A DNA stretch of 63,919 nucleotides, filler included. It is 7 parts of 7 records of this genome, joined end to end, with 100 filler letters (N's around TTAATTAATTAA, not from the genome) between each part and the next. Parts side by side here need not be neighbours in the genome. Positions count along the whole stretch, not along the records: positions 1 to 12,782 come from SRR31156797_6236; 6 more parts are not named here. One strand, given 5' to 3'. Of this stretch, positions 1 through 63,919 are shown in pieces. The position numbers and the translations under genes are program-made. Numbering within the stretch: position 1 is the stretch's first letter; each line of letters begins with the position of its first letter. The notes under the pieces were generated by a model. That model did not search any database and was not told the origin of the DNA. It worked only from the letters and a program-made list of their open reading frames with translations.

Positions 1-10
1 ACCTATCAAT

Positions 11-48
11 AAAAAAGCAGCAAAGAGATGGTTTCTCTTTGCCGCTTT
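11..48 (-). terminator. Intrinsic terminator of the secreted-protein operon
   Basis: Hairpin AAAGCAGCAAAGAGA-TGGTT-TCTCTTTGCCGCTTT with a minus-strand U-tract, about 20 nt past the stop at 69. Confidence 0.75.
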
Positions 49-68
49 GGGTTTGGGGTGAATCTTTC

Positions 69-497
69 TTACATTCCGAAGGACTGCTGGAATGAGGCGA
101 AGTCGTCCAGGTCAACGTCGTTGTCCTGGTCGAAGTCGAGGCATTCGCAGCCGGTGTTGAGACCTGCGTCGGGACCCCACAGACAGTAGTCGAAGTCTGC
201 GAAGTCGTTGAGGTCTACGTCGTAATCTCCGTCGCAGTCGCCGGGGACGGGTTCAGGGTCCGGGGCTGACAGTGCCCAGAAGCCGCCGGTGAGTTCATAG
301 TTGCCCCCGGTCATGGTGTAGCTCGCGTCCGGCTGGCCGATGGTACCGGAGAGTTCGTAATCCCCTCCGGTAGAGAGGATGGCGCCTCCACCGTCGATCG
401 AGAACCATGGAATATTGAAGTCCGCGGCCAGAACCGTTACCGACAGGCTTATCACCAGGACAGCGGGTGCTGTGATCGTTTTTCTATTGAAAGGCAT
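69..497 (-). CDS. Small secreted protein with a WFSIDGGG...GTIGQPDA...LTGGFW domain and a C-terminal dockerin/EF-hand-like Ca-binding repeat
   Basis: Signal peptide MPFNRK...VLA; GDCDGDYDVDLNDF and DFDQDNDVDLDDF repeats; ATG at 497 preceded by GGAG/AAGGA. Confidence 0.75.
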   Translation of the reverse strand: MPFNRKTITAPAVLVISLSVTVLAADFNIPWFSIDGGGAILSTGGDYELSGTIGQPDASYTMTGGNYELTGGFWALSAPDPEPVPGDCDGDYDVDLNDFADFDYCLWGPDAGLNTGCECLDFDQDNDVDLDDFASFQQSFGM

Positions 498-569
498 TGT
501 TTTTTCCTTTCTCCAGCTGCCCGACAAACGAGCAGCGTGTTATGGTAGTCTGCATCATAGCAGAACCTC

Positions 570-2141
570 TTACTGTTTTTCAATCCGCACATCGTAGCCC
601 TTGTAGGTCATGGGTTTATCGAAAATCAAGGGATCGTTTACCAGTTGGTGCGTCGATCCTGCTTTCATGATCAATGTCGTGTTTTCCGGTGATGAATCGG
701 TTGCATGAACCAGGTTGACGTATGGATCATTCGGAGTACCGTCTCCACTCACGAACAAGCCGGATTCCACGAACCGAACGACACCTTCAGGTGCGATCCG
801 TACCGCGTGACCCTGGTCGTTCGGAAAAACGTCATCGCACGTATACCAGTCGGTCGAACCTCCGCCCCAGCCCATGTTCATGAGGAACTGGGTAGGCGAG
901 ACGTTGTCGTTGTACCCGGCAATCACCCAGGAGTGCCCACCGGAATCACTCTGCCCTTTGAGTTGTACGGGACGATACCACTGGAGTTCATTCATCATGG
1001 TCACTGTGCTGCGTCCCCAGAAGACGACATCCGGATCGTAATCGAAGTATGTTCGATATGACCAGGGAGTGTTGCTTGTAAATGCAGAGGAAGCCCAAAC
1101 ACCATAGTCCATGCCGACAGCTACGCCACAGTGATAACTGATTTCGGCCGCTTCGAGATCGCTTGTCGAGGGTGGATCTGAAGCGTTGAGTGGCATAATG
1201 CTCCAGTTGTACGTTGCTGTTCCGAAATTCACAGAAAAATTCGTGGAATCCGTCGTCATCCTTGACCACAAATTACTGAGAGCGGTTTGGTAATCGCTGT
1301 TGTCTTCGTCTTCATTCTGAGCACCACTATAGAGCGTACCATCCCAGTACCCTTTCATGTGAAGGTAACCTCCGCTCCAATGAAGGCGAGTGATCCAGCT
1401 TCCTGGTAGCTGCGGATCGGTTGCGCATGGCTCAAGCAACCAGATTGTTGAATACCGATAGTCATAAGTTCCGCTTCTGCTCCCACTGCCGGAAGCGGGC
1501 CACTTCCAGTAATACATAATCTGCGCCATGGCGGTGGCAACACAGCCTGTAATCGTATGTTCGTCCGCACCGGGTGTGAGTTCCGGACAATAGTCGCTAA
1601 ACGGAGAGCCTTGTCTCCAGTACGTTTTGACCGGGAGAGTCATATAGGTCGGCGTTCCGCGGAGATCTTTTTCTTCAGCAACCTCGGGGATTTCGCCTGC
1701 GATGAGTTGACCCCATTGGATCGCGCGCTGGTTGAGCAGGTCGCTGTACTGTTCCAGCTCGACAGCGTTCTTTGATTCAGCATCAACGATTTTGAAATAG
1801 CGCGTTGCGATTTCGTCGAGGATGAACTGGTAGTTCGGGTTGGCGGGATCGAACTTTCCCTTTGCGTTGTAGAGATAGACGGGCAGGAGTCGGTCGTCGG
1901 CTCCACAGATGCAGTAGCCGTCGTCCAGGTGGGCGATATACGCGACCGCGACGCCTTCGACCTCGTATGCTTCGAGTTCTTCGATCACTGCGTTTTCGCG
2001 TGCGTCGGCGGTTATGTAGCGGACCCATGTTTCGGCCGCGTCGATCACCTGGCCCTGCTTGATTTCGGCTGCTTGTGTGGCCGACGCCAGAGCTATCGCC
2101 ACGAGCAGGATCGGTACTTTATTGTGTTTGTTTCTGGTCAT
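570..2141 (-). CDS. C10 family (streptopain/SpeB-like) cysteine peptidase with propeptide
   Basis: Signal peptide; W-Q-P motif, TGCVATAMAQIMYYW (catalytic Cys), GGHSWVIAGY (His), MNMGWGG. Confidence 0.9.
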   Translation of the reverse strand: MTRNKHNKVPILLVAIALASATQAAEIKQGQVIDAAETWVRYITADARENAVIEELEAYEVEGVAVAYIAHLDDGYCICGADDRLLPVYLYNAKGKFDPANPNYQFILDEIATRYFKIVDAESKNAVELEQYSDLLNQRAIQWGQLIAGEIPEVAEEKDLRGTPTYMTLPVKTYWRQGSPFSDYCPELTPGADEHTITGCVATAMAQIMYYWKWPASGSGSRSGTYDYRYSTIWLLEPCATDPQLPGSWITRLHWSGGYLHMKGYWDGTLYSGAQNEDEDNSDYQTALSNLWSRMTTDSTNFSVNFGTATYNWSIMPLNASDPPSTSDLEAAEISYHCGVAVGMDYGVWASSAFTSNTPWSYRTYFDYDPDVVFWGRSTVTMMNELQWYRPVQLKGQSDSGGHSWVIAGYNDNVSPTQFLMNMGWGGGSTDWYTCDDVFPNDQGHAVRIAPEGVVRFVESGLFVSGDGTPNDPYVNLVHATDSSPENTTLIMKAGSTHQLVNDPLIFDKPMTYKGYDVRIEKQ

Positions 2142-2168
2142 GATTGCACCTCCATTGCTGGTTGCGAT

Positions 2169-4724
2169 TTACTGAAGGTTGACCAGGACCAGCACCATGC
2201 CGGTCTGTCCTTTTTCGAGCTTGCTCATGGCTTTGCCGATGACGGCACCGTGGGCACGCGTGAAGTCCGTAACGGGCATTGCGTAACCGGCTTTATCCGA
2301 TGTGGTCAGCATGTCACCGGGCTGAACCGCCTGCAGTGAAGCATCGCACTTGACCCACACTCTCCCGCTCAGGGCTACAGGCTGCGAATTGGTTGACCCC
2401 GGAAGATCGGCAAGCACCATGCCGACGTCGACACCGTTGGCGCCACTGACGACACCCGCGACGCGGCGGTTGTATTGTCCTTTGGCGATTCGGAGTTTGC
2501 CGGGGTTGTCGGGATCGATTTCGACGACGGTTCCGGGTTCGGCTTCCCTGTCTGTGACGTCAAAGTTTTCGGCGAGGTCGGAACCTCCCATGATCTCAAG
2601 GATGTCGACCTTGGTCGTGCCTTCGCTTCCGTCAACATGGAAGACCAGGTTCGACGTATTGTATTCGTAAACCCGGACATCACCGGAGAATCGCCCTGCA
2701 GAAGACGGGCTTTTTGCGTAGATTGCGTACCAGGGGGCTTCGGCCCAGATAGCGACACCCTCGCCGCCTTCGGCGACTGCTTTCACGGCTTCTGCGTAAT
2801 CGCCCGTGACGTGAGCGTAGACGCCGGAGCCACTTGAGCTGTTTGTTTCGAACCAGCCACCGTAGGTTTCATTGCCGCTGATTGCGCCGGCAGAACCCTT
2901 CACGCCGTAACAGTTTGTGCCTGAACTGCTGAATCTTGCTCCGTTTCCTGCTGAAGAACCATATACGGCAGTCCCCGTCGAACTGCTGCTGTATCCGCGA
3001 ATTGAGGTTCCATCTGACGTAACATAAATGCCCATGCCATTACTCCCAGTCGCACTGAAGTATCCGGCTGCGGCATCGCTATCCGACGAGGGATTGTCGA
3101 GCTTGGCGCTGATCGCATGCGATGACATCCCGGATCCGGTGTTGGTCACTTTAAATGCGGCGGTTGAGCTGGAGACTGTCCCGTCATAGGGAAGTGAGAA
3201 ACCGCTTCCGCCCGTTGATTCCTGCCAGGTTCCGACACCGCTGGAATCGCAGGTAAGGACATATCCGGCGGAGGCTCCTCCATCGAGCTGGAAGCCATTC
3301 ATGCGAACGGTTCCATTGACGTCGAGTTTCTCGGTCGGGCTGGTTGTGCCGATGCCGACATCGCCGGAGAAGTACCCCTTGCCGTAGAAGTAACCACCCC
3401 ATCCAGTGCTGCAACTACCATAGACACCGTATCCGCCGTTACTATTGTATCCGTAGACACCGCGGCCGGACGAGCTGGAGGATCTTCCGTACAGGCCGTA
3501 CGTGGTTCCTGTTGTTGCAGTAGACGTACCATAGATGGCTCGTCCGCCCGTGCCCGATGTTGATGCATAAAGCCCATATGCGGTACCGGTTGCCTGCGTG
3601 TTCGTGACATACGCCGTTCGGGAACTACTTGTCGTTACTTCAAGGGGATATGACGGGCTGGATGTTCCGATGCCGACATCGCCTGTTGTGTACCAGGCAT
3701 CTGTGCCATCGGTTTCCCAGACGGTTTCACCTCCACCCGTAGGGGGAGCCTGCCAGGTTCCGAAGCCTGAAGCATTTGCGGTGAGGACGTGCCCGGGTGT
3801 CGCAGATTCGCCGATCTGGATGGCAGACATCTTGGCTGTTCCCGCGACATGAAGCATCTGGTCGGGATCGTCGGTTCCGATGCCGAGGTAGTTTTCAAAG
3901 AAGCCTTTTCCTTCGAAGTAGCCGCCGAATCCTTCCGTGCTTGAGGTTACGCCATGAACCGCTATTGCAGGTCCCGTAGTGGCGGTGTTTTTGCCGAAGA
4001 CGCCTGCTCCATCAGGAGTTCGTGTTTCACCAACAACTCCCCTAGCAGTACCTGTCAGCGTGTCACCATATCCATGCACACCATATCCGTTGATATTGGT
4101 AGTTGCTCCATACACACCATAGTATCCCTCGCCGTGAACGCCGGCGTATTCGGAGCCGAGGTGTCCAATGGTGTTTTCTCCCTCGCACTGTCCCGTGACG
4201 GCATAGGTGCTCGATTCAATGACATGCAATCGCGAATTGGGGCTGCTGGTGCCTACCCCAACTTTTCCATCGGAATAATAGATGCCTCCTGTTGTGGGGT
4301 TCCATGGAGAATCACCGCCACCGCTTGCACAATCCAATGCATAGAGGGCAAAGGGTGCGGGCGTGATGGGCTGCCGGGTGCCGAGCGTAACCGCGGGGCT
4401 TCCTTTCGGGACAGACACTTCGATTTCCATCCAGTAGGTTGTGCCGTCGAAAACGCCGGGGCCGAAATCGACGTAGGCGTTGAACTTGCCTTCAACAAAA
4501 TCGACTCCGATAGCCCAGGTTTCATAGACCATTGTTCCATGGATCGACGACGTGTACAGCATGAAGTGCAGGTCGCCGTTGTCTGTAACGGGTTCGCCAC
4601 GGAAGTTGAGTTCACCCTGGTAGGTGAAGCCGCTCAATTGTGCCTGTGCCAGCGACGTGCATACACAGACCGCCAGCAATGTGACCAGAACCATCCACGT
4701 TCGTTTTTCGCTTTCCATCATCAA
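2169..4724 (-). CDS. Secreted Gly/Thr-rich fibre-like protein with N-terminal FTYQG domain, VGIGT repeats and a C-terminal intramolecular-chaperone/autoproteolysis-like domain
   Basis: Signal peptide; GFTYQGEL; repeated (V/L)G(I/V)GTxxP and GVYG motifs; C-terminal GGSDLAENF...VAGVVS...PVALSGRV.VK...PGDMLTTS...IGKAM. Confidence 0.7.
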   Translation of the reverse strand: MMMESEKRTWMVLVTLLAVCVCTSLAQAQLSGFTYQGELNFRGEPVTDNGDLHFMLYTSSIHGTMVYETWAIGVDFVEGKFNAYVDFGPGVFDGTTYWMEIEVSVPKGSPAVTLGTRQPITPAPFALYALDCASGGGDSPWNPTTGGIYYSDGKVGVGTSSPNSRLHVIESSTYAVTGQCEGENTIGHLGSEYAGVHGEGYYGVYGATTNINGYGVHGYGDTLTGTARGVVGETRTPDGAGVFGKNTATTGPAIAVHGVTSSTEGFGGYFEGKGFFENYLGIGTDDPDQMLHVAGTAKMSAIQIGESATPGHVLTANASGFGTWQAPPTGGGETVWETDGTDAWYTTGDVGIGTSSPSYPLEVTTSSSRTAYVTNTQATGTAYGLYASTSGTGGRAIYGTSTATTGTTYGLYGRSSSSSGRGVYGYNSNGGYGVYGSCSTGWGGYFYGKGYFSGDVGIGTTSPTEKLDVNGTVRMNGFQLDGGASAGYVLTCDSSGVGTWQESTGGSGFSLPYDGTVSSSTAAFKVTNTGSGMSSHAISAKLDNPSSDSDAAAGYFSATGSNGMGIYVTSDGTSIRGYSSSSTGTAVYGSSAGNGARFSSSGTNCYGVKGSAGAISGNETYGGWFETNSSSGSGVYAHVTGDYAEAVKAVAEGGEGVAIWAEAPWYAIYAKSPSSAGRFSGDVRVYEYNTSNLVFHVDGSEGTTKVDILEIMGGSDLAENFDVTDREAEPGTVVEIDPDNPGKLRIAKGQYNRRVAGVVSGANGVDVGMVLADLPGSTNSQPVALSGRVWVKCDASLQAVQPGDMLTTSDKAGYAMPVTDFTRAHGAVIGKAMSKLEKGQTGMVLVLVNLQ

Positions 4725-5113
4725 TCTCCTTCTTCTGTGATTTCTGTCTCAGACCTGGATTGTTTATTTCTGGAGGTGTCCTGCTTCCCGACTCCTCGTG
4801 TCCACTTTTCTGCTTCCGGGTATGGATTCCGCTGTCAGAGTCTGCGGCTACGCACCCTTGCGACAATGCGCAAGGGAATGCGCAAAAAGAATTCGAAAAA
4901 GCAGAAAAACCTGATTCGTCCTGGTCCCAGTGTGTTGATTGTGTTTGCATCCGGACAATGAAGTGATCGCGTGTCCAGACAATATTCCCTGCTTCAGTCG
5001 ATAAGAATCATGGTACTGAGTCTCAGGAGCAATACAAGTTGCCAGAACCAAAAGCCTGTTTGAAGTGAAGCTTCATTCGGCAATGCTTTGAGATGTGACA
5101 ATTTATGGCTTAT

Positions 5114-5147
5114 AAAAAGGCACCAGTTTTCTATGACTGGTGCCTTT
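5114..5147 (-). terminator. Intrinsic terminator after the Tes-like gene
   Basis: AAAGGCACCAGT-tttctatg-ACTGGTGCCTTT hairpin with a minus-strand U-tract. Confidence 0.8.
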
Positions 5148-5173
5148 GAAATTTCAAGTGTTTAGAGAACCGG

Positions 5174-7186
5174 TTATCCGAGTTTTCCTTCCCAGGGCTG
5201 GACGGCGTCCGGGTGTGCTGCGGGGCGGATCGGAATTTCCGGGTTTTCCATTTTCCACTGTTCGGACGGGACGGCGAGCATGTCCTCGATGAACGGGCGG
5301 AAGGTCGGTCCGCCATTGATCGCACAGAACGGATAGAAGCCATCCGGAGTGGAGTACTGAATGACGCATCGCTTGACACGTTCGGTATCGTAGTTGTAGC
5401 GGTCCATGAAGTGCATACCCGCAGCCATGAGTGTTTTGTAGGATTTCCTTTCACCATCGCCGCGACCGTACTTCTTGTTGGTCAGGCCGAGCAGGGCGCG
5501 AATGAACGTCATCGGGCCGATGCGTTTGTCGCGGGCGGACCAGCGATAGTTTTTGGCGAACTTCCATGCGATCCGATAGGTGTCGAGCTTTGTTGCCTTA
5601 TCGCGTTTTGCACCGATCTTGAGTGCGTAGTCGTTGAAGTCCTTCATCAACTTGTAGAAGTTGAAGAGCGACGGGATGGGAATCGCTTCCTTTTCCGGTG
5701 TGACGAAGTAGTAGGTTCCGAAGGCGCAGTCGCTGTGGCAGCTTGCACGGATTTTCGGCTTACCGTCCATCAACTGCATTACGCGGGATAACGGGGACAT
5801 GACACCCAGGGGCAGGAAGTCGCGTTCGATGTCACACCCACATTCGTCAACCAGGGTATGAGCGAGATCACCAAGAGTGTATCGCTGGGCTTCGCGATCC
5901 CGCTGGTTGATTCGTCCGCAGAATGAAACCGGCTGGTATGCAATTGCGCTGATGGCATCAACATGATCGACAGCATAGCGGAAGATGTCGCCAACCAGGT
6001 GATCGTTCACGCCCTTGACGATGGTCGGAACGAGGCAGATCTTCATGCCTGTGCGTTTGCAGTTTTCCACGACCTGCTGCTTGTACTCCCAGACATCTTC
6101 GCCGCGGAGTTTTTTATGGATCTCGGCGTTGGGGCCGTCGAACTGCATATATAATGTATGCAGCCCTGCTTCGGCGGATCGCTTTGCGAATTCATAGTTG
6201 GCGTGGGTGATGCCGTTGGTTGCAATCTGGATGTGGCTGAATCCCATCTCGGTTGCTTTGGCGACGATGCGGTGGAAGTCCGGGTGGATCGTGGGTTCGC
6301 CGCCTGTAAACTGGATCGCGGTTGACGGATAGGGTCGGATGTTGCGGAGCGCCTGCATCATTTCGACGACCATCTCATAGGATGGCTGTGAGACTTTTCC
6401 CGCTGCACTGGCGCTGGCGAAGCAGATCGGGCAGGCGAGATTGCATCGATTGGTCAGGTCGATCTGCGGAAGGACCGGACCCGAGAGGTGCTGGCCGCAG
6501 CCACCACAATCGCTGGGGCAATGTTTGCCGTCGCGGACGGGTGGCTTTTTCATTCCGCGTTCATCCTGGAAGGTGGATTTAGCGGAGTGGATGTAGAGTT
6601 TCGCGTCGGTGAAGATTTTGTCCCGGCAGTAGCCATGCTCGGGGCAGGTTTTTTCCATCCAGACGTCGCCGTCCATCTCGAAGTATCGGCCGAGAATGAT
6701 GGCGGAGCATTCCGGGCAAAGGGTTTCGACGGTTCGCGGGAGGTTCTTCAGCGGTGGCTTGATTTTTGCACCAGTGTGGGTGGTTTCCGGCTGGTGCGGA
6801 TGGAAGTCGGGCATCTTTTTGACGAACATTGCGTCGTCGTGCTTTTCCCTGTGGGTATTGCACTGCGGGCAATCGTACTCAAGGTAGACGGCATCTTCGG
6901 ACTCTTCATAAATATACTTCGAATCGACCAGTCGACCACATTTACAGCAGGTGGCTTCGCAGGTGATGGGGAGTCCGTGGTCTACCGGGTGGTGCTTTCG
7001 CATCGCAAGCTTGTACTGTTCGAGTTCGGTCCGGGCGGTTTCGGGACTGACGGTCTCTCTGCCGATCTGGGTGAATGGACGATACACAATGCCGGAATGT
7101 TGTCTGCCATCTTCATGCTGCGAGGATTCATCTAACTGCGGGGTAGAAGAGTCCGTGGCTTGATACTCGTCCAAATGTTTCATCAT
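5174..7186 (-). CDS. tes: Radical SAM protein of the tetraether lipid synthase (Tes/GDGT-MAS, MJ0619-like) family, with an extra N-terminal metal-binding repeat
   Basis: LCPEC...KTCPEHG rubredoxin-like site; CPSDCGGCGQH; IDLTNRCNLACPICFA (CxxxCxxC); QFTGGEPT, ATNG, YMQFDG, VPTIVKGVND, QPVSFCGR, CHSDC, MHFMDRYNYD..RVKRC, PFC. ATG at 7186 with SD AAGGGAG. Confidence 0.88.
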   Translation of the reverse strand: MMKHLDEYQATDSSTPQLDESSQHEDGRQHSGIVYRPFTQIGRETVSPETARTELEQYKLAMRKHHPVDHGLPITCEATCCKCGRLVDSKYIYEESEDAVYLEYDCPQCNTHREKHDDAMFVKKMPDFHPHQPETTHTGAKIKPPLKNLPRTVETLCPECSAIILGRYFEMDGDVWMEKTCPEHGYCRDKIFTDAKLYIHSAKSTFQDERGMKKPPVRDGKHCPSDCGGCGQHLSGPVLPQIDLTNRCNLACPICFASASAAGKVSQPSYEMVVEMMQALRNIRPYPSTAIQFTGGEPTIHPDFHRIVAKATEMGFSHIQIATNGITHANYEFAKRSAEAGLHTLYMQFDGPNAEIHKKLRGEDVWEYKQQVVENCKRTGMKICLVPTIVKGVNDHLVGDIFRYAVDHVDAISAIAYQPVSFCGRINQRDREAQRYTLGDLAHTLVDECGCDIERDFLPLGVMSPLSRVMQLMDGKPKIRASCHSDCAFGTYYFVTPEKEAIPIPSLFNFYKLMKDFNDYALKIGAKRDKATKLDTYRIAWKFAKNYRWSARDKRIGPMTFIRALLGLTNKKYGRGDGERKSYKTLMAAGMHFMDRYNYDTERVKRCVIQYSTPDGFYPFCAINGGPTFRPFIEDMLAVPSEQWKMENPEIPIRPAAHPDAVQPWEGKLG

Positions 7187-7489
7187 GGATACTCCCTTGC
7201 ATGCAATCGTACCCCGTACTGACCGCGCGATCCGGGGAAACGTTAGAACCCAACCCACCTATCCGGAAAACCTTCCACTTGATGCCAACGCTGTATAACC
7301 AATGCATCAGGAAAACCCGAGTTTCCGGGAGGAATATGGAACATTATAGTGTTTTTCCTCCAACTTCGCATCCCCTGGCGGGTCAGATGGGATATCACAA
7401 GTATTTGCCGAAACGGGGCGGTCTGGGTATAAAGCGGGCCAATGATTTCGGGTTGACCCATGAAATGGGTACCTACAGGAGTGGTTTTC

Positions 7490-8254
7490 GTGTTAAAGAA
7501 GCCTTTGTTCATACTCACTGTGCTGTCCGTGATGGTTTGTCTGACTGGATGCAATGAGCCTGTCGGGTCACAGACGATTGTCTTTCTTGATGGAGCCGGC
7601 AACTATACGGCCAGTGATGACGTTGAAGAAGGCATGCGTCAGGCTGGCTACATGGGAAGCTTTCAGACGCACCAGTGGAGCTCCTTCATGCTCTGGGCGG
7701 TCGATCATTTTGTCCTTGCCCAGACAGAGATCCCCGGCGAGCAGCTTGCTGAGAAAATCATTGACTACAAGCGCGAGTTTCCGCATGGGCGCTTATCGCT
7801 GATGGGGCTGTCGGCGGGAACGTCTGTGATTATTTCCGCACTTGAACAGTTGCCACGCGGAATGCAGGTGGATTACGTTGTGTTTCTGCAATCCTCAGCA
7901 TCAAGCCGGCATGATCTGCGCAAGGCGATGGAGCATGTCCGGTATCGTCTCTATAACACGGTCAGTCCCCGGGATCTGATTCTAAAATCGATTCCTCTAA
8001 ATGCTGACGGGCTGCGGGGATCTCCAGCTGGCCTGGCTGGCTTCCGAGTGCCTGCTGGTTTATCAAAACTGGATCGTGAGGCTTACAAGCGTGTGATCAA
8101 TCTTCCGCTTCGTCCCGGGTATGCGGCCTGGGGCTGGACGGGCGGGCATGTCCAGGTGACTGAGGCGGCGTTTATCCGCAGTGTCATCGCGCCGCGCATC
8201 CTTTCTGCCGAAGAATTTCCGCTGGATATTCCGGTACTGTCCAAAAGGAGATAG
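7490..8254 (+). CDS. Alpha/beta-hydrolase-fold lipoprotein
   Basis: Lipobox LTGC; FLDGAG oxyanion-like motif; GLSAG nucleophile elbow; C-terminal GGH. GTG start after AGGAG (alternative start 7460). Confidence 0.65.
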   Translation: MLKKPLFILTVLSVMVCLTGCNEPVGSQTIVFLDGAGNYTASDDVEEGMRQAGYMGSFQTHQWSSFMLWAVDHFVLAQTEIPGEQLAEKIIDYKREFPHGRLSLMGLSAGTSVIISALEQLPRGMQVDYVVFLQSSASSRHDLRKAMEHVRYRLYNTVSPRDLILKSIPLNADGLRGSPAGLAGFRVPAGLSKLDREAYKRVINLPLRPGYAAWGWTGGHVQVTEAAFIRSVIAPRILSAEEFPLDIPVLSKRR

Positions 8255-8315
8255 CCTGGGATTGCGGTGGCGGTCTTCTTGATCCGGTAGAGTACTGGGC
8301 GTACATTCCTGATTG

Positions 8316-9083
8316 ATGTCAAAACAGAAGCCAACCTGGTTGCTGGCGCTGGGGCGCGATGACTTCCCTGAAACGATTGAAGCGGGAGGTTCTACGTATC
8401 GCCTTACCCAGCCTTTCAAGCATGATTTTTTTGCCGCGACAGCGAAGTATGAAGGGGATGCCGGAAAGGTTGTCGCGAAGTTCGGGCGACGGATCAGCAT
8501 GTTCGGGTTGCCGATGCACTGGATCGGTACATGGCTGACGCGGCGGGAAGCCCGGATGTACAGAGCGCTTGCCGACATGGATACGGTGCCGGAGTTGATT
8601 GATCTGGTTGACGGAAATCTTCTTGTCCATGAATACATCGAAGGACATCCGCTGGAGAAAGGCGAGTATGTTCCGGATGATTATTTTGGTCTTCTTCGTG
8701 CGGCGGTTGAAGAGATTCATTCTCGCGACATGGCGTACGTCGATCTGGAAAAGTGCGAGAATGTGCTGGTCGGAGATGATGGGAAACCTTACCTGTTTGA
8801 TTTCCAGATCGCGTTTCACTGGCCGAAGAAATATGGCGGGAACCTGTGGCCCGCGCGATACCTGCTCCGGAAATTCCAGCGCGGGGACTGGTATCATGTC
8901 ACGAAGCTGCAGCGAAGGACGCGGAAAGATCAATTATCGCAGGAAGAGCTGGATGCTTCTTATCGCAAGCCGTGGTATATCCATGTTCATCGCTGGATGA
9001 TTTATCCATTCCAGACGGTTCGTCGTGCGGTGCTGAATCGAATTGATCCGAAGCGTGGGGGTGAACGTGGTCGCGTGAAGTAA
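8316..9083 (+). CDS. Protein-kinase-like (RIO/Kdo-WaaP-like) phosphotransferase
   Basis: VVAK lysine, REARMY helix-C Glu, YVDLEKCENVLV catalytic loop, LFDFQ metal-binding motif. Confidence 0.7.
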   Translation: MSKQKPTWLLALGRDDFPETIEAGGSTYRLTQPFKHDFFAATAKYEGDAGKVVAKFGRRISMFGLPMHWIGTWLTRREARMYRALADMDTVPELIDLVDGNLLVHEYIEGHPLEKGEYVPDDYFGLLRAAVEEIHSRDMAYVDLEKCENVLVGDDGKPYLFDFQIAFHWPKKYGGNLWPARYLLRKFQRGDWYHVTKLQRRTRKDQLSQEELDASYRKPWYIHVHRWMIYPFQTVRRAVLNRIDPKRGGERGRVK

Positions 9084-9109
9084 GAAGTAAACGGAATATG
9101 ACATAAGAA

Positions 9110-9141
9110 GAAGGGCGACCTCGATGGGCCGCCCTTTTTTT
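9110..9141 (+). terminator. Intrinsic terminator between convergent genes
   Basis: AAGGGCG-acctcgatgggc-CGCCCTT followed by a T-run. Confidence 0.75.
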
Positions 9142-9164
9142 ATGTAAAACCAGGTTTTCGACTT

Positions 9165-9818
9165 TCATGATTCCAGGTACATCCCCCCTGTTTCGTCGAG
9201 CCACTTCGTTATTCTTGTGCAGGCTGCGTCGACATCATCGTCTGAAATGTCGACGACCAGTGTGGGCAGGATGGATGCTTCGACGCGGCGGATGAGTTCT
9301 TCCTGTTCCTTGACGAACCGGGTGAGGTCGTCGTACTGGGAAGGATTGCCCGAAACTTTCAGACGCTCTTTCTTTGCCTCTGCGAAGGATTCCGGGGTGC
9401 GGGTGCAGAAGATCAGGCGGAAACCGAGGGGGTTCATTCTTTCTTCGAGCCAGGAGAAGTCGTACTCACGGCCATATTCCTGGGACTGGAACATTGCGGT
9501 CGAAAGGTGAAACCGGTCGATGGTCCACGAGTAGTAACGATTGAGTTCGAAGAGCTTAACCCATGTGCGGTACGTCTCCATGGCCAGTTCTTCTTCCTCT
9601 TTTTCGAAGTTGATCAGGCCGCGTCCCCATGGGAAATTCGTGAAGGTGCACCATTCCCCGGAGATCAAGGGAGAGTGGTAGCGGTATTTTTTTGGTCCGA
9701 CGAAATCATCGTGCTCGTTCAGTGCGAATGCGATATCGGTTTTGTGCGTCAACCGGGTGCCTTCGAGAATAACCTTCGGACACATCTTCTTGAAATTACT
9801 CGTTGTGCTTTTGCTCAT
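9165..9818 (-). CDS. Nucleoside monophosphate/thymidylate kinase-like fold protein, function unknown
   Basis: VILEGTRLTHKT variant P-loop, IDRFHLS motif, LIFCTR...ERL lid. Confidence 0.55.
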   Translation of the reverse strand: MSKSTTSNFKKMCPKVILEGTRLTHKTDIAFALNEHDDFVGPKKYRYHSPLISGEWCTFTNFPWGRGLINFEKEEEELAMETYRTWVKLFELNRYYSWTIDRFHLSTAMFQSQEYGREYDFSWLEERMNPLGFRLIFCTRTPESFAEAKKERLKVSGNPSQYDDLTRFVKEQEELIRRVEASILPTLVVDISDDDVDAACTRITKWLDETGGMYLES

Positions 9819-9884
9819 TGGGTAGTCTTTCCTGCTTGATAGAAAAGGAATTCGTTTCCTGCGAGTGGGATACCAACGACGTCG

Positions 9885-11549
9885 TTACACGGGTATCCGG
9901 GTTGCGACGAGATGGCCCGCGGCTTTCTGCTGAATCAAGTGATAGGGTTGTCCACCCATGTGATTGTTCCCGTTTGCTCCCTTGTCCGGCGGGAAGTCGA
10001 GTCGGTAGTGAACTCCTCGTGATTCGTTTCGATGCCCGGCAGCGGATGCGATGAGACAACCGACGGTCAGCATGTTCTGGGTTTCCCACCCACTGACGTC
10101 GTCGAAGACTTTATCCATGACGAATCGTCCCCAGAATTCGATGATCTCGATGGTTTCGCGAAGAAAATCGCCTTTTCGTGCGATGCCTACGTTTCTCCAC
10201 ATGAGGCTTCGAAGGCTGTTGCGAATATCGCCGAGGTCCAGCTGCGTGTGAGCGGATTCCGGATTCTGGCTGTTGATTTTTTTCACCCCTGCGGGTTCGG
10301 GCATTTCCCGAAGCGACTGGCCTGCGACTCGCCCAGCGACGGCACCGAAGACCAGGGCTTCCAGCAGTGAATTACTGGCAAGTCTGTTGGCTCCGTGCAG
10401 TTTGCTGTTGGATGCTTCGCCACAGCAGAGCAGGCCATCGACATCCGTCCTGGCGTTTTCATCGACAGCGATGCCTCCGATCATGTAGTGAGCGGCTGGT
10501 CGGACCGGGATCAGGTCTTTGCCGACATCGATGCCGAACTCTTCGCAATGCTTCGTGATAGAGGGGAACCGTTTTGCAAATGCATCCCGACCGATGTGGC
10601 GGACATCGAGAAACGCGCTGGTGGCGCCGGTTTCCTTGAGCATTTTCTGGATCGACAGACTGACAATATCGCGCGGTGCCAGTTCGCCATCGGCATGATA
10701 GTTATACATGAAGCGGTGTTCGTTGCGATCAACCAGATGCGCTCCTTCACCGCGGACAGCTTCAGAAATCAGGGCACGGGACGCACCTGCGATATACAGG
10801 GTTGTGGGGTGGAACTGGATCATTTCCATGTCCCGCAGCGTAGCACCGGCACGCCAGGCGACCGCACACGCGTCCCCTGTTGCGATCGCGGGATTGCTCG
10901 TTTCGCGATAGATGCGTCCGCAGCCACCGGAGGCGAGGATTGTCTGCCCTGCCCAGATCAGCTGATGACCGTGTTTCGGATGGAACGTAACGGCTCCCAT
11001 GCACTTCCCATCGATGGTGATCAGGTCGATCAGGAAACAATGATCAAAGAGCCGGACGTTCGGGCATTCCTGCATTTTCGCCAGGAGTCCCCTGCTGATT
11101 TCTTTACCAGTCGCATCGCCAAACGAATGCAGAATGCGTCTGTGTCGGTGGCCGCCTTCCATCGTGAGATCGACGTCGGCGCCGGAGGAGTCAAACTGAA
11201 TTCCCCATTCACGCAGTTCACGAATGCGATCAGGTCCTTCGCGGACTGCCATTTCGACGATATTCGATTCGTTCAGCCCTGCCCCTACCCGAATCGTGTC
11301 CTGTGCATGAGATTCGTAGGAATCATCGGTCGCGACAGCTCCGGCGATGCCACCCTGGGCGTATGCGCTGATTGACTCAGCCGGCGAATCCTTGGTAATG
11401 ACGATGACGTCACCATGGTTTGACGCTTCGATCGCGGCTCTCGCTCCGGCAACACCACTTCCAACGATGAGGATGTCCGTCAGGATGTTTCCGGTTCGGG
11501 ACACATCAAAGTCGGTCAGGTACCGTCGGGATTCAAATGCCGTAGTCAT
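9885..11549 (-). CDS. nadB: L-aspartate oxidase
   Basis: IVGSGVAG, YAQGGIA, EGGH..RRILH, QFHPT, LISEAVRGEG, ELAPRD, AAHYMIGG, LHGANRLASNSLLEA, ESRGVHYR. Confidence 0.95.
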   Translation of the reverse strand: MTTAFESRRYLTDFDVSRTGNILTDILIVGSGVAGARAAIEASNHGDVIVITKDSPAESISAYAQGGIAGAVATDDSYESHAQDTIRVGAGLNESNIVEMAVREGPDRIRELREWGIQFDSSGADVDLTMEGGHRHRRILHSFGDATGKEISRGLLAKMQECPNVRLFDHCFLIDLITIDGKCMGAVTFHPKHGHQLIWAGQTILASGGCGRIYRETSNPAIATGDACAVAWRAGATLRDMEMIQFHPTTLYIAGASRALISEAVRGEGAHLVDRNEHRFMYNYHADGELAPRDIVSLSIQKMLKETGATSAFLDVRHIGRDAFAKRFPSITKHCEEFGIDVGKDLIPVRPAAHYMIGGIAVDENARTDVDGLLCCGEASNSKLHGANRLASNSLLEALVFGAVAGRVAGQSLREMPEPAGVKKINSQNPESAHTQLDLGDIRNSLRSLMWRNVGIARKGDFLRETIEIIEFWGRFVMDKVFDDVSGWETQNMLTVGCLIASAAGHRNESRGVHYRLDFPPDKGANGNNHMGGQPYHLIQQKAAGHLVATRIPV

Positions 11550-11725
11550 AACCGGGGAATCGTACACGGCTGGAGTGAGTGATACAAACGGTAAAAGGAC
11601 TCGAAACAGGGAATTCCAGGATGACGGATTCGGGGTTTGAGCAGAAGTCCAACAAGAGATTATCGGACTTGCTTTGGGCCATCTGCTATCTGAAGAGGAG
11701 CTCCTGAAATACCGATAACCGAAGT

Positions 11726-12782
11726 ATGGTACAATGTGTCCGACAGTGTGCAGGTCCGATAGCGATGCTGCTGATTGCCATGCTTTGCGCCTCCGGTGCA
11801 GAGGCACAATCAGTGGATGGCGGAGTTCAGTTTGACTCCACCCGTATCGTTCACGAGTTCACGTTCCATGAACCGGAGAACTATACCGATCTGCCGATGT
11901 ACTGGATTCCTTTTTCCACGACCCCTCGATACACCATTGGTCATTTTGATAAGAAAGTCGGCCATGAAGCGGCTCCCTCCTTTTACCTGGGCCTGAACGG
12001 CCAAGATGTGGGCTATCGTTATCTTGGGCCCCGCCGGAACACGCAGGTCCGTCCGGACAGTGATTATGAGATCACAGGGTGGATCAAACCGGATCGACTG
12101 AAGAATTCTCGTGCCGTCCTGTCTGCGTATTACCTGGATCGGGATGGCATTCCGATTCCGGGAACGCAGCAGTTCAGCAAGCTCGCAGGACCGGAAGCCG
12201 GTTCGGACTGGCAGGAGGTCCGGATTCATCTTCCCAGCGGGCCGCGTGACGCCCAGAGTATCGGGCTGATGGCGAGAGTCATGCAGCAGACTTCGTGGGA
12301 TCCGGATACACCACCTCATCGTCATATCGACCAGGTCAACGTTGAAGGGGGTGCATGGTTTGACGATATTGTTATCTATCGCCTTCCCCGTGCGAGTCTG
12401 ACCATCAAGAAACCCGGAGCCTTCTTTGAAAAACCGGACGACCCAGAAGTTTCCGTATTGGTGACAGACAGCGACACAAGTGGACTGAGCACAACGCTTA
12501 CGCTTACCGACGCGACCGGCACGGAGATCGATCACCGCTCTATCAAAGTGCAGATCGGGCAATTTGCAAAGCCTCACGTTGTTCGTTACGAAAACCTTTC
12601 ACCCGGGCGTTATACCACGACACTTACGATCAAAGGCGGAAAATACACGCTAGTCAAGCGGAAGCGATCCTTTGTCGTGTTGAGCCAGCCTGCGAGTACA
12701 CGGCTGATTTCTTATCCATCTTTCGGAATCGATCTCGATGGTCCCGGCAATACCCAGGACCAGGTAGCACTGCTGAAGGGGC
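11726..12782 (+). CDS. Secreted protein with a CBM-like beta-sandwich domain (3'-truncated)
   Basis: Signal peptide; YEITGWIK...WQEVRI...AWFDDI galactose-binding-like pattern; ORF runs into the spacer. Confidence 0.55.
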
Positions 12783-12882
12783 NNNNNNNNNNNNNNNNNN
12801 NNNNNNNNNNNNNNNNNNNNNNNNNNTTAATTAATTAANNNNNNNNNNNNNNNNNNNNNNNNNNNNNNNNNNNNNNNNNNNN
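12783..12882. other. Artificial contig spacer (N44-TTAATTAATTAA-N44)
   Basis: Linker with stops in all six frames; sharp GC-to-AT shift across it. Confidence 0.97.
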
Positions 12883-13202
12883 TTTTGAGGTAATTGGAAT
12901 TGTTTATAGCGAATAATAAACCTTAAGATAAATTTATCACATTTGGAATGAAATGTCAAGATGATTTTTAATAAAAAGAAACTTTATAAATTTATATTTA
13001 ATATAAAAAGTATAGTGTGAACTTTAGAACAAAGTTGGGATAACTAAAATAAGTGTTGGTATAATATACAAATGCAAGTTTATTTAAGAAGACTTTAGTA
13101 AAAATTATATTTTATTGATACTCATACTTTATAAAATAAAAAAATATGCCGATGTTAAATGTAAAAGAGAATTAATAAAAATATAATGGGGGAGCGGTAT
13201 TG

Positions 13203-13514
13203 ATGAAAAATAAAAAAATGTGTATTCTATTAATTATCTCTATGTTTGTAATAATCCTGTCGGGATGTACGAATTCTCAAGCATATGGAGGAGCAGATAC
13301 TTATGCACCAAGTGCATTTGAATCAACAGTTGCGGATGCTGGTGCATCAACAGGAGGTGCTCCTGGTGTATTGACAGTTGCATGGAATGTTGTAAAATGG
13401 CCGGTTCAATTTTTATTTGGAATTCCCAAAGCAACATTAAATGCTTTTGATAGTATGTTTAGCTCCGCTGACGCAGCAGGAGTAGGTCAGGTACAAGTAA
13501 CAGAAGGGTATTAA
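13203..13514 (+). CDS. Small lipoprotein of unknown function
   Basis: SD GGGGGAG; basic N-terminus, hydrophobic stretch, lipobox LSGC. Confidence 0.75.
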   Translation: MKNKKMCILLIISMFVIILSGCTNSQAYGGADTYAPSAFESTVADAGASTGGAPGVLTVAWNVVKWPVQFLFGIPKATLNAFDSMFSSADAAGVGQVQVTEGY

Positions 13515-13658
13515 GTAAAGAAGTTAACAAAGTTAAGTTAGATAAATAAATGTTAAATATAGAAGCAATATGAAGAGGAGAGTTTTATCCGAATATTCAT
13601 TTGCTTCTTTTGTTTTTTTGAGGTAATATATAATGGGATTATATTTCAGACAGGCTAG

Positions 13659-15656
13659 GTGATCATAATGACTAAAAGCAGAAGAATACAGATTTTGTTT
13701 TTATTTTTAATAATGTTTTGTATTTCATTTGCAGAATTTGAAAAGAAAATTTTAGTTCTTCATTCATATCATAAAGGTTTTTTATGGACTGATAATATGA
13801 CTGAAGGAATCGATAGTGTTTTTGATAATAGATCAAAATATGAGCTTCATCATGAGTATTTAGATTATAAAAGACATAATGATGAAGAGTATATTAAAAA
13901 ATTAACGGAGATTTATAAAGAAAAGAAACGAGATATTAATTTTGACGGAATAATTACTACAGATAATTTTGCTCTGGATTTTGCTCTGGAATATAGAGAC
14001 GAACTATTTAAAGATGTTCCGATAGTATTTTGCGGGATAAATGATTATACTCCTTCACTAATTGATGGACACAAAGATATTACAGGAGTAGTGGAAAAAC
14101 CTGATCATCGGGGAACTCTTGATTTAATGCTTTCATTACATCCAAAAACAGAAAATATAATAATCCTAACTGATAAAACTCCAACAGGTCAAAAAATTAA
14201 AGCTGAAATATTAGCAATTCTTCCAGAGTATTTTGGTAGAGTTAAATTGGAAATTCACGAGGATTTTTATCTTGAAGAGATATTTCAAACTTTAAATCAA
14301 TTGCCAAAAAGAAGTTTAGTTTACATGGTTGTAATAAATAGAACAATTGATAGGAGTTTTGTATCATACGAAAGTGTTACAGAGCTAGTAAAAAATTCAA
14401 AGGTTCCGTTTTATGCTTCGTGGGAGATATATCTTGATAGAGGAATAGTTGGAGGAAAGATATTAAGAGGTTTCTCTCAGGGGGAACGTGCAGGAAACTT
14501 AATGTTGAAAATACTATCTGGAACTCCGCCAGCTAAACTTGCTGTTGAAGAGGAAGCTTCAGGAGATTATATCTTTGATTCCGAAGAATTAAAAAGATTT
14601 CAAATATCTCTTAGTAAATTACCGGTTAATAGTAAAATTATTAATTCTACGGATGGTATTTTTAAACAAAATATGAAATTAATGGTTTTAGCTCTCCTTG
14701 GAGTCTCATTAATTATACTCGTGATATTATTAAAAATATTCTATAGCAAAAAAGAAGAAAAAAGAATAAACATAAAAAATGCTGAACTTGAAGAGAAAGT
14801 AAAACATAGAACGAATCAGCTGGAGATAGCTAATACTGAGCTGAAAAAACAACAAGAGAAAAGAATAAAAAAAGCATATAAAGATGGATATATAAAAATT
14901 AAAATAGAGCTTTTAAAAGATATAATGGATATTATAACTCCACTGGAAAAGGTTTTAAATGAAGAGATTGATTATAAAAGATTAGATAAAAAAAGAGAGA
15001 TAGATTTTTTTGAAAAGAAAATTTTATTGAAACTTCAAAATACGGATTTATTAGAAGAACTTAATAAAGATCTTAAACAGATTCCTGATATTATTGAAAA
15101 TATTAAGCATCAAAAAGTGGAAGAGTTAAAAAGACTTAAATTTTGTGAAAAAGAAATTTCCCATCTTAAAGAGATTGTGAGAATGGGAGAGGATGCCTCA
15201 GGAACAATGAATAGTGAAAGTTTTTTAGATATTAACAAAATCCTAATTGAAATTGTAAATGATTATCTTGATAGAAGAGAGATGAAGATAGAAACATATT
15301 TGCAGCCAATAGAAAAATTATTAATAGAAAAATCTCAACTAGAAAAAATATTTTCAGATTTGATTAGAAATCAATACGAAGCTATATTATTATCAAATTT
15401 CGATGAAAAAACTTTATATGTTGAATCATATAATGAAACAAATTATGCTAAAATATTAATATACTCTAAACAAACTCTTTATAGTGAAGAGTTTATTGAA
15501 AATATCTTTAATCTATCATATATTACAAATGAGAAAAATAGAAAATATTTCGAATTATATGGGTGTTTTCAAATGATTAAAAAATACGGAGGTAAATTTG
15601 AAGTACAACACAATGAGGAATTAGGGGATATGTTTATACTATATTTACCGAAATAG
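13659..15656 (+). CDS. Degenerate sensor histidine kinase (ABC substrate-binding-like sensor, TM, DHp/HATPase remnants)
   Basis: LVLHSYHKG..WT, PIVFCGIN, GIVGG sensor motifs; H-box His absent, G1 and G2 boxes lost. Confidence 0.75.
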   Translation: MIIMTKSRRIQILFLFLIMFCISFAEFEKKILVLHSYHKGFLWTDNMTEGIDSVFDNRSKYELHHEYLDYKRHNDEEYIKKLTEIYKEKKRDINFDGIITTDNFALDFALEYRDELFKDVPIVFCGINDYTPSLIDGHKDITGVVEKPDHRGTLDLMLSLHPKTENIIILTDKTPTGQKIKAEILAILPEYFGRVKLEIHEDFYLEEIFQTLNQLPKRSLVYMVVINRTIDRSFVSYESVTELVKNSKVPFYASWEIYLDRGIVGGKILRGFSQGERAGNLMLKILSGTPPAKLAVEEEASGDYIFDSEELKRFQISLSKLPVNSKIINSTDGIFKQNMKLMVLALLGVSLIILVILLKIFYSKKEEKRINIKNAELEEKVKHRTNQLEIANTELKKQQEKRIKKAYKDGYIKIKIELLKDIMDIITPLEKVLNEEIDYKRLDKKREIDFFEKKILLKLQNTDLLEELNKDLKQIPDIIENIKHQKVEELKRLKFCEKEISHLKEIVRMGEDASGTMNSESFLDINKILIEIVNDYLDRREMKIETYLQPIEKLLIEKSQLEKIFSDLIRNQYEAILLSNFDEKTLYVESYNETNYAKILIYSKQTLYSEEFIENIFNLSYITNEKNRKYFELYGCFQMIKKYGGKFEVQHNEELGDMFILYLPK

Positions 15657-15704
15657 TGATTCAAATTTATCTGGCGAAGTTTTACATTAATTAAGGTGGT
15701 TTTT

Positions 15705-17696
15705 ATGAAATTTAAAATCAAAATTAATATATTAATTTTTCTTTTACTTTTATGTGCTGTTAGTTTTGCTAATGATAACAAAAAAATATTAGTAATGCAC
15801 TCATATCATAAAGGTTTCTACTGGACTGATTCAATTACAAATGGAATTGATAGTGTTTTTGGTGGAAAAAAAGATGTAGATATTTATTTCGAATACCTGG
15901 ATCTTAAAAGAAATACAAATAAGAGTTACATAGACAGGTTATCTGAATTTTATAATTTGAAATATAAAGATATAAAATTTGATGGAATTATTATTTCTGA
16001 TAACTTGGCACTTAATTTTATTGTTAAAAATAGAAAAAAATTATTTAATAATATTCCAATAGTATTTTGCGGAATTAATAATTTTGAAGAAAAGTTATTA
16101 CATGGTGAAAAAAAGATAACCGGTATAGTTGAACGCGCTGATTACCGGGGAACTCTTGATTTAATGATTAAACTTCATCCTGATGCAGAGGAAGTGCTTG
16201 TAGTAACTGATACTACTTTTACTGGTAATGAAATTAAAAAAGAGATAAATAGGATTATACCGGAATATAAAGCAAGATTTGATTTTGAGATAATGGATAA
16301 TTATACAATTTTAGAACTAGAGGAAAAACTAACGTCACTTCCTGAAAAAACGCTTGTTTTTGCACTAGTAATGAATAAATCTAGAGATGGTAACTTTATT
16401 TCATATGAAAGAGGCGCAGAGCTACTGGCAAAATCAGAAATGCCTGTTTATTTGGGTTGGGAATTCTATTTTGGTAAAGGAGCTGTCGGTGGAAAAATAA
16501 CAAGTGGTTTTCTACAAGGACAAATAGCTTCGCAGATGCTTTCTGAAATTTTCAATGGGGCAGATCCATATACGATGGGAATAAAAACTCAATTTACGTC
16601 TGAGTATAAACTTGATTATAATGCTCTTAAAAAATTTGAGATTGAAAAATCAGTATTACCTGAACAAGTTATTATAGCTAATAAACCTAGAAGTTTTTTG
16701 GAAAAAAACATTGAAAATTTTGTCCTTGGTTCATTTGCAGTATTATTTTTGATTTTTATCTTAATTTTTAAATTAAGATTTAATATGAAAAAAAAGAATG
16801 AAAAAGTAGAACATAGTATTAAACTTGAGAGAAAAATAGCTCAAAGAACAATTGAGCTGGAGGAAGTTAATAAAAAAATTATGGAGCAACAAAGTAAATT
16901 AGTAAAACAGGCATATAACGAAGGTTTTAGCAGAGTAAAATCAGGAATAATTCATAATATAGGAAATGTCGTTAATCCTTTACATATAGCAATGCAGGAA
17001 GAGATTAATTATAGAGAGATTGATAAAGAGCATGAAATTAGATTCTTTGAAGAAGTTCTATATGCTGAATTAATAAAGACTCAAATATCAACAGAGAAAA
17101 AAGAAAAAATTATAAAAGTATTACCTGAAATACTAAAAGCGATGAAAGATAAAAAAAATGCTGAGTTTAACAGATTAAAATATTGTCAAAAAGAGATTGA
17201 ACATCTCAAGAGTATTATAAGACTTCAAAAGAACTATTTAGGTACTTTGGGAACAGAGAGTTACTTTGCTGTGAATGAGTTACTAAAAGAGGTAATCGAC
17301 AAAAGAGACTTTGATTATAAACTTAATTTGGAATTAGAGCTTCATTCGGTTGAAAAAGTATTGTGTGACAGAGTACAGATAATACAGGTATTTGATAATA
17401 TAATTAAGAATCAAGCTGATGATCTTCTTTCGTCAGAAAAAGTATATAAATTGCTTAGAATAACAACTGAAGAGAATGAGAAAAATGTAATAGTTAAATT
17501 TAAGGATAATGGAGAAGCTTATCCGGAGAGTTTTGTAAGAAATATATTTGATTTATCTTTTATAACCAAAGAAAAAAATAGGAAAAATTTTGAACTATAT
17601 GGATGTTATCAAATAATTAAGAAATATGGTGGAAATATAACACTTGAGTCAGATCCGAGAAATGGAAATATATTTACAATCTTTATACCAAAATAA
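15705..17696 (+). CDS. Sensor histidine kinase paralog (ABC substrate-binding-like sensor) with a degenerate G2 box
   Basis: Same sensor motifs; IIHNIGN H-box, NIIKN, KDNG, IFDLSFITK; G2 replaced by KNFEL. Confidence 0.8.
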   Translation: MKFKIKINILIFLLLLCAVSFANDNKKILVMHSYHKGFYWTDSITNGIDSVFGGKKDVDIYFEYLDLKRNTNKSYIDRLSEFYNLKYKDIKFDGIIISDNLALNFIVKNRKKLFNNIPIVFCGINNFEEKLLHGEKKITGIVERADYRGTLDLMIKLHPDAEEVLVVTDTTFTGNEIKKEINRIIPEYKARFDFEIMDNYTILELEEKLTSLPEKTLVFALVMNKSRDGNFISYERGAELLAKSEMPVYLGWEFYFGKGAVGGKITSGFLQGQIASQMLSEIFNGADPYTMGIKTQFTSEYKLDYNALKKFEIEKSVLPEQVIIANKPRSFLEKNIENFVLGSFAVLFLIFILIFKLRFNMKKKNEKVEHSIKLERKIAQRTIELEEVNKKIMEQQSKLVKQAYNEGFSRVKSGIIHNIGNVVNPLHIAMQEEINYREIDKEHEIRFFEEVLYAELIKTQISTEKKEKIIKVLPEILKAMKDKKNAEFNRLKYCQKEIEHLKSIIRLQKNYLGTLGTESYFAVNELLKEVIDKRDFDYKLNLELELHSVEKVLCDRVQIIQVFDNIIKNQADDLLSSEKVYKLLRITTEENEKNVIVKFKDNGEAYPESFVRNIFDLSFITKEKNRKNFELYGCYQIIKKYGGNITLESDPRNGNIFTIFIPK

Positions 17697-17745
17697 AAAT
17701 ATAGCCAGAACTTAGTTAAACTAGGTTCTGGCTATATTTTTATTT
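17696..17745 (+). terminator. Intrinsic terminator
   Basis: AAAATATAGCCAGAAC(T)TAG...CTAGGTTCTGGCTATATTTT inverted repeat plus T-run. Confidence 0.85.
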
Positions 17746-18056
17746 TTTGCATAAAATTTTAATTAGTGAAAAATCTACATCTAATATTTAGCTGAAAATT
17801 TCTTTTATATGTGTAATATTTTTTAAACACAGTTTGTTTTGTCAGCTTGATACTATTAAAACTAAAAAAAGAATAGTTTGTCATATACAAAAGATCGATT
17901 ATAAAATAATAAAATATCAAAACCACAAATGATTTTTCACATTAACTTCACAATTACTTAGTAAAATATATTCAAGTTTCTAAAGAAAACATTTTCGTAA
18001 AATTGAATTATTCAACTAAATAATGAAATTTATTTGAATCGAGGAGGCTAAAGTTG

Positions 18057-18737
18057 ATGGAGAGTGTTTATAGTAATGAAATAAAAGAGCTGATTGTATT
18101 TGAAGATAAGAAAATAAAGATAGAAATTATTAGGCAAAATAAAGAGAAAAACCTTTTGTGTATAAAGAATTTAGAACCATGAATAATGGATGAATTTGAG
18201 TTAAACCAGGAAATTCAAATTAGAATGCATAAAGAGGGGAATATATATTACTTTAATACATCTATAGTAAAATATGACTTAGGATTAAAAGAAATTTGTA
18301 TAAGAAAACCAGAGCAAATAAAAATTAATCATTCAAGAAAAAATAAAAGATATAAATTTGAAAATAAAATAAAAATAGCTGGTTCAAATAACTTTCATTT
18401 TGGAGAAAGTTTTGATATTAGTAGAAGTGGAATGGGCTTTTATAGTTCAAAATTTTTTTATACAGGAGATATTTTATTTGTTTCATTTTTCGATCTAACT
18501 GAAGGAAAAAAATATGAATTAGAAGTAGTTGTGAAAAACCTATATGTTGCAAATGAAGAGCTTATAAGATATGGAGTGGAATTTGCAGATTGGGTTAATG
18601 ATGAACTGGATGACTTAATAATCTCTTTGGAAAAAAGAGAAAAAATCAGGAGCAAAAAAAATGAAAAAATTGAAAGGAAAGAGGAAAAAAGTCTAAAAAA
18701 AGGACTGTTAAGGAAATTATTTTTTAAAAGAGTTTAA
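18057..18737 (+). pseudogene. PilZ-domain (YcgR-like) c-di-GMP receptor interrupted by an in-frame TGA at 18180-18182 (pseudogene, recoding or sequencing error)
   Basis: SD GAGGAGG at 18041, ATG 18057, 41 sense codons, TGA, then the same frame continues into ORF 18186-18737 with RKNKR (RxxxR) and DISRSG (DxSxxG). Confidence 0.65.
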
Positions 18738-18770
18738 AAGAGTTTAAAAGAATAATAGAACTAAAATACT

Positions 18771-18814
18771 AAAAAGTTGTTTAATCCTTAAAATTGGATT
18801 GAACAACTTTTTTT
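18771..18814 (+). terminator. Intrinsic terminator
   Basis: AAAAAGTTGTTTAATCC-ttaaaatt-GGATTGAACAACTTTTT plus T-run. Confidence 0.8.
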
Positions 18815-18992
18815 TAAGATTTTTATTTATATTAAAGTGAATTTACAGTATTTATTATTAAAAAATATTTAAAAAAATTAATTTTTTTATAAAAAATATG
18901 ATTCTTATAGAAGGAGTAACGTATAATTTTAACGTAAAGTATAAATAGAGGGAAAAAGTTTGCATATTACAAAAATAAAAGAGGTGGGTATA

Positions 18993-21713
18993 ATGAGAAA
19001 AAGTTATATAGTTTCATTTATTTTGATAATGAGTTTCTTCTTACTTGGGATGGGAGAAGAAAGGGCTTTAAAAGTTAAAGATTTTTCAAGTGAAAAGAGA
19101 GTCGCGCTGGTTATAGGTAATTCCAACTATAAGTATAATCCCCTAAAAAATCCGGGAAATGATGCAGAGGATATTGCAAAAGAACTTAAGAACTTTGGCT
19201 TTGAAGTTATCTTAAAGAAAAATATTAATCGACGAGAAATGGCTGGAGCAATAAAGGAGTTTGGAAAAAAAATAAGAAATGGTGGGGTAGGCTTATTTTA
19301 TTTTGCTGGTCACGGAGTACAGATAAAAGGAGAAAATTACCTTATTCCTTTAAACGAACATATTGAAACAGAAGAGGATGTTGAATTTGAAGCAATACAG
19401 GCTGGAAGGATTTTGGCTGAAATGGAAAGAGCCGGGAATAAGATGAATATTATTATTCTCGATGCATGTAGAAATAATCCCTTCGAAAGCTCAAGTAGAA
19501 ATAGTTTGCGTGGTTTAGCCAGAATGGACGCACCTACAGGTTCGTTACTGGTTTATTCAACGAGTCCGGGGAAAACGGCCCTTGATGGAGAGAACGCTCG
19601 AAACGGGGTATTTACAGAGAGTCTGCTGACAGAGTTAAAAACAAATCCAAGTGTTAATATAAATGATTTATTGATAAACGTTAGAACAAGGGTAATATCT
19701 AAAACGGATAGTGCACAAACACCTTGGGAAAGTTCGTCATTAACAGGAAAATTTTATTTTGCCCGATCAACAGTTGATGAATATGAAAGTTTCCGTAATG
19801 ACCAAACGAAAGGTTTAAAAGAGTTTGAGATTAAAGAAAGTAATTTGAAAGATGTAATTAAAAAAAGAGCTGTATATAGATCGAAAATGAATGAAGAGTT
19901 TGCAGGTATTGTTGCTATGGAATCTGATGAATATATAACTCCGGAAGAAAAAATTATCTTATGGGAAGATTACTTAGACTCATTTCCTGATGATAATCCT
20001 CATAGAGATGAAGTAAATGACAAAATAATCTTCTGGAAGAATTTCGATGAAGAGGAAGAGCATCATGAGGAGGAATTTGTTGAAGCACTCTTCTTTGAAG
20101 ATCATTTTGAAGATAACAGAAATGATTGGTTTGAAGTGGAAAATGATGAACAAAGGGTAGAGATTGAGGGAGACGGGTATTTTATTTATAATAAAAATTA
20201 TCTTCAAAAAGTTTGGCGTAATGACATGGTGGAACCTAATAGTGACTTTATAATTGAAACATCAATCTCTAAACTTGGAGGGTATAATAATAACGGTTTA
20301 AATATTTTGTTTGGTGCTGAAAACAGTGGTGATAAATATTATATCTTTGGGACAACCGGAACAGGTTACTATGGTGCATTCAGATATGATAATGGTTGGC
20401 ACGATGTATTGCCTTGGAAAAAGTCAAACTTTATAAATACTGATGATGCAACAAATGATTTGAGAATTGAAAAGAAAGACAATACACTATATTTTTATAT
20501 CAATGGTGATTATGTAAATAAAATAAACGATTTTGAAAGTTTTGGGCCTGCAATTGGTTTTGCAATAAACCCTGATATAGAAGCCAAAGTTAGAAGTCTT
20601 GTAATAAGACGAGAGCTAACAGAAGTTTTATTTGAAGAAAATTTTTCAAATAATCAAAATTACTGGCCTGTTGAGAACAGTAGTGGAAAAAAATTAATAG
20701 TTGATGATGGATATACTATTTATAATAAGGATTTTTTCCAAAAATCCTGGATAAATAATATAACGAAAGATCATGATAATCTGGAAATAGAAGTAGAACT
20801 GCAAAGATTATCCGGAAAAGAAAACAATGCTATGAACGTACTGTTTGGTTTAGATCCGTCCGGAGAGAAATACTTAACTTTTGGTATCAGCGGTGATGGT
20901 CAGTATTTAGTTAGTTCATATACAGGTACTTGGAAAAATCTTATTGATTGGACACCATCTAGTCATATTAGAACAGGTACAGGTGTAAATACTATTAAAG
21001 TTGTAAAAGAAGGAAACGTATTTTTCTTCTATATAAATGATAATTATGTCAATGAAATTGAAAGCAGCGAATGGTATGGTACCTCTATTGGTTTTGGAGT
21101 AAATGCAGGAATAGAAACCAAAATTAAAAGAGTTCTTGTAACTAGTAGAGTGCTTGATGCGGTTGATGACTCAATTCTTATAGAAGATGAATTTGAAGAT
21201 AATCATAATAATTGGTATGAAATTGAAGGTGATGGCTTACTCTTGAAAGTAAGAAACGGAGAGTATGAGATGTACAGCCGGGACCAATATTATAAAACTT
21301 GGCAAAATAGCTTGTTTGAAAATGAAGAACAAAATTTTGAGATAGAAAGTGAAATGAGAAGAGATTCTGGTATTGAGAATAATATTTACGGAATACTGTT
21401 TGGAATGGACAGTTCAGGAAGTAATTTTTATCATTTTGGTGTAAGTGCAAATGGGTATTATGCCGTGTTTAAATATGATGGTAGCTGGGTAAACGAGATA
21501 GCTTGGACTAAATCATCTTTTATAAACAACGGAAAAGAACCTAATCACTTACGGCTTAGAAGGGTTAATAACGAAGTGTTGTTTTATATAAACGATAATT
21601 ATATTGGCAAAATAACTAACTACGATAGTTTTGGTTTAGCTGTTGGGGTAGGAGTAGCTTCTGATATGAATATTAGAATAGAAAATTATAAAGTAAGATT
21701 GATTGATGAATAA
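18993..21713 (+). CDS. Secreted caspase-like (peptidase C14) protein with three C-terminal ConA/DUF1080-like beta-sandwich repeats
   Basis: Signal peptide; ALVIGNSNY, LKNPGNDA, FYFAGHG (His), ILDACR (Cys), YSTSPG, NGVFT, QTPW; three repeats starting FEDHFEDNRNDW / FEENFSNNQNYW / IEDEFEDNHNNW, each with FYIN. Confidence 0.88.
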   Translation: MRKSYIVSFILIMSFFLLGMGEERALKVKDFSSEKRVALVIGNSNYKYNPLKNPGNDAEDIAKELKNFGFEVILKKNINRREMAGAIKEFGKKIRNGGVGLFYFAGHGVQIKGENYLIPLNEHIETEEDVEFEAIQAGRILAEMERAGNKMNIIILDACRNNPFESSSRNSLRGLARMDAPTGSLLVYSTSPGKTALDGENARNGVFTESLLTELKTNPSVNINDLLINVRTRVISKTDSAQTPWESSSLTGKFYFARSTVDEYESFRNDQTKGLKEFEIKESNLKDVIKKRAVYRSKMNEEFAGIVAMESDEYITPEEKIILWEDYLDSFPDDNPHRDEVNDKIIFWKNFDEEEEHHEEEFVEALFFEDHFEDNRNDWFEVENDEQRVEIEGDGYFIYNKNYLQKVWRNDMVEPNSDFIIETSISKLGGYNNNGLNILFGAENSGDKYYIFGTTGTGYYGAFRYDNGWHDVLPWKKSNFINTDDATNDLRIEKKDNTLYFYINGDYVNKINDFESFGPAIGFAINPDIEAKVRSLVIRRELTEVLFEENFSNNQNYWPVENSSGKKLIVDDGYTIYNKDFFQKSWINNITKDHDNLEIEVELQRLSGKENNAMNVLFGLDPSGEKYLTFGISGDGQYLVSSYTGTWKNLIDWTPSSHIRTGTGVNTIKVVKEGNVFFFYINDNYVNEIESSEWYGTSIGFGVNAGIETKIKRVLVTSRVLDAVDDSILIEDEFEDNHNNWYEIEGDGLLLKVRNGEYEMYSRDQYYKTWQNSLFENEEQNFEIESEMRRDSGIENNIYGILFGMDSSGSNFYHFGVSANGYYAVFKYDGSWVNEIAWTKSSFINNGKEPNHLRLRRVNNEVLFYINDNYIGKITNYDSFGLAVGVGVASDMNIRIENYKVRLIDE

Positions 21714-21716
21714 AAA

Positions 21717-21743
21717 AAATCCCCCTGAATTAAGGGGGATTTT
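21717..21743. terminator. Bidirectional terminator
   Basis: AAATCCCCCT-gaatta-AGGGGGATTT between convergent genes. Confidence 0.8.
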
Positions 21744-21796
21744 AGTTAATTTAAGTTTAGTTTTAAAATCAAATTTAGTCCAAAATATAATATATC

Positions 21797-22159
21797 TTAA
21801 TTTCTGATTTTGGCATTTGTTTTTTCAGGGTGTTTGTTAAGATGTTTATACCTGTTATTTGCAGTATAAGCAAATCTTTCGAGAATGTGTGTTAAATCAG
21901 ATTTTGTTAATACATCATTAAATCCAGACATGACCCTTATCCGATCACTGAATCTAAAGTGTTTGTCTTCAGTTGGGTCAAAAATAATATCAGGATCCTT
22001 TAAATCAAATTTGTTATCAAAGATATCGTTCAGCATTGCAACCATAGTGTGAGAAAAAGTTTTTGAAACGTCTACACCATCTTCAGCGGTAGTGATTCTT
22101 TTTCTGTAGTCATGTGAATAATCTTTTTCATAGTTTGAGAAAGAATATTGAAATGCCAT
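21797..22159 (-). CDS. Hypothetical protein
   Basis: Open frame with SD AAGGGGG upstream of MAFQYSF; no recognisable motif. Confidence 0.65.
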   Translation of the reverse strand: MAFQYSFSNYEKDYSHDYRKRITTAEDGVDVSKTFSHTMVAMLNDIFDNKFDLKDPDIIFDPTEDKHFRFSDRIRVMSGFNDVLTKSDLTHILERFAYTANNRYKHLNKHPEKTNAKIRN

Positions 22160-22449
22160 AAGCAAAACCCCCTTCGATTAATTTTAGCCATAGGGCTATA
22201 TAAGAATTATAGTTCAAAAAAAATAGGAATTCAAATTTTTCTTTATAAAATTATTAAAAAGTTTAATATTGAAATTACATTATGTTAAAAAGCAAAATTT
22301 CAAGAGCTTAAAATAATTAATTACTTGTGTTATAATAAGCCTATAAGCAGTAATAAATGTGCTATTTAAGAAATAATAGAGGAAATATGTTCTGATGGCA
22401 AATAATATTATATGCTAAAAGATTTATCTTATAATTTGGAGGTATTGTG

Positions 22450-23790
22450 ATGCAAATAAATAAACCTAAAATTTCCAAAAGATCAATTTTTAAATCTTTT
22501 ATATGGATTTTCTTGTTTTTAAACATAGTTATGTTGGTGTTATACTTTGATGTATTCCAGATGAAATTAAATGATGAAAAAAACTTTGTTAAGGAATCTC
22601 AAAAATCAATTTTAAATCTTTATATGAAGATAACTCAAGATGAAATTTTAACCGAAGTTGAAAGAGATGTTGATCTATTAATAACAGCTTATAATTTTGA
22701 AAGAAAAAATAAAGAAACAAATTTTAAAAATTATCTGGATACATATATTCGTACCAGTAGAAAATATGTAGGTTTAGAAATATTAGGAGAAGAGGGAAAT
22801 GGAATAATTAAACTTCCTGAGATTACAGATGATAAAATAGCCAAAATAATCAAAAAAACTTACAATACTAATGGAGAACCAGTCTCTATTGTTATGTATT
22901 ATGATCTATATGAACTGATAAAGATGTTTAATGAATATGAAAAACTGACATCTGATACTTTATATTTTCTAAAAGCTAATGGTGAAGATTTAAATCAAAA
23001 GAGAAATCATCCGCCTTTTAAAGAAAAATATACTAATGCCTGGAGCGAGATAGACACGGAATTATCCGGAAATTTTGAAAATGAAAACGGGATATTTTCT
23101 TTTATAACATTTCCAACACTCCAAAGTGCAAAGTTTGAAGCAAAAGAGATGGAGAACTGGATATTAGTTATTAGATATTCAGATACGAAAATAAGAAATT
23201 TAATTAATAGATTATTATATGAAAGATATGTAGCTGTAAAATATGCTGAGATACCAATATTTTTAATTTCACTACAAATTGCATATTTATTTGCAAGAAG
23301 AAAATCACTCTATACGGAACTGCAAAATACAGCCATATATGATTCGTTAACAAGTGTATATAATAGAAATGGTGGTTTAAACTTACTGGAAGAAACCAGA
23401 AAACTTCTGAAGAGAAGTAAAGAGCCAATATCTCTATGTTATGTAAATATAGTAGGGATTCGTAATATAAATAGTCGCCATGGTCATGATGAGGGAGACG
23501 CAACATTAGTAAAAGCCGCTGAAATATTTTCTGAACTAATTAGAGAATCAGATGCAGTAGTAAGAATAGGGGGAGACGAGTTTTTACTTATTTTCCCAAG
23601 ATGTAAAGAATCAGAGCAATCAATAATAGAGGGCAGACTGATTACTAAAGTACAAGATTATAACGCTACTAGTGGAAAAGGATATGAATTAAGCTTGAAA
23701 TACGGTTTTACGGAACTTACTCCCTATAATATGGACCCGATAAGTAAAATAATGAAGACATCGGAAAGACATATGACGAAAAAAATATAA
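22450..23790 (+). CDS. Membrane sensor GGDEF-domain protein (Cache-like sensor)
   Basis: Two TM segments; DSLTSVYNR, GHDEGD, RESD I-site, RIGGDEF. Confidence 0.85.
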   Translation: MQINKPKISKRSIFKSFIWIFLFLNIVMLVLYFDVFQMKLNDEKNFVKESQKSILNLYMKITQDEILTEVERDVDLLITAYNFERKNKETNFKNYLDTYIRTSRKYVGLEILGEEGNGIIKLPEITDDKIAKIIKKTYNTNGEPVSIVMYYDLYELIKMFNEYEKLTSDTLYFLKANGEDLNQKRNHPPFKEKYTNAWSEIDTELSGNFENENGIFSFITFPTLQSAKFEAKEMENWILVIRYSDTKIRNLINRLLYERYVAVKYAEIPIFLISLQIAYLFARRKSLYTELQNTAIYDSLTSVYNRNGGLNLLEETRKLLKRSKEPISLCYVNIVGIRNINSRHGHDEGDATLVKAAEIFSELIRESDAVVRIGGDEFLLIFPRCKESEQSIIEGRLITKVQDYNATSGKGYELSLKYGFTELTPYNMDPISKIMKTSERHMTKKI

Positions 23791-23804
23791 TAATATTAAA
23801 AATA

Positions 23805-23840
23805 TGACAGTGAATGACGTTGGTTATCACTGTCTTTTTA
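23805..23840 (+). terminator. Intrinsic terminator
   Basis: GACAGTGA...TCACTGTC hairpin followed by TTTTT. Confidence 0.7.
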
Positions 23841-24006
23841 TTGTTTTGATTAAGTTATTTTGTCTGTTTCTAAACAGACTGCTTCTCTTGTATTTTTCTG
23901 TATATTTTGGTATAATTAGATTCGACAAAATTTATAATATTCATTGTATAAATGAAAAATGTCATTAAAATGATTATGAAATATAGAAGAAGGAGGTTGT
24001 TTGAAG

Positions 24007-25497
24007 ATGATTAGTATTCAAACATTAACAACATTTGTAGTTTATTTTATTTTCCTAATGGGAGTTGGGATCTATTTTTACAAAAAAACAACTGATGTTG
24101 AAGATTATTTATTAGGTGGAAGAGGAATGGGAAGTTGGGTTACTGCCCTTTCTGCACAAGCAAGTGATATGAGTGGATGGCTTTTAATGGGATTACCCGG
24201 AGCAGTTTTCTTAGGTGGAATTAAAGAGTCGTGGATAGCAATTGGTTTATTCTTGGGAACATTAGTTAATTGGGTAGTTGTATCACCTAGACTAAGAGTT
24301 TATACTGAGAAGACAAATTCACTAACTTTATCATCTTTCTTTGAAGAAAGATTTAAGGATCCAACAGGTTCACTTAGAACTATATCAGCAATTATTACAT
24401 TAGTATTCTTTACTTTTTATGCATCATCAGGATTAGTAGCATCAGGGAAATTATTTGAATCAATGTTTAATGTTGATTATAAAGTCGCTGTAATTACAGG
24501 AACGATAGTTATAGTACTTTATACTTTCTTAGGCGGGTATTTAGCTGTTGCCTGGACAGATTTCTTCCAAGGCGCTCTTATGTTTTTTGCAATTCTGTTT
24601 GTACCGTTTTTAGCATATAGACATGTTGGTGGAGCAGAAGCTATTAAAGCAACAATGGCGGCAAAAGAGATTTCGCTTGGTTTATTCAAAAATGGAAATA
24701 GCACGATTACACTGGCAGCCATAATATCAACAATGGCCTGGGGACTTGGTTACTTTGGACAGCCACATATATTAGTTAGATTTATGAGTATTAAATCAAT
24801 TAAAGAATTACCAAAATCAATTACGATAGCAACAGTATGGGTATTTATCTCTTTATTCGGGGCAATTGCAATAGGATTAATCTCAATCCCAATGTTTGCA
24901 ACAATGCCTACAGGAGATTCAGAAAAAGTATTTATATTTATGATAACTGAATTATTTAGCCCTTGGGTTGGAGGAATATTATTAGCTGCAATATTATCAG
25001 CTATTATGTCAACAATTGATTCTCAATTACTTGTCTCATCGTCGACATTAACAGAGGATTTTTATAAAAAAATAATCAAAAAAGATGCTTCAGAAAAAGA
25101 GCTTATGCTTATGGGAAGAATCTGCGTATTACTTATTTCAATAATTGCATTAGTCTTAGCACTTAGTCCAAAGAATACAGTTCTTGGATTAGTATCTTAT
25201 GCCTGGGGTGGATTTGGAGCAGCATTTGGACCTCTTGTAATTATGGCACTATTCTCTAAGAGAACAACATGGCAATCAGCTTTAGCCGGAATGTTAGTTG
25301 GAACTATTACTCTTATAGTATGGAAAAACTTAGGACTAGGTTCAATGATGTATGAAATTGTTCCTGGATTTATAGCTAACTTTGTAGTTGTAATAGTTGT
25401 TAATCAATTCATTTCTCAAGATAATCAAGATATTATTAAAGAGTTTGAAGAAGTTGAAGCAGAAGTAAAACGAGAGTTAAAAACAAATAATGCATAA
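24007..25497 (+). CDS. putP: Sodium/proline symporter
   Basis: DYLLGGR, ALSAQASDMSGWLLMGLPG, WTDFFQG, WGLGYFGQPHILVRFM, AIMSTIDSQLL, AWGGFGAAFGP. Confidence 0.95.
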   Translation: MISIQTLTTFVVYFIFLMGVGIYFYKKTTDVEDYLLGGRGMGSWVTALSAQASDMSGWLLMGLPGAVFLGGIKESWIAIGLFLGTLVNWVVVSPRLRVYTEKTNSLTLSSFFEERFKDPTGSLRTISAIITLVFFTFYASSGLVASGKLFESMFNVDYKVAVITGTIVIVLYTFLGGYLAVAWTDFFQGALMFFAILFVPFLAYRHVGGAEAIKATMAAKEISLGLFKNGNSTITLAAIISTMAWGLGYFGQPHILVRFMSIKSIKELPKSITIATVWVFISLFGAIAIGLISIPMFATMPTGDSEKVFIFMITELFSPWVGGILLAAILSAIMSTIDSQLLVSSSTLTEDFYKKIIKKDASEKELMLMGRICVLLISIIALVLALSPKNTVLGLVSYAWGGFGAAFGPLVIMALFSKRTTWQSALAGMLVGTITLIVWKNLGLGSMMYEIVPGFIANFVVVIVVNQFISQDNQDIIKEFEEVEAEVKRELKTNNA

Positions 25498-25653
25498 TAT
25501 ATAAAAACAGCCATGGGCTGTTTTTTTATATGTAAAATTCCTTAGATAACTGACCTAATGATACATATTTATTATATTAATTTTACTTTATGATATATTT
25601 AATATATAATGTTCGAAGTTAGAAAAGGAATCTGAAATTGAGATAGGGGTGAA

Positions 25654-26254
25654 ATGTTGATGAGTTTAAATGTGGAAAAATTAATAGAAAATAAGAGATT
25701 AAAGATATTATTTCAGCCTATCGTTTCAATTAAGAATAAAAAAACTATAGGGTATGAAGTGTTATCCAGAGGAATTGATGAGCATGATAATCAAATTGGA
25801 GCACTGGAGCTTTTCTCTGCTGCAAGAGAGCAAAATAAGCTTTTTGATTTAGATACCTTATGTAGAAATATGGCAGTTGAAAAATGTAAGGAATTAATGT
25901 TAGAAGATAAACATCTGTTTTTAAACTATGATATATCTGACCTGAATGATGATGAAGTAGGAAAACATAAATTAGAAGAGAGTTTGGGTGAACTAGCGGC
26001 AAAACTTGATTTCTTAGGAATAAACAGAAGTAATGTAGTGATTGAAATTGTGGAATCAAATGTAAATAAAATGGACGATCTTCTATTTTTTACAGAACTT
26101 TGTAAAATTTTAGGCTTTTTAGTAGCCTTAGATGATGTTGGCAGCGGACATTCTAATTTAAACAGAATACCATTGATTAAACCCGATATTATTAAAATAG
26201 ATAGATATCTTGTTCAAAATATTCAACATGATTATTATAAACAAGAAGTTTTTA
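25654..26254 (+). CDS. EAL-domain c-di-GMP phosphodiesterase (3'-truncated)
   Basis: FQPIV, EVLSR, LFLN, IEIVE, ALDDVGSGHSNL, IKID. Confidence 0.9.
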
Positions 26255-26354
26255 NNNNNNNNNNNNNNNNNNNNNNNNNNNNNNNNNNNNNNNNNNNNTT
26301 AATTAATTAANNNNNNNNNNNNNNNNNNNNNNNNNNNNNNNNNNNNNNNNNNNN
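26255..26354. other. Artificial contig spacer
   Basis: N44-TTAATTAATTAA-N44. Confidence 0.97.
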
Positions 26355-26585
26355 GGGCATCATAATATTCTTCACGATTTTTGTTCTATTCACCCGGGTT
26401 CGAATTTGTCGGGAAGTGTAGAGGTTGGCGAAGCAGCTGAGATTGGACCAGGATGTACTGTTTTTAATGCGGTTAAAATCGGCAAAAACACTGTTATTGG
26501 AGGAGGCAGTGTAGTTACAAAAGATATTCCTGATAATGTATTGGCTTTTGGGAATCCGTGTAAAGTGGTAAAAACGCTTAAATAG
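26355..26585 (+). CDS. Hexapeptide-repeat sugar acetyltransferase (NeuD/PglD-like), 5'-truncated
   Basis: Manual translation GHHNILHDFCSIHPG...IGKNTVIGGGSVVTKDIPDNVLAFGNPCK; absent from the ORF track. Confidence 0.85.
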   Translation, partial: GHHNILHDFCSIHPGSNLSGSVEVGEAAEIGPGCTVFNAVKIGKNTVIGGGSVVTKDIPDNVLAFGNPCKVVKTLK

Positions 26586-26591
26586 TTAATT

Positions 26592-27299
26592 ATGCGACTG
26601 GCAATTATGCAACCTTACTTTTTCCCGTATTTGGGTTACTTTGCATTAATCGCAAATACCGATAAGTTTGTTGTATTCGATACACCACAATTTATTAGGC
26701 ATGGTTGGATTGAACGAAACCGAATTTTAAAACCTGGAGAAAGTTGGCAATACATTAAAGTTCCGCTCGTAAAACATAAAAGGGAAACATCTATAAAAAA
26801 CATTCGAATTAGAAATAACACAGACTGGAAAAATAAAATTGTGGCCCAACTTAACCATTATAAAAAAAAGGCAAAATACTATAATAATGTTATTGAATTA
26901 ATAAATGAGATTTTTAAAATTGAAACAGAATCTATTACAAAATTAAATGTATATGCATTACAAAAAGTATGCGAATACCTTGAAATAGATTTTAATTATT
27001 CTGTTTTCTCGGAAATGGATTTAAAACTTGAAAAAGTAAATGAACCCGATGAGTGGGCATTACAAATTTCGAAAGCATTGAATGCAAATCAATATATAAA
27101 TTTGCCTGGAGGAGAAAGTTTTTTTGATAAAAGGAAATACCAAAAGGCAAACGTTGAATTAAAATTTCTTCAATCGAATGTAAAAGAGTACAAACAAGGA
27201 ATCAATTCTTTCGAGCCCGGCTTATCAATTGTTGATGTTATGATGTTTAACTCACCGGAAGAAATAAATGAAATGCTAAATGGGTATGAATTTGTATAA
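26592..27299 (+). CDS. WbqC-like family protein
   Basis: AIMQPYFFPYLGYF, WIERNRI, YINLPGG, LSIVDVMMF. Confidence 0.9.
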   Translation: MRLAIMQPYFFPYLGYFALIANTDKFVVFDTPQFIRHGWIERNRILKPGESWQYIKVPLVKHKRETSIKNIRIRNNTDWKNKIVAQLNHYKKKAKYYNNVIELINEIFKIETESITKLNVYALQKVCEYLEIDFNYSVFSEMDLKLEKVNEPDEWALQISKALNANQYINLPGGESFFDKRKYQKANVELKFLQSNVKEYKQGINSFEPGLSIVDVMMFNSPEEINEMLNGYEFV

Positions 27300-28251
27300 A
27301 TCAATAGGGGGTTATTTTGAATTAGAACTTAATAATTCTGGAACTGTTTGGCACGACAAGGCAGTTGCTTTAAACAGTGGAAGAAATGCTTTTGAATTTA
27401 TTTTAATGAATAATTCTTTTTCAAAAGTATATGTTCCATACTATACTTGCGATGTAATTTTACAACCCCTAAAAAGGCAAAATATAATATTTGAATTCTA
27501 TTTTTTAAAAGAAGACTTAACACCCGACTTGCAAGAAATTGGAGATAGCGAAGCAATTATTTATGTGAATTACTTTGGAGTTATGACTGATTCTATTAAA
27601 AGTTTAATTCAAAAATTTAAGAACATAATTATCGATAATTCACAGGCATTTTTTGATTATCCTATAAAAAATACACCAACTTTTTATTCGCCGCGAAAAT
27701 TTTTTGGAGTTCCCGATGGTGGTTTTGCTTATTCGTATAAAATTGAACACGATGAATTTGAAAAAGATCATTCAGAAGAAAGAGTTTCTCATTTAATAAA
27801 AAGAATAGATGAAAATGCAGAGGCTGGCTATGAACTTTTTAAAAAGAATGATACTATGCTCGATAATCTGGAGGTGAGAAGCATGTCGCAGTTAACCAAA
27901 CAGATTTTAAGAAATATCGATTTTGAAAGAGTAAAGGAAAAAAGAAACCAAAATTTTAGAATTCTTCATAACGTTTTTAGTGATTCAAATAAACTTACCG
28001 AAATTATTGAACAAAATTCGTTTCATGTCCCAATGGTATATCCTTTCTTTAAGAAGGGAAATTGCGATCTTCGGAAAAAATTAATCAATAATAAAGTTTA
28101 TGTTGCAACCTACTGGCCTAATGTTTCTCAATGGATGAAAAACAAAACGTGTTTTGAAATATTTTTAAAAAATAATCTAATTCCTTTACCAATCGATCAA
28201 CGTTATAATGAAAAAGATATGAATTTTATAATTGACATTATTAATTCCTAA
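27286..28251 (+). CDS. DegT/DnrJ/EryC1/StrS-like PLP-dependent sugar aminotransferase-fold protein
   Basis: IGGYFELE, NSGRNA, VNYFG, IIDNSQAF, SPRKFFG (Lys), PLPIDQRY. Confidence 0.7.
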   Translation: MNLYKSIGGYFELELNNSGTVWHDKAVALNSGRNAFEFILMNNSFSKVYVPYYTCDVILQPLKRQNIIFEFYFLKEDLTPDLQEIGDSEAIIYVNYFGVMTDSIKSLIQKFKNIIIDNSQAFFDYPIKNTPTFYSPRKFFGVPDGGFAYSYKIEHDEFEKDHSEERVSHLIKRIDENAEAGYELFKKNDTMLDNLEVRSMSQLTKQILRNIDFERVKEKRNQNFRILHNVFSDSNKLTEIIEQNSFHVPMVYPFFKKGNCDLRKKLINNKVYVATYWPNVSQWMKNKTCFEIFLKNNLIPLPIDQRYNEKDMNFIIDIINS

Positions 28252-28269
28252 CATGTTAAAAATGTAAAG

Positions 28270-29286
28270 TTGAACAACTTTCTGAAAAAATATCAAAAAG
28301 TCCCGGTTAAAACTGTTCAAAATAGTGTCCCGGATAATCCAATGGTGACGGTAGTTGTAGTAACTTATCAGCATGCTAAATATATTGAACAATGTCTTGA
28401 TGGGATTTTGATGCAAAAAACTACATTCCCATTTGAAATTTTACTTGGAGAAGATGAATCGAAAGACGGTACCCGTGAAATTTGTATAGAATATACCCGA
28501 AAATATCCCGAGAAAATTAAGCTGTTTTTACATTCGAGGGAAAATGTTATTGTAGTCGATGGCAATGAAACAGGCCGCTTTAATTTACGATGGAACCTGG
28601 TTCATGCAAAAGGGAAATATGTTGCCTGGTGCGATGGTGACGATTACTGGACCGATCCCATGAAATTACAGAAACAGGTCGATTTTTTGGAGAATCATCC
28701 TGATTATAATCTGGTGTGTCATAACTGGGAGGTTCAAAAAGGCGACGAAATTTTTAATTCAGGGATAAATAAATTCTTTACATCTTCATTTTCTTTTACG
28801 TACGATACGTTACCATATTTGTGGATCACACAAACCTTAACTTTATTATACCGTAATAATACGTTCGATATTTCTGTTTTAAAACGATACAAATACAGTA
28901 AAGATGTTCATATGATATACCATTTGCTTTTAACAGGAAAGGGTTATTTTATGCCTGAAATAATGGGAAGATATCGTTTAAATAACCAGGGAATTTGGAG
29001 TAAATTTAGAATTAATAAACAAAAGGAAACATCTTGTAAAGTATATAAAGAGTTGTACTATTACGAAAAAAGGAAATCGGTTAAAAAAAGACTTTTATAT
29101 GCTAACCTGGCTTATTTTAATGTTGAGCTTTATTCCCCGAACAATATAAAACAATTTTTAAAATCTCCAGAGATTCTATTTCGAAGTATTAAACTGGTAA
29201 GCGACTTTAAAGATGTAATACTTTTAGTTGGAGCTGTATTTCCATCTGGAATCGTTCGATTTGTTAGAAATATTGCAAAAATTTAA
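28270..29286 (+). CDS. Glycosyltransferase family 2
   Basis: TYQHAKYIEQCLDGIL.Q, GEDESKDGT, CDGDDYW...KLQKQ. Confidence 0.9.
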   Translation: MNNFLKKYQKVPVKTVQNSVPDNPMVTVVVVTYQHAKYIEQCLDGILMQKTTFPFEILLGEDESKDGTREICIEYTRKYPEKIKLFLHSRENVIVVDGNETGRFNLRWNLVHAKGKYVAWCDGDDYWTDPMKLQKQVDFLENHPDYNLVCHNWEVQKGDEIFNSGINKFFTSSFSFTYDTLPYLWITQTLTLLYRNNTFDISVLKRYKYSKDVHMIYHLLLTGKGYFMPEIMGRYRLNNQGIWSKFRINKQKETSCKVYKELYYYEKRKSVKKRLLYANLAYFNVELYSPNNIKQFLKSPEILFRSIKLVSDFKDVILLVGAVFPSGIVRFVRNIAKI

Positions 29287-29330
29287 TAAAATGAAATACT
29301 AACCATTATTTAATCAAATTGAGAAACGAA

Positions 29331-30599
29331 ATGACAAATGTATTTCAAAATAATACTGATTTTCAGCGTTACAAAAGGATTAAAGAATTACTTGACATTG
29401 AATATCGTGGATATAATTTAAAATCCCTTATTGCTTATGATGTTGCAAGGGTTTGTTTTAGTCATAAATGGCCTAAATTAAAATCAGCTACCCGATTTTT
29501 TGTAAAGCCTCAATATAAAAAATATATAAAATCTGTTTCCTTTAAGGGTTATCTCTTTTCTAAAATTTATACAGGCAGAAAAGATCATGATGAATTATTA
29601 AAATCTATATGCAACGAAATTAATTCACCTTATGATTTTATTGATTTGAAAAATTCTTTTCAGCTTACCTTTAATTTGAAAAATGTTTTAAGCTCATATT
29701 CGGAATTGAGAAAAATCCAAAAGCATCTTCGTTTAACCGAATTTATTTACTATTGGGCATCTTTGTGTTATTACAAAAATTATTTAAAAACATTAGATAA
29801 ATATCTTGCACATCATATTAAAATAAAAGCTTTTATTGCTCATAATAGTTCTTTAACTCCCTATAGTATATGGGTTTTGTTTTTTAAAAAATATAATATT
29901 CCCACGTACAGTAATCAACACGGATTAAACGTCAATTTTTCTAACAGGATTCCACTGGCAGTGCTTAATTTTGAAAATATAACTGCTGATAATATGTTAT
30001 GTTGGGGAAAACAAACCATTGAAGAGATTAAAACCAATTATGACAATAACAATTGTAATTTAATACTTGCTGGTAATCCTAAATTTAAAGAGCTTCAATT
30101 AAAAAGGATGAAACTTTCTTTTACCAATTGTATTGTTTTGTTAGGAAGTGAGATCTATGAAAAAGGCAATATCAGGTTATTATCATTAGTAAGTAAATAT
30201 TCAAAAGAGTATCAAACTCCGTTTTATGTTAAAACACATCCATCATTATCTGAGAAGAAATATAAAAAAATAATAGAGTCCTTAAATCTTCATGTTGTTG
30301 AAAAAAATATTCTTATGCATGATCTATTAAAAACAGGCAATTTCGATTTTGCTATTACCTACAATTCAAGTGCATACTATGAAACAATGCCATACGGAAT
30401 TCCCTGCCTAAGGTTTTCGGTTGATATGAGTGATAACCTATATGGATTGAACGATAAGTTTAGTTCACATGAAGAATTGAGGGGTTTAATAAATACCTTA
30501 AAAGTAAAGGATAATCAAGTGTTTAATAAAGAGGTAACCAACCTATTAAATTATGTTTTGGGCATTAATGATGTAAATTATTCTAAATTATTTCAGTAA
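29331..30599 (+). CDS. Putative GT-B-fold capsule/glycan biosynthesis protein
   Basis: QHG, LCWG, AGNP, VKTHPS, NSSAYYE motifs typical of GT-B sialyl/capsule transferases; cluster context. Confidence 0.55.
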   Translation: MTNVFQNNTDFQRYKRIKELLDIEYRGYNLKSLIAYDVARVCFSHKWPKLKSATRFFVKPQYKKYIKSVSFKGYLFSKIYTGRKDHDELLKSICNEINSPYDFIDLKNSFQLTFNLKNVLSSYSELRKIQKHLRLTEFIYYWASLCYYKNYLKTLDKYLAHHIKIKAFIAHNSSLTPYSIWVLFFKKYNIPTYSNQHGLNVNFSNRIPLAVLNFENITADNMLCWGKQTIEEIKTNYDNNNCNLILAGNPKFKELQLKRMKLSFTNCIVLLGSEIYEKGNIRLLSLVSKYSKEYQTPFYVKTHPSLSEKKYKKIIESLNLHVVEKNILMHDLLKTGNFDFAITYNSSAYYETMPYGIPCLRFSVDMSDNLYGLNDKFSSHEELRGLINTLKVKDNQVFNKEVTNLLNYVLGINDVNYSKLFQ

Positions 30600-30641
30600 A
30601 GAAATTAAGAGAAGTGTGTAATAATATAGAACATTAAATAT

Positions 30642-31505
30642 ATGAAGGTTGATTTTATGATAATAGGGGCTATGAAAGCCGGGACTTCAACAATTTATGA
30701 CATTCTTAAATGTCATCCCGGCATTGTATTAAGTAAAATAAAAGAGCCATGTTTTTTTAGTCATAATTCGAATTGGGCAAAAAATATAAATACTTACCAT
30801 GAATTATTTAATGAAGAAAAAGGGAAAATATATGGAGAAGCCTCAACTCCATATACCAAATATCCAAAATATAATTTAAGTATATGGAACGACATTTATA
30901 CTTATAACAATAAAATGAAATTCATTTATATTGTAAGAAATCCTATAGACAGAATTATTTCGCATTATATTCAAGAATATCGGAGAGGAATTATTAATGA
31001 AAGCATTGAAAAATCCATTAAAGAATATCCTGAATTTATTAATGTGTCACGTTATTATTTTCAAATTCAACCTTTTATAGAAAAATTTGGAATGGACCAG
31101 GTATTAATTCTTGATTTTTCTGATTTGATTAAAAAAAGGGAAGATGTAATTATTCAGATTTCAGATTTCTTAAATATTGATTTTAAACTTTTCCCCGATT
31201 TTAACTCTATCCATTCCAATTCCTTTAAAGAAAAGAAATTACATCACAGATTTCATAAACCGGTTAAATTTTTATCACCTGTTTTAAGGTATGTTCCTCA
31301 AGCGATTAAAGATTACATGAGAAATATTCTTATTAGTTCAAAGAGGACATTTAAAGAAAAGCCAAATTTGTCAGAAGAATACCGGGAATTCATTATTAAT
31401 TCTGTAAAACTCGATATAGTTGAGTTAGAAAAATTAACCGGCAAAGATTATTCACATTGGCTGATACAAACAAATCAAATAAACAATTTTGAAAACTTAT
31501 TATAG
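30642..31505 (+). CDS. PAPS-dependent sulfotransferase
   Basis: IIGAMKAGTST 5'-PSB loop, KEP.FF, GEASTPY, RNPIDRIISHY 3'-PB motif. Confidence 0.9.
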   Translation: MKVDFMIIGAMKAGTSTIYDILKCHPGIVLSKIKEPCFFSHNSNWAKNINTYHELFNEEKGKIYGEASTPYTKYPKYNLSIWNDIYTYNNKMKFIYIVRNPIDRIISHYIQEYRRGIINESIEKSIKEYPEFINVSRYYFQIQPFIEKFGMDQVLILDFSDLIKKREDVIIQISDFLNIDFKLFPDFNSIHSNSFKEKKLHHRFHKPVKFLSPVLRYVPQAIKDYMRNILISSKRTFKEKPNLSEEYREFIINSVKLDIVELEKLTGKDYSHWLIQTNQINNFENLL

Positions 31506-31884
31506 CAAAATAGAAGAAACTAATTTAATTGCTTTACAATACACTAAAATTAATTTCTACATTAATACTAGCTATTTATTGGGAAAAGGTATTTTATGAC
31601 GTGGCTTTACAGTACTTTTTATATCCAAAATCCCTTCGAAAGAATTAGCAGGTATTACATGAATAGTTTTTAATATGATATTATAAAGATATAGACTGAG
31701 GAAGTGTTTTAGGATAATCAACAATTGATTTTTTTTCGATTTAATGTTTGTTTAAAGAACTACAAATTTTTATGTTCTAAATAAAAACGTTCAGGCCATA
31801 AATTATAGGGTTGAATATGTGTTGATTAACTTTTTGGATTTTTAAATTAGTAAGTTGATAAGCTCTAATATTTTAAAATTAAAA

Positions 31885-32741
31885 ATGGATTACGGGAATA
31901 AAAATATAATAATTCACATTGGAATGCCAAAATGTGCATCAACTACTTTGCAGCGTAATTTTTTTGAACGTTTGCCCATGATTAATTATGGAGGTAATGG
32001 AGATAATTCTGAACTTTCGAAACTAGTTAAAGGAATCACATTATCTGACGGATTGTATTTTGATAAAAGGGTAGTTAAAAAAAAGCTAACAGAATATATT
32101 GATAAGGAAAAACCGCTGGTTATTTCAAGTGAGCATGGCAGTGGAATGATATTGCCTCTAACAAGAAATATACCTCAATGTCGCAAGGTAATAGCAAAAA
32201 GATACAAAAGTTTATTTCCTGATGCCAAGATCTTAGTAATTATTCGTAATCAATTTAATATTCAAAAATCAGTATATGTGCAAACATTAGTTAGTAATAA
32301 TAAATTTGTCTCTATTAAAAGATCTTCTTTTAAAAGATGGATTGAACTAAATATTTATCAAAAAAACAAAGGTTGGATGAATTGCTTTGAATTTGCAGAT
32401 TATTATCCGCTAATAAAATTTTATAAGGATAATTTTAAGGAAGTTAAAGTTGTAATATTTGAAGAAATGATAAAAGACATGAGCGGATTTATTCAAAATG
32501 AATTATCTTCTTTTATTGGAATTTCGGGTGAAGAAGCTATCCAGTATTTTAATGATATAATTTTGAATAGCAGACATACCAAGGGGGAGTTGTTTTTTGA
32601 AAGGATTAATAGAAATATCATTAATTTTCTTCAAAAAAATTTAGGTAATCCACAAAAAGCAATACCCGAAAAAACCCGAAAAGAGTTTATGAAAAAGTTT
32701 CATCATGCTATTGATTCGATTTCAATTGGACATATCAAAAC
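31885..32741 (+). CDS. Sulfotransferase-family protein (3'-truncated)
   Basis: IHIGMPKCASTTLQ, SSE, IRNQ...S.Y. Confidence 0.8.
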
Positions 32742-32841
32742 NNNNNNNNNNNNNNNNNNNNNNNNNNNNNNNNNNNNNNNNNNNNTTAATTAATTAANNN
32801 NNNNNNNNNNNNNNNNNNNNNNNNNNNNNNNNNNNNNNNNN
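32742..32841. other. Artificial contig spacer
   Basis: N44-TTAATTAATTAA-N44. Confidence 0.97.
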
Positions 32842-33558
32842 TGGCAGCTTGTCAACCCGTCCCGTTGGGCCAAAAATCATTAATCCTTCAGGAGAATACC
32901 TGCATTTTTCAACTTTTTCCACATGCCCGGCCGGCAGTTCGATCATTTTTTCCACGGATGTCAAGGCAGTGTTGACCCTCAACGTCAATGGCGCCGGCTG
33001 GTTGTTCGCCTTGAGCAGGGCTTCGGTTTCTTCAAAACCCAACTCGTCAATGTACATCCTGACCATCCATTCCGGATGTGAATAAACAACAGACAGTTTT
33101 TGCATGGATTCAAGTTGGGCTTTTTCGGGATCGGGCTTGTTTTCTGCGCGAACAGCGTTTCTAAGAACGGCGTTGACCAACTTGGCCGCCCATTGAGGAG
33201 CGTATGTTTTGGCCAGGTTTACGGATTCGTTAACAGCAGCTGAAGGCGGGACGCGGTCAAGATAAATGATCTGAAAGAGCCCTAAAAGTAAAATCCATTC
33301 CACTACCGGATCGAGGGCTTTGCCGGGCCGTTTTAGAAAATGGCGCAGAATCCAATCAAGTCTGATACGCTGTCGCAACACCCCGTACACAAGCGTGGAA
33401 GCCAGGGCCCGGTCTCTCCGGTCAAGGCCAAAAGCGTGTTTGTCCAGGGATTCGTCCGGTAAAATGCGCCTGTCAAAATCAAGCAGGCACAACAAGGCGG
33501 CCTGCCTGGCGCTTTTTACTTTTTTCTTAGGGGTCTTTTTTTTAACTGAAGGGTTCAA
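32842..33558 (-). CDS. rsmB: 16S rRNA m5C967 methyltransferase RsmB (3'-truncated)
   Basis: NusB-like N-domain (LVYGVLR, AAVNESV, NAVLR), SHPEW, LRVN; def-fmt-rsmB order. Confidence 0.9.
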
Positions 33559-33576
33559 CGGCTTGGTTCAACTCGG

Positions 33577-34530
33577 TTATTCACGGCCGAAAAAGTCATC
33601 GCGAGTAAGTCTATGCCCGTTTTTGAACTGGGACGCGGTTTGCCTCTTTTTACCGGCAATCTGGAATTCCCTGATTGCAACCGATCCCTGCCCCGCAGCC
33701 ACATGCAGGCTATCTGCTTCCAGGCTCAAAACCTGGCCGGGCTCCCCTTGTCCCGGCCCGGGCCTGGCGCCGAAAAGCTTAAGGTTTTTTCCCTTAAAAG
33801 TAGTGAAAGCCCCGGGCCACGGATCAAGGCCGCGAATCCTGGCCGAAAGTTCATCAGCCGGCCTGGTCCAATCTATCAGCCCGTCTTCTTTTTTAAGCAG
33901 CCGGCATTCGTTCGGACACTCGAGCGGTTGAGGCGTGGGCTTTAAATTGCCGGTTTTGAGGGCGGTTATTGTGTCCATAACCAGATCCGCGCCGATCACC
34001 GCCAACCTGTCGTGCAGTTCGCCGGCGGTTTCCGTTTCCCCGATCTTTACTTTTTGCGATAAAAGCGTGGGCCCGCAGTCCATGCCTTCATTTAAAAACA
34101 TCGTGGTTACGCCGGTTTCGGTTTCTCCATTCAAAACAGCCCAATTTATGGGCGCGGCGCCCCGGTAATCGGGCAACAGCGACGGGTGCAGGTTTAACGG
34201 TCCTATGCGCGGCAGTTCCAAAAGCGGCCGGGGCAAAAGCAGGCCATAGGCAACAACCACTAAAAGGTCGGGTGAATAATCTTTTAAATGATTTAAGGCA
34301 TCCGGCCCCTTAACGGATTCAGGCTGCCAGACGGGGAGATCGTGTTCAAGGGCCAGGGACTTGACCGCCGGCGGCGACATCTTCCTGCCCCTTCCGCTGG
34401 GGCGGTCGGGTTGCGTTACAACCAGGCAGACTTCGTCTTCAGACTTAACCAGGGCGGTCAAAGAAGGACAGGCGAATTCCGGACTGCCCATAAATATGAT
34501 ACGCCAGGTCTCGTTATCGCCCTGGGACAT
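33577..34530 (-). CDS. fmt: Methionyl-tRNA formyltransferase
   Basis: FMGSPEFA, VTQPDRP.GRG, VVAYG, NLHPSLLP.YRGAAPI. Confidence 0.97.
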   Translation of the reverse strand: MSQGDNETWRIIFMGSPEFACPSLTALVKSEDEVCLVVTQPDRPSGRGRKMSPPAVKSLALEHDLPVWQPESVKGPDALNHLKDYSPDLLVVVAYGLLLPRPLLELPRIGPLNLHPSLLPDYRGAAPINWAVLNGETETGVTTMFLNEGMDCGPTLLSQKVKIGETETAGELHDRLAVIGADLVMDTITALKTGNLKPTPQPLECPNECRLLKKEDGLIDWTRPADELSARIRGLDPWPGAFTTFKGKNLKLFGARPGPGQGEPGQVLSLEADSLHVAAGQGSVAIREFQIAGKKRQTASQFKNGHRLTRDDFFGRE

Positions 34531-35057
34531 CAGGCGGCTTCCCCTTCCTGCTCCCTTTGTTTCAATATCTTTTTTAATTTGCGCTTGTACAGGTCGCGCT
34601 TCAGCACGCTGATGTGGTCGATAAATAACATACCGTTAAGATGGTCGATTTCATGTTGAAAAACAACGGCTTTGGTTCCCTCGGCCGTGATTTCCATCGG
34701 CTGGCCGTCGATGTCCAGTCCGCGAATGACAACTTCGTTGGCCCGGGTGACATTGGCCTTGTAATCAATCACCGATAGGCAGGCTTCCTCAAAAACTATC
34801 TCTCCAGACGCGGATATAATTTCGGGATTTATAATCACCAGGGCCTGTCCGACATTTTCAGGAGTGCTGTTTTCCACCACTATCATCCGGCAGCTTCTCC
34901 CGACCTGGGGAGCGGCCAAACCAACGCCCGGCGCGTCATACATGGTTTCAATCATATCCTCGGACAGCTTGCGAATATCGTCGTCAATAACCTCGATAGG
35001 TTCAGCTTCCTGTTTTAAAACCGGCTCGGGGTATGTGCATATTGGCAATATCGCCAT
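34530..35057 (-). CDS. def: Peptide deformylase
   Basis: GVGLAAPQ, EACLS, QHEIDHLNG. Confidence 0.97.
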   Translation of the reverse strand: MAILPICTYPEPVLKQEAEPIEVIDDDIRKLSEDMIETMYDAPGVGLAAPQVGRSCRMIVVENSTPENVGQALVIINPEIISASGEIVFEEACLSVIDYKANVTRANEVVIRGLDIDGQPMEITAEGTKAVVFQHEIDHLNGMLFIDHISVLKRDLYKRKLKKILKQREQEGEAA

Positions 35058-35214
35058 AATAAACCTCATATATGAAAATTCATTTCAGCTTTGCTGCTGG
35101 AATCTTCAATAAGTTAAATAATGTTATCCTTATTATAATACAGAGGACTATCCTATTCAAGAAGTCTCTTGAGCAGTAAGCAACTATGCAGGTTATGGCA
35201 GGTAATAATTACCT

Positions 35215-35243
35215 TTGACAAAATTGTTTAGAACCTATACCAT
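35215..35243 (+). promoter_or_regulatory. Sigma70 promoter of the marR-family gene (probably leaderless) overlapping a putative operator
   Basis: TTGACA(35215)-N17-TACCAT(35238), ATG 6 nt later, no SD; GTTTAGaacCTATAC inside the spacer. Confidence 0.65.
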
Positions 35244-35249
35244 AATTCC

Positions 35250-35714
35250 ATGGACAAGCTGGAACGAGTATTACGCATTAGGGATGGATTTTTAAGAATA
35301 ATAAATAAATACAAACGTCTGGAACAAAGGCCCCAGGATTACGGGACCGGAATCCTTCACCCGGTCGAAATACACACCATAGAAATGATCGGCTTGAAAG
35401 ATGAGCTTAATGTCACGGCCCTGGCTTCGGAAATGGGCGTTACCAAGGGCGCCGTTTCCCAGACCCTTTCCAAGCTGGAAAAAAAGGGGCATATAAAAAA
35501 GGTGAAAGCCGCGGACAATGACAAGGAAGTTCATCTGGAATTAACGGACCTGGGCTGGATTGCCTTTAAAGGGCATCTGGATTTCCATTCCAAATACGAT
35601 TCAGCCGCTTTTGAAGACTTCAGCGCCATATCCGAAACAGAGCTGGCTTTTCTGGAAAAAGCGGCTGTCAGGTTAGAACATTACCTTGATCAGTATCTGG
35701 AGGATCTTGAGTGA
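35250..35714 (+). CDS. MarR family transcriptional regulator
   Basis: EIHTIEMI, NVTALA..MGVTKGAVSQTLSKLEKKG, LTDLG. Confidence 0.9.
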   Translation: MDKLERVLRIRDGFLRIINKYKRLEQRPQDYGTGILHPVEIHTIEMIGLKDELNVTALASEMGVTKGAVSQTLSKLEKKGHIKKVKAADNDKEVHLELTDLGWIAFKGHLDFHSKYDSAAFEDFSAISETELAFLEKAAVRLEHYLDQYLEDLE

Positions 35715-35829
35715 GATCCTAATTGACAATGCGAAAAGGCCTATGACGGATTATTATCATAACATATTATTATCAAAAATTATTTTACATTCATATGTTT
35801 AGATGGGTGAAAAAATTTTTAACAAAATG

Positions 35830-35894
35830 GTTTAGATGCTAAATAAAAATTCAGGATTGACGTTAAATAACTTATGTTATATAAGGGTTGTTAT
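35830..35894 (+). promoter_or_regulatory. Promoter of the TetR cluster with a putative MarR site and tandem TetR operators
   Basis: GTTTAGatgCTAAAT (35830); TTGACG(35857)-N17-TATAAG; ATAACttatGTTAT (35867) and ATAAGggttGTTAT (35881). Confidence 0.6.
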
Positions 35895-35919
35895 ATAATA
35901 TTCGAAGAAATGAGCGTAA

Positions 35920-36519
35920 ATGCCTCCAAAAAGCAAGTTCAAAAAAGAAGACATCATCAATGCCGCCTTTAATGTCGTCCGTAAGAAAGGAATGCAAAAG
36001 CTTTCCGCCAGGGCCATATCCGAGGAACTTGGCGCTTCCACCATGCCGATTTATTCATACATAGAATCCATGGCCGCCCTGGAAGAGGAAGTGATCAAAA
36101 AAGCAATGGATCTTCATCTCCAATACATGACCACGCCCCGGACCGGCGATCCCGGTCTTGACATAGGGTTCGGCTATATCCGGTTCGCCCGTGAAGAAAA
36201 GCATTTATTTCGATCCGTAACCGATGAACGACACATACAGATGATCACGGATTATTTTGACGAAACCATATCAACCACCGAAGACATGCTCAAAGACCAC
36301 CCCATGTTTGAAGGTATGACCATTGAACAGGTTAAAAGGGTCAATATCGCCTTGGGATGCTTTCTTCACGGCATGGCCTCTCTCATTAACAATTCCTGGG
36401 ATAAAATTACGACCGATCATGAAATAACGGAATTTATTGCGGAAACATATTTGTCTTTCCTCTCCGGTTACAGGGACCTTGTGTTGGGAAAGGAAAGCGA
36501 CGCGGAGCCTGAAGAATAG
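35920..36519 (+). CDS. TetR/AcrR family transcriptional regulator
   Basis: MPPK..F.KEDII.AA...LSARAIS.ELGASTMPIYSY HTH. Confidence 0.9.
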   Translation: MPPKSKFKKEDIINAAFNVVRKKGMQKLSARAISEELGASTMPIYSYIESMAALEEEVIKKAMDLHLQYMTTPRTGDPGLDIGFGYIRFAREEKHLFRSVTDERHIQMITDYFDETISTTEDMLKDHPMFEGMTIEQVKRVNIALGCFLHGMASLINNSWDKITTDHEITEFIAETYLSFLSGYRDLVLGKESDAEPEE

Positions 36520-36553
36520 CATCTAGAAAGGAAACAAAAGGAGACTGCCTGAT

Positions 36554-36949
36554 ATGCTGGATAAAATAAAAGCGAGCGAGCGAAGGGGCGAATTGGAATT
36601 CTTTATCAGCGAACGGGATCCCGAATGCGTGGTCGGCGTTATGCCCGTCAAGGAAGGCGCACTTAATCCTTTCGGCCTGGTTCAGACCGGGGCCATGGTC
36701 TGGCTGGCCGACGTCGTCGCCACCATACTGGCCATAGAAAATACGGAACTGGGGCCGGGAGGTTCAGGCTTTCCCCTGTGCATAGACCTGCACACATCCC
36801 TTATGGGCAACCAGAAAGGCGGTGAAATCAGGGCGGAAGCCCATCCCGTTCGTATTGGCAAAAGAGTTACGGTTATCCGGACCAGGGTTTTGGGTGAGAA
36901 AGATCGTCTTTTAGCTGAAGTTACAACTACTCATGTTCCGGCGGATTGA
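36554..36949 (+). CDS. PaaI family (hotdog-fold) thioesterase
   Basis: NPFGLVQTGAMVWLAD, GKRVTV. Confidence 0.85.
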   Translation: MLDKIKASERRGELEFFISERDPECVVGVMPVKEGALNPFGLVQTGAMVWLADVVATILAIENTELGPGGSGFPLCIDLHTSLMGNQKGGEIRAEAHPVRIGKRVTVIRTRVLGEKDRLLAEVTTTHVPAD

Positions 36950-36979
36950 GCACGGACGTTAATATTAGAGGTTGCTGAA

Positions 36980-38158
36980 ATGATTGAAAAAGCTTTGACG
37001 GGAAGTCTGAAGTACCGGGCCTGGATTCTTTTTTTGGGCCTGGTTTTGGCCGCCGGGGTTCTTGCCTGGTTTTATCAGTATCATAAAGGGCTTACGGTTA
37101 CCGGCTTGAGCCGGGACATCAGTTGGGGCATATACATTGCTCAGCTCACTTTTCTTGTGGGTGTGGCTGCATCGGCCGTGATGCTGGTTCTGCCGTATTA
37201 TATCCATAATTTCAAGGCTTTCGGCAGGATAACCATTCTGGGCGAGTTTTTGGCCGTGGCCTCGGTTCTGATGTGCATCCTGTTTGTTTTCGTTGATTTG
37301 GGCAATCCGTTCCGGGTGATTAACGTGTTCCTGCACCCTTCTCCCAGTTCCATGCTTTTCTGGGACGCTACGATCTTGTTCGGGTACATGATAGTCAATA
37401 TCACTATAGGCTGGACATTGCTGGAAGCTGAAAAGAAGGCCGTGCCGCCGCCCCGGTGGACAAAGATATTAATTTATCTATCAATACCCTGGGCGGTCAG
37501 CATCCATACCGTCACCGCTTTTTTGTATGCCGGAGTGCCTGGCCGACATTTGTGGCTCACAGCGGTCATGGCGCCCCGTTTTTTGGCTTCAGCCTTTGCC
37601 GCCGGCCCCTCGCTTTTGATAATTCTGGCCATTATTCTTAGAAAAGTGAGCGGGTTTGACGCCGGCCGGGAAGCTATCCAAAAGCTGGCCCAGATAGTGA
37701 CTTACGCCCTCATTATTAATGTATTTTTGTTCGGCATGGAATTTTTCACCGCATATTACAGTAACATACCCAGCCATAGTCACAGCCTGACCTACCTGTT
37801 TGCCGGTTTGGAAGGGCATGGCAAGCTGGTTCCCTGGATGTGGGCCTCAATGATAATGGCTGTCGCCGGCATCGTTATAATGCTCATACCGTCGGCCAGG
37901 AAAAACGAAAAAGTGCTTTTTCCAACTTTAATAATGATTTTCACAGCCTTGTGGATTGATAAAGGCATGGGGCTCATTGTAGGAGGTTTCATACCCAACC
38001 CGTTGGAGCAAGTGGTTGAATATTCACCAACCGGCCTGGAAATCATGGTCACTCTTGGCGTGTATTCTCTGGGCGCATTGCTTTTGACCGTGCTCTATAA
38101 AGTTGCTATTGAAGTAAAAAAGGAATCTGAATCGGGAAAGATTATGCAACACCACTAG
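36980..38158 (+). CDS. NrfD/PsrC family membrane subunit, DsrP-like
   Basis: GLTVTGLSRDISWGIYI, FLVGVAASAV, DLGNP.R, SMLFWD, SIHTVTAF, APRFLASAF, DKGMGL; about 10 TMs. Confidence 0.85.
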   Translation: MIEKALTGSLKYRAWILFLGLVLAAGVLAWFYQYHKGLTVTGLSRDISWGIYIAQLTFLVGVAASAVMLVLPYYIHNFKAFGRITILGEFLAVASVLMCILFVFVDLGNPFRVINVFLHPSPSSMLFWDATILFGYMIVNITIGWTLLEAEKKAVPPPRWTKILIYLSIPWAVSIHTVTAFLYAGVPGRHLWLTAVMAPRFLASAFAAGPSLLIILAIILRKVSGFDAGREAIQKLAQIVTYALIINVFLFGMEFFTAYYSNIPSHSHSLTYLFAGLEGHGKLVPWMWASMIMAVAGIVIMLIPSARKNEKVLFPTLIMIFTALWIDKGMGLIVGGFIPNPLEQVVEYSPTGLEIMVTLGVYSLGALLLTVLYKVAIEVKKESESGKIMQHH

Positions 38159-38249
38159 TTTTTTATTAATATGCAGGGGCATCACTTACCGGTCACAATG
38201 TCGTTATTAAACATGTCTAACGTTCCAAACCGATTATAGGAGGAATAAC

Positions 38250-38600
38250 ATGACTGAAATGATTGCCTATTGTGGATTGGAATGTTTCAAATGCCCGGTA
38301 TACCTGGCCGGAAAGAACAGCGATCAGGCGGCCAGGGAAAAGGTTGCCGCGGAGTGGTCGAAAATATTCAACTGGGATTTGAAAGCCGAGGACATGGTCT
38401 GCGACGGCTGCCTGGTGGATAATGGAGAGCTTTTTAAGTTCTGCCGACAGTGCGAGCCCAGAGAATGCTGCCGTTCCAAGGGAATTGACACCTGCGCATC
38501 TTGCGAAGATTATGCCTGTGACAAAATTAAGGTTTTGATCGACTACGATCCGGTCATTGGCAAAAATCTGGAAAAGATAAGAAAAGATATGGGGTTATAG
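38250..38600 (+). CDS. DUF3795-like Cys-rich protein
   Basis: IAYCGLECFKC...CDGC...C..C...CC...TCASCEDYAC. Confidence 0.85.
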   Translation: MTEMIAYCGLECFKCPVYLAGKNSDQAAREKVAAEWSKIFNWDLKAEDMVCDGCLVDNGELFKFCRQCEPRECCRSKGIDTCASCEDYACDKIKVLIDYDPVIGKNLEKIRKDMGL

Positions 38601-38604
38601 GATA

Positions 38605-39114
38605 TTGGACTATATTCGCCGGATAAGCGCCTTGGCGGGGCTGTTTGAAAACGCCGACCATGTCGATGTTAAATCAGCAAAAAGTAATGTGGATTTACGG
38701 GAATTCACGGCCGGACTGATTAGTTATCAGCCGGCCTGGATTGACTTTCTTTATCGGGTGAGGGCGGTTTTTGTCCGTTTTTTGGGCATGAAGCAGGATT
38801 TCATGCCTACCGCCCTTAACTTGAAACCCGAAGACCTGCCAATGGACCCCGGCGATACGGTTTCTATTTGGACTGTAAGTTTAGCCTCGGAAGATGAATA
38901 TTGGGCGGCCCATGCATCGGACAAGCATTTGGCCGCCCATTTGGCAGTTGCGGTTGAATCCATGCCGGATGGGCTAAATCGTTTTTATGTAGCAACCATA
39001 GTTCATTACCGAAACTGGGCCGGCCCGGTTTATTTTAATGTTATCAGACCCTTTCATCATATAGTCGTCAGAAGCATGATGAATAGCGCAGCCAGGGGCC
39101 TGAAATCAGATTGA
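38605..39114 (+). CDS. DUF2867-like protein
   Basis: DKHL, TIVHYRNWAGPVYFNVIRPFHHIVV. Confidence 0.8.
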   Translation: MDYIRRISALAGLFENADHVDVKSAKSNVDLREFTAGLISYQPAWIDFLYRVRAVFVRFLGMKQDFMPTALNLKPEDLPMDPGDTVSIWTVSLASEDEYWAAHASDKHLAAHLAVAVESMPDGLNRFYVATIVHYRNWAGPVYFNVIRPFHHIVVRSMMNSAARGLKSD

Positions 39115-39124
39115 TGAGAAAGCA

Positions 39125-40612
39125 ATGAGTTTAAAATCGAACGACACACCTGAAAATAGGACGGAACCATTTTTCCTTTGGCTTATAATCGGCGCGGTCT
39201 TGATGTCTTTTTCCAACTGGAGCCATATCATACCCCTGGCCCCATGGCTTTATCCAATATTTTTTATTAGATATTTCCGATCGCGCCCGGTCGGTTCCGG
39301 TACAGCCGTCCTACTGCCCGTCTGTATGGCGGCGGGGGTGATCATGTGCTGGCCGGCCCTGAAATTTCAAGGCGCAACTAGTTCTTTCCTTATTTCAAGC
39401 GGCGTGGGCCTTGGTTTTCTGGCTTTCCTGCCTTTTCTGGCCGATCGGCTGATTGCTCCTAAAATTGAAGGCTTCCTTTCTACCCTGATTTTTCCAGCCG
39501 CCTGGGTGACTGTTGAATATTTGAATTATTTCGGCCCCAACGCAACCTGGGGATCTCTGGCCTATACCCAGTACGGCGCCCTGCCTTTCATGCAGCTTGC
39601 ATCCATTACGGGCATCTGGGGTTTGTCCTTCATGATTGCCTGGACGGCGCCGGTGGTTAACCTGGTCTGGAAAAACTTTTTTTCCCTTAAAAAGATTAAA
39701 GGCGGCCTGGCCGTTTATGCTCTTATACTGATCCTCATCCTGGTTTGGGGCGGCGCCCGCCTGGCCTTTTATCAGCCGCCGGAAAACACGGTCTGCGTGG
39801 CCGGCATAACCAACCCGGCCAGCACGTTTTTTCGTTTTGATAAAAAGGAATGGCATGACAGATCGAGGATTCGGAACAGGCTGATAGAGGAACAGGATTT
39901 ATTTCTTGAATGGAGTCGTAATGCCGCTCGGTGCGGAGCTAAAATTATCTGCTGGCAGGAATATGCGATCTGGGTGTTGGAAGAGGATGAATCATCATTT
40001 ATTAAAAAGGTTGGTGTCATAGCCCGTGAAGAAGGTGTATACATTGTTGCGCCTTATGCAAATATTCCCGAAAAATTTCCAACCGCTCCCTGGGAAAACA
40101 AACTTGTCTGGATAGGCCCTGACGGCGACAAGCTCCTGGAATACCATAAAGCCCATCCTTCGTACGTCCTGGAGCCGATTAAACCAGGACCGGGCGTCGT
40201 ACCCCTTACTGATACTCCTTGGGGCGGGATTGCTTCAATAATATGTACGGATCAGGAATACCCGGGGTTGGTCCGTCAGGCAGGTAAAAAGGACGCCGGT
40301 CTGCTGGTTGTTCCATCTGCCGGCTGGAAAGGCGTTACCCCTCTGCATACCCACATGGCCGCTTTCCGGGCCGTGGAAAACGGTTTTTCTCTTTTCAAAC
40401 CCATTGGCGAGGGATTATCGGCCGTAATAGACAGCCGGGGCCGCATTATTTCTTCAATGGATTATTGGGCGGTCAAAGACAGGATCATGGTTTCTCACGC
40501 CCCGGTTAAGAAATTCTTTACTGTTTATGGTATTATAGGGGACGCATTCGCCTGGCTGTGCATCGCCTTTTTTATCGGCGCCGTCGCTTGTGTTCTTATA
40601 CGAAGGAAATAG
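39125..40612 (+). CDS. Apolipoprotein N-acyltransferase-like membrane carbon-nitrogen hydrolase
   Basis: WGSLAYTQ, QLASITGIWGLSF, triad WQE / YHK / ICTD, RAVENG, G.SAVID. Confidence 0.8.
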   Translation: MSLKSNDTPENRTEPFFLWLIIGAVLMSFSNWSHIIPLAPWLYPIFFIRYFRSRPVGSGTAVLLPVCMAAGVIMCWPALKFQGATSSFLISSGVGLGFLAFLPFLADRLIAPKIEGFLSTLIFPAAWVTVEYLNYFGPNATWGSLAYTQYGALPFMQLASITGIWGLSFMIAWTAPVVNLVWKNFFSLKKIKGGLAVYALILILILVWGGARLAFYQPPENTVCVAGITNPASTFFRFDKKEWHDRSRIRNRLIEEQDLFLEWSRNAARCGAKIICWQEYAIWVLEEDESSFIKKVGVIAREEGVYIVAPYANIPEKFPTAPWENKLVWIGPDGDKLLEYHKAHPSYVLEPIKPGPGVVPLTDTPWGGIASIICTDQEYPGLVRQAGKKDAGLLVVPSAGWKGVTPLHTHMAAFRAVENGFSLFKPIGEGLSAVIDSRGRIISSMDYWAVKDRIMVSHAPVKKFFTVYGIIGDAFAWLCIAFFIGAVACVLIRRK

Positions 40613-40656
40613 ATTAGGTTATGGAGGTTCATTTGAAAGTCAACATTCGACCGGCA

Positions 40657-40756
40657 NNNNNNNNNNNNNNNNNNNNNNNNNNNNNNNNNNNNNNNNNNNN
40701 TTAATTAATTAANNNNNNNNNNNNNNNNNNNNNNNNNNNNNNNNNNNNNNNNNNNN
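40657..40756. other. Artificial contig spacer
   Basis: N44-TTAATTAATTAA-N44. Confidence 0.97.
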
Positions 40757-40757
40757 A

Positions 40758-41153
40758 TTTGGAAAAGGTTTTGCAAATGAAGAGTTCTGGGTAGTTCATG
40801 GATATGCAGAAAATGTATTTACTGAAATTGATGATGAGTTAAGAGAATATGTGGATTTCTTCATCCCAGAAGTTGGCGGAGCAGGATATATCGATAGTAT
40901 GGTAATCTTGAAAGATGGAAAAAATAAAGAAGCGGCGTATAAATTTATTGATTATATTTTAAGACCTGAAGTTAACGCTAAAATTGTTGATTATTTAGAA
41001 GTTCCTTCAGTTATTAAAGGTGTGGCTAAAATTAGAGAAACTGTACCTGTTTATCCTTTAGAGCAAGTTTTAAAAGCTGAGCTTAAGTTTGACCTTGGAG
41101 ATTCAATTGAGCTTTATAATCAAACTTGGCAAGAGATTGTTATAGAAGAGTAA
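40758..41153 (+). CDS. Spermidine/putrescine ABC substrate-binding protein PotD-like (5'-truncated)
   Basis: FIPEVGG..YIDSMVILK..KNKEAAYKFIDYILRPE; open frame from the contig edge. Confidence 0.8.
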   Translation, partial: FGKGFANEEFWVVHGYAENVFTEIDDELREYVDFFIPEVGGAGYIDSMVILKDGKNKEAAYKFIDYILRPEVNAKIVDYLEVPSVIKGVAKIRETVPVYPLEQVLKAELKFDLGDSIELYNQTWQEIVIEE

Positions 41154-41160
41154 TATAAAT

Positions 41161-41224
41161 AAAGAGTCTGAGTTATTGCAGGGGAAATTCATGAATTGAC
41201 CTCTACAAAACTTCAGACTCTTTT
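41161..41224. terminator. Long imperfect hairpin, likely a bidirectional terminator
   Basis: AAAGAGTCTGA...TCAGACTCTTT with further internal pairing, between convergent genes. Confidence 0.7.
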
Positions 41225-41239
41225 AGTATAAAAAAAAAT

Positions 41240-41947
41240 TTATAAATCAGTTATTTGTACAAATCTAAATTGATTTTGATTATAATAAACTTTCGAGTAT
41301 TGGAATAATTCTTTATTTTCAACATAATGTAGATATTCAACTTTGAATACAGCTACGTTATTAGTAATTTTAAGATAATTTTTGATTTTGGCATCAGGAA
41401 CAACTGCTAAAAACTCTTTTTTTATTCTTTTAACATGAAAACCTCTCTCTTCTCTGTATGAATGAAGAGATTTTTTAATATCCTTTTTAGTTATTTCACC
41501 ATATTTAACTGGAATATAGTTTAATTCTAAAGTAAAAGGTTCCTTATCAATGAATCGAAGCCTCTTGATATAATAGACCTCTTCATTATCAGAAAGTTTC
41601 ATTTTCTTTTGAACAAGTTTATCCGGGATGATTTTATCAAACTTAATAATTTCAGTAGAAACCTGTTTACCACGTTTCTTCATTCTTGCATCAAGTCCGA
41701 TTACATTGTCTAAAAATACTTCTTCTTTATCATGATGACCTTTTACAAATGTTCCACGTCTTTCAACTTTGTATAGATAATTTTTAGCCATTAAGTTTTC
41801 AAAAGCTTTTCTCGCTGTCATTCTGCTTACATTAAATTGTTTAGCAAGGTCAAGTTCAGATGGTAGTTTTTCATCAGCCTGAAACTCTTCATTTCGAATT
41901 TTTTTTATTATATAGTTTTCAATTTCTAAATATTTATGTTTATCCAT
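41240..41947 (-). CDS. GntR family regulator (HutC/UTRA)
   Basis: KLPSE..LAKQFNVSRMTARKA...RRGTFV; UTRA C-domain; SD GGAGG. Confidence 0.92.
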   Translation of the reverse strand: MDKHKYLEIENYIIKKIRNEEFQADEKLPSELDLAKQFNVSRMTARKAFENLMAKNYLYKVERRGTFVKGHHDKEEVFLDNVIGLDARMKKRGKQVSTEIIKFDKIIPDKLVQKKMKLSDNEEVYYIKRLRFIDKEPFTLELNYIPVKYGEITKKDIKKSLHSYREERGFHVKRIKKEFLAVVPDAKIKNYLKITNNVAVFKVEYLHYVENKELFQYSKVYYNQNQFRFVQITDL

Positions 41948-42040
41948 AAGTCCTCCATAGTGTATGCATAGCGAAATTGTAGTCAAAAAAACATACGTAC
42001 TTATATGAGTATAGCATAAAAAAGGAAAACTAGGCAAATA

Positions 42041-42070
42041 AAAATAGAGACAACAAAGTTGCTGTCTCTA
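42041..42070 (-). terminator. Intrinsic terminator after the XRE-TPR gene
   Basis: TAGAGACAAC-aaa-GTTGCTGTCTCTA hairpin 13 nt past the stop. Confidence 0.7.
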
Positions 42071-42083
42071 CTTTAAAATATGT

Positions 42084-43355
42084 TTATGCAAATTTCTTTT
42101 TTAATTTGTCAGAGAACTCTATTAACTCTCTTTTAGAATATATTCTTGAAAATTTAGGAAAAGTTTTATAAAAAAACTCATGCCTAAAGAAATCTTTTGG
42201 TATTTCAAGCATATATTTTTCTAATCTTTTAATTTTCGATAATTCGGAACTTTGATATATATCAAATAGTTTGTCAATACACTCCTCATATTTATTTATA
42301 AAATAAAGTGAATTTTTAGAATTTAAGCCTATTTTTAACTCTAACTCTTTCTCGAAATTTTTCATTGCATTAAATCTATCTCCCAGGAATAGATATGCTT
42401 TCCCCAGATAATAATAATACTGATATTCATCCTGATGATTTTGACTTTGATTTTTAACTAGAGTTTCAAGTTTTGGGATAACTATTCTAACATTGAATTT
42501 TTCATCTAATTCAATGAAATTAATAAGTATATTAGAATAGCATCTTGCTCTTTGAGAGATACTGATATCTTTTTTTAGTAAATCGAAGAAAAAGTCGTTG
42601 GATTTTTCATATTCAGAATTTAAATAGTAGCAAATGCCGAGATTGTTTTGAGGGATGAGAAGTCTCTTTGAATCGTTTATATATTCAATAGATCTTTTAT
42701 AGAGTTGAATGGCTTTCTTGATATGCCCTTTGTTCTGGAATGCCAGAGCGAAATGATATAATATGCGTCCGTTTATTTCTTTATCATCATATTTGAAGTG
42801 TTTATTGTATTTAGTATAGAGATTTATGTTGAGATCGAAAAGACCTTTTATTGTATAAATTCTCTGCAAATAGAGTGTTGATGATAAAGCGAATGATTCA
42901 AAATTATATTCAAGGGATATATCAAGAGCTTCCTCTAACAATGATTGGCTCATATTTAATTCTTTTAAATTTGTATAATAATGTACTCCTATATAGGTGA
43001 ATAATCTTACTTGCTCAAATGGGTAACCCCCATCGTAGAAGAATTTTTTTAGATCAATGATTTTGTCAGCATTAATTGAGTTGATATTGGAAATAACATC
43101 ACAAACAATTCGTTTAACTTGATCATCTTTTGAAACGAGTAAGTAATCGTGAGATATTTTCTTACATTCATCATTAATATAGGTGTTAAGTTTGTCACAG
43201 AGTTTCCTTGCAATTGATTCATTTAAAGAATATTTTCCATTTTCGATACCTGACAGCATTCCGGCTGTAACTATTCCGTTGGCAAGATCTTTTTGTTTGA
43301 TCCGATACTGTTGTCTTATTTTTCTGATTTTGTTACCAGGTGTTAGTATTTCCAT
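42084..43355 (-). CDS. XRE-HTH plus TPR transcriptional regulator (RRNPP/PlcR-like architecture)
   Basis: GNKIRKIRQQYRIKQKDLA...LSGIENGK HTH; several TPRs (NNLGICYY, YYYLGKAY); SD AAGGAGGAG. Confidence 0.8.
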   Translation of the reverse strand: MEILTPGNKIRKIRQQYRIKQKDLANGIVTAGMLSGIENGKYSLNESIARKLCDKLNTYINDECKKISHDYLLVSKDDQVKRIVCDVISNINSINADKIIDLKKFFYDGGYPFEQVRLFTYIGVHYYTNLKELNMSQSLLEEALDISLEYNFESFALSSTLYLQRIYTIKGLFDLNINLYTKYNKHFKYDDKEINGRILYHFALAFQNKGHIKKAIQLYKRSIEYINDSKRLLIPQNNLGICYYLNSEYEKSNDFFFDLLKKDISISQRARCYSNILINFIELDEKFNVRIVIPKLETLVKNQSQNHQDEYQYYYYLGKAYLFLGDRFNAMKNFEKELELKIGLNSKNSLYFINKYEECIDKLFDIYQSSELSKIKRLEKYMLEIPKDFFRHEFFYKTFPKFSRIYSKRELIEFSDKLKKKFA

Positions 43356-43472
43356 AATCTCCTCCTTTTCTACTAACAATTAGAGTTTTACATGATTAAT
43401 ATAGATTTAAATATAATCAGCTAAAAGTCTATCTGTATAAAATTTATAGTGTTTTTTAAAAATTTTCTTATT

Positions 43473-43649
43473 TTACCATAATTTTTGAATGTAATCAAAT
43501 TCCTGACGGGTAATTTTTTTTGGTCTTAAATAAGTTTGATTCTTTTGACTTAATAATCGTAAGGCTTTTTCAGAGTTGAAAAATCTTTTTTTCCTCTTAA
43601 TTTTTGACATGAAAACTAAAGCAGTAGGGTGAGCAAATATTCTTTCCAT
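43473..43649 (-). CDS. Small basic protein (58 aa), not in the ORF track
   Basis: MERIFAHPTALVFMSKIKRKKRFF...QKLW*, with SD AAGGAGG 6 nt upstream. Confidence 0.55.
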   Translation of the reverse strand: MERIFAHPTALVFMSKIKRKKRFFNSEKALRLLSQKNQTYLRPKKITRQEFDYIQKLW

Positions 43650-43901
43650 AAAAATCCTCCTTTAAATATTCTCCTGAGTTTACATATCTCTATGAATCAG
43701 GAAAAAATAGATAAATTAAAAAATGATAAAAATTGTATTAAAAGATTATACGAAAAAATTATATGAGTTTCATAATTTAGAAAAAAAATTACATAAATTT
43801 AGTAAAAAATACAGAAAAATACTAAATTTTCACTGAAATGAATAATAAGAAAATAAAAAAGTATTAAGAAATGAAATTATAGAATAGAAATTTAAAATAA
43901 A

Positions 43902-43948
43902 AAATCTCACTTGCAACAAGCAAAATCAATGCTTGTCTCAAGTGAGAT
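43902..43948 (-). terminator. Intrinsic terminator after the lipoprotein gene
   Basis: ATCTCACTTG.AACAAGCA...TGCTTGT.TCAAGTGAGAT inverted repeat. Confidence 0.7.
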
Positions 43949-43968
43949 AAGGTTATAAAATTATTTAC

Positions 43969-44349
43969 TTAAAAAAACATATTTCCCGATATTTTAGCTC
44001 CGTCCGGATTTTCCCTATAGTCTATTGTAGTATAGTCGTCACTGATATATATAATGACATCTTGATAATCAATAGAATAATCTATTTCAAGTTCAACTCT
44101 TCCAACAGAATAATCCCATTCAAATTCATATTCAATCCCTTTTTTGAGTATTTTTGTTTCCGGCTCTGCCACATCGTATATAGTGTCTCCAATCCAAATA
44201 TCACCATAGATATTGATTTCATCAACACCATCCGGGACACTAAATGTTACTCTTACTTCATTCTCAGCCAACTCATATTCTGCCGGATCTGCAATTTCAC
44301 AAGAGATAAAAAGAATAGATAACAAAAATAGCAAAATAACTTTTTTCAT
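43969..44349 (-). CDS. Acidic lipoprotein of unknown function
   Basis: MKKVILLFLLSILFISC lipobox. Confidence 0.75.
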   Translation of the reverse strand: MKKVILLFLLSILFISCEIADPAEYELAENEVRVTFSVPDGVDEINIYGDIWIGDTIYDVAEPETKILKKGIEYEFEWDYSVGRVELEIDYSIDYQDVIIYISDDYTTIDYRENPDGAKISGNMFF

Positions 44350-44750
44350 AAAATTCACCTTTACCTAAAAAAACGTAATAAAATACCAGTATACTATTAT
44401 TAATATATATTATACGATGAAATCTTAATTAAATCAAAGTAATATTTTAATGTAAATTTATTTATATCTTAAACACGTTTAAATTCAAGAGAATTCATAA
44501 AAGATATTATATAATTTACTATTTAATTAATAGTTCTTATTAATTCTACTATAATTAACTTAAAATTCTTTTAGTTTTATTTATTAAAATTTAAATTAGA
44601 GTTGAAAACTTTTTTTATTATATTTTTCCGGAAAAGATGTTATAATATCAGCTGTACAAAATATATTTATGTTAGGAAAAGAACCCCTTATTTTACTAAG
44701 GGTATAGTTGATTTTTAGATATTAAAGATATATATGGAGGTTATTCTCTA

Positions 44751-47700
44751 ATGGATAGAAGTATTGTAAGGATTAAACCCAAAGGTAATCCTTTTGAAAG
44801 TTTTGGAGTAAAAAATATTGTTGTTGAAGAAGTTGTTCTTTCTAAAAGAAAAAAGAGTGTTGACCTGATTTGTTTGGTTGAAGAACCAAGTCATTTAGAT
44901 GAACTTGATATTATGGAAGAAAAATTTTCTCAGAAATTCGGTAATGATCTTGATTGTAATTTTAAAATAAAACTGAGTTCGGAAGATATTGATGAAGCCG
45001 GGATTAGAATAATTACAGATAGAATAATCAAGGATATAAAAAAAGTTAAGACTATAGCAAAATCTTTTTTGCTAATTTATGAGCTTAAAATAGTTGGCAA
45101 TGAAATAATTATTGCTCTTAAAAGTCAGGTAGCTGTTGATCAATTATATGATAATAGAATAGATGCCAGAATTAAAGATGGCCTTGAGGATTATGGATTA
45201 AAATACAGTGTGACTCTTACTTCTGGTGATTTTACTGAAAAAGTAGAAGCTCTTGAAGCACAAAAAGAGGAAAAAATTGAAGAGTTTGAAGAGAATTTCA
45301 AGAAAAACAGACCTGTAGGAAAACCGGAATTTAAAAAAGTTAAAACAAGTGAAAATAAAGATGTTCTTATTGGTAGAGAGATCAAAGGTCAGACCATCTC
45401 ATTCCAAGAGTTTAATGAAGTTTTCCAGAATGATGATTGTATATTAGAAGGAGAAGTATTTAAGCTAAATATTAAGATCACTAAGACAGGAAAACAGTTA
45501 ATAATATTTAATATAAGTGATTACAGTGATTCTTTAACTATAAAGAAATTTGCTAAAGAGAATGAAGATGTACCTATTAAAAATGGTATGTGGGTAAAAG
45601 TAAAAGGTAAAAAGCAAGTTGATACTTTCATGAATAATGAAGAGATTCTATTTGCCTCTGCAATTAACAGAATCGAAGCAAAAGTTTCTCGTAGAATGGA
45701 TAATGCTGAGGAAAAGAGAATCGAACTTCATGCGCATAGTAAAATGAGTGATATGGATTCTGTAGTAGAAGCAGCTGAATTAGTAAATCAAGCAGCTGAA
45801 TGGGGACATAAAGCCATTGCTATAACAGATCACGGTGTAGTACATGCGTTCCCGGCGGCGTATAAAGCTGCCAAAAAACATGATGATTTCAAAGTTATAT
45901 TTGGTTGTGAAGGCTATCTGGTTGATGATGAAGTTAGAATGGTTAAAAATGCCAAAGATGTAGCAATAGAGGAAGAAACATATGTTGTATTTGATATTGA
46001 AACAACTGGTTTTGATCCTTATAGTGATAAAATTATTGAGATAGGTGCAGTTAAACTACAGGGGACGAAAGTAATTGATACATATTCTACTTTCTTTGAT
46101 CCTGAAAGAAGTATTCCGTCTAAAATAACTGAACTTACAGGTATTACTGATGAAATGGTTGCAGATGCACCACTTATTAGGGAAGAATTACCAAATTTTA
46201 TCAAATTTTGTGAAGGAGCAACACTTGTAGCTCATAATGCGTCATTTGATGTAGGTTTCATTACACAGAAAGCCCTTGGAATTGACATAGAGATTGACCC
46301 GTCTGTTATAGATACTCTGCAGTGGAGTAGAAATATCAGAAAAGACAAAGGCAGACACGGACTTAAAGCCATATGCAAGGACTACGGAATAAGTCTGGAT
46401 AATCACCATAGAGCTGTTGATGATGCACAGGCAACAGTTGAAGTGTTTAGAAGGTTTATTAATATCGTAATTAAAGAAGGAGCATTTAAATTATCTGAAA
46501 TTGATGCGGTATTTAAAAACGATGTAAAAAATGCTTCAACTTATCATGTAATTATTTTAGTTAAAAATAAACAAGGTTTACAGAATTTATATAAATTAGT
46601 TTCAGAAGCACATATTAATTATTTCCACAGAAGGCCTAGAATTCCTAAATCCCTATTAAGAGAAAACAGAGAGGGATTAATTATTGGTTCAGCATGTGAG
46701 GCAGGAGAAATAATTCAAGGATATGTTAGAGGTAAACCAAAGCAAGAGATAGAGCAGTTAGCAAAATTCTATGATTATATGGAGATACAACCTGTGTCAA
46801 ATAATATGTTCATGGTTCATAACGGCTCAATGAAAACAGTTGATGAGCTTAGAGAGATGAATAAATATATGTACAAACTAGGTGAAAAGCTTGAAAAAAG
46901 AGTTGTAGCTACAGGAGATGTACATTATTTAAATAAAGAAGATTATATATTTAGAAGTGTTCTTTTATGCGGAAAAGGTTTTAAAGATTATGCAGCAGAT
47001 AATGGATTATATTTTAGAACAACTCGGGAGATGTTAGATGAATTCTCATATCTCGGGCCTGATGCTGCGCATAAAGTAGTAGTAGAAAATCCTAATGCTA
47101 TAAATGATGAAGTTGAAAAAGTACAGCCGGTACCTGATGGCTTCTATCCGCCAAAACTTGATAATGCGGAAGAAACAGTTAGAGAGATGACTTATGAGAA
47201 AGCTTACAAGATATATGGGAATCCTCTTCCTGAAAGAATAGAGCAAAGAATAGAGAGAGAGCTTAATGCCATTATTGGTAATGGGTTCTCGGTATTATAT
47301 CTATCTGCGCAAAAACTAGTAAAAGAATCACTCGATAATGGATATCTGGTTGGTTCAAGGGGATCAGTAGGATCGTCAATAGTTGCATATATGATGGATA
47401 TTACTGAGGTAAATGCACTTTATCCGCATTATATCTGTCCAAATCCAGATTGTAAACATTCTGAGTTTATAGATCAAGAGGGAAGTGGAGTCGATCTGCC
47501 TCCTAAAGATTGTCCTAAATGTGGTACTCATTATGTACGAGACGGACATACAATTCCATTTGAAGTATTTATGGGATTTAACGGAGATAAAGTACCTGAT
47601 ATCGATCTGAACTTCTCAGGAGAATATCAATCGGAAATTCATAGATATACAGAGCGTTTATTTGGTAAAGAAAATGTATTTAAAGCAGGAACAATTTCAA

Positions 47701-49028
47701 CTCTTGCTGAGAAAAATGCTTTTGGTTATGCGAAAAAATATATGGAAGAATCTGGTAGAAACTTAAGAACTGCTGAACTGGAGAGGTTAGCCAAAGGTTG
47801 CGAAAATGTTAAGAAAACTACAGGTCAGCATCCGGGTGGAATGATTGTAGTTCCTCAGGGACATAGTATATATGAATTTTGTCCTGTACAGAAACCTGCT
47901 AATGATCAAAAGTCTGATTCAATCACGACACATTATGATTATCATGTAATGGATGAGCAATTAGTTAAATTAGATATATTAGGACATGATGATCCTACTA
48001 CGATTAAATTACTACAAGATTTTACGGGAGTAGATATACTAGAAGTATCACTTGCAGATCCGGAAACACTTAAGATTTTCTCTGGAACAGAAGCTCTTGG
48101 AGTAAGACCTGAGCAGATTGGTTCAGTAGTTGGAACATACGGAGTACCGGAGTTTGGAACTCAGTTCGTTAGACAGATGCTGGTTGATACGAAGCCTACT
48201 ACTTTTGCGGAACTTTGTAGAATATCAGGATTATCACATGGTACAGATGTTTGGCTTAATAATGCGCAAGAGTTTGTTAGAGCAGGTAAATGTACACTTA
48301 GTGAAGTAATTTCCGTAAGGGATGATATTATGAACTATCTTATTGATAATGGCATAGAAAAGGGAACTGCCTTTAAGATAATGGAGTTTGTAAGAAAAGG
48401 CCGACCATCGAGAGAAGCTGAGCAGTGGGAAGAGTATTCAAACTTAATGAAAGAACATAAAGTTAAAGATTGGTATATTGAATCTTGTAGAAGAATCAAG
48501 TACATGTTCCCAAAAGGACATGCCGTTGCTTATGTAATGATGGCGATGAGAATAGCATATTTTAAGGTTCATCATCCACTAGCATTTTATGCAGCTTATT
48601 TAAGTAGAAAAGCTGATGATTTCAATTCTGAAATAATGTTACAAGCTGTTTCAGAGATTGAAAATAACAGAAAACTGCTTGTAGCAAAAGGAAAACTGGA
48701 TGTAAGAGAAAAATCAGAACTGGCTCTATGCGAGATTATAGTTGAGATGCACGCTAGAGGATTTGAATTCCTTGGAATTGATGTATATAAATCAAATGGA
48801 TTTAAATTCATGCTTGAAGATGGAAAAATCAGAGTTCCTCTAATTGCATTAAATGGTCTTGGGGCAGCAGTTGTAGAGAATATAGTCAATGAAAGAGAGA
48901 AGGGTAAATTTATCTCTTATGAAGATCTGAAGAGAAGAACAAAAGCATCGCAAACAGTTGTAGAAAGTTTAAAACTTGTAAATGCAATTGAAGGCTTAAG
49001 CGATACGAACCAAAAATCTTTATTTTAA
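44751..49028 (+). CDS. polC: DNA polymerase III PolC-type
   Basis: ELHAHSKMS and AITDHG PHP domain; FDIETTG/HNASFD/HHRA.DD exonuclease; GSRGSVGSS, KVPDIDLNF, KLDILGHDDPT, YMFPKGHA. Confidence 0.98.
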   Translation: MDRSIVRIKPKGNPFESFGVKNIVVEEVVLSKRKKSVDLICLVEEPSHLDELDIMEEKFSQKFGNDLDCNFKIKLSSEDIDEAGIRIITDRIIKDIKKVKTIAKSFLLIYELKIVGNEIIIALKSQVAVDQLYDNRIDARIKDGLEDYGLKYSVTLTSGDFTEKVEALEAQKEEKIEEFEENFKKNRPVGKPEFKKVKTSENKDVLIGREIKGQTISFQEFNEVFQNDDCILEGEVFKLNIKITKTGKQLIIFNISDYSDSLTIKKFAKENEDVPIKNGMWVKVKGKKQVDTFMNNEEILFASAINRIEAKVSRRMDNAEEKRIELHAHSKMSDMDSVVEAAELVNQAAEWGHKAIAITDHGVVHAFPAAYKAAKKHDDFKVIFGCEGYLVDDEVRMVKNAKDVAIEEETYVVFDIETTGFDPYSDKIIEIGAVKLQGTKVIDTYSTFFDPERSIPSKITELTGITDEMVADAPLIREELPNFIKFCEGATLVAHNASFDVGFITQKALGIDIEIDPSVIDTLQWSRNIRKDKGRHGLKAICKDYGISLDNHHRAVDDAQATVEVFRRFINIVIKEGAFKLSEIDAVFKNDVKNASTYHVIILVKNKQGLQNLYKLVSEAHINYFHRRPRIPKSLLRENREGLIIGSACEAGEIIQGYVRGKPKQEIEQLAKFYDYMEIQPVSNNMFMVHNGSMKTVDELREMNKYMYKLGEKLEKRVVATGDVHYLNKEDYIFRSVLLCGKGFKDYAADNGLYFRTTREMLDEFSYLGPDAAHKVVVENPNAINDEVEKVQPVPDGFYPPKLDNAEETVREMTYEKAYKIYGNPLPERIEQRIERELNAIIGNGFSVLYLSAQKLVKESLDNGYLVGSRGSVGSSIVAYMMDITEVNALYPHYICPNPDCKHSEFIDQEGSGVDLPPKDCPKCGTHYVRDGHTIPFEVFMGFNGDKVPDIDLNFSGEYQSEIHRYTERLFGKENVFKAGTISTLAEKNAFGYAKKYMEESGRNLRTAELERLAKGCENVKKTTGQHPGGMIVVPQGHSIYEFCPVQKPANDQKSDSITTHYDYHVMDEQLVKLDILGHDDPTTIKLLQDFTGVDILEVSLADPETLKIFSGTEALGVRPEQIGSVVGTYGVPEFGTQFVRQMLVDTKPTTFAELCRISGLSHGTDVWLNNAQEFVRAGKCTLSEVISVRDDIMNYLIDNGIEKGTAFKIMEFVRKGRPSREAEQWEEYSNLMKEHKVKDWYIESCRRIKYMFPKGHAVAYVMMAMRIAYFKVHHPLAFYAAYLSRKADDFNSEIMLQAVSEIENNRKLLVAKGKLDVREKSELALCEIIVEMHARGFEFLGIDVYKSNGFKFMLEDGKIRVPLIALNGLGAAVVENIVNEREKGKFISYEDLKRRTKASQTVVESLKLVNAIEGLSDTNQKSLF

Positions 49029-49039
49029 AATAAAATATT

Positions 49040-49087
49040 AATCCGCTGTGTTATTTGAAAGCCTATTTTCAAAAAAACAGCGGATTT
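49040..49087 (+). terminator. Intrinsic terminator after polC
   Basis: AATCCGCTG...CAGCGGATT inverted repeat. Confidence 0.7.
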
Positions 49088-49189
49088 GTTAGTTATTTTC
49101 CTAAGATTCTTTGGAAAAAAGACAGATTTTGAACTATAATATAATATGAGCATTATTAATTAAACAATCTAAAGTGAGGAGGAATTTAT

Positions 49190-51376
49190 GTGAAAAAACA
49201 AGAGATAAAAGATGAAATACAGAAATATTTAAAAATTTCAAGAGAAAATGTTCACTCTAATCCTCATAAAGCAGTAAAAGCTATAAAAGAAGCAAGAAGA
49301 TTAACGAAAGAATTCGATTATATCAATTGGCAATCTTTTCATTTGCTTAAGCTGAGAGGGTCGAATTATTTAAGTAATGATGAAATGATTAATGATACTT
49401 TTGAGATGTTAGTTAGTGTAATAGAATTTTTTACTAAACTGGACTTGGAAGAGGAGCTTTTGGATAACTATCTTGAGCTTGGAAATTTATATTACGATAC
49501 CAGGGATTTTGAAAAAGCAGCAGAATGTTACTTCAAAGTTCTGCATTTATCTAAGAAGCTTAATTCGGTTTGCTTTCAATTAGCAGCTCTGAATAATTTG
49601 GGGATAATCTATTATGAATTAAACATGTTTAAAAAGGCAGTTGAATATCTTGAGAAAGCAGTAGATCTATTAAGCGGCTGTTCTGAGGATGATAAGTTTA
49701 AGCTTATTTTATTTATTAATTTAAGTGACGCTTATACTCATCTCGGGAGATATAGCTTGGCGATTAAATTTTTAAATGTTGCTGAAGTAATAGTTAAACT
49801 AAATGATATAAAGTATTTTGAAATACCACTTTATTTTTCACTTGCAAAAGCTTTTTCAGGTATGAGTGATTCGGAGAGAGCAGAGCATTATTTTGATATC
49901 TCTTTTGATCTAGAAGAGTTTGATGAGAGGGTTGCATTTCTAAAAAATAATATGCTTGAATTTGCTAGGTATTTGTTTTTACAACAAAAATATGAAGAGA
50001 TCCCTGAAATACTGGACAGAGCACTTGAGATAACCAAAGTGCATGATCTTGCAGCTCATGATATATATCTTTTGTATTCAAAATATTATGAAAAAATGGA
50101 GATGTATAAAAAAGCACTTGAATTTTCTAAAAGAGCTTTTTATTCAGTTAACTGGAGTGAGTTGCAGAGAAACAGCAGATGGATATCTAATATGGAAAAT
50201 CATTATTCAAATTTAATGGGTGGTTATGATCAAGAACTGACTAAGCTTAAAAAACTTGAGCTTAGAAAAAAATCAAAAGCACTTGAAGTTTTTTATACAA
50301 ATATTGCTGCTATTAGCGGAATAGGGCAAAAGATTACTTCTACACTTGACTTGGAATCAGTAATAAAAAAAGTTTATGATAGTATAAATGATCTGATACC
50401 TGCCAAGGTATTTGGAATTGCTCTATATAAAGAGGAACGAGAAGTTCTTGATATGAAAATGTTTCTAAAAGATCAGAAACTTCATGAGTTCAAATCGAAA
50501 GATATTAATGATAAGTTTAGTCTTGGAGCTATATGTGTTAGAGAAAAAAAAGAGATAATAATTAATGATTGGTCTAAAGAATATAAAAAATTCGGTATTC
50601 CTGATGATTCAATAGATCTCTCTACAACAGCAATAAAATCAATACTTTATTTTCCTTTATATTTTAAGGATAAAAAAATTGGAGCATTAACAATTCAGCA
50701 TCATAAAGCTGATTTTTATGATTTTGAAAATATTAATACATGTAGAGCACTTGCTGGTTATGTTGCGATAGCACTTAATAATGCTATGAAATCAAGAGAG
50801 TTACAAGAAGAGATAGAAAAAAGAAAAAAAGTAGAAAAACAACTTCTTAATTTAAATCAAAAATTACAAAATTTATCAGCTAAAGACCCAATGACCTCTC
50901 TATTCAATAGAAGATCATTTAACAGATATTTTAATGATATTTGGAATAAATCAATAACTTCTGAAGAAAAAGTATCACTTATACTAATTGATATTGATAA
51001 ATTTAAGGAATATAATGATAATTACGGTCATTTAATGGGAGATAATTGCATAAAAGAGATATCTCGAGTAATTAAAACAAGTTATAAAAAATATACTAAA
51101 ATCCTTGGTAGATACGGGGGAGATGAGTTTGTAATAGTTTTAAATGGTTTAGATGAAGCAGAAGTGATAGAGATAACAGAAATATTTAGAGAAAATTTGA
51201 GAAAGAAAAAAATAGAACATAAATATTCATCATTAAGTGAATACGTAACTGTAACTATAGGAATTTCAACTATTATTCCTGCAAGATCAAATAATGAATC
51301 GACACTGTTTCATAAAGCAGATGAAGCACTGTACGAAGCTAAAAATGCAGGAAGAAATCAAATTGCAACAAAATAA
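49190..51376 (+). CDS. TPR-GAF-GGDEF diguanylate cyclase
   Basis: N-terminal TPRs; GAF; DPMTSLFNRR, DIDKFKEYNDNYGH..GD, GRYGGDEF, ADEALYEAK.AGRN. Confidence 0.92.
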   Translation: MKKQEIKDEIQKYLKISRENVHSNPHKAVKAIKEARRLTKEFDYINWQSFHLLKLRGSNYLSNDEMINDTFEMLVSVIEFFTKLDLEEELLDNYLELGNLYYDTRDFEKAAECYFKVLHLSKKLNSVCFQLAALNNLGIIYYELNMFKKAVEYLEKAVDLLSGCSEDDKFKLILFINLSDAYTHLGRYSLAIKFLNVAEVIVKLNDIKYFEIPLYFSLAKAFSGMSDSERAEHYFDISFDLEEFDERVAFLKNNMLEFARYLFLQQKYEEIPEILDRALEITKVHDLAAHDIYLLYSKYYEKMEMYKKALEFSKRAFYSVNWSELQRNSRWISNMENHYSNLMGGYDQELTKLKKLELRKKSKALEVFYTNIAAISGIGQKITSTLDLESVIKKVYDSINDLIPAKVFGIALYKEEREVLDMKMFLKDQKLHEFKSKDINDKFSLGAICVREKKEIIINDWSKEYKKFGIPDDSIDLSTTAIKSILYFPLYFKDKKIGALTIQHHKADFYDFENINTCRALAGYVAIALNNAMKSRELQEEIEKRKKVEKQLLNLNQKLQNLSAKDPMTSLFNRRSFNRYFNDIWNKSITSEEKVSLILIDIDKFKEYNDNYGHLMGDNCIKEISRVIKTSYKKYTKILGRYGGDEFVIVLNGLDEAEVIEITEIFRENLRKKKIEHKYSSLSEYVTVTIGISTIIPARSNNESTLFHKADEALYEAKNAGRNQIATK

Positions 51377-51384
51377 GTATTAAA

Positions 51385-51418
51385 GAAGGGTACGTTTGCA
51401 TTTTAAACGCACCCTTTT
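51385..51418. terminator. Bidirectional terminator
   Basis: AAGGGTACGTTT-gcatttt-AAACGCACCCTT between convergent genes. Confidence 0.75.
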
Positions 51419-51432
51419 GTATTGAGTTTATT

Positions 51433-52260
51433 TTATTCATACGCGAGCATAGATATATAATCCACAACTTCGATACTATCTACAACTTCACCGGAATGAC
51501 CTCTCCTTAATATATCGATTGATGGTGAATCAGCACATAACTTGCTATATTCTAGCAGGGTCATAATAGGCGCATATCCGCAAATAGAGAGATTATTCTT
51601 TTTTACTTCCTGTTCAATGTTTTCAGAATTAAATTTTAGAACTTCATTTATAACTATTTGATCAAGTTTATAACCTAAGTCAGCATCAACATAATGTGAA
51701 AAATCAGAGGAAGCGATAATTAAAATATTCTTTTTTAATTTGTTTTTTACTTCGAAAATTCTATTTGCAATAAGTTGAGCATTTTTAAATGTTTGCGCTT
51801 TAATAGTAATAGGAACTATTCTAAACTCATAATCCAAAAAATATTGAAGAAATGGAAGCATAACCTCGCCTGAATGTTCAAACATTTGAGCAGATGTATC
51901 AAGTGGAAGTTCTAATGCTTCGGCAAATTCAATATCTACGTCTACAACTCCTAATGGAGTGCTCCATGCTTTATGATTATCAACTGATATATACTCCCCA
52001 TACCCGGTATGGTTAGGGTTAAGAATAATAATTGTATCATATTTTTTAGCTCTTTTGATTATTTCAAAAAAATGAACAGCTTGGTAGCCCGAGAAAATAT
52101 AACCTGCATGTGGAACAACACCGCCAAATATATTTTTATCAGCTAATTCAGTTTTGATTTTGTTTTTCTCTTTTTGGTAGATTAAATTTATTAAGTGTTT
52201 TATTTCATCTTTATGTGAAGGGTAAAACTTTCCCTGAACGGCGGCATTTCTGATACTCAT
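51433..52260 (-). CDS. amrB: AmmeMemoRadiSam system protein B (Memo family)
   Basis: R.AAVQGKFYP, VPHAGYIFSG, PNH, W.TPLG, EHSGEVMLPFLQ, ASSDFSHY, SICG. Confidence 0.92.
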   Translation of the reverse strand: MSIRNAAVQGKFYPSHKDEIKHLINLIYQKEKNKIKTELADKNIFGGVVPHAGYIFSGYQAVHFFEIIKRAKKYDTIIILNPNHTGYGEYISVDNHKAWSTPLGVVDVDIEFAEALELPLDTSAQMFEHSGEVMLPFLQYFLDYEFRIVPITIKAQTFKNAQLIANRIFEVKNKLKKNILIIASSDFSHYVDADLGYKLDQIVINEVLKFNSENIEQEVKKNNLSICGYAPIMTLLEYSKLCADSPSIDILRRGHSGEVVDSIEVVDYISMLAYE

Positions 52261-52350
52261 ATGACTTCCCCCTTTAGCTTTTAATTCTATATATTTTTTA
52301 AAGTCAAAAAGTTGCAATTTCGAATTGCATTAAAAAATATTTTATATATT

Positions 52351-53370
52351 CTATATATTTGTATATTCATCGATTATATTTCTTTTACCGCAATGAATAC
52401 ACTCCCCTTTTTTATTAACTCCATCTCTATAGATGCTATATCCATGCCTCTCTATAATTTTTGCCCCACAATTTGGGCAGTAAGTATTTTCCCCTATATT
52501 TGCCTGAATATTTCCTAAATAAGCAAATTTTAGAACTTTACTTGCTTCTTTAAAGAATTTAATTAAAGTCTCTTCAGGTGTGGGAGGTTTATTTAATTTA
52601 TAATATGGGAAATATCTATTGATATGAAGCGGTAATTCATCACCAAGGTTTTCTATAATCCAATCAAGCATTTTCCGGAAAATTTCTATATTATCATTTA
52701 ATTCTGGGATTAGTAGAAAATCAATCTCTATATGCTTGTTATGCTGTTTTAATAATTTTAGTGTTTCAAGGACTGGTTGCAGTTTACTCTTGGTTATCTC
52801 TTCATAGAACTCTTCGGTATAAGCTTTCAAATCAATACTGAAAGCATCAATATAAGGAATAAGTTCCAGTAACGGCTCTTTATTAATATAACCGTTAGAA
52901 ACCATAGCTGTTTTAAGATTTAGCTTTTTACACTCTTTTGCAATATCCAGCATATATTCATACCAAATAGTTGGTTCGTTATAAGTAAAAGCTATTCCGA
53001 TACATTCAGGGTATGTTTTCGCTGTTTCAACAAGTTGGGAAATAGGAAAGTTTTTTGCATGTTTGAAATTTTCAATTGAACATTGCGAAATCTCCCAATT
53101 TTGACAGAACTTGCATTTAAGATTACAGCCGACACTTCCAAGGCTTAATATTTTTTTACCTGAAAAAAAATGATAAAGAGGTTTTTTCTCAATGGGATCA
53201 ATATTTAATGCAGAGATAATCTCATAATTTTCTGTATAAAGTGTACCCTCTATATTTTTTCTCACTTTACATATTCCCTGTTTATTATTTTTGATTTCAC
53301 AGTTATGAGGACATAATTGACATTTAACCGTATCATTTTCTGATTTTACCCAATATAGTGCTTTCTTCAT
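52351..53370 (-). CDS. amrS: AmmeMemoRadiSam system radical SAM enzyme
   Basis: C.LCPHNC, DPIEKKPLYHF, GCNLKCKFCQNWEISQ, AFTYNEP, TYCPNCG, C..CG. Confidence 0.95.
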   Translation of the reverse strand: MKKALYWVKSENDTVKCQLCPHNCEIKNNKQGICKVRKNIEGTLYTENYEIISALNIDPIEKKPLYHFFSGKKILSLGSVGCNLKCKFCQNWEISQCSIENFKHAKNFPISQLVETAKTYPECIGIAFTYNEPTIWYEYMLDIAKECKKLNLKTAMVSNGYINKEPLLELIPYIDAFSIDLKAYTEEFYEEITKSKLQPVLETLKLLKQHNKHIEIDFLLIPELNDNIEIFRKMLDWIIENLGDELPLHINRYFPYYKLNKPPTPEETLIKFFKEASKVLKFAYLGNIQANIGENTYCPNCGAKIIERHGYSIYRDGVNKKGECIHCGKRNIIDEYTNI

Positions 53371-53409
53371 AATTAATCACCTTATATATTTTTTTAAGTC
53401 AAAACGATT

Positions 53410-53509
53410 NNNNNNNNNNNNNNNNNNNNNNNNNNNNNNNNNNNNNNNNNNNNTTAATTAATTAANNNNNNNNNNNNNNNNNNNNNNNNNNNNNNNNNNN
53501 NNNNNNNNN
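53410..53509. other. Artificial contig spacer
   Basis: N44-TTAATTAATTAA-N44. Confidence 0.97.
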
Positions 53510-53510
53510 A

Positions 53511-53786
53511 GGACTTGGTTTTATCCAATCCGTCCAACATAGTGCCTAATCCTTCAACACTGCCGGCATTGGTAGCAAAAGGCAGATGTCCCTGAGTGAA
53601 GATCGGAGACACATCAAATATAGCTTCATACGGCGTGATGGATGCATCATCCACCAAATCAGTTTTTACCTGAGAGGCCATTACATCGGTATATAATGAA
53701 CCCGAAACAGGATCTTCTTCATTATCACAGTTGCTAAAAAGAAAAACTCCCAATAGCAGAGTCGAAAGTAATTGTATCTTTTTCAT
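53511..53786 (-). CDS. Lipoprotein with a rhodanese-like domain (3'-truncated)
   Basis: Lipobox-like FSNC; IFDVSP.F.QGHLP.A.N. Confidence 0.6.
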
Positions 53787-53989
53787 GATTAAACGGTTTT
53801 GATTTATTCTATGGTAAAGATCCTGTTATAGTATCACAGAATTATCACAAAAGATTAATAATAACATAACAAAATAAAATGCTTCTGGTTGATAGAATGG
53901 TATTAAGGATAAAATCAGTTGATTAGGAGGGAGTTGGTGTTGGTGTGATGGTGACGGATTACAAAAAGAAGGTTATTGAAGTTGCTATC

Positions 53990-54037
53990 AAAACACAAAA
54001 GAGTTGTAAGTTTTTATAGCAACTCTTTTTGTTTTTT
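53990..54037. terminator. Intrinsic terminator
   Basis: ACAAAAGAGTTG...CAACTCTTTTTGT inverted repeat with T-runs. Confidence 0.7.
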
Positions 54038-54123
54038 GCGGCTTGCTTAATGTCCTGAAAGCATTTTAATGTAGAAGGTACACTATATAATATAACATCA
54101 GCTAGGGGTAGTGTCGATGTATA

Positions 54124-55086
54124 TTATTTGTTCTTAACTCTTTCGCCTTTGATAGGTGAATAATCTTGTTTTAATTCTCCATTCACAATTATGTTGTTGA
54201 AATAGCATTTTGCACCAGTCGCCTTATTCATGTTTTCAACATTTTGAATATGAAAATGCAAATGAGCTTCGGACGAATTACCAGAGTTACCGCAAAGGCC
54301 TAACAATTCTCCTTTTTTTACTTCTTGTCCTGGTTTTACAATGATTGAATTTTGCTTAAAATGAGCAAAGAATAAATATTCATTATTAGCGGTTTTAAGA
54401 ATAACTGTATTGCCTGGGGCATAAATTGGATTTAGTTCGCCTGGTATGTTATCTTTGATTCCATCGACAACCAAAACAACCTCAGCATCACATGGAGCTA
54501 TCAATTCTTTTCCAAAAGTGTAATAATCTTTGTTTATTCTTCCATCCGTTTTAAAGGTCTTTCCATTGGAGTCTGTTATCACAAGGTCATATGCATTTTT
54601 TTGAGCTTCATTATCTATGTGATAATTTAACGCTTTGGTGTCTCCACCCCAAAATACAGTCCACTCACCATTAAAGGGTAAAATCAGTTCAGATATATTT
54701 CTGTCAAGTTTAGGAAGACTATTGTCCTTAAATGGTTTAACAAAAAGTCCATTTATTTTTTCATTGTTGTCAATGGATATATTTACTGCAAATAAAGCTC
54801 TCTGAAAATGTGTTTTATAGGATGCATAAGTATGTTCATATTTTACAAACGTTCTGCTTTTTATATCTCCAGCTTGTTTTTTGAGGCCAAAAATAAAATC
54901 TTTCGTTTTTTCGATGGGTAATGCCTCTTTCATTTCTGGTGAAAACAAATTAAAGATCTTTTGATATTCACCTGAATTGTAATATTTCTCAAATTCATCA
55001 GATATTTTTTTGGAAGCTTCTTTTTCTGTTTGTCCGAAACTCCATATGGGAATTAGAATTAAGAATAGTAGGCTTAGCTTTTTCAT
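54124..55086 (-). CDS. DUF3887-like domain plus M23 family metallopeptidase
   Basis: Signal peptide; NYH...AYD, GNTVIL, FAHF, CGNSGNSSEAHLHFH. Confidence 0.85.
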   Translation of the reverse strand: MKKLSLLFLILIPIWSFGQTEKEASKKISDEFEKYYNSGEYQKIFNLFSPEMKEALPIEKTKDFIFGLKKQAGDIKSRTFVKYEHTYASYKTHFQRALFAVNISIDNNEKINGLFVKPFKDNSLPKLDRNISELILPFNGEWTVFWGGDTKALNYHIDNEAQKNAYDLVITDSNGKTFKTDGRINKDYYTFGKELIAPCDAEVVLVVDGIKDNIPGELNPIYAPGNTVILKTANNEYLFFAHFKQNSIIVKPGQEVKKGELLGLCGNSGNSSEAHLHFHIQNVENMNKATGAKCYFNNIIVNGELKQDYSPIKGERVKNK

Positions 55087-55101
55087 TAGTATTTACTTAT
55101 G

Positions 55102-55800
55102 TTAGTTTTCTTCTTCAGACGAAATAATAGTACTTGAGACAAGTGCAGTAAGTATATCTTGCTTATTTATGATGTACTTAAACTTATTTTCATCTACTAC
55201 AGCTATTTCGTTTTGATTTGTCATTTTCATTTGGGTTAAAACATCAGAAGTTTTTGTATTTGGTTTTACTGATTCGTTTCTAATCCCAGCAAGATAACTT
55301 TTTAGTTCATCATAAAGAAATACTTCACTTTCCCCAACAAGAAGTTGTCCAGAAAAAATACTACTCCCTATCCAACCATCAAATTTTCCATTTTTAGTAA
55401 AAACCACTTGTTTTATACCTAGGGTACTGATATACTTAAGTAACAATTTTCTGTAGTAGGTTTTATTGTCTGTTATTTTTAATATATCTATACTTTTTAT
55501 TTCAGAATTACGCAGTTTCTCTTGTAACTCTCGCAGCATTTGTTCACTTCCTTTTTCAATTACAAACTCGTCTCCTTCAAGAGCCTCAATTGATAAATCC
55601 TCGGGAGCAAAAGTTTTTATTTCAGTATTTTCTACTTTTTCGCCAATCTTTAGCCAACCTGCAATTTCCAGGCTGCGGCCTTCTGTAGCCATTTTATATA
55701 GACCTTCTACCTTACTTTTAAAAACAATAAGAAGTATGATAATGAAAATCGGCCAAATCAGTTTTTCTATTAGAGGAATCCAAGCTTTAAAATTTTCCAT
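55102..55800 (-). CDS. Membrane-anchored hypothetical protein with CBS-like C-terminal domain
   Basis: N-terminal TM (LIWPIFIIILLIVF); DVLTQMK...IAVVDENKFKYII..QDIL CBS-like pattern. Confidence 0.6.
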   Translation of the reverse strand: MENFKAWIPLIEKLIWPIFIIILLIVFKSKVEGLYKMATEGRSLEIAGWLKIGEKVENTEIKTFAPEDLSIEALEGDEFVIEKGSEQMLRELQEKLRNSEIKSIDILKITDNKTYYRKLLLKYISTLGIKQVVFTKNGKFDGWIGSSIFSGQLLVGESEVFLYDELKSYLAGIRNESVKPNTKTSDVLTQMKMTNQNEIAVVDENKFKYIINKQDILTALVSSTIISSEEEN

Positions 55801-55963
55801 AGTTTCAGTTTTTAAATCAACTTAACATTTTAATTTACACTATTGTAATTTTTTATATACTCTATCGAATATACATAATAATTACGCTTGATTTATAAAA
55901 CGTTGTTGTTTAATTATAACTGTAATTATTGAAAGAGAGCTGCTTTATATATATGAATAAACA

Positions 55964-55993
55964 CGACCTAGCGAGACGCTATGCCGAGCTAGG
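55964..55993. repeat. Partial copy (right end) of the ~175-bp hairpin-ended element
   Basis: CGACCTAGCGAGACGCTATGCCGAGCTAGG matches 57611-57640. Confidence 0.85.
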
Positions 55994-56022
55994 TTAGTGC
56001 AGCAGTTGTATTTGTTTTTGAG

Positions 56023-57387
56023 TTAATTCATAATCACTCCTTCTTGAACTACCATAAATATATCTTTCAGGTTAGTAATATCTTCAAGAGGATTCGTATT
56101 GAGTATAACTAAATTGGCCATTTTTGATGGATTGATTGATCCGTGTTTTTCATCTAAATTCAACCATTCTGCAGCATAAAGAGTTGCACCTCTCAACACC
56201 TCAATATTACTAACGCCTGCCTCGTTCATAACAATCATTTCTTGAATAGTTTTTTCTGGATTTATATCGTCCTGGCCTATAAGTAATTTTACTCCATTCT
56301 CCGAAAATTTACGAACAATATAATCGCCTATGGTTACAAAACCATTGTGTAATATTTTATTCTTAAGTAGATTTTCATCATTATTACCATGGTCAACATT
56401 GGCCTCAAATTCCGACAATGTTTGTCTATTTACATTTAGCGTAGGGCAATATACTGCATTCTTCTTTTTTATAAGAACACATAAATCTTTAAGTCTCTCT
56501 TCTGAAACACTTTCAATTCCCAGTTTTGCCAGTTTAAAGGTATATAGTAATTGTTGTCGTGCATCTGCACCTTGTTGAATCAGAGAATCAAGTTCTATAC
56601 GATATTTGTCCTTTAGTATATAGCCCCAGGCTGATAAAGAATGCTCAATAGAATTCGCCCCAAGTTCAATGGCTTTATTTATTGGAACTGGATTAAAAAG
56701 AGGTGGTCCGGGATCATGTACAATTTTTAGGTTGTTTTTTTCAGCTACATCAACAATATGGGGGTACAATTCTAATTTGATATTTCTAAATGTCTTAATC
56801 ATTGTTGCTCCTTTTTCTGCTAAAATGGGTAAAAGTGAATCAACTCCATTTCTTGTATTCAAAGGAACAGTAAATTCGGGAAGTACTTCATTAATATTTT
56901 TCCACAATAAGGGACTGGATTCGAGCATTGGTCCTGTATAGTATATATCTGGACCGGTGAGTTCACCAGATCTTATTTTACTTTTCAACAGTTGCTGTAT
57001 GTCAATAGGACCACCTACATCACGAAAATAAAGTACCCCATTATAAACAAATTCTTTTAATTTATTTTGTAAATCTGTGTTGTTATAAGTGGTTAAATGG
57101 GCACTATGAATATGACTATCGAACAGCCCGGGAATGATATATTTCCCTTTTCCTTCAATAATTTTTGAAGTAGTTGAAATATTAATATTTTTGGAATAGA
57201 CTTTCGAAATACAATTGCTATCTATTGCAATTGTTTGGTTTTGAAGTATTCTCCCTTTTACTACATCAATAATATTTATATTCTGAATAATTAGGTCATG
57301 TTTTATCTGTTGACCATATGCAGCAATGGAAATGTATATTCCAATAGTAAGAACAAAATAGTTTTTCTTGAAGGAAAATAGATTCAT
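56023..57387 (-). CDS. Amidohydrolase family protein
   Basis: Signal peptide; GKYIIPGLFDSHIH, RDVGG, SIEH, PTL, GQD, GSI.PSKMANLVIL..NPL. Confidence 0.9.
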   Translation of the reverse strand: MNLFSFKKNYFVLTIGIYISIAAYGQQIKHDLIIQNINIIDVVKGRILQNQTIAIDSNCISKVYSKNINISTTSKIIEGKGKYIIPGLFDSHIHSAHLTTYNNTDLQNKLKEFVYNGVLYFRDVGGPIDIQQLLKSKIRSGELTGPDIYYTGPMLESSPLLWKNINEVLPEFTVPLNTRNGVDSLLPILAEKGATMIKTFRNIKLELYPHIVDVAEKNNLKIVHDPGPPLFNPVPINKAIELGANSIEHSLSAWGYILKDKYRIELDSLIQQGADARQQLLYTFKLAKLGIESVSEERLKDLCVLIKKKNAVYCPTLNVNRQTLSEFEANVDHGNNDENLLKNKILHNGFVTIGDYIVRKFSENGVKLLIGQDDINPEKTIQEMIVMNEAGVSNIEVLRGATLYAAEWLNLDEKHGSINPSKMANLVILNTNPLEDITNLKDIFMVVQEGVIMN

Positions 57388-57469
57388 ATGGGTGTTCTTA
57401 AATTTTCGTTAACATGTAAAATTAAGAATATAAGTCTTTATTGTTTACCGTATCTGCAATTGTATTTAT

Positions 57470-57642
57470 CTCTCGCTTAGCGAAGCGTTTCGTTGCTTTA
57501 TTCAGGCCTCAAGCCTATTAAATACAAAAAAAGTACTGCAAATTTTAAACTGAAGTACATTGTTATTAGCTCTTTGAAGTATCACATACGGCAAGATGCC
57601 GTGCGTAATGCGACATAGCGAGACGCTATGCCGAGCGAGGGG
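57470..57642. repeat. REPIN/MITE-like element, copy A
   Basis: Colinear with 58242-58420; hairpin-containing inverted ends (left hairpin has a 5-nt deletion). Confidence 0.9.
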
Positions 57643-57730
57643 TAAGCGTATATGAGCAGAGAGCAAACTGCCAGAAAAGCTCTCTAGTTAAATATTTATT
57701 GCACGATTTATAAAAAGAGCATGAGTGTTT

Positions 57731-58216
57731 CTAGTTAAAATCAGATTCAAGTATAGTAAATTGAACTATACCATCATCAGTATTATTAATTAACCAGCTT
57801 TCCCATGAACTGTAATTATAAAAATGATGTGTATCACCTTTTTCCTCTGCTGGGCCTGTCCAATCAACCCTAAGTTCATCGTCAGAATAAACTCTTATTC
57901 GTTCTTCAAACGTATTATGTCCCTCTTTAAATAAAACATCTGTTATCACATTTTGATTTTTGAAAACTTTAAGACCTTTGTAGTCTGTCGAAGAATTTGA
58001 GTTAATAATAATTGTATCTGTTATTGGTAAATTGCCTAAAACAACAGATATTTTCATTTCAGTATCATTTTTAATTCTAACAATATACCAATAATCACCT
58101 GTCTTATCCCAATCAAATAAGCCACATCCATATGCAATTGATACTATAATTAAAAATGTAAATAATTTCCTATGGCCAATCGCTAAATCGCGAATATGCG
58201 TAATCAACTTTTTCAT
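57731..58216 (-). CDS. Hypothetical lipoprotein
   Basis: Hydrophobic stretch ending AYGC. Confidence 0.65.
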   Translation of the reverse strand: MKKLITHIRDLAIGHRKLFTFLIIVSIAYGCGLFDWDKTGDYWYIVRIKNDTEMKISVVLGNLPITDTIIINSNSSTDYKGLKVFKNQNVITDVLFKEGHNTFEERIRVYSDDELRVDWTGPAEEKGDTHHFYNYSSWESWLINNTDDGIVQFTILESDFN

Positions 58217-58241
58217 CGTAATCTGTTTTTGTTTTTAATTT

Positions 58242-58420
58242 CCCCGCTCAGCGAAGCGTCTCGCTTCGTTGCTTATATTCAGGCCTATGGCCTATTAAGT
58301 ACAAAAAAATAGTACTGCAAATTTTAAACTGAAGTACTTTCTGATTCGCTCTTTGATACAATACATACGGCATGATGCCGTGCGTAATACGACATAGCGA
58401 AACACTATGCCGAGCCAGGG
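58242..58420. repeat. REPIN/MITE-like element, copy B
   Basis: CCCCGCTCAGCGAAGCGTCTCGCTTCGTTG...CGACATAGCGAAACACTATGCCGAGCCAGGG. Confidence 0.9.
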
Positions 58421-58448
58421 TTTATTCTGTAATTAATTTTGCAAATTT

Positions 58449-58814
58449 TTAAAGTTGCTCAATGTCAGATGAGTTATTTTGTTTTGCAATATCAATATGG
58501 GCTTGTAAATTCCAGCCAATTGACTTAGCGCCATTGGCAATTAAATTATTTAATTCTTTTTTACCTTCTTCTTGCCATTTGCTATAATGCGCATACCTAT
58601 AAAACCATAATTCTGCCAAGATACCCAACTCATTATCTTTTGCTAATAGAAAAGACTTGTCAATATATTTTTCAGCATTTTCAAAATCTTGTTTAGAGAT
58701 TATTAAGTAGTGAGCATAGTTACCAATAGCGTTCGCACTATTGGGGTCTAACTCAATTGCTTTTTCGAAATGCTCTTCAGCTTTCTCATAATCCTTTTTT
58801 ATGTCGTTCAAAAA
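58449..58814 (-). CDS. TPR-repeat protein C-terminus (5'-truncated)
   Basis: KDYEKAEEHFEKAIELDPNSANAIGNYA; ELWFYRYAH...SIGWNL tail. Confidence 0.8.
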   Translation of the reverse strand, partial: FLNDIKKDYEKAEEHFEKAIELDPNSANAIGNYAHYLIISKQDFENAEKYIDKSFLLAKDNELGILAELWFYRYAHYSKWQEEGKKELNNLIANGAKSIGWNLQAHIDIAKQNNSSDIEQL

Positions 58815-58816
58815 GA

Positions 58817-58916
58817 NNNNNNNNNNNNNNNNNNNNNNNNNNNNNNNNNNNNNNNNNNNNTTAATTAATTAANNNNNNNNNNNNNNNNNNNNNNNNNNNN
58901 NNNNNNNNNNNNNNNN
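58817..58916. other. Artificial contig spacer
   Basis: N44-TTAATTAATTAA-N44. Confidence 0.97.
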
Positions 58917-59471
58917 GACAACTACGACTCGTTTACGTTCAACCTGGTGCAGCGGGTAGGGGAGATCGGTTCCGGCAGGCGGGTCGAAGTCCGCCGAAAC
59001 GATGCGATCACGCTGGATGAGATCGAAGCCATGAAACCCAGCCACCTGATCATCTCACCCGGTCCATGCACACCGAACGAAGCAGGCATCAGCGTGGATG
59101 TCGTCAGGAAGTTTGCCGGCCAGTTCCCGATCCTCGGCGTCTGCCTCGGACACCAGTCGATCGGTCAGGCCTTCGGAGCAGAGATCGTTCGCGCTGAACG
59201 GCTCATGCACGGCAAGACCAGCGAAATCTACCACGACGGAAAAACAATCTACAAGGGACTCACCAACCCCTTCATCGCAACCCGATACCATTCGCTCGTC
59301 GTCAAACAGGAAACGCTGGATGCCGATTTCGAAATCAGCGCCTGGACCGACCGCAAGGAACTCATGGGCATCCGCCACAAGAACATGCCGCTGGAAGGCG
59401 TGCAGTATCACCCGGAAAGCTTCCTCACGGATCAGGGTCACACACTCCTGAAAAACTTCCTCGACCAGTAA
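58917..59471 (+). CDS. trpG: Anthranilate/aminodeoxychorismate synthase component II (TrpG/PabA), 5'-truncated
   Basis: [10 protein letters not shown] from the contig edge, [30 protein letters not shown]. Confidence 0.9.
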
Positions 59472-59495
59472 CATCGCACCTTCGGTTGACGCATC

Positions 59496-60269
59496 ATGTT
59501 CGGATTCAAACGACGACGAAGACAGCGAGCCCGAAGCGCACCGTTTCCGCCTCACTGGCTGGAGATCATCAAACGCAACGTACGCATCTATGACGAACTG
59601 CCGGAAGAAGACCAGCGTGAACTCCAGGGACACATCCAGGTGTTCTTGTCCGAAAAGCGATTCGAAGGCTGCGGCGGTCTCGAAATTACCGAAGAGATGG
59701 AAGTCACCATAGCCGCCCAGGCATGCATGCTTCTCCTCCATCGGGAAACCAATTACTACCCCGACCTGAAAACCATCCTCGTTTACCCGCGAAAATACTT
59801 CGTCTCAACCCCCCGCAGAATGCCCGACGGTACCGTCGTCGAAGGTCCGCAGGCAAGATTGGGTGAATCATGGGTGAAGGGCTCCGTGGTGCTGTCCTGG
59901 GATGATGTTCTGCATGGCGGCGTCAGCCCGCACGATTGCCATAACGTGGTGTTTCACGAGTTCGCCCACCAACTCGATGGCCAGGCCAACGGCTCGTGCG
60001 AGGGAGCCCCGGAACTTCCCGATCCCACCATGTATGCCGTCTGGGCACAGGTGCTGGGCAGGGAATACGAACAGCTCATCGAGGACGTCCACGCCCGCAG
60101 ACCCAACCTGATCAACTCCTACGGCGCTACCAACCCTGCCGAGTTCTTCGCCGTCGTAACCGAGTGTTTCCTCGAAAGACCGAAAGCCCTGCAGCGACAG
60201 CACCCCGAACTCTACGAACAGCTCAGGCTCTTCTATCAGCAGGATCCAGCGGCTCGTTCCCGCAGGTAA
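59496..60269 (+). CDS. Zinc-dependent peptidase, M90/MtfA family
   Basis: IAAQAC, ILVYP, GESW..G.VVLSW, NVVFHEFAHQLD, YGATNPAEFFAV. Confidence 0.92.
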   Translation: MFGFKRRRRQRARSAPFPPHWLEIIKRNVRIYDELPEEDQRELQGHIQVFLSEKRFEGCGGLEITEEMEVTIAAQACMLLLHRETNYYPDLKTILVYPRKYFVSTPRRMPDGTVVEGPQARLGESWVKGSVVLSWDDVLHGGVSPHDCHNVVFHEFAHQLDGQANGSCEGAPELPDPTMYAVWAQVLGREYEQLIEDVHARRPNLINSYGATNPAEFFAVVTECFLERPKALQRQHPELYEQLRLFYQQDPAARSRR

Positions 60270-60290
60270 TCTGTGGATGGATTCGGTGAA

Positions 60291-60968
60291 CTACCCCCGA
60301 AGGAAAACCACCAGTGATGTCAGCCCGACCAACGCAAGCCCGATACCGATGACCGCACTGAAACGCGAAGCCAGCTTCTGAGATGAATGCGTGATCGTCA
60401 CCCCCCAGGTAATCAGCGCTGTCCGAAGCCCGTTCGACAGGTGAAACGCCGCACCGGTGATCCCAAGCACATAAACCGGCACAACCCAGCCGTGTTCCCG
60501 CATCGCGGTTGTGACTCGCAGTGCCATATCCCTCGTCTCTTCGCCTTCTTCCCCAAAGAACTTATCCTGGAACCAGCTCATGTGATACAGATGGAACAGG
60601 ATAAACGCGAATACAAGTCCACCGGTGATTCGCTGCAGGACATAACAGAGATTGGAACCGTTCGGATACGATCGCAGATCCGGATTCCCTGACCACCAGA
60701 TGTAAATCCCGAACAGCCCGTGGAACAGAATCGGGAAGATGATGAACAGCATCTCCACCACGAACAGCAGATGGATTTTGTCGAGCAGGTGAATCCCCGC
60801 AACGACAGTGTTATACGCTTCTGCTCCAAACAGGATCGTAAAATTGGCAAGAAGATGAAACGCCAGGAACGCCCCGACCGGCACAATCCCCGAAAGCGAA
60901 TGAAGTCGCTTGAGAATAAACGCCCGCTGCTGCATCAGGTCAGGCTGGTCGGAAGTCATGACACTCAT
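60291..60968 (-). CDS. sdhC: Succinate dehydrogenase cytochrome b558 subunit
   Basis: RLHSLSGIVPVGAFL.FHL..N, LFHGL.G, LQRITG...FHL, FHLSNGL...LITWG; SD AGGAG. Confidence 0.85.
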   Translation of the reverse strand: MSVMTSDQPDLMQQRAFILKRLHSLSGIVPVGAFLAFHLLANFTILFGAEAYNTVVAGIHLLDKIHLLFVVEMLFIIFPILFHGLFGIYIWWSGNPDLRSYPNGSNLCYVLQRITGGLVFAFILFHLYHMSWFQDKFFGEEGEETRDMALRVTTAMREHGWVVPVYVLGITGAAFHLSNGLRTALITWGVTITHSSQKLASRFSAVIGIGLALVGLTSLVVFLRG

Positions 60969-61090
60969 GTCCGGTTCTCCTGGCAGATCATCGTGGATCT
61001 GATCACCCACGTAGAATAAGCAGGAGTGTCTGGACCTGCAAGACGGGTGAACCAAGGTACCCTCTATGGAAGGATTGAGGAATCAAACGC

Positions 61091-62332
61091 CTAGGGGTAG
61101 GCGCTTTCGAACAACGTGTTTCGCATAAGTTCAGGCGACGGAGCTGGTTCACATGCATTCATGTCGTACATGAATTCAAGATTCTCGCCCTCGCACTGAA
61201 CCGCGCGAAGTTCAGGAGTCTCGCCCACTGAGTACGGACCCTGCATATCGGTAGGCGGGACAGGACGCCCCTTCGTGTCGAATGCGAGAACGATTTTCGG
61301 AGCCAGCGGTCGTTCCGGATCGTAACTGACCACGACACCCTGCATACCGTTGGCAAGCTGGATACGCGTTCCGATCGGGAATGGCTGAATAATCTTGCAC
61401 AGCACCTTCACGAGGACCGGATCATACATCCGGCAGTAAGGACCACGTGAAATTTCCCAGAGCGAATGGATTGTACTTTTGGCTTCCTTGTATGCCCGGG
61501 TTGCGGTGGCGGCCTCAAACGAATCCGCCAGTCTGACAATTCGGGTGAAAATATGCTGACGATCCCCCGGAATGCGATCCGGATAGCCGCTGCCATCCAT
61601 GTTCTCATGGTGGGTACGGACGATCGCACGAGCGGCTGGAGGGAAGTTCGGCGGAAGCATATCCGCCCCGGACTTCGGATGATTACGAATCTCTCGCCAC
61701 ATGTCCCGTGACAGGTTCTGATCTTTCTGGTTGTAGATGTCCGCATACGGAATCATGCCCAGGTCGATCAGCATGGATCCCAACCCCAGCGGCGTCAGAT
61801 CCTCCGCAATCAACGCGGACATGTTGCGTGCACTGGATTGACGATGACGTTCCTGAACGACGTACTGCTTGGCGTGCGTCCCGATCATCATGCTCAGGAA
61901 GAAGACCGTACCCGAACGCTGACTGATATAGTCATCTGCCGCGGTGATGTTGCTGAGAAGAACAGCCGTGATCGGATTGCATTTGATGAACTCCACGACG
62001 TCACTGACCGTATCCTGAACTTTCTGGATTCCCTGCGGACTGAGCTTGCCTTTCTTGATGAAGCGGCTCTGGACCTCTTCAATGGATTTTGTGACGGTCC
62101 CCTGGACTTTCTCCGCAATTTCCCGTTCGAAAGAATCATCATCAAAGTCGGTATTCTTATCCAGCTCTGTTCGGACACGAACCTTGACGTTGGGATACCT
62201 GCTTCGAAGCGCATCAATTTCCCTTGCCTGAAGCTCGATCCCTGCCGTCAGCATGACGCGCCCACTCTGCATGAAAGGCTCAAGCAGAACCATTCCTGGT
62301 TCGAGTTCACTGCATGTCAGGAGAAGCGGCAA
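61091..62332 (-). CDS. HD-GYP domain protein with a degenerate HD motif
   Basis: HP..G, HHENMDGSGYP, LADSFEA, R.YK; LIDLG in place of LHDIG. Confidence 0.8.
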   Translation of the reverse strand: MPLLLTCSELEPGMVLLEPFMQSGRVMLTAGIELQAREIDALRSRYPNVKVRVRTELDKNTDFDDDSFEREIAEKVQGTVTKSIEEVQSRFIKKGKLSPQGIQKVQDTVSDVVEFIKCNPITAVLLSNITAADDYISQRSGTVFFLSMMIGTHAKQYVVQERHRQSSARNMSALIAEDLTPLGLGSMLIDLGMIPYADIYNQKDQNLSRDMWREIRNHPKSGADMLPPNFPPAARAIVRTHHENMDGSGYPDRIPGDRQHIFTRIVRLADSFEAATATRAYKEAKSTIHSLWEISRGPYCRMYDPVLVKVLCKIIQPFPIGTRIQLANGMQGVVVSYDPERPLAPKIVLAFDTKGRPVPPTDMQGPYSVGETPELRAVQCEGENLEFMYDMNACEPAPSPELMRNTLFESAYP

Positions 62333-62486
62333 ATTGATGCTCCTTGCTTCGTCAAGGTGTCTGTTACCCTGTAAACTAATCGACGTTTTTTCGGGGGGGA
62401 TACAGTATTATTTTAATACTGCAGAGGGTAACGCTGGAATGATCTCTCTTATCGGCAGCGCTACGAACAGCAGAACGAATCGATGA

Positions 62487-63347
62487 CTATCGGACCTTGC
62501 TTTGAACAAGACAAGTTGCTGTACAGCTGACAGTAACCCCCGATAGAGCACATGAATTGGTTGAAAGAAGCTCGTCGATGCGTACAAACGAGTAGCCCCT
62601 CGTTTGCAACTCTTCAATTAGCTTACCCACATAAGGATGCATTTTGTCTTTTCGTTGAGAACCCAGATGCAACAGAAGGATGAAACCATTCAAACCCTCT
62701 TCCTGGCGAGCCTCGTATGCGAGAATTGCCTCATAAATCTTGTCGGATGGAACAAAGCTCCGATGCCCCTCTGGTGCCCAATCCCGGTTGGAACCGCTTC
62801 CTGGAGTATAGTTGAATAGGGTGACGCCCATCTCCTTCGACCATTCCACCTGCTCCTCGTTAAACCATTCAAAAGGAGGAATAAACAAGATGGTCTTTCC
62901 ATGGCGAAGCGCACCAAACCTCCGAAGATCTTTGATATTCCTGGCAAGATCGTCCTTGAACTCCGACTCCGTTACCAGGGTTTTCGAACGATCTTCCCAT
63001 GGGCAGTACAAAAGGTGAGCATCCGAGTGCGGACCGAGGTAATGCCCTTCAGAAATGATTCGATTCACAAAGGGAATATATTCATCAGTCCGAAGATAAT
63101 TTCCAGTCACAAAGAAGGAGGCCTTGATGTTCGTTTTCTTCAGGTCGTCAAGAATCTCGGGAGTGCCTTCGCCATGTTCATCACCGGTAAAGATCAGCGC
63201 AAGCGTCTTCGTTTCAGTCGAACCGCGAACAATGGCTCCGTGATCGTATTGAAAATCTGGTGTGACGGGCTGTGATGAAGAACATCCTGTCAGCAGACAG
63301 AAACTGCTCAAAAGAATCACCAATGATGAAAGTGAGATTCGGTTCAT
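62487..63347 (-). CDS. Polysaccharide deacetylase (CE4/NodB-like) lipoprotein
   Basis: Lipobox LTGC; ALIFTGD, ASFFVTG, GHYLGPHSDAH, FIPPFE, ILLLH. Confidence 0.88.
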   Translation of the reverse strand: MNRISLSSLVILLSSFCLLTGCSSSQPVTPDFQYDHGAIVRGSTETKTLALIFTGDEHGEGTPEILDDLKKTNIKASFFVTGNYLRTDEYIPFVNRIISEGHYLGPHSDAHLLYCPWEDRSKTLVTESEFKDDLARNIKDLRRFGALRHGKTILFIPPFEWFNEEQVEWSKEMGVTLFNYTPGSGSNRDWAPEGHRSFVPSDKIYEAILAYEARQEEGLNGFILLLHLGSQRKDKMHPYVGKLIEELQTRGYSFVRIDELLSTNSCALSGVTVSCTATCLVQSKVR

Positions 63348-63371
63348 CCGCGCAGGGTAACGCCTGCATGA

Positions 63372-63704
63372 TCAGGAGTCTACATGACCGATCTCGGATC
63401 TCTCCCGGAGGCTCTCAAGCGTGAAATCGCTGGCCAGGCAGAGACACAGGGCACGCTGCATAATTGGCGAAAGCTGCATTTCCTGCATCAGGTGATTGAG
63501 CTGATTATAGGGAAGCTCAAGATCATCGTGAATCTCTGAAAACAGACGCAGGAAATTCACGGCTTTGCTTCCGATTCCATAATCTGCGCTGGAATTCGGT
63601 GTATGGCCATGCCAATTGGAATCATCCATGGCATCCTGGCATCGAAGAAGTGGTATTTTTTTCTGGTCGATCATCGGTATTATCTCCGGCCCTGATACGT
63701 TCAA
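63372..63704 (-). CDS. Possible hypothetical protein
   Basis: Open frame co-oriented with the deacetylase; no motif. Confidence 0.3.
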   Translation of the reverse strand: MNVSGPEIIPMIDQKKIPLLRCQDAMDDSNWHGHTPNSSADYGIGSKAVNFLRLFSEIHDDLELPYNQLNHLMQEMQLSPIMQRALCLCLASDFTLESLRERSEIGHVDS

Positions 63705-63919
63705 TTGTCCTATCGGTCAGATTGAGGTGAAGCCTCACTTAATTCCTCCGGATGTTCTCGATGTGTCCGATAATTTCACCACATGATGCAGTTGTCGAAC
63801 AGTTTCGCTGAGAGTAGGGTGTTACATGACAGAAGGGAAATGGCGAACGTCGGGATCGCCATTCCGTCAAACCAATTCAGTAGACGAACGGAAAGGAAAC
63901 CTGCCATGACGACGACGAT

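Follow-up and report, generated by a model that had tools for sequence, protein, structure and literature searches.

A bacterial homologue of the tetraether lipid synthase Tes on a contig of a predicted Phycisphaerae-like planctomycete

Branched GDGTs (brGDGTs) are widely used palaeo-temperature and pH proxies, and to our knowledge their producers and their synthase are still unproven. A gene in the 63,919-nucleotide stretch of DNA analyzed here (the window) had been described in an earlier note as a bacterial homologue of the archaeal tetraether lipid synthase Tes/GDGT-MAS. The locus raises the question of whether this gene encodes a member of that family, in what organism it resides, and which lipids its product might join.

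From its ATG start, the gene encodes a 670-residue radical SAM protein, P0001 (Table 1). An open reading frame list extends it to an in-frame upstream GTG at position 7258 (5174 to 7258, 694 residues), but the ATG was favored because of the GGGAG that precedes it. A promoter scan around the gene returned no sigma-70-like sites, and sigma-70 scans are uninformative for planctomycetes. Judged from its sequence, the gene is an intact bacterial copy.

Table 1. Window coordinates of the Tes gene, its contig, and the predicted domains of its product
Feature	Position	Strand	Basis or remark
CDS, Tes/GDGT-MAS homologue, 670 aa, P0001	5174..7186	-	stop codon 5174-5176
Shine-Dalgarno-like GGGAG, five bases upstream of ATG at 7186	7192..7196	-	read from sequence
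Only contig physically linked to Tes gene	1..12782	.	first N44-TTAATTAATTAA-N44 spacer at 12783-12882
Extra N-terminal ribbon, residues 66-125 (C80, C83, C106, C109), clade-specific	6812..6991	-	hhalign, conservation
Rubredoxin-like Zn-ribbon domain, residues 148-200	6587..6745	-	PF23545, E 5.7e-14
N-terminal auxiliary [4Fe-4S] motif, C223-x3-C227-x2-C230-x2-H233	6488..6520	-	alignment, 33/33 long-type
Radical SAM core, residues 244-404 (C248/C252/C255, GGEP 295-298)	5975..6457	-	PF04055, E 3e-25
C-terminal auxiliary-cluster and lipid-pocket domain, residues 483-621 (C487, M591, C607, C621, Y611)	5324..5740	-	

The curated NCBIfam equivalog model for Tes (NF045702) matched residues 154 to 638 over profile positions 3 to 483 of 486, scoring 456.2 bits where the cut-off is 450 (E = 1.2e-136), a margin of 6 bits only. 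Among the control genomes, only those of M. jannaschii, S. acidocaldarius, and M. acetivorans exceeded that cut-off. The GDGT-MAS structure (PDB 7TOL) aligned with residues 139 to 646 at E = 1.2e-105 and 36 to 37% identity; chance does not account for matches of this strength. It is highly improbable that P0001 is instead a nonlipid maturase, TrsS-like or of another radical SAM type, that has only its N-terminal half in common with Tes. The TrsS model (NF045646) was the second-best NCBIfam match, and about 30 members of the class Phycisphaerae, among the genome matches listed, scored only ∼225 to 250 bits against NF045702, covered the profile from position 2 to ∼315, and are not Tes. However, the TrsS score of 288.8 bits is far under the cut-off of 490 and extends over residues 153 to 454 only, whereas the matches to the Tes model and to 7TOL also take in the C-terminal cluster domain and extend as far as residues 638 to 646.

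Every metal ligand named in the GDGT-MAS paper (PMC9433317, followed here for archaeal residue numbering) is present in P0001. Conservation was assessed in 33 sequences of the long type, the planctomycete clade to which P0001 belongs, and in an alignment of 38 sequences. The rubredoxin-like site (C157-x2-C160-x20-C181-x2-H184), conserved in all long-type sequences, aligns in 7TOL with C9/C12/C33/H36 of MJ0619, and the ligands of the N-terminal auxiliary motif correspond to C73/C77/C80 plus a His of GDGT-MAS. The three radical SAM cysteines (C248-x3-C252-x2-C255) and G295-G296-E297-P298 are invariant (38/38 aligned, 33/33 long-type). At the C-terminal cluster, C487, C607, and C621 are invariant in the 38-sequence alignment and, together with M591, are conserved in 33 of 33 long-type sequences. 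By residue counts in the HMMER alignment with 7TOL, M591 falls at the labile Met439, C607 at C455, C621 at C470, and Y611 at Tyr459 (PMC9433317). Ser271 in the SAM-closing loop is Ser in P0001 and in just 10 of the 33 clade members. The Tes motifs that the earlier note had listed are all present and in the order it gave, with QPVSFCGR at residues 418 to 425, MHFMDRYNYDTERVKRC at 591 to 607, and PFC at 619 to 621. Its CHxxC motif was found as CHSDC (483 to 487), but only the second Cys, C487, is invariant in the family; the first aligns with a Ser in the solved archaeal enzyme.

The AF2 model of P0001 (pLDDT 85.9, pTM 0.88) was compared with 7TOM and 7TOL at the level of the overall fold, giving target-normalized TM scores of 0.90 and 0.91 with an rmsd of 2.9 Å over 500 to 508 columns; the next-best fold was MoaA (TM 0.53). 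P0001 thus resembles MJ0619, the GDGT-MAS/Tes of Methanocaldococcus jannaschii, in its four-domain architecture, all four metal-ligand sets, the labile Met, the SAM-loop residues Q/S/R, and the predicted fold. It differs from MJ0619 in its bacterial host, in an HMM score barely over the cut-off, in ∼135 extra N-terminal residues with a second all-Cys ribbon, and probably in acting on a nonisoprenoid substrate.

In hhalign, the extra ribbon (residues 66 to 125) matched the rubredoxin-like domain (residues 148 to 200) with a probability of 95.4% and E = 1.7e-8 over 42 columns, and it gave a weak match to PF23545 (E = 0.037). C80, C83, and C106 are each present in all 33 long-type sequences and C109 in 29 of them, and residues 31 to 120 were confidently modeled (pLDDT 88 to 98). 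By this comparison, the planctomycete long-type Tes clade carries a second, all-Cys copy of the rubredoxin-like ribbon, which perhaps serves in electron delivery or in docking of a partner. A single literature search of incomplete coverage for this duplication found no paper covering both Phycisphaerae and rubredoxin.

Phylogenetic analysis, which the earlier note had called for, was carried out with two trees. P0001 fell inside a Planctomycetota clade (21 of 109 rows and 24 of 97 rows; SH-aLRT 100 in both) that is nested in a bacterial Tes clade (SH-aLRT 99 to 100) including Bryobacteraceae/Solibacteraceae, not in the distant radical SAM clade that the note would have taken as a refutation. 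In both trees, archaeal sequences lay outside the bacterial Tes clade of 73 to 80 rows. The long-type clade is distinct, with a long stem of 0.39 to 0.51 changes per column. P0001 shares clade and duplicated ribbon with the long-type Tes proteins of Phycisphaerae/Planctomycetota metagenome-assembled genomes (MAGs) (e.g., L001 to L003; 45 to 70% identity). It also shares the bacterial clade and a proposed role with the Tes proteins of Acidobacteriota (Bryobacteraceae/Solibacteraceae; 42 to 48% identity); unlike P0001, these begin at approximately query residue 120 and do not have the extra ribbon. NF045702 scored over its cut-off in 89 of 301 sampled genomes of the class Phycisphaerae, and a second, short Tes type can co-occur with the long type in the same genomes (G019, G033, G041, and G065). 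Some proteins of this clade are annotated by NCBI as "tetraether lipid synthase Tes [Planctomycetota bacterium]," and published work already describes Tes homologues in the class Phycisphaerae (PMC11868695) and tes-gms clusters in Planctomycetes (PMC11214058). The curated HMM, the 7TOL match, the ligand set, the predicted fold, and the trees agree in assigning P0001 to the Tes/GDGT-MAS family, as first proposed.

The window comprises seven separate contigs, which are joined through six N44-TTAATTAATTAA-N44 spacers and differ widely in G+C content, and because of this division only genes on the first contig were treated as flanking genes. Among sequencing runs, none of RNA was listed as containing the sequence, and one DNA run, which may be the source sample, contained 0.82 of the sampled words. 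G+C is even within this contig, at 53 to 57%, and is 26 to 31% in the next piece. The nearest Tes relatives of P0001 come from Planctomycetota/Phycisphaeraceae MAGs (64 to 70% identity), and P0001 is less than 70% identical to any protein in the collection searched. Two neighbors on the contig match the same Phycisphaerae MAGs as Tes does: NadB has counterparts in three of the four related MAGs (52 to 69% identity) and a kinase-like gene in all four (57 to 61%). The flanking genes are therefore Phycisphaerae-like, as the earlier note had held, and these three matches point away from the archaeal contig that it had considered. By sequence matches, the host of the Tes gene is a bacterial, Phycisphaerae-like planctomycete. 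An archaeal gene, or one in a misassembled chimera that makes the bacterial assignment an artifact, is exceedingly improbable. The window does mix contigs of 26 to 31% and 53 to 57% G+C and includes a PolC-type polymerase, which is typical of Firmicutes; however, the mixing is confined to the explicit N spacers, and both the matches of Tes and its two neighbors to the same MAGs and the position of the archaeal sequences outside the bacterial clade speak against an artifact.

Pfam and NCBIfam searches of the neighbors found no lipid genes on the 12.8-kb contig, and those at 2169-4724, 7460-8254, 9165-9818, and 69-527 had no Pfam match at E ≤ 0.001. None of seven neighbor proteins of the long-type locus L001 has a counterpart beside the window Tes; its only matches in the window were to the Tes radical SAM core and, on an unrelated contig of low G+C, to an AmmeMemoRadiSam enzyme. 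The other mid- and high-G+C contigs (32842-40656 and 58917-63919) carry housekeeping genes only, with no lipid genes. In 17 of 27 related long-type loci, Tes is directly followed by a gene for a radical SAM protein with Radical_SAM and SPASM domains, no B12 domain, and scores under every NCBIfam cut-off. Acidobacteriota Tes loci had no such downstream gene (0 loci). Unlike the 17 loci, the window Tes is followed by an unrelated 851-residue secreted repeat protein, and the SPASM partner was found neither downstream of Tes nor anywhere else in the window. Gms, a SPASM/Twitch-type enzyme whose gene clusters with tes in Planctomycetes, differs in type from GrsA and GrsB, both of which are radical SAM proteins that bind B12 (PMC11214058). 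A GrsA homologue was rejected because the neighbor does not have a B12 domain; from its domain content, the gene is most likely Gms-like.

We infer the reaction and the substrate of P0001 by analogy with the archaeal enzyme, and tail-to-tail C-C coupling of membrane lipids is its likely function. Like that enzyme, P0001 would carry three [4Fe-4S] clusters, the radical SAM cluster and two auxiliary ones, along with a rubredoxin-like iron site; a second, all-cysteine metal ribbon would be added at the N terminus. SAM would be cleaved to a 5'-deoxyadenosyl radical, which would remove a hydrogen atom from the last carbon of a lipid tail lying in the hydrophobic tunnel. A sulfide of the C-terminal cluster would hold the resulting substrate radical until, in a second SAM turnover, it was coupled to another tail. 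This would yield a membrane-spanning (tetraether- or tetraester-type) or macrocyclic lipid, and the substrate would most likely be the host's own nonisoprenoid glycerolipid, as in brGDGT-like chemistry, rather than archaeol. The pockets of crystallized GDGT-MAS contained bacterial phosphatidic acid (PMC9433317), and therefore ester-linked bacterial lipids can bind the Tes fold. In Solibacter usitatus, a producer of brGDGTs, the Tes homologues have been put forward as the synthase (PMC10087280); the function of bacterial Tes homologues is described as predicted (PMC11868695), and of 14 Acidobacteria that produce iso-diabolic acid, only 3 had Tes homologues (PMC13159169). The narrow HMM margin, the contig devoid of lipid genes, the absent SPASM partner, and the variable Ser271 position also count against such a function for P0001. 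On balance we favor, with some reserve, the view that P0001 is a functional tetraether synthase of the bacterial clade that couples the nonisoprenoid glycerolipids of its host, an uncultured Phycisphaerae-like planctomycete.

The pathway context comes from the four related MAGs, whose Tes proteins are ∼65 to 70% identical and which stand in for the window organism. Neither PcrB (GGGP synthase) nor CarS (CDP-archaeol synthase) was detected in any of these four possibly incomplete MAGs, and both were detected in four archaeal control genomes, which argues against an isoprenoid substrate as far as gene content can indicate. One of the four, G001, encodes a 1,517-residue protein with BcrAD_BadFG, DUF2229, and HGD-D domains, a set that we take to be the domains of PlsA/Ger, and a weak HGD-D match in a long open reading frame was seen in all four. 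A bacterium that makes archaeal-type isoprenoid diethers, which P0001 would convert to true isoprenoid GDGTs, is very unlikely: the 36 to 37% identity to GDGT-MAS and the same architecture are consistent with this idea, and archaeal-like lipids with rings have been raised for Phycisphaerae (PMC11868695), but PcrB and CarS, present in the controls, were not seen in the relatives, and according to one paper, GDGT production is not known from any bacterium (PMC8941075).

The same radical C-C coupling might be directed at another hydrophobic substrate, either as intramolecular macrocyclization only or on a long-chain lipid that is not a tetraether precursor. The distinct, long-stemmed clade with its added domain would suit such a change, the short Tes of the same genomes leaves room for functional divergence, and the archaeal enzyme itself yields both macrocyclic archaeol and GDGT (PMC9433317). 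However, P0001 retains every catalytic ligand as well as the overall fold with its pockets, and the clustering of tes with gms in Planctomycetes is consistent with a membrane-spanning lipid that later receives a bridge (PMC11214058); we consider another substrate possible but rather unlikely. A slightly more doubtful proposal is that the long-type Tes is a subfunctionalized paralogue, not a simple orthologue, that takes a distinct step or substrate in genomes with a short Tes as well. It might, for example, form the second C-C bond or join ether-linked as opposed to ester-linked chains, and its extra metal site would relay electrons supplied by a dedicated partner. Acting with the Gms-like enzyme, it might then yield bridged, archaeal-like monolayer lipids.

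A point against the reading of P0001 as a synthase for nonisoprenoid glycerolipids is that Mss of Thermotoga and Thermoanaerobacter, the experimentally confirmed bacterial membrane-spanning lipid synthase, is a separate radical SAM enzyme. Tes resembles Mss in radical SAM chemistry and in the proposed cluster-assisted Csp3-Csp3 coupling of tails (PMC13459092, PMC13274423). The two are set apart here by description, since the literature treats Tes as a separate enzyme, and a BLAST search with an archaeal Tes yielded no Tes homologue from either genome of the two Mss-bearing species (PMC13159169). The section on bacterial membrane-spanning lipids in a 2026 review describes activity for Mss only (PMC13459092).

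The window Tes is a sound but ordinary find, copies of this kind being already in print. It opens no new question, because the hypothesis, the clade, and the gene clusters have been published and the informative neighbors are absent here; it adds one more intact member to the family. Should the subfunctionalized-paralogue proposal be true, anaerobic Phycisphaerae would contribute directly to marine brGDGT/brGMGT signals. More generally, Tes-carrying Phycisphaerae are candidate marine and anoxic sources of brGDGTs.

Positions 5174-7186 of the window had been read as encoding a bacterial homologue of the tetraether lipid synthase Tes/GDGT-MAS. These coordinates were right, since the ATG at 7186 has a GGGAG five bases upstream and gives a 670-aa product (P0001). 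P0001 scored 456.2 bits against NF045702, the NCBI curated equivalog for Tes, narrowly above the cut-off of 450, with residues 154-638 aligned to profile positions 3-483 of 486; the next family, TrsS, fell below its cut-off (288.8 versus 490 bits). Among solved structures, the GDGT-MAS of M. jannaschii (7TOL/7TOM) was the sole strong match (E 1.2e-105, query residues 139-646), followed by SkfB and MoaA at E values of about 1e-7. The profile score and the structure match bore out the homology claim, and assignment of P0001 to the Tes/GDGT-MAS family is secure, with hardly any room for doubt.

The structural account of GDGT-MAS (PMC9433317) describes an iron site (C9-X2-C12-X20-C33-X2-H36), an N-terminal cluster held by C73/C77/C80 and a His, a CX3CX2C cluster, and a C-terminal cluster with a labile Met439, and also names Tyr459 and a loop with Gln268/Ser271/Arg275. 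Their counterparts in P0001 were located by counting along the solved-structure (7TOL) alignment and A1, an alignment of 38 sequences. Each ligand was conserved in 33 of 33 long-type relatives (planctomycete Tes with an extra N-terminal ribbon), and the Ser271 equivalent, Ser in 10 of the 33, was the sole varying position among the residues named for GDGT-MAS. An AlphaFold2 model with A1 as input (mean pLDDT 85.9, pTM 0.88) superposed on 7TOM/7TOL with target-normalised TM scores of 0.90/0.91 (rmsd 2.9 Å, 500-508 columns); the next fold was MoaA (TM 0.53). From this superposition, which compares overall fold rather than individual pocket-lining residues, the lipid-pocket-forming C-terminal domain is predicted to be present in P0001.

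Features of the Tes gene, its product P0001 and the contigs of the window
Feature	Position	Strand	Remarks
Single long ORF	5174..7258	-	ORF listing
ATG start of P0001	7186	-	
PF23545, HMPTM N-terminal zinc ribbon	residues 150-191		Pfam E 5.7e-14
Radical SAM core	residues 244-404		Pfam E 3e-25
Iron site	C157/C160/C181/H184		GDGT-MAS C9/C12/C33/H36; alignment
N-terminal cluster	C223/C227/C230/H233		GDGT-MAS C73/C77/C80 + His; alignment
CX3CX2C cluster	C248/C252/C255		alignment
C-terminal cluster	C487/M591/C607/C621		counterpart of cluster with Met439; alignment
Other named residues	Y611; Q418/S421/R425		GDGT-MAS Tyr459; Gln268/Ser271/Arg275; alignment
C10 peptidase, streptopain-like	570-2141	-	Tes contig; Spi-inhibitor-like prodomain
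851-aa secreted protein (signal peptide)	2169-4724	-	Gly/Ser/Thr-rich repeats; no Pfam/NCBIfam match
Three small genes			Tes contig; no Pfam match; one kinase-like
L-aspartate oxidase NadB	9885-11807		Tes contig; TIGR00551 508.6 bits, cut-off 452.75
c-di-GMP signalling genes (PilZ, GGDEF, EAL)	13659-26254	+	low-G+C contig
PolC-type DNA polymerase III	44751-49028	+	low-G+C contig; PHP domain split by exonuclease
TPR-GAF-GGDEF protein, Memo + AmmeMemoRadiSam pair	49190-51376, 51433-53370		same contig as PolC
AmmeMemoRadiSam gene	52351-53370	-	low-G+C contig
Spacers (44 N + TTAATTAATTAA + 44 N)	12783-12882, 26255-26354, 32742-32841, 40657-40756, 53410-53509, 58817-58916		

P0001 also carries an N-terminal extension. 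All close relatives aligned from query residue about 16-72 onward, and acidobacterial, Anaerolineales-titled and archaeal proteins started at about 120-150. When a library of representatives at 50% identity clustering was searched, just one protein in the top 150 spanned nearly the full length of P0001 including the extension, and three short fragments from the same library matched within the first 130 residues. AlphaFold2 modeled extension residues 31-120 (pLDDT 88-98) as a four-stranded ribbon resembling the ribbon after it, and PF23545 matched the extension weakly (E 0.037). Because residues 66-125 matched residues 148-200 in a profile-profile comparison of the 33 long-type sequences (probability 95.4%, E 1.7e-8, 42 columns), and because of the ligand positions (C80, C83 and C106 each in 33/33; C109 Cys in 29/33, His once and Asp three times), the planctomycete clade carries a second, tandem copy of the rubredoxin-like domain, with Cys in place of the His ligand. 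A literature search found no paper naming both Phycisphaerae and rubredoxin in a Tes setting.

A profile scan with one genome per species recovered 599 relatives in 600 candidate stretches; the best 80 of these comprised Planctomycetota (45-60% identity), Acidobacteriota (42-48%), Anaerolineales-titled records (41-44%), Thermoplasmatota archaea (40-44%) and a few others. These 80 locus-translated sequences, the window sequence and 28 unnamed representatives from the 50%-identity library were placed in a maximum likelihood tree (109 rows; quick search, LG+G4, SH-aLRT, no outgroup). P0001 adjoined the related loci L001-L003 (99) inside a 21-row Planctomycetota clade (100), itself nested in an 80-row clade (99) whose titled members are bacterial, with one row titled 'archaeon' and 14 rows without a phylum label; the Thermoplasmatota sequences fell outside. 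A second tree (97 rows) added 16 sequences from genomes of L001's class and three representatives and left out 25 near-redundant Acidobacteriota rows along with six unnamed rows on long branches. It reproduced the first, with a 24-row long-type clade (100) and a 73-row bacterial clade (100) in a tree that is unrooted and has many unnamed deep rows. The planctomycete-like, bacterial placement proposed in the earlier note held in both trees.

The nearest genome-collection relatives were MAGs titled Planctomycetota, Phycisphaeraceae and Phycisphaerae (64-70% identity). In a collection of 5.8 billion protein clusters the best match was 69% identical, and the best 120 matches all had PF23545+PF04055 (54-69%); where given, their names included 'radical SAM protein [Phycisphaerae bacterium]', unspecific JGI labels, for example 'uncharacterized radical SAM superfamily Fe-S cluster-containing enzyme', and, twice, 'tetraether lipid synthase Tes [Planctomycetota bacterium]'. 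The flanking genes, which the earlier note had called Phycisphaerae-like, agreed: NadB had copies 67%, 69% and 52% identical in three of four related MAGs (the fourth had only a paralogue at 32%), and the kinase-like protein had 57-61% identical copies in all four. Since Tes, NadB and the kinase-like gene match the same MAGs, the Tes contig is a coherent Phycisphaerae-like fragment, neither an archaeal piece nor a recent import.

The six N spacers divide the window into seven contigs end to end; linkage across them is therefore not to be assumed, and only positions 1-12782 are linked to the Tes gene. G+C alternates along the window between 26-31% and 46-57%, and therefore at least two organisms are mixed in it; the Tes contig itself lies at 53-57%. 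Pfam and NCBIfam searches found no lipid genes among the Tes neighbours on this contig, and the remaining mid- and high-G+C pieces held housekeeping genes and no lipid genes. The low-G+C pieces, which carry genes for c-di-GMP signalling, a PolC-type DNA polymerase III and an AmmeMemoRadiSam pair, belong to an organism other than the Tes host. PolC is typical of Firmicutes and suggests a Firmicutes-like organism. Besides its signalling genes, the c-di-GMP stretch encodes a histidine-kinase-like pair and a caspase-domain (Peptidase_C14) protein of 917 aa. The gene immediately upstream of Tes in L001 (6633-7742, -) is an AmmeMemoRadiSam radical SAM gene, and the window's copy, on an unrelated contig, is 34% identical to it; this looks like coincidence rather than synteny.

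In 17 of 27 long-type loci surveyed, a radical SAM/SPASM gene (490-550 aa, at least 50% identical to L001's) directly followed Tes. It was not found in the flanking sequence of eight, which spanned about 1.4 kb for L021 and about 3 kb for each of the other seven, and the downstream sequence of L004 and L019 was too short to judge; L004's genome has a Tes-SPASM pair on another contig. No such gene followed Tes in loci of other clades, and none was found in the 5.1 kb downstream of the window Tes or anywhere in the window. The neighbour has Radical_SAM and SPASM domains and scored below every NCBIfam cut-off. PMC11214058 describes GrsA/B as radical SAM proteins that bind B12 and assigns Gms to the SPASM/Twitch type; it also describes clustering of bacterial gms genes, including 71 from Planctomycetes, with tes. 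Judged by its domains and gene clustering, the neighbour is thus most likely a homologue of Gms.

A match exceeding the Tes cut-off occurred in 89 of 301 genomes drawn from the class to which L001's genome belongs, and 122 of the 301 had one at E <= 1e-50. Three kinds were distinguished among the sampled over-cut-off matches: the long type (47-70% identity to the window Tes, with extension and SPASM neighbour), short type A (42-45%) and short type B (35-38%). Genomes of this class have up to three types, and the long type and short type B occurred together in four (G019, G033, G041 and G065), which hints at a division of labour between paralogues. Short type A sequences grouped tightly with Anaerolineales-titled loci in the second tree; those of L090-L097 and L105 were nearly identical to Anaerolineaceae/Anaerolineales-titled L066, L072 and L076 (end branches 0.05 for L105 and L066). 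This label conflict reflects either misassigned titles, misassigned bins or recent gene movement.

PcrB/GGGP synthase and CDP-archaeol synthase were both detected in archaeal controls, and each was found in none of the four related MAGs, which may be incomplete. HGD-D matched weakly inside a long ORF in all four. In genome G001 this ORF encodes a protein of 1517 aa that combines BcrAD_BadFG, DUF2229 and HGD-D domains, the architecture of PlsA/Ger ester-to-ether reductases. A PlsA-like gene 49% identical to it lies head to head with the short type A Tes of L095 (about 4826-7444, +). The missing archaeal synthases, the HGD-D matches and the G001 protein favour a bacterial non-isoprenoid glycerolipid as the substrate of P0001, on evidence from relatives rather than the organism itself. 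The GDGT-MAS crystal is described as holding bacterial phosphatidic acid in its pockets (PMC9433317).

Zeng et al. 2022 described 456 Tes homologues from bacteria and suggested that they take part in brGDGT synthesis (PMC8941075), as Halamka et al. did for Solibacter usitatus Tes (PMC10087280). Tes homologues were reported in 110 of 684 Black Sea Planctomycetota MAGs, class Phycisphaerae explicitly included, in a paper by whose account bacterial Tes had not yet been put to experimental test (PMC11868695). The window gene is a further member of this published clade, on a short contig without the usual partner gene. PMC13159169 identifies Mss as the bacterial synthase with confirmed activity and finds Tes in only 3 of 14 Acidobacteria that produce iso-diabolic acid. 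The activity of P0001 would plausibly, and on balance probably, be the tail-to-tail joining of membrane lipids made by the organism itself.
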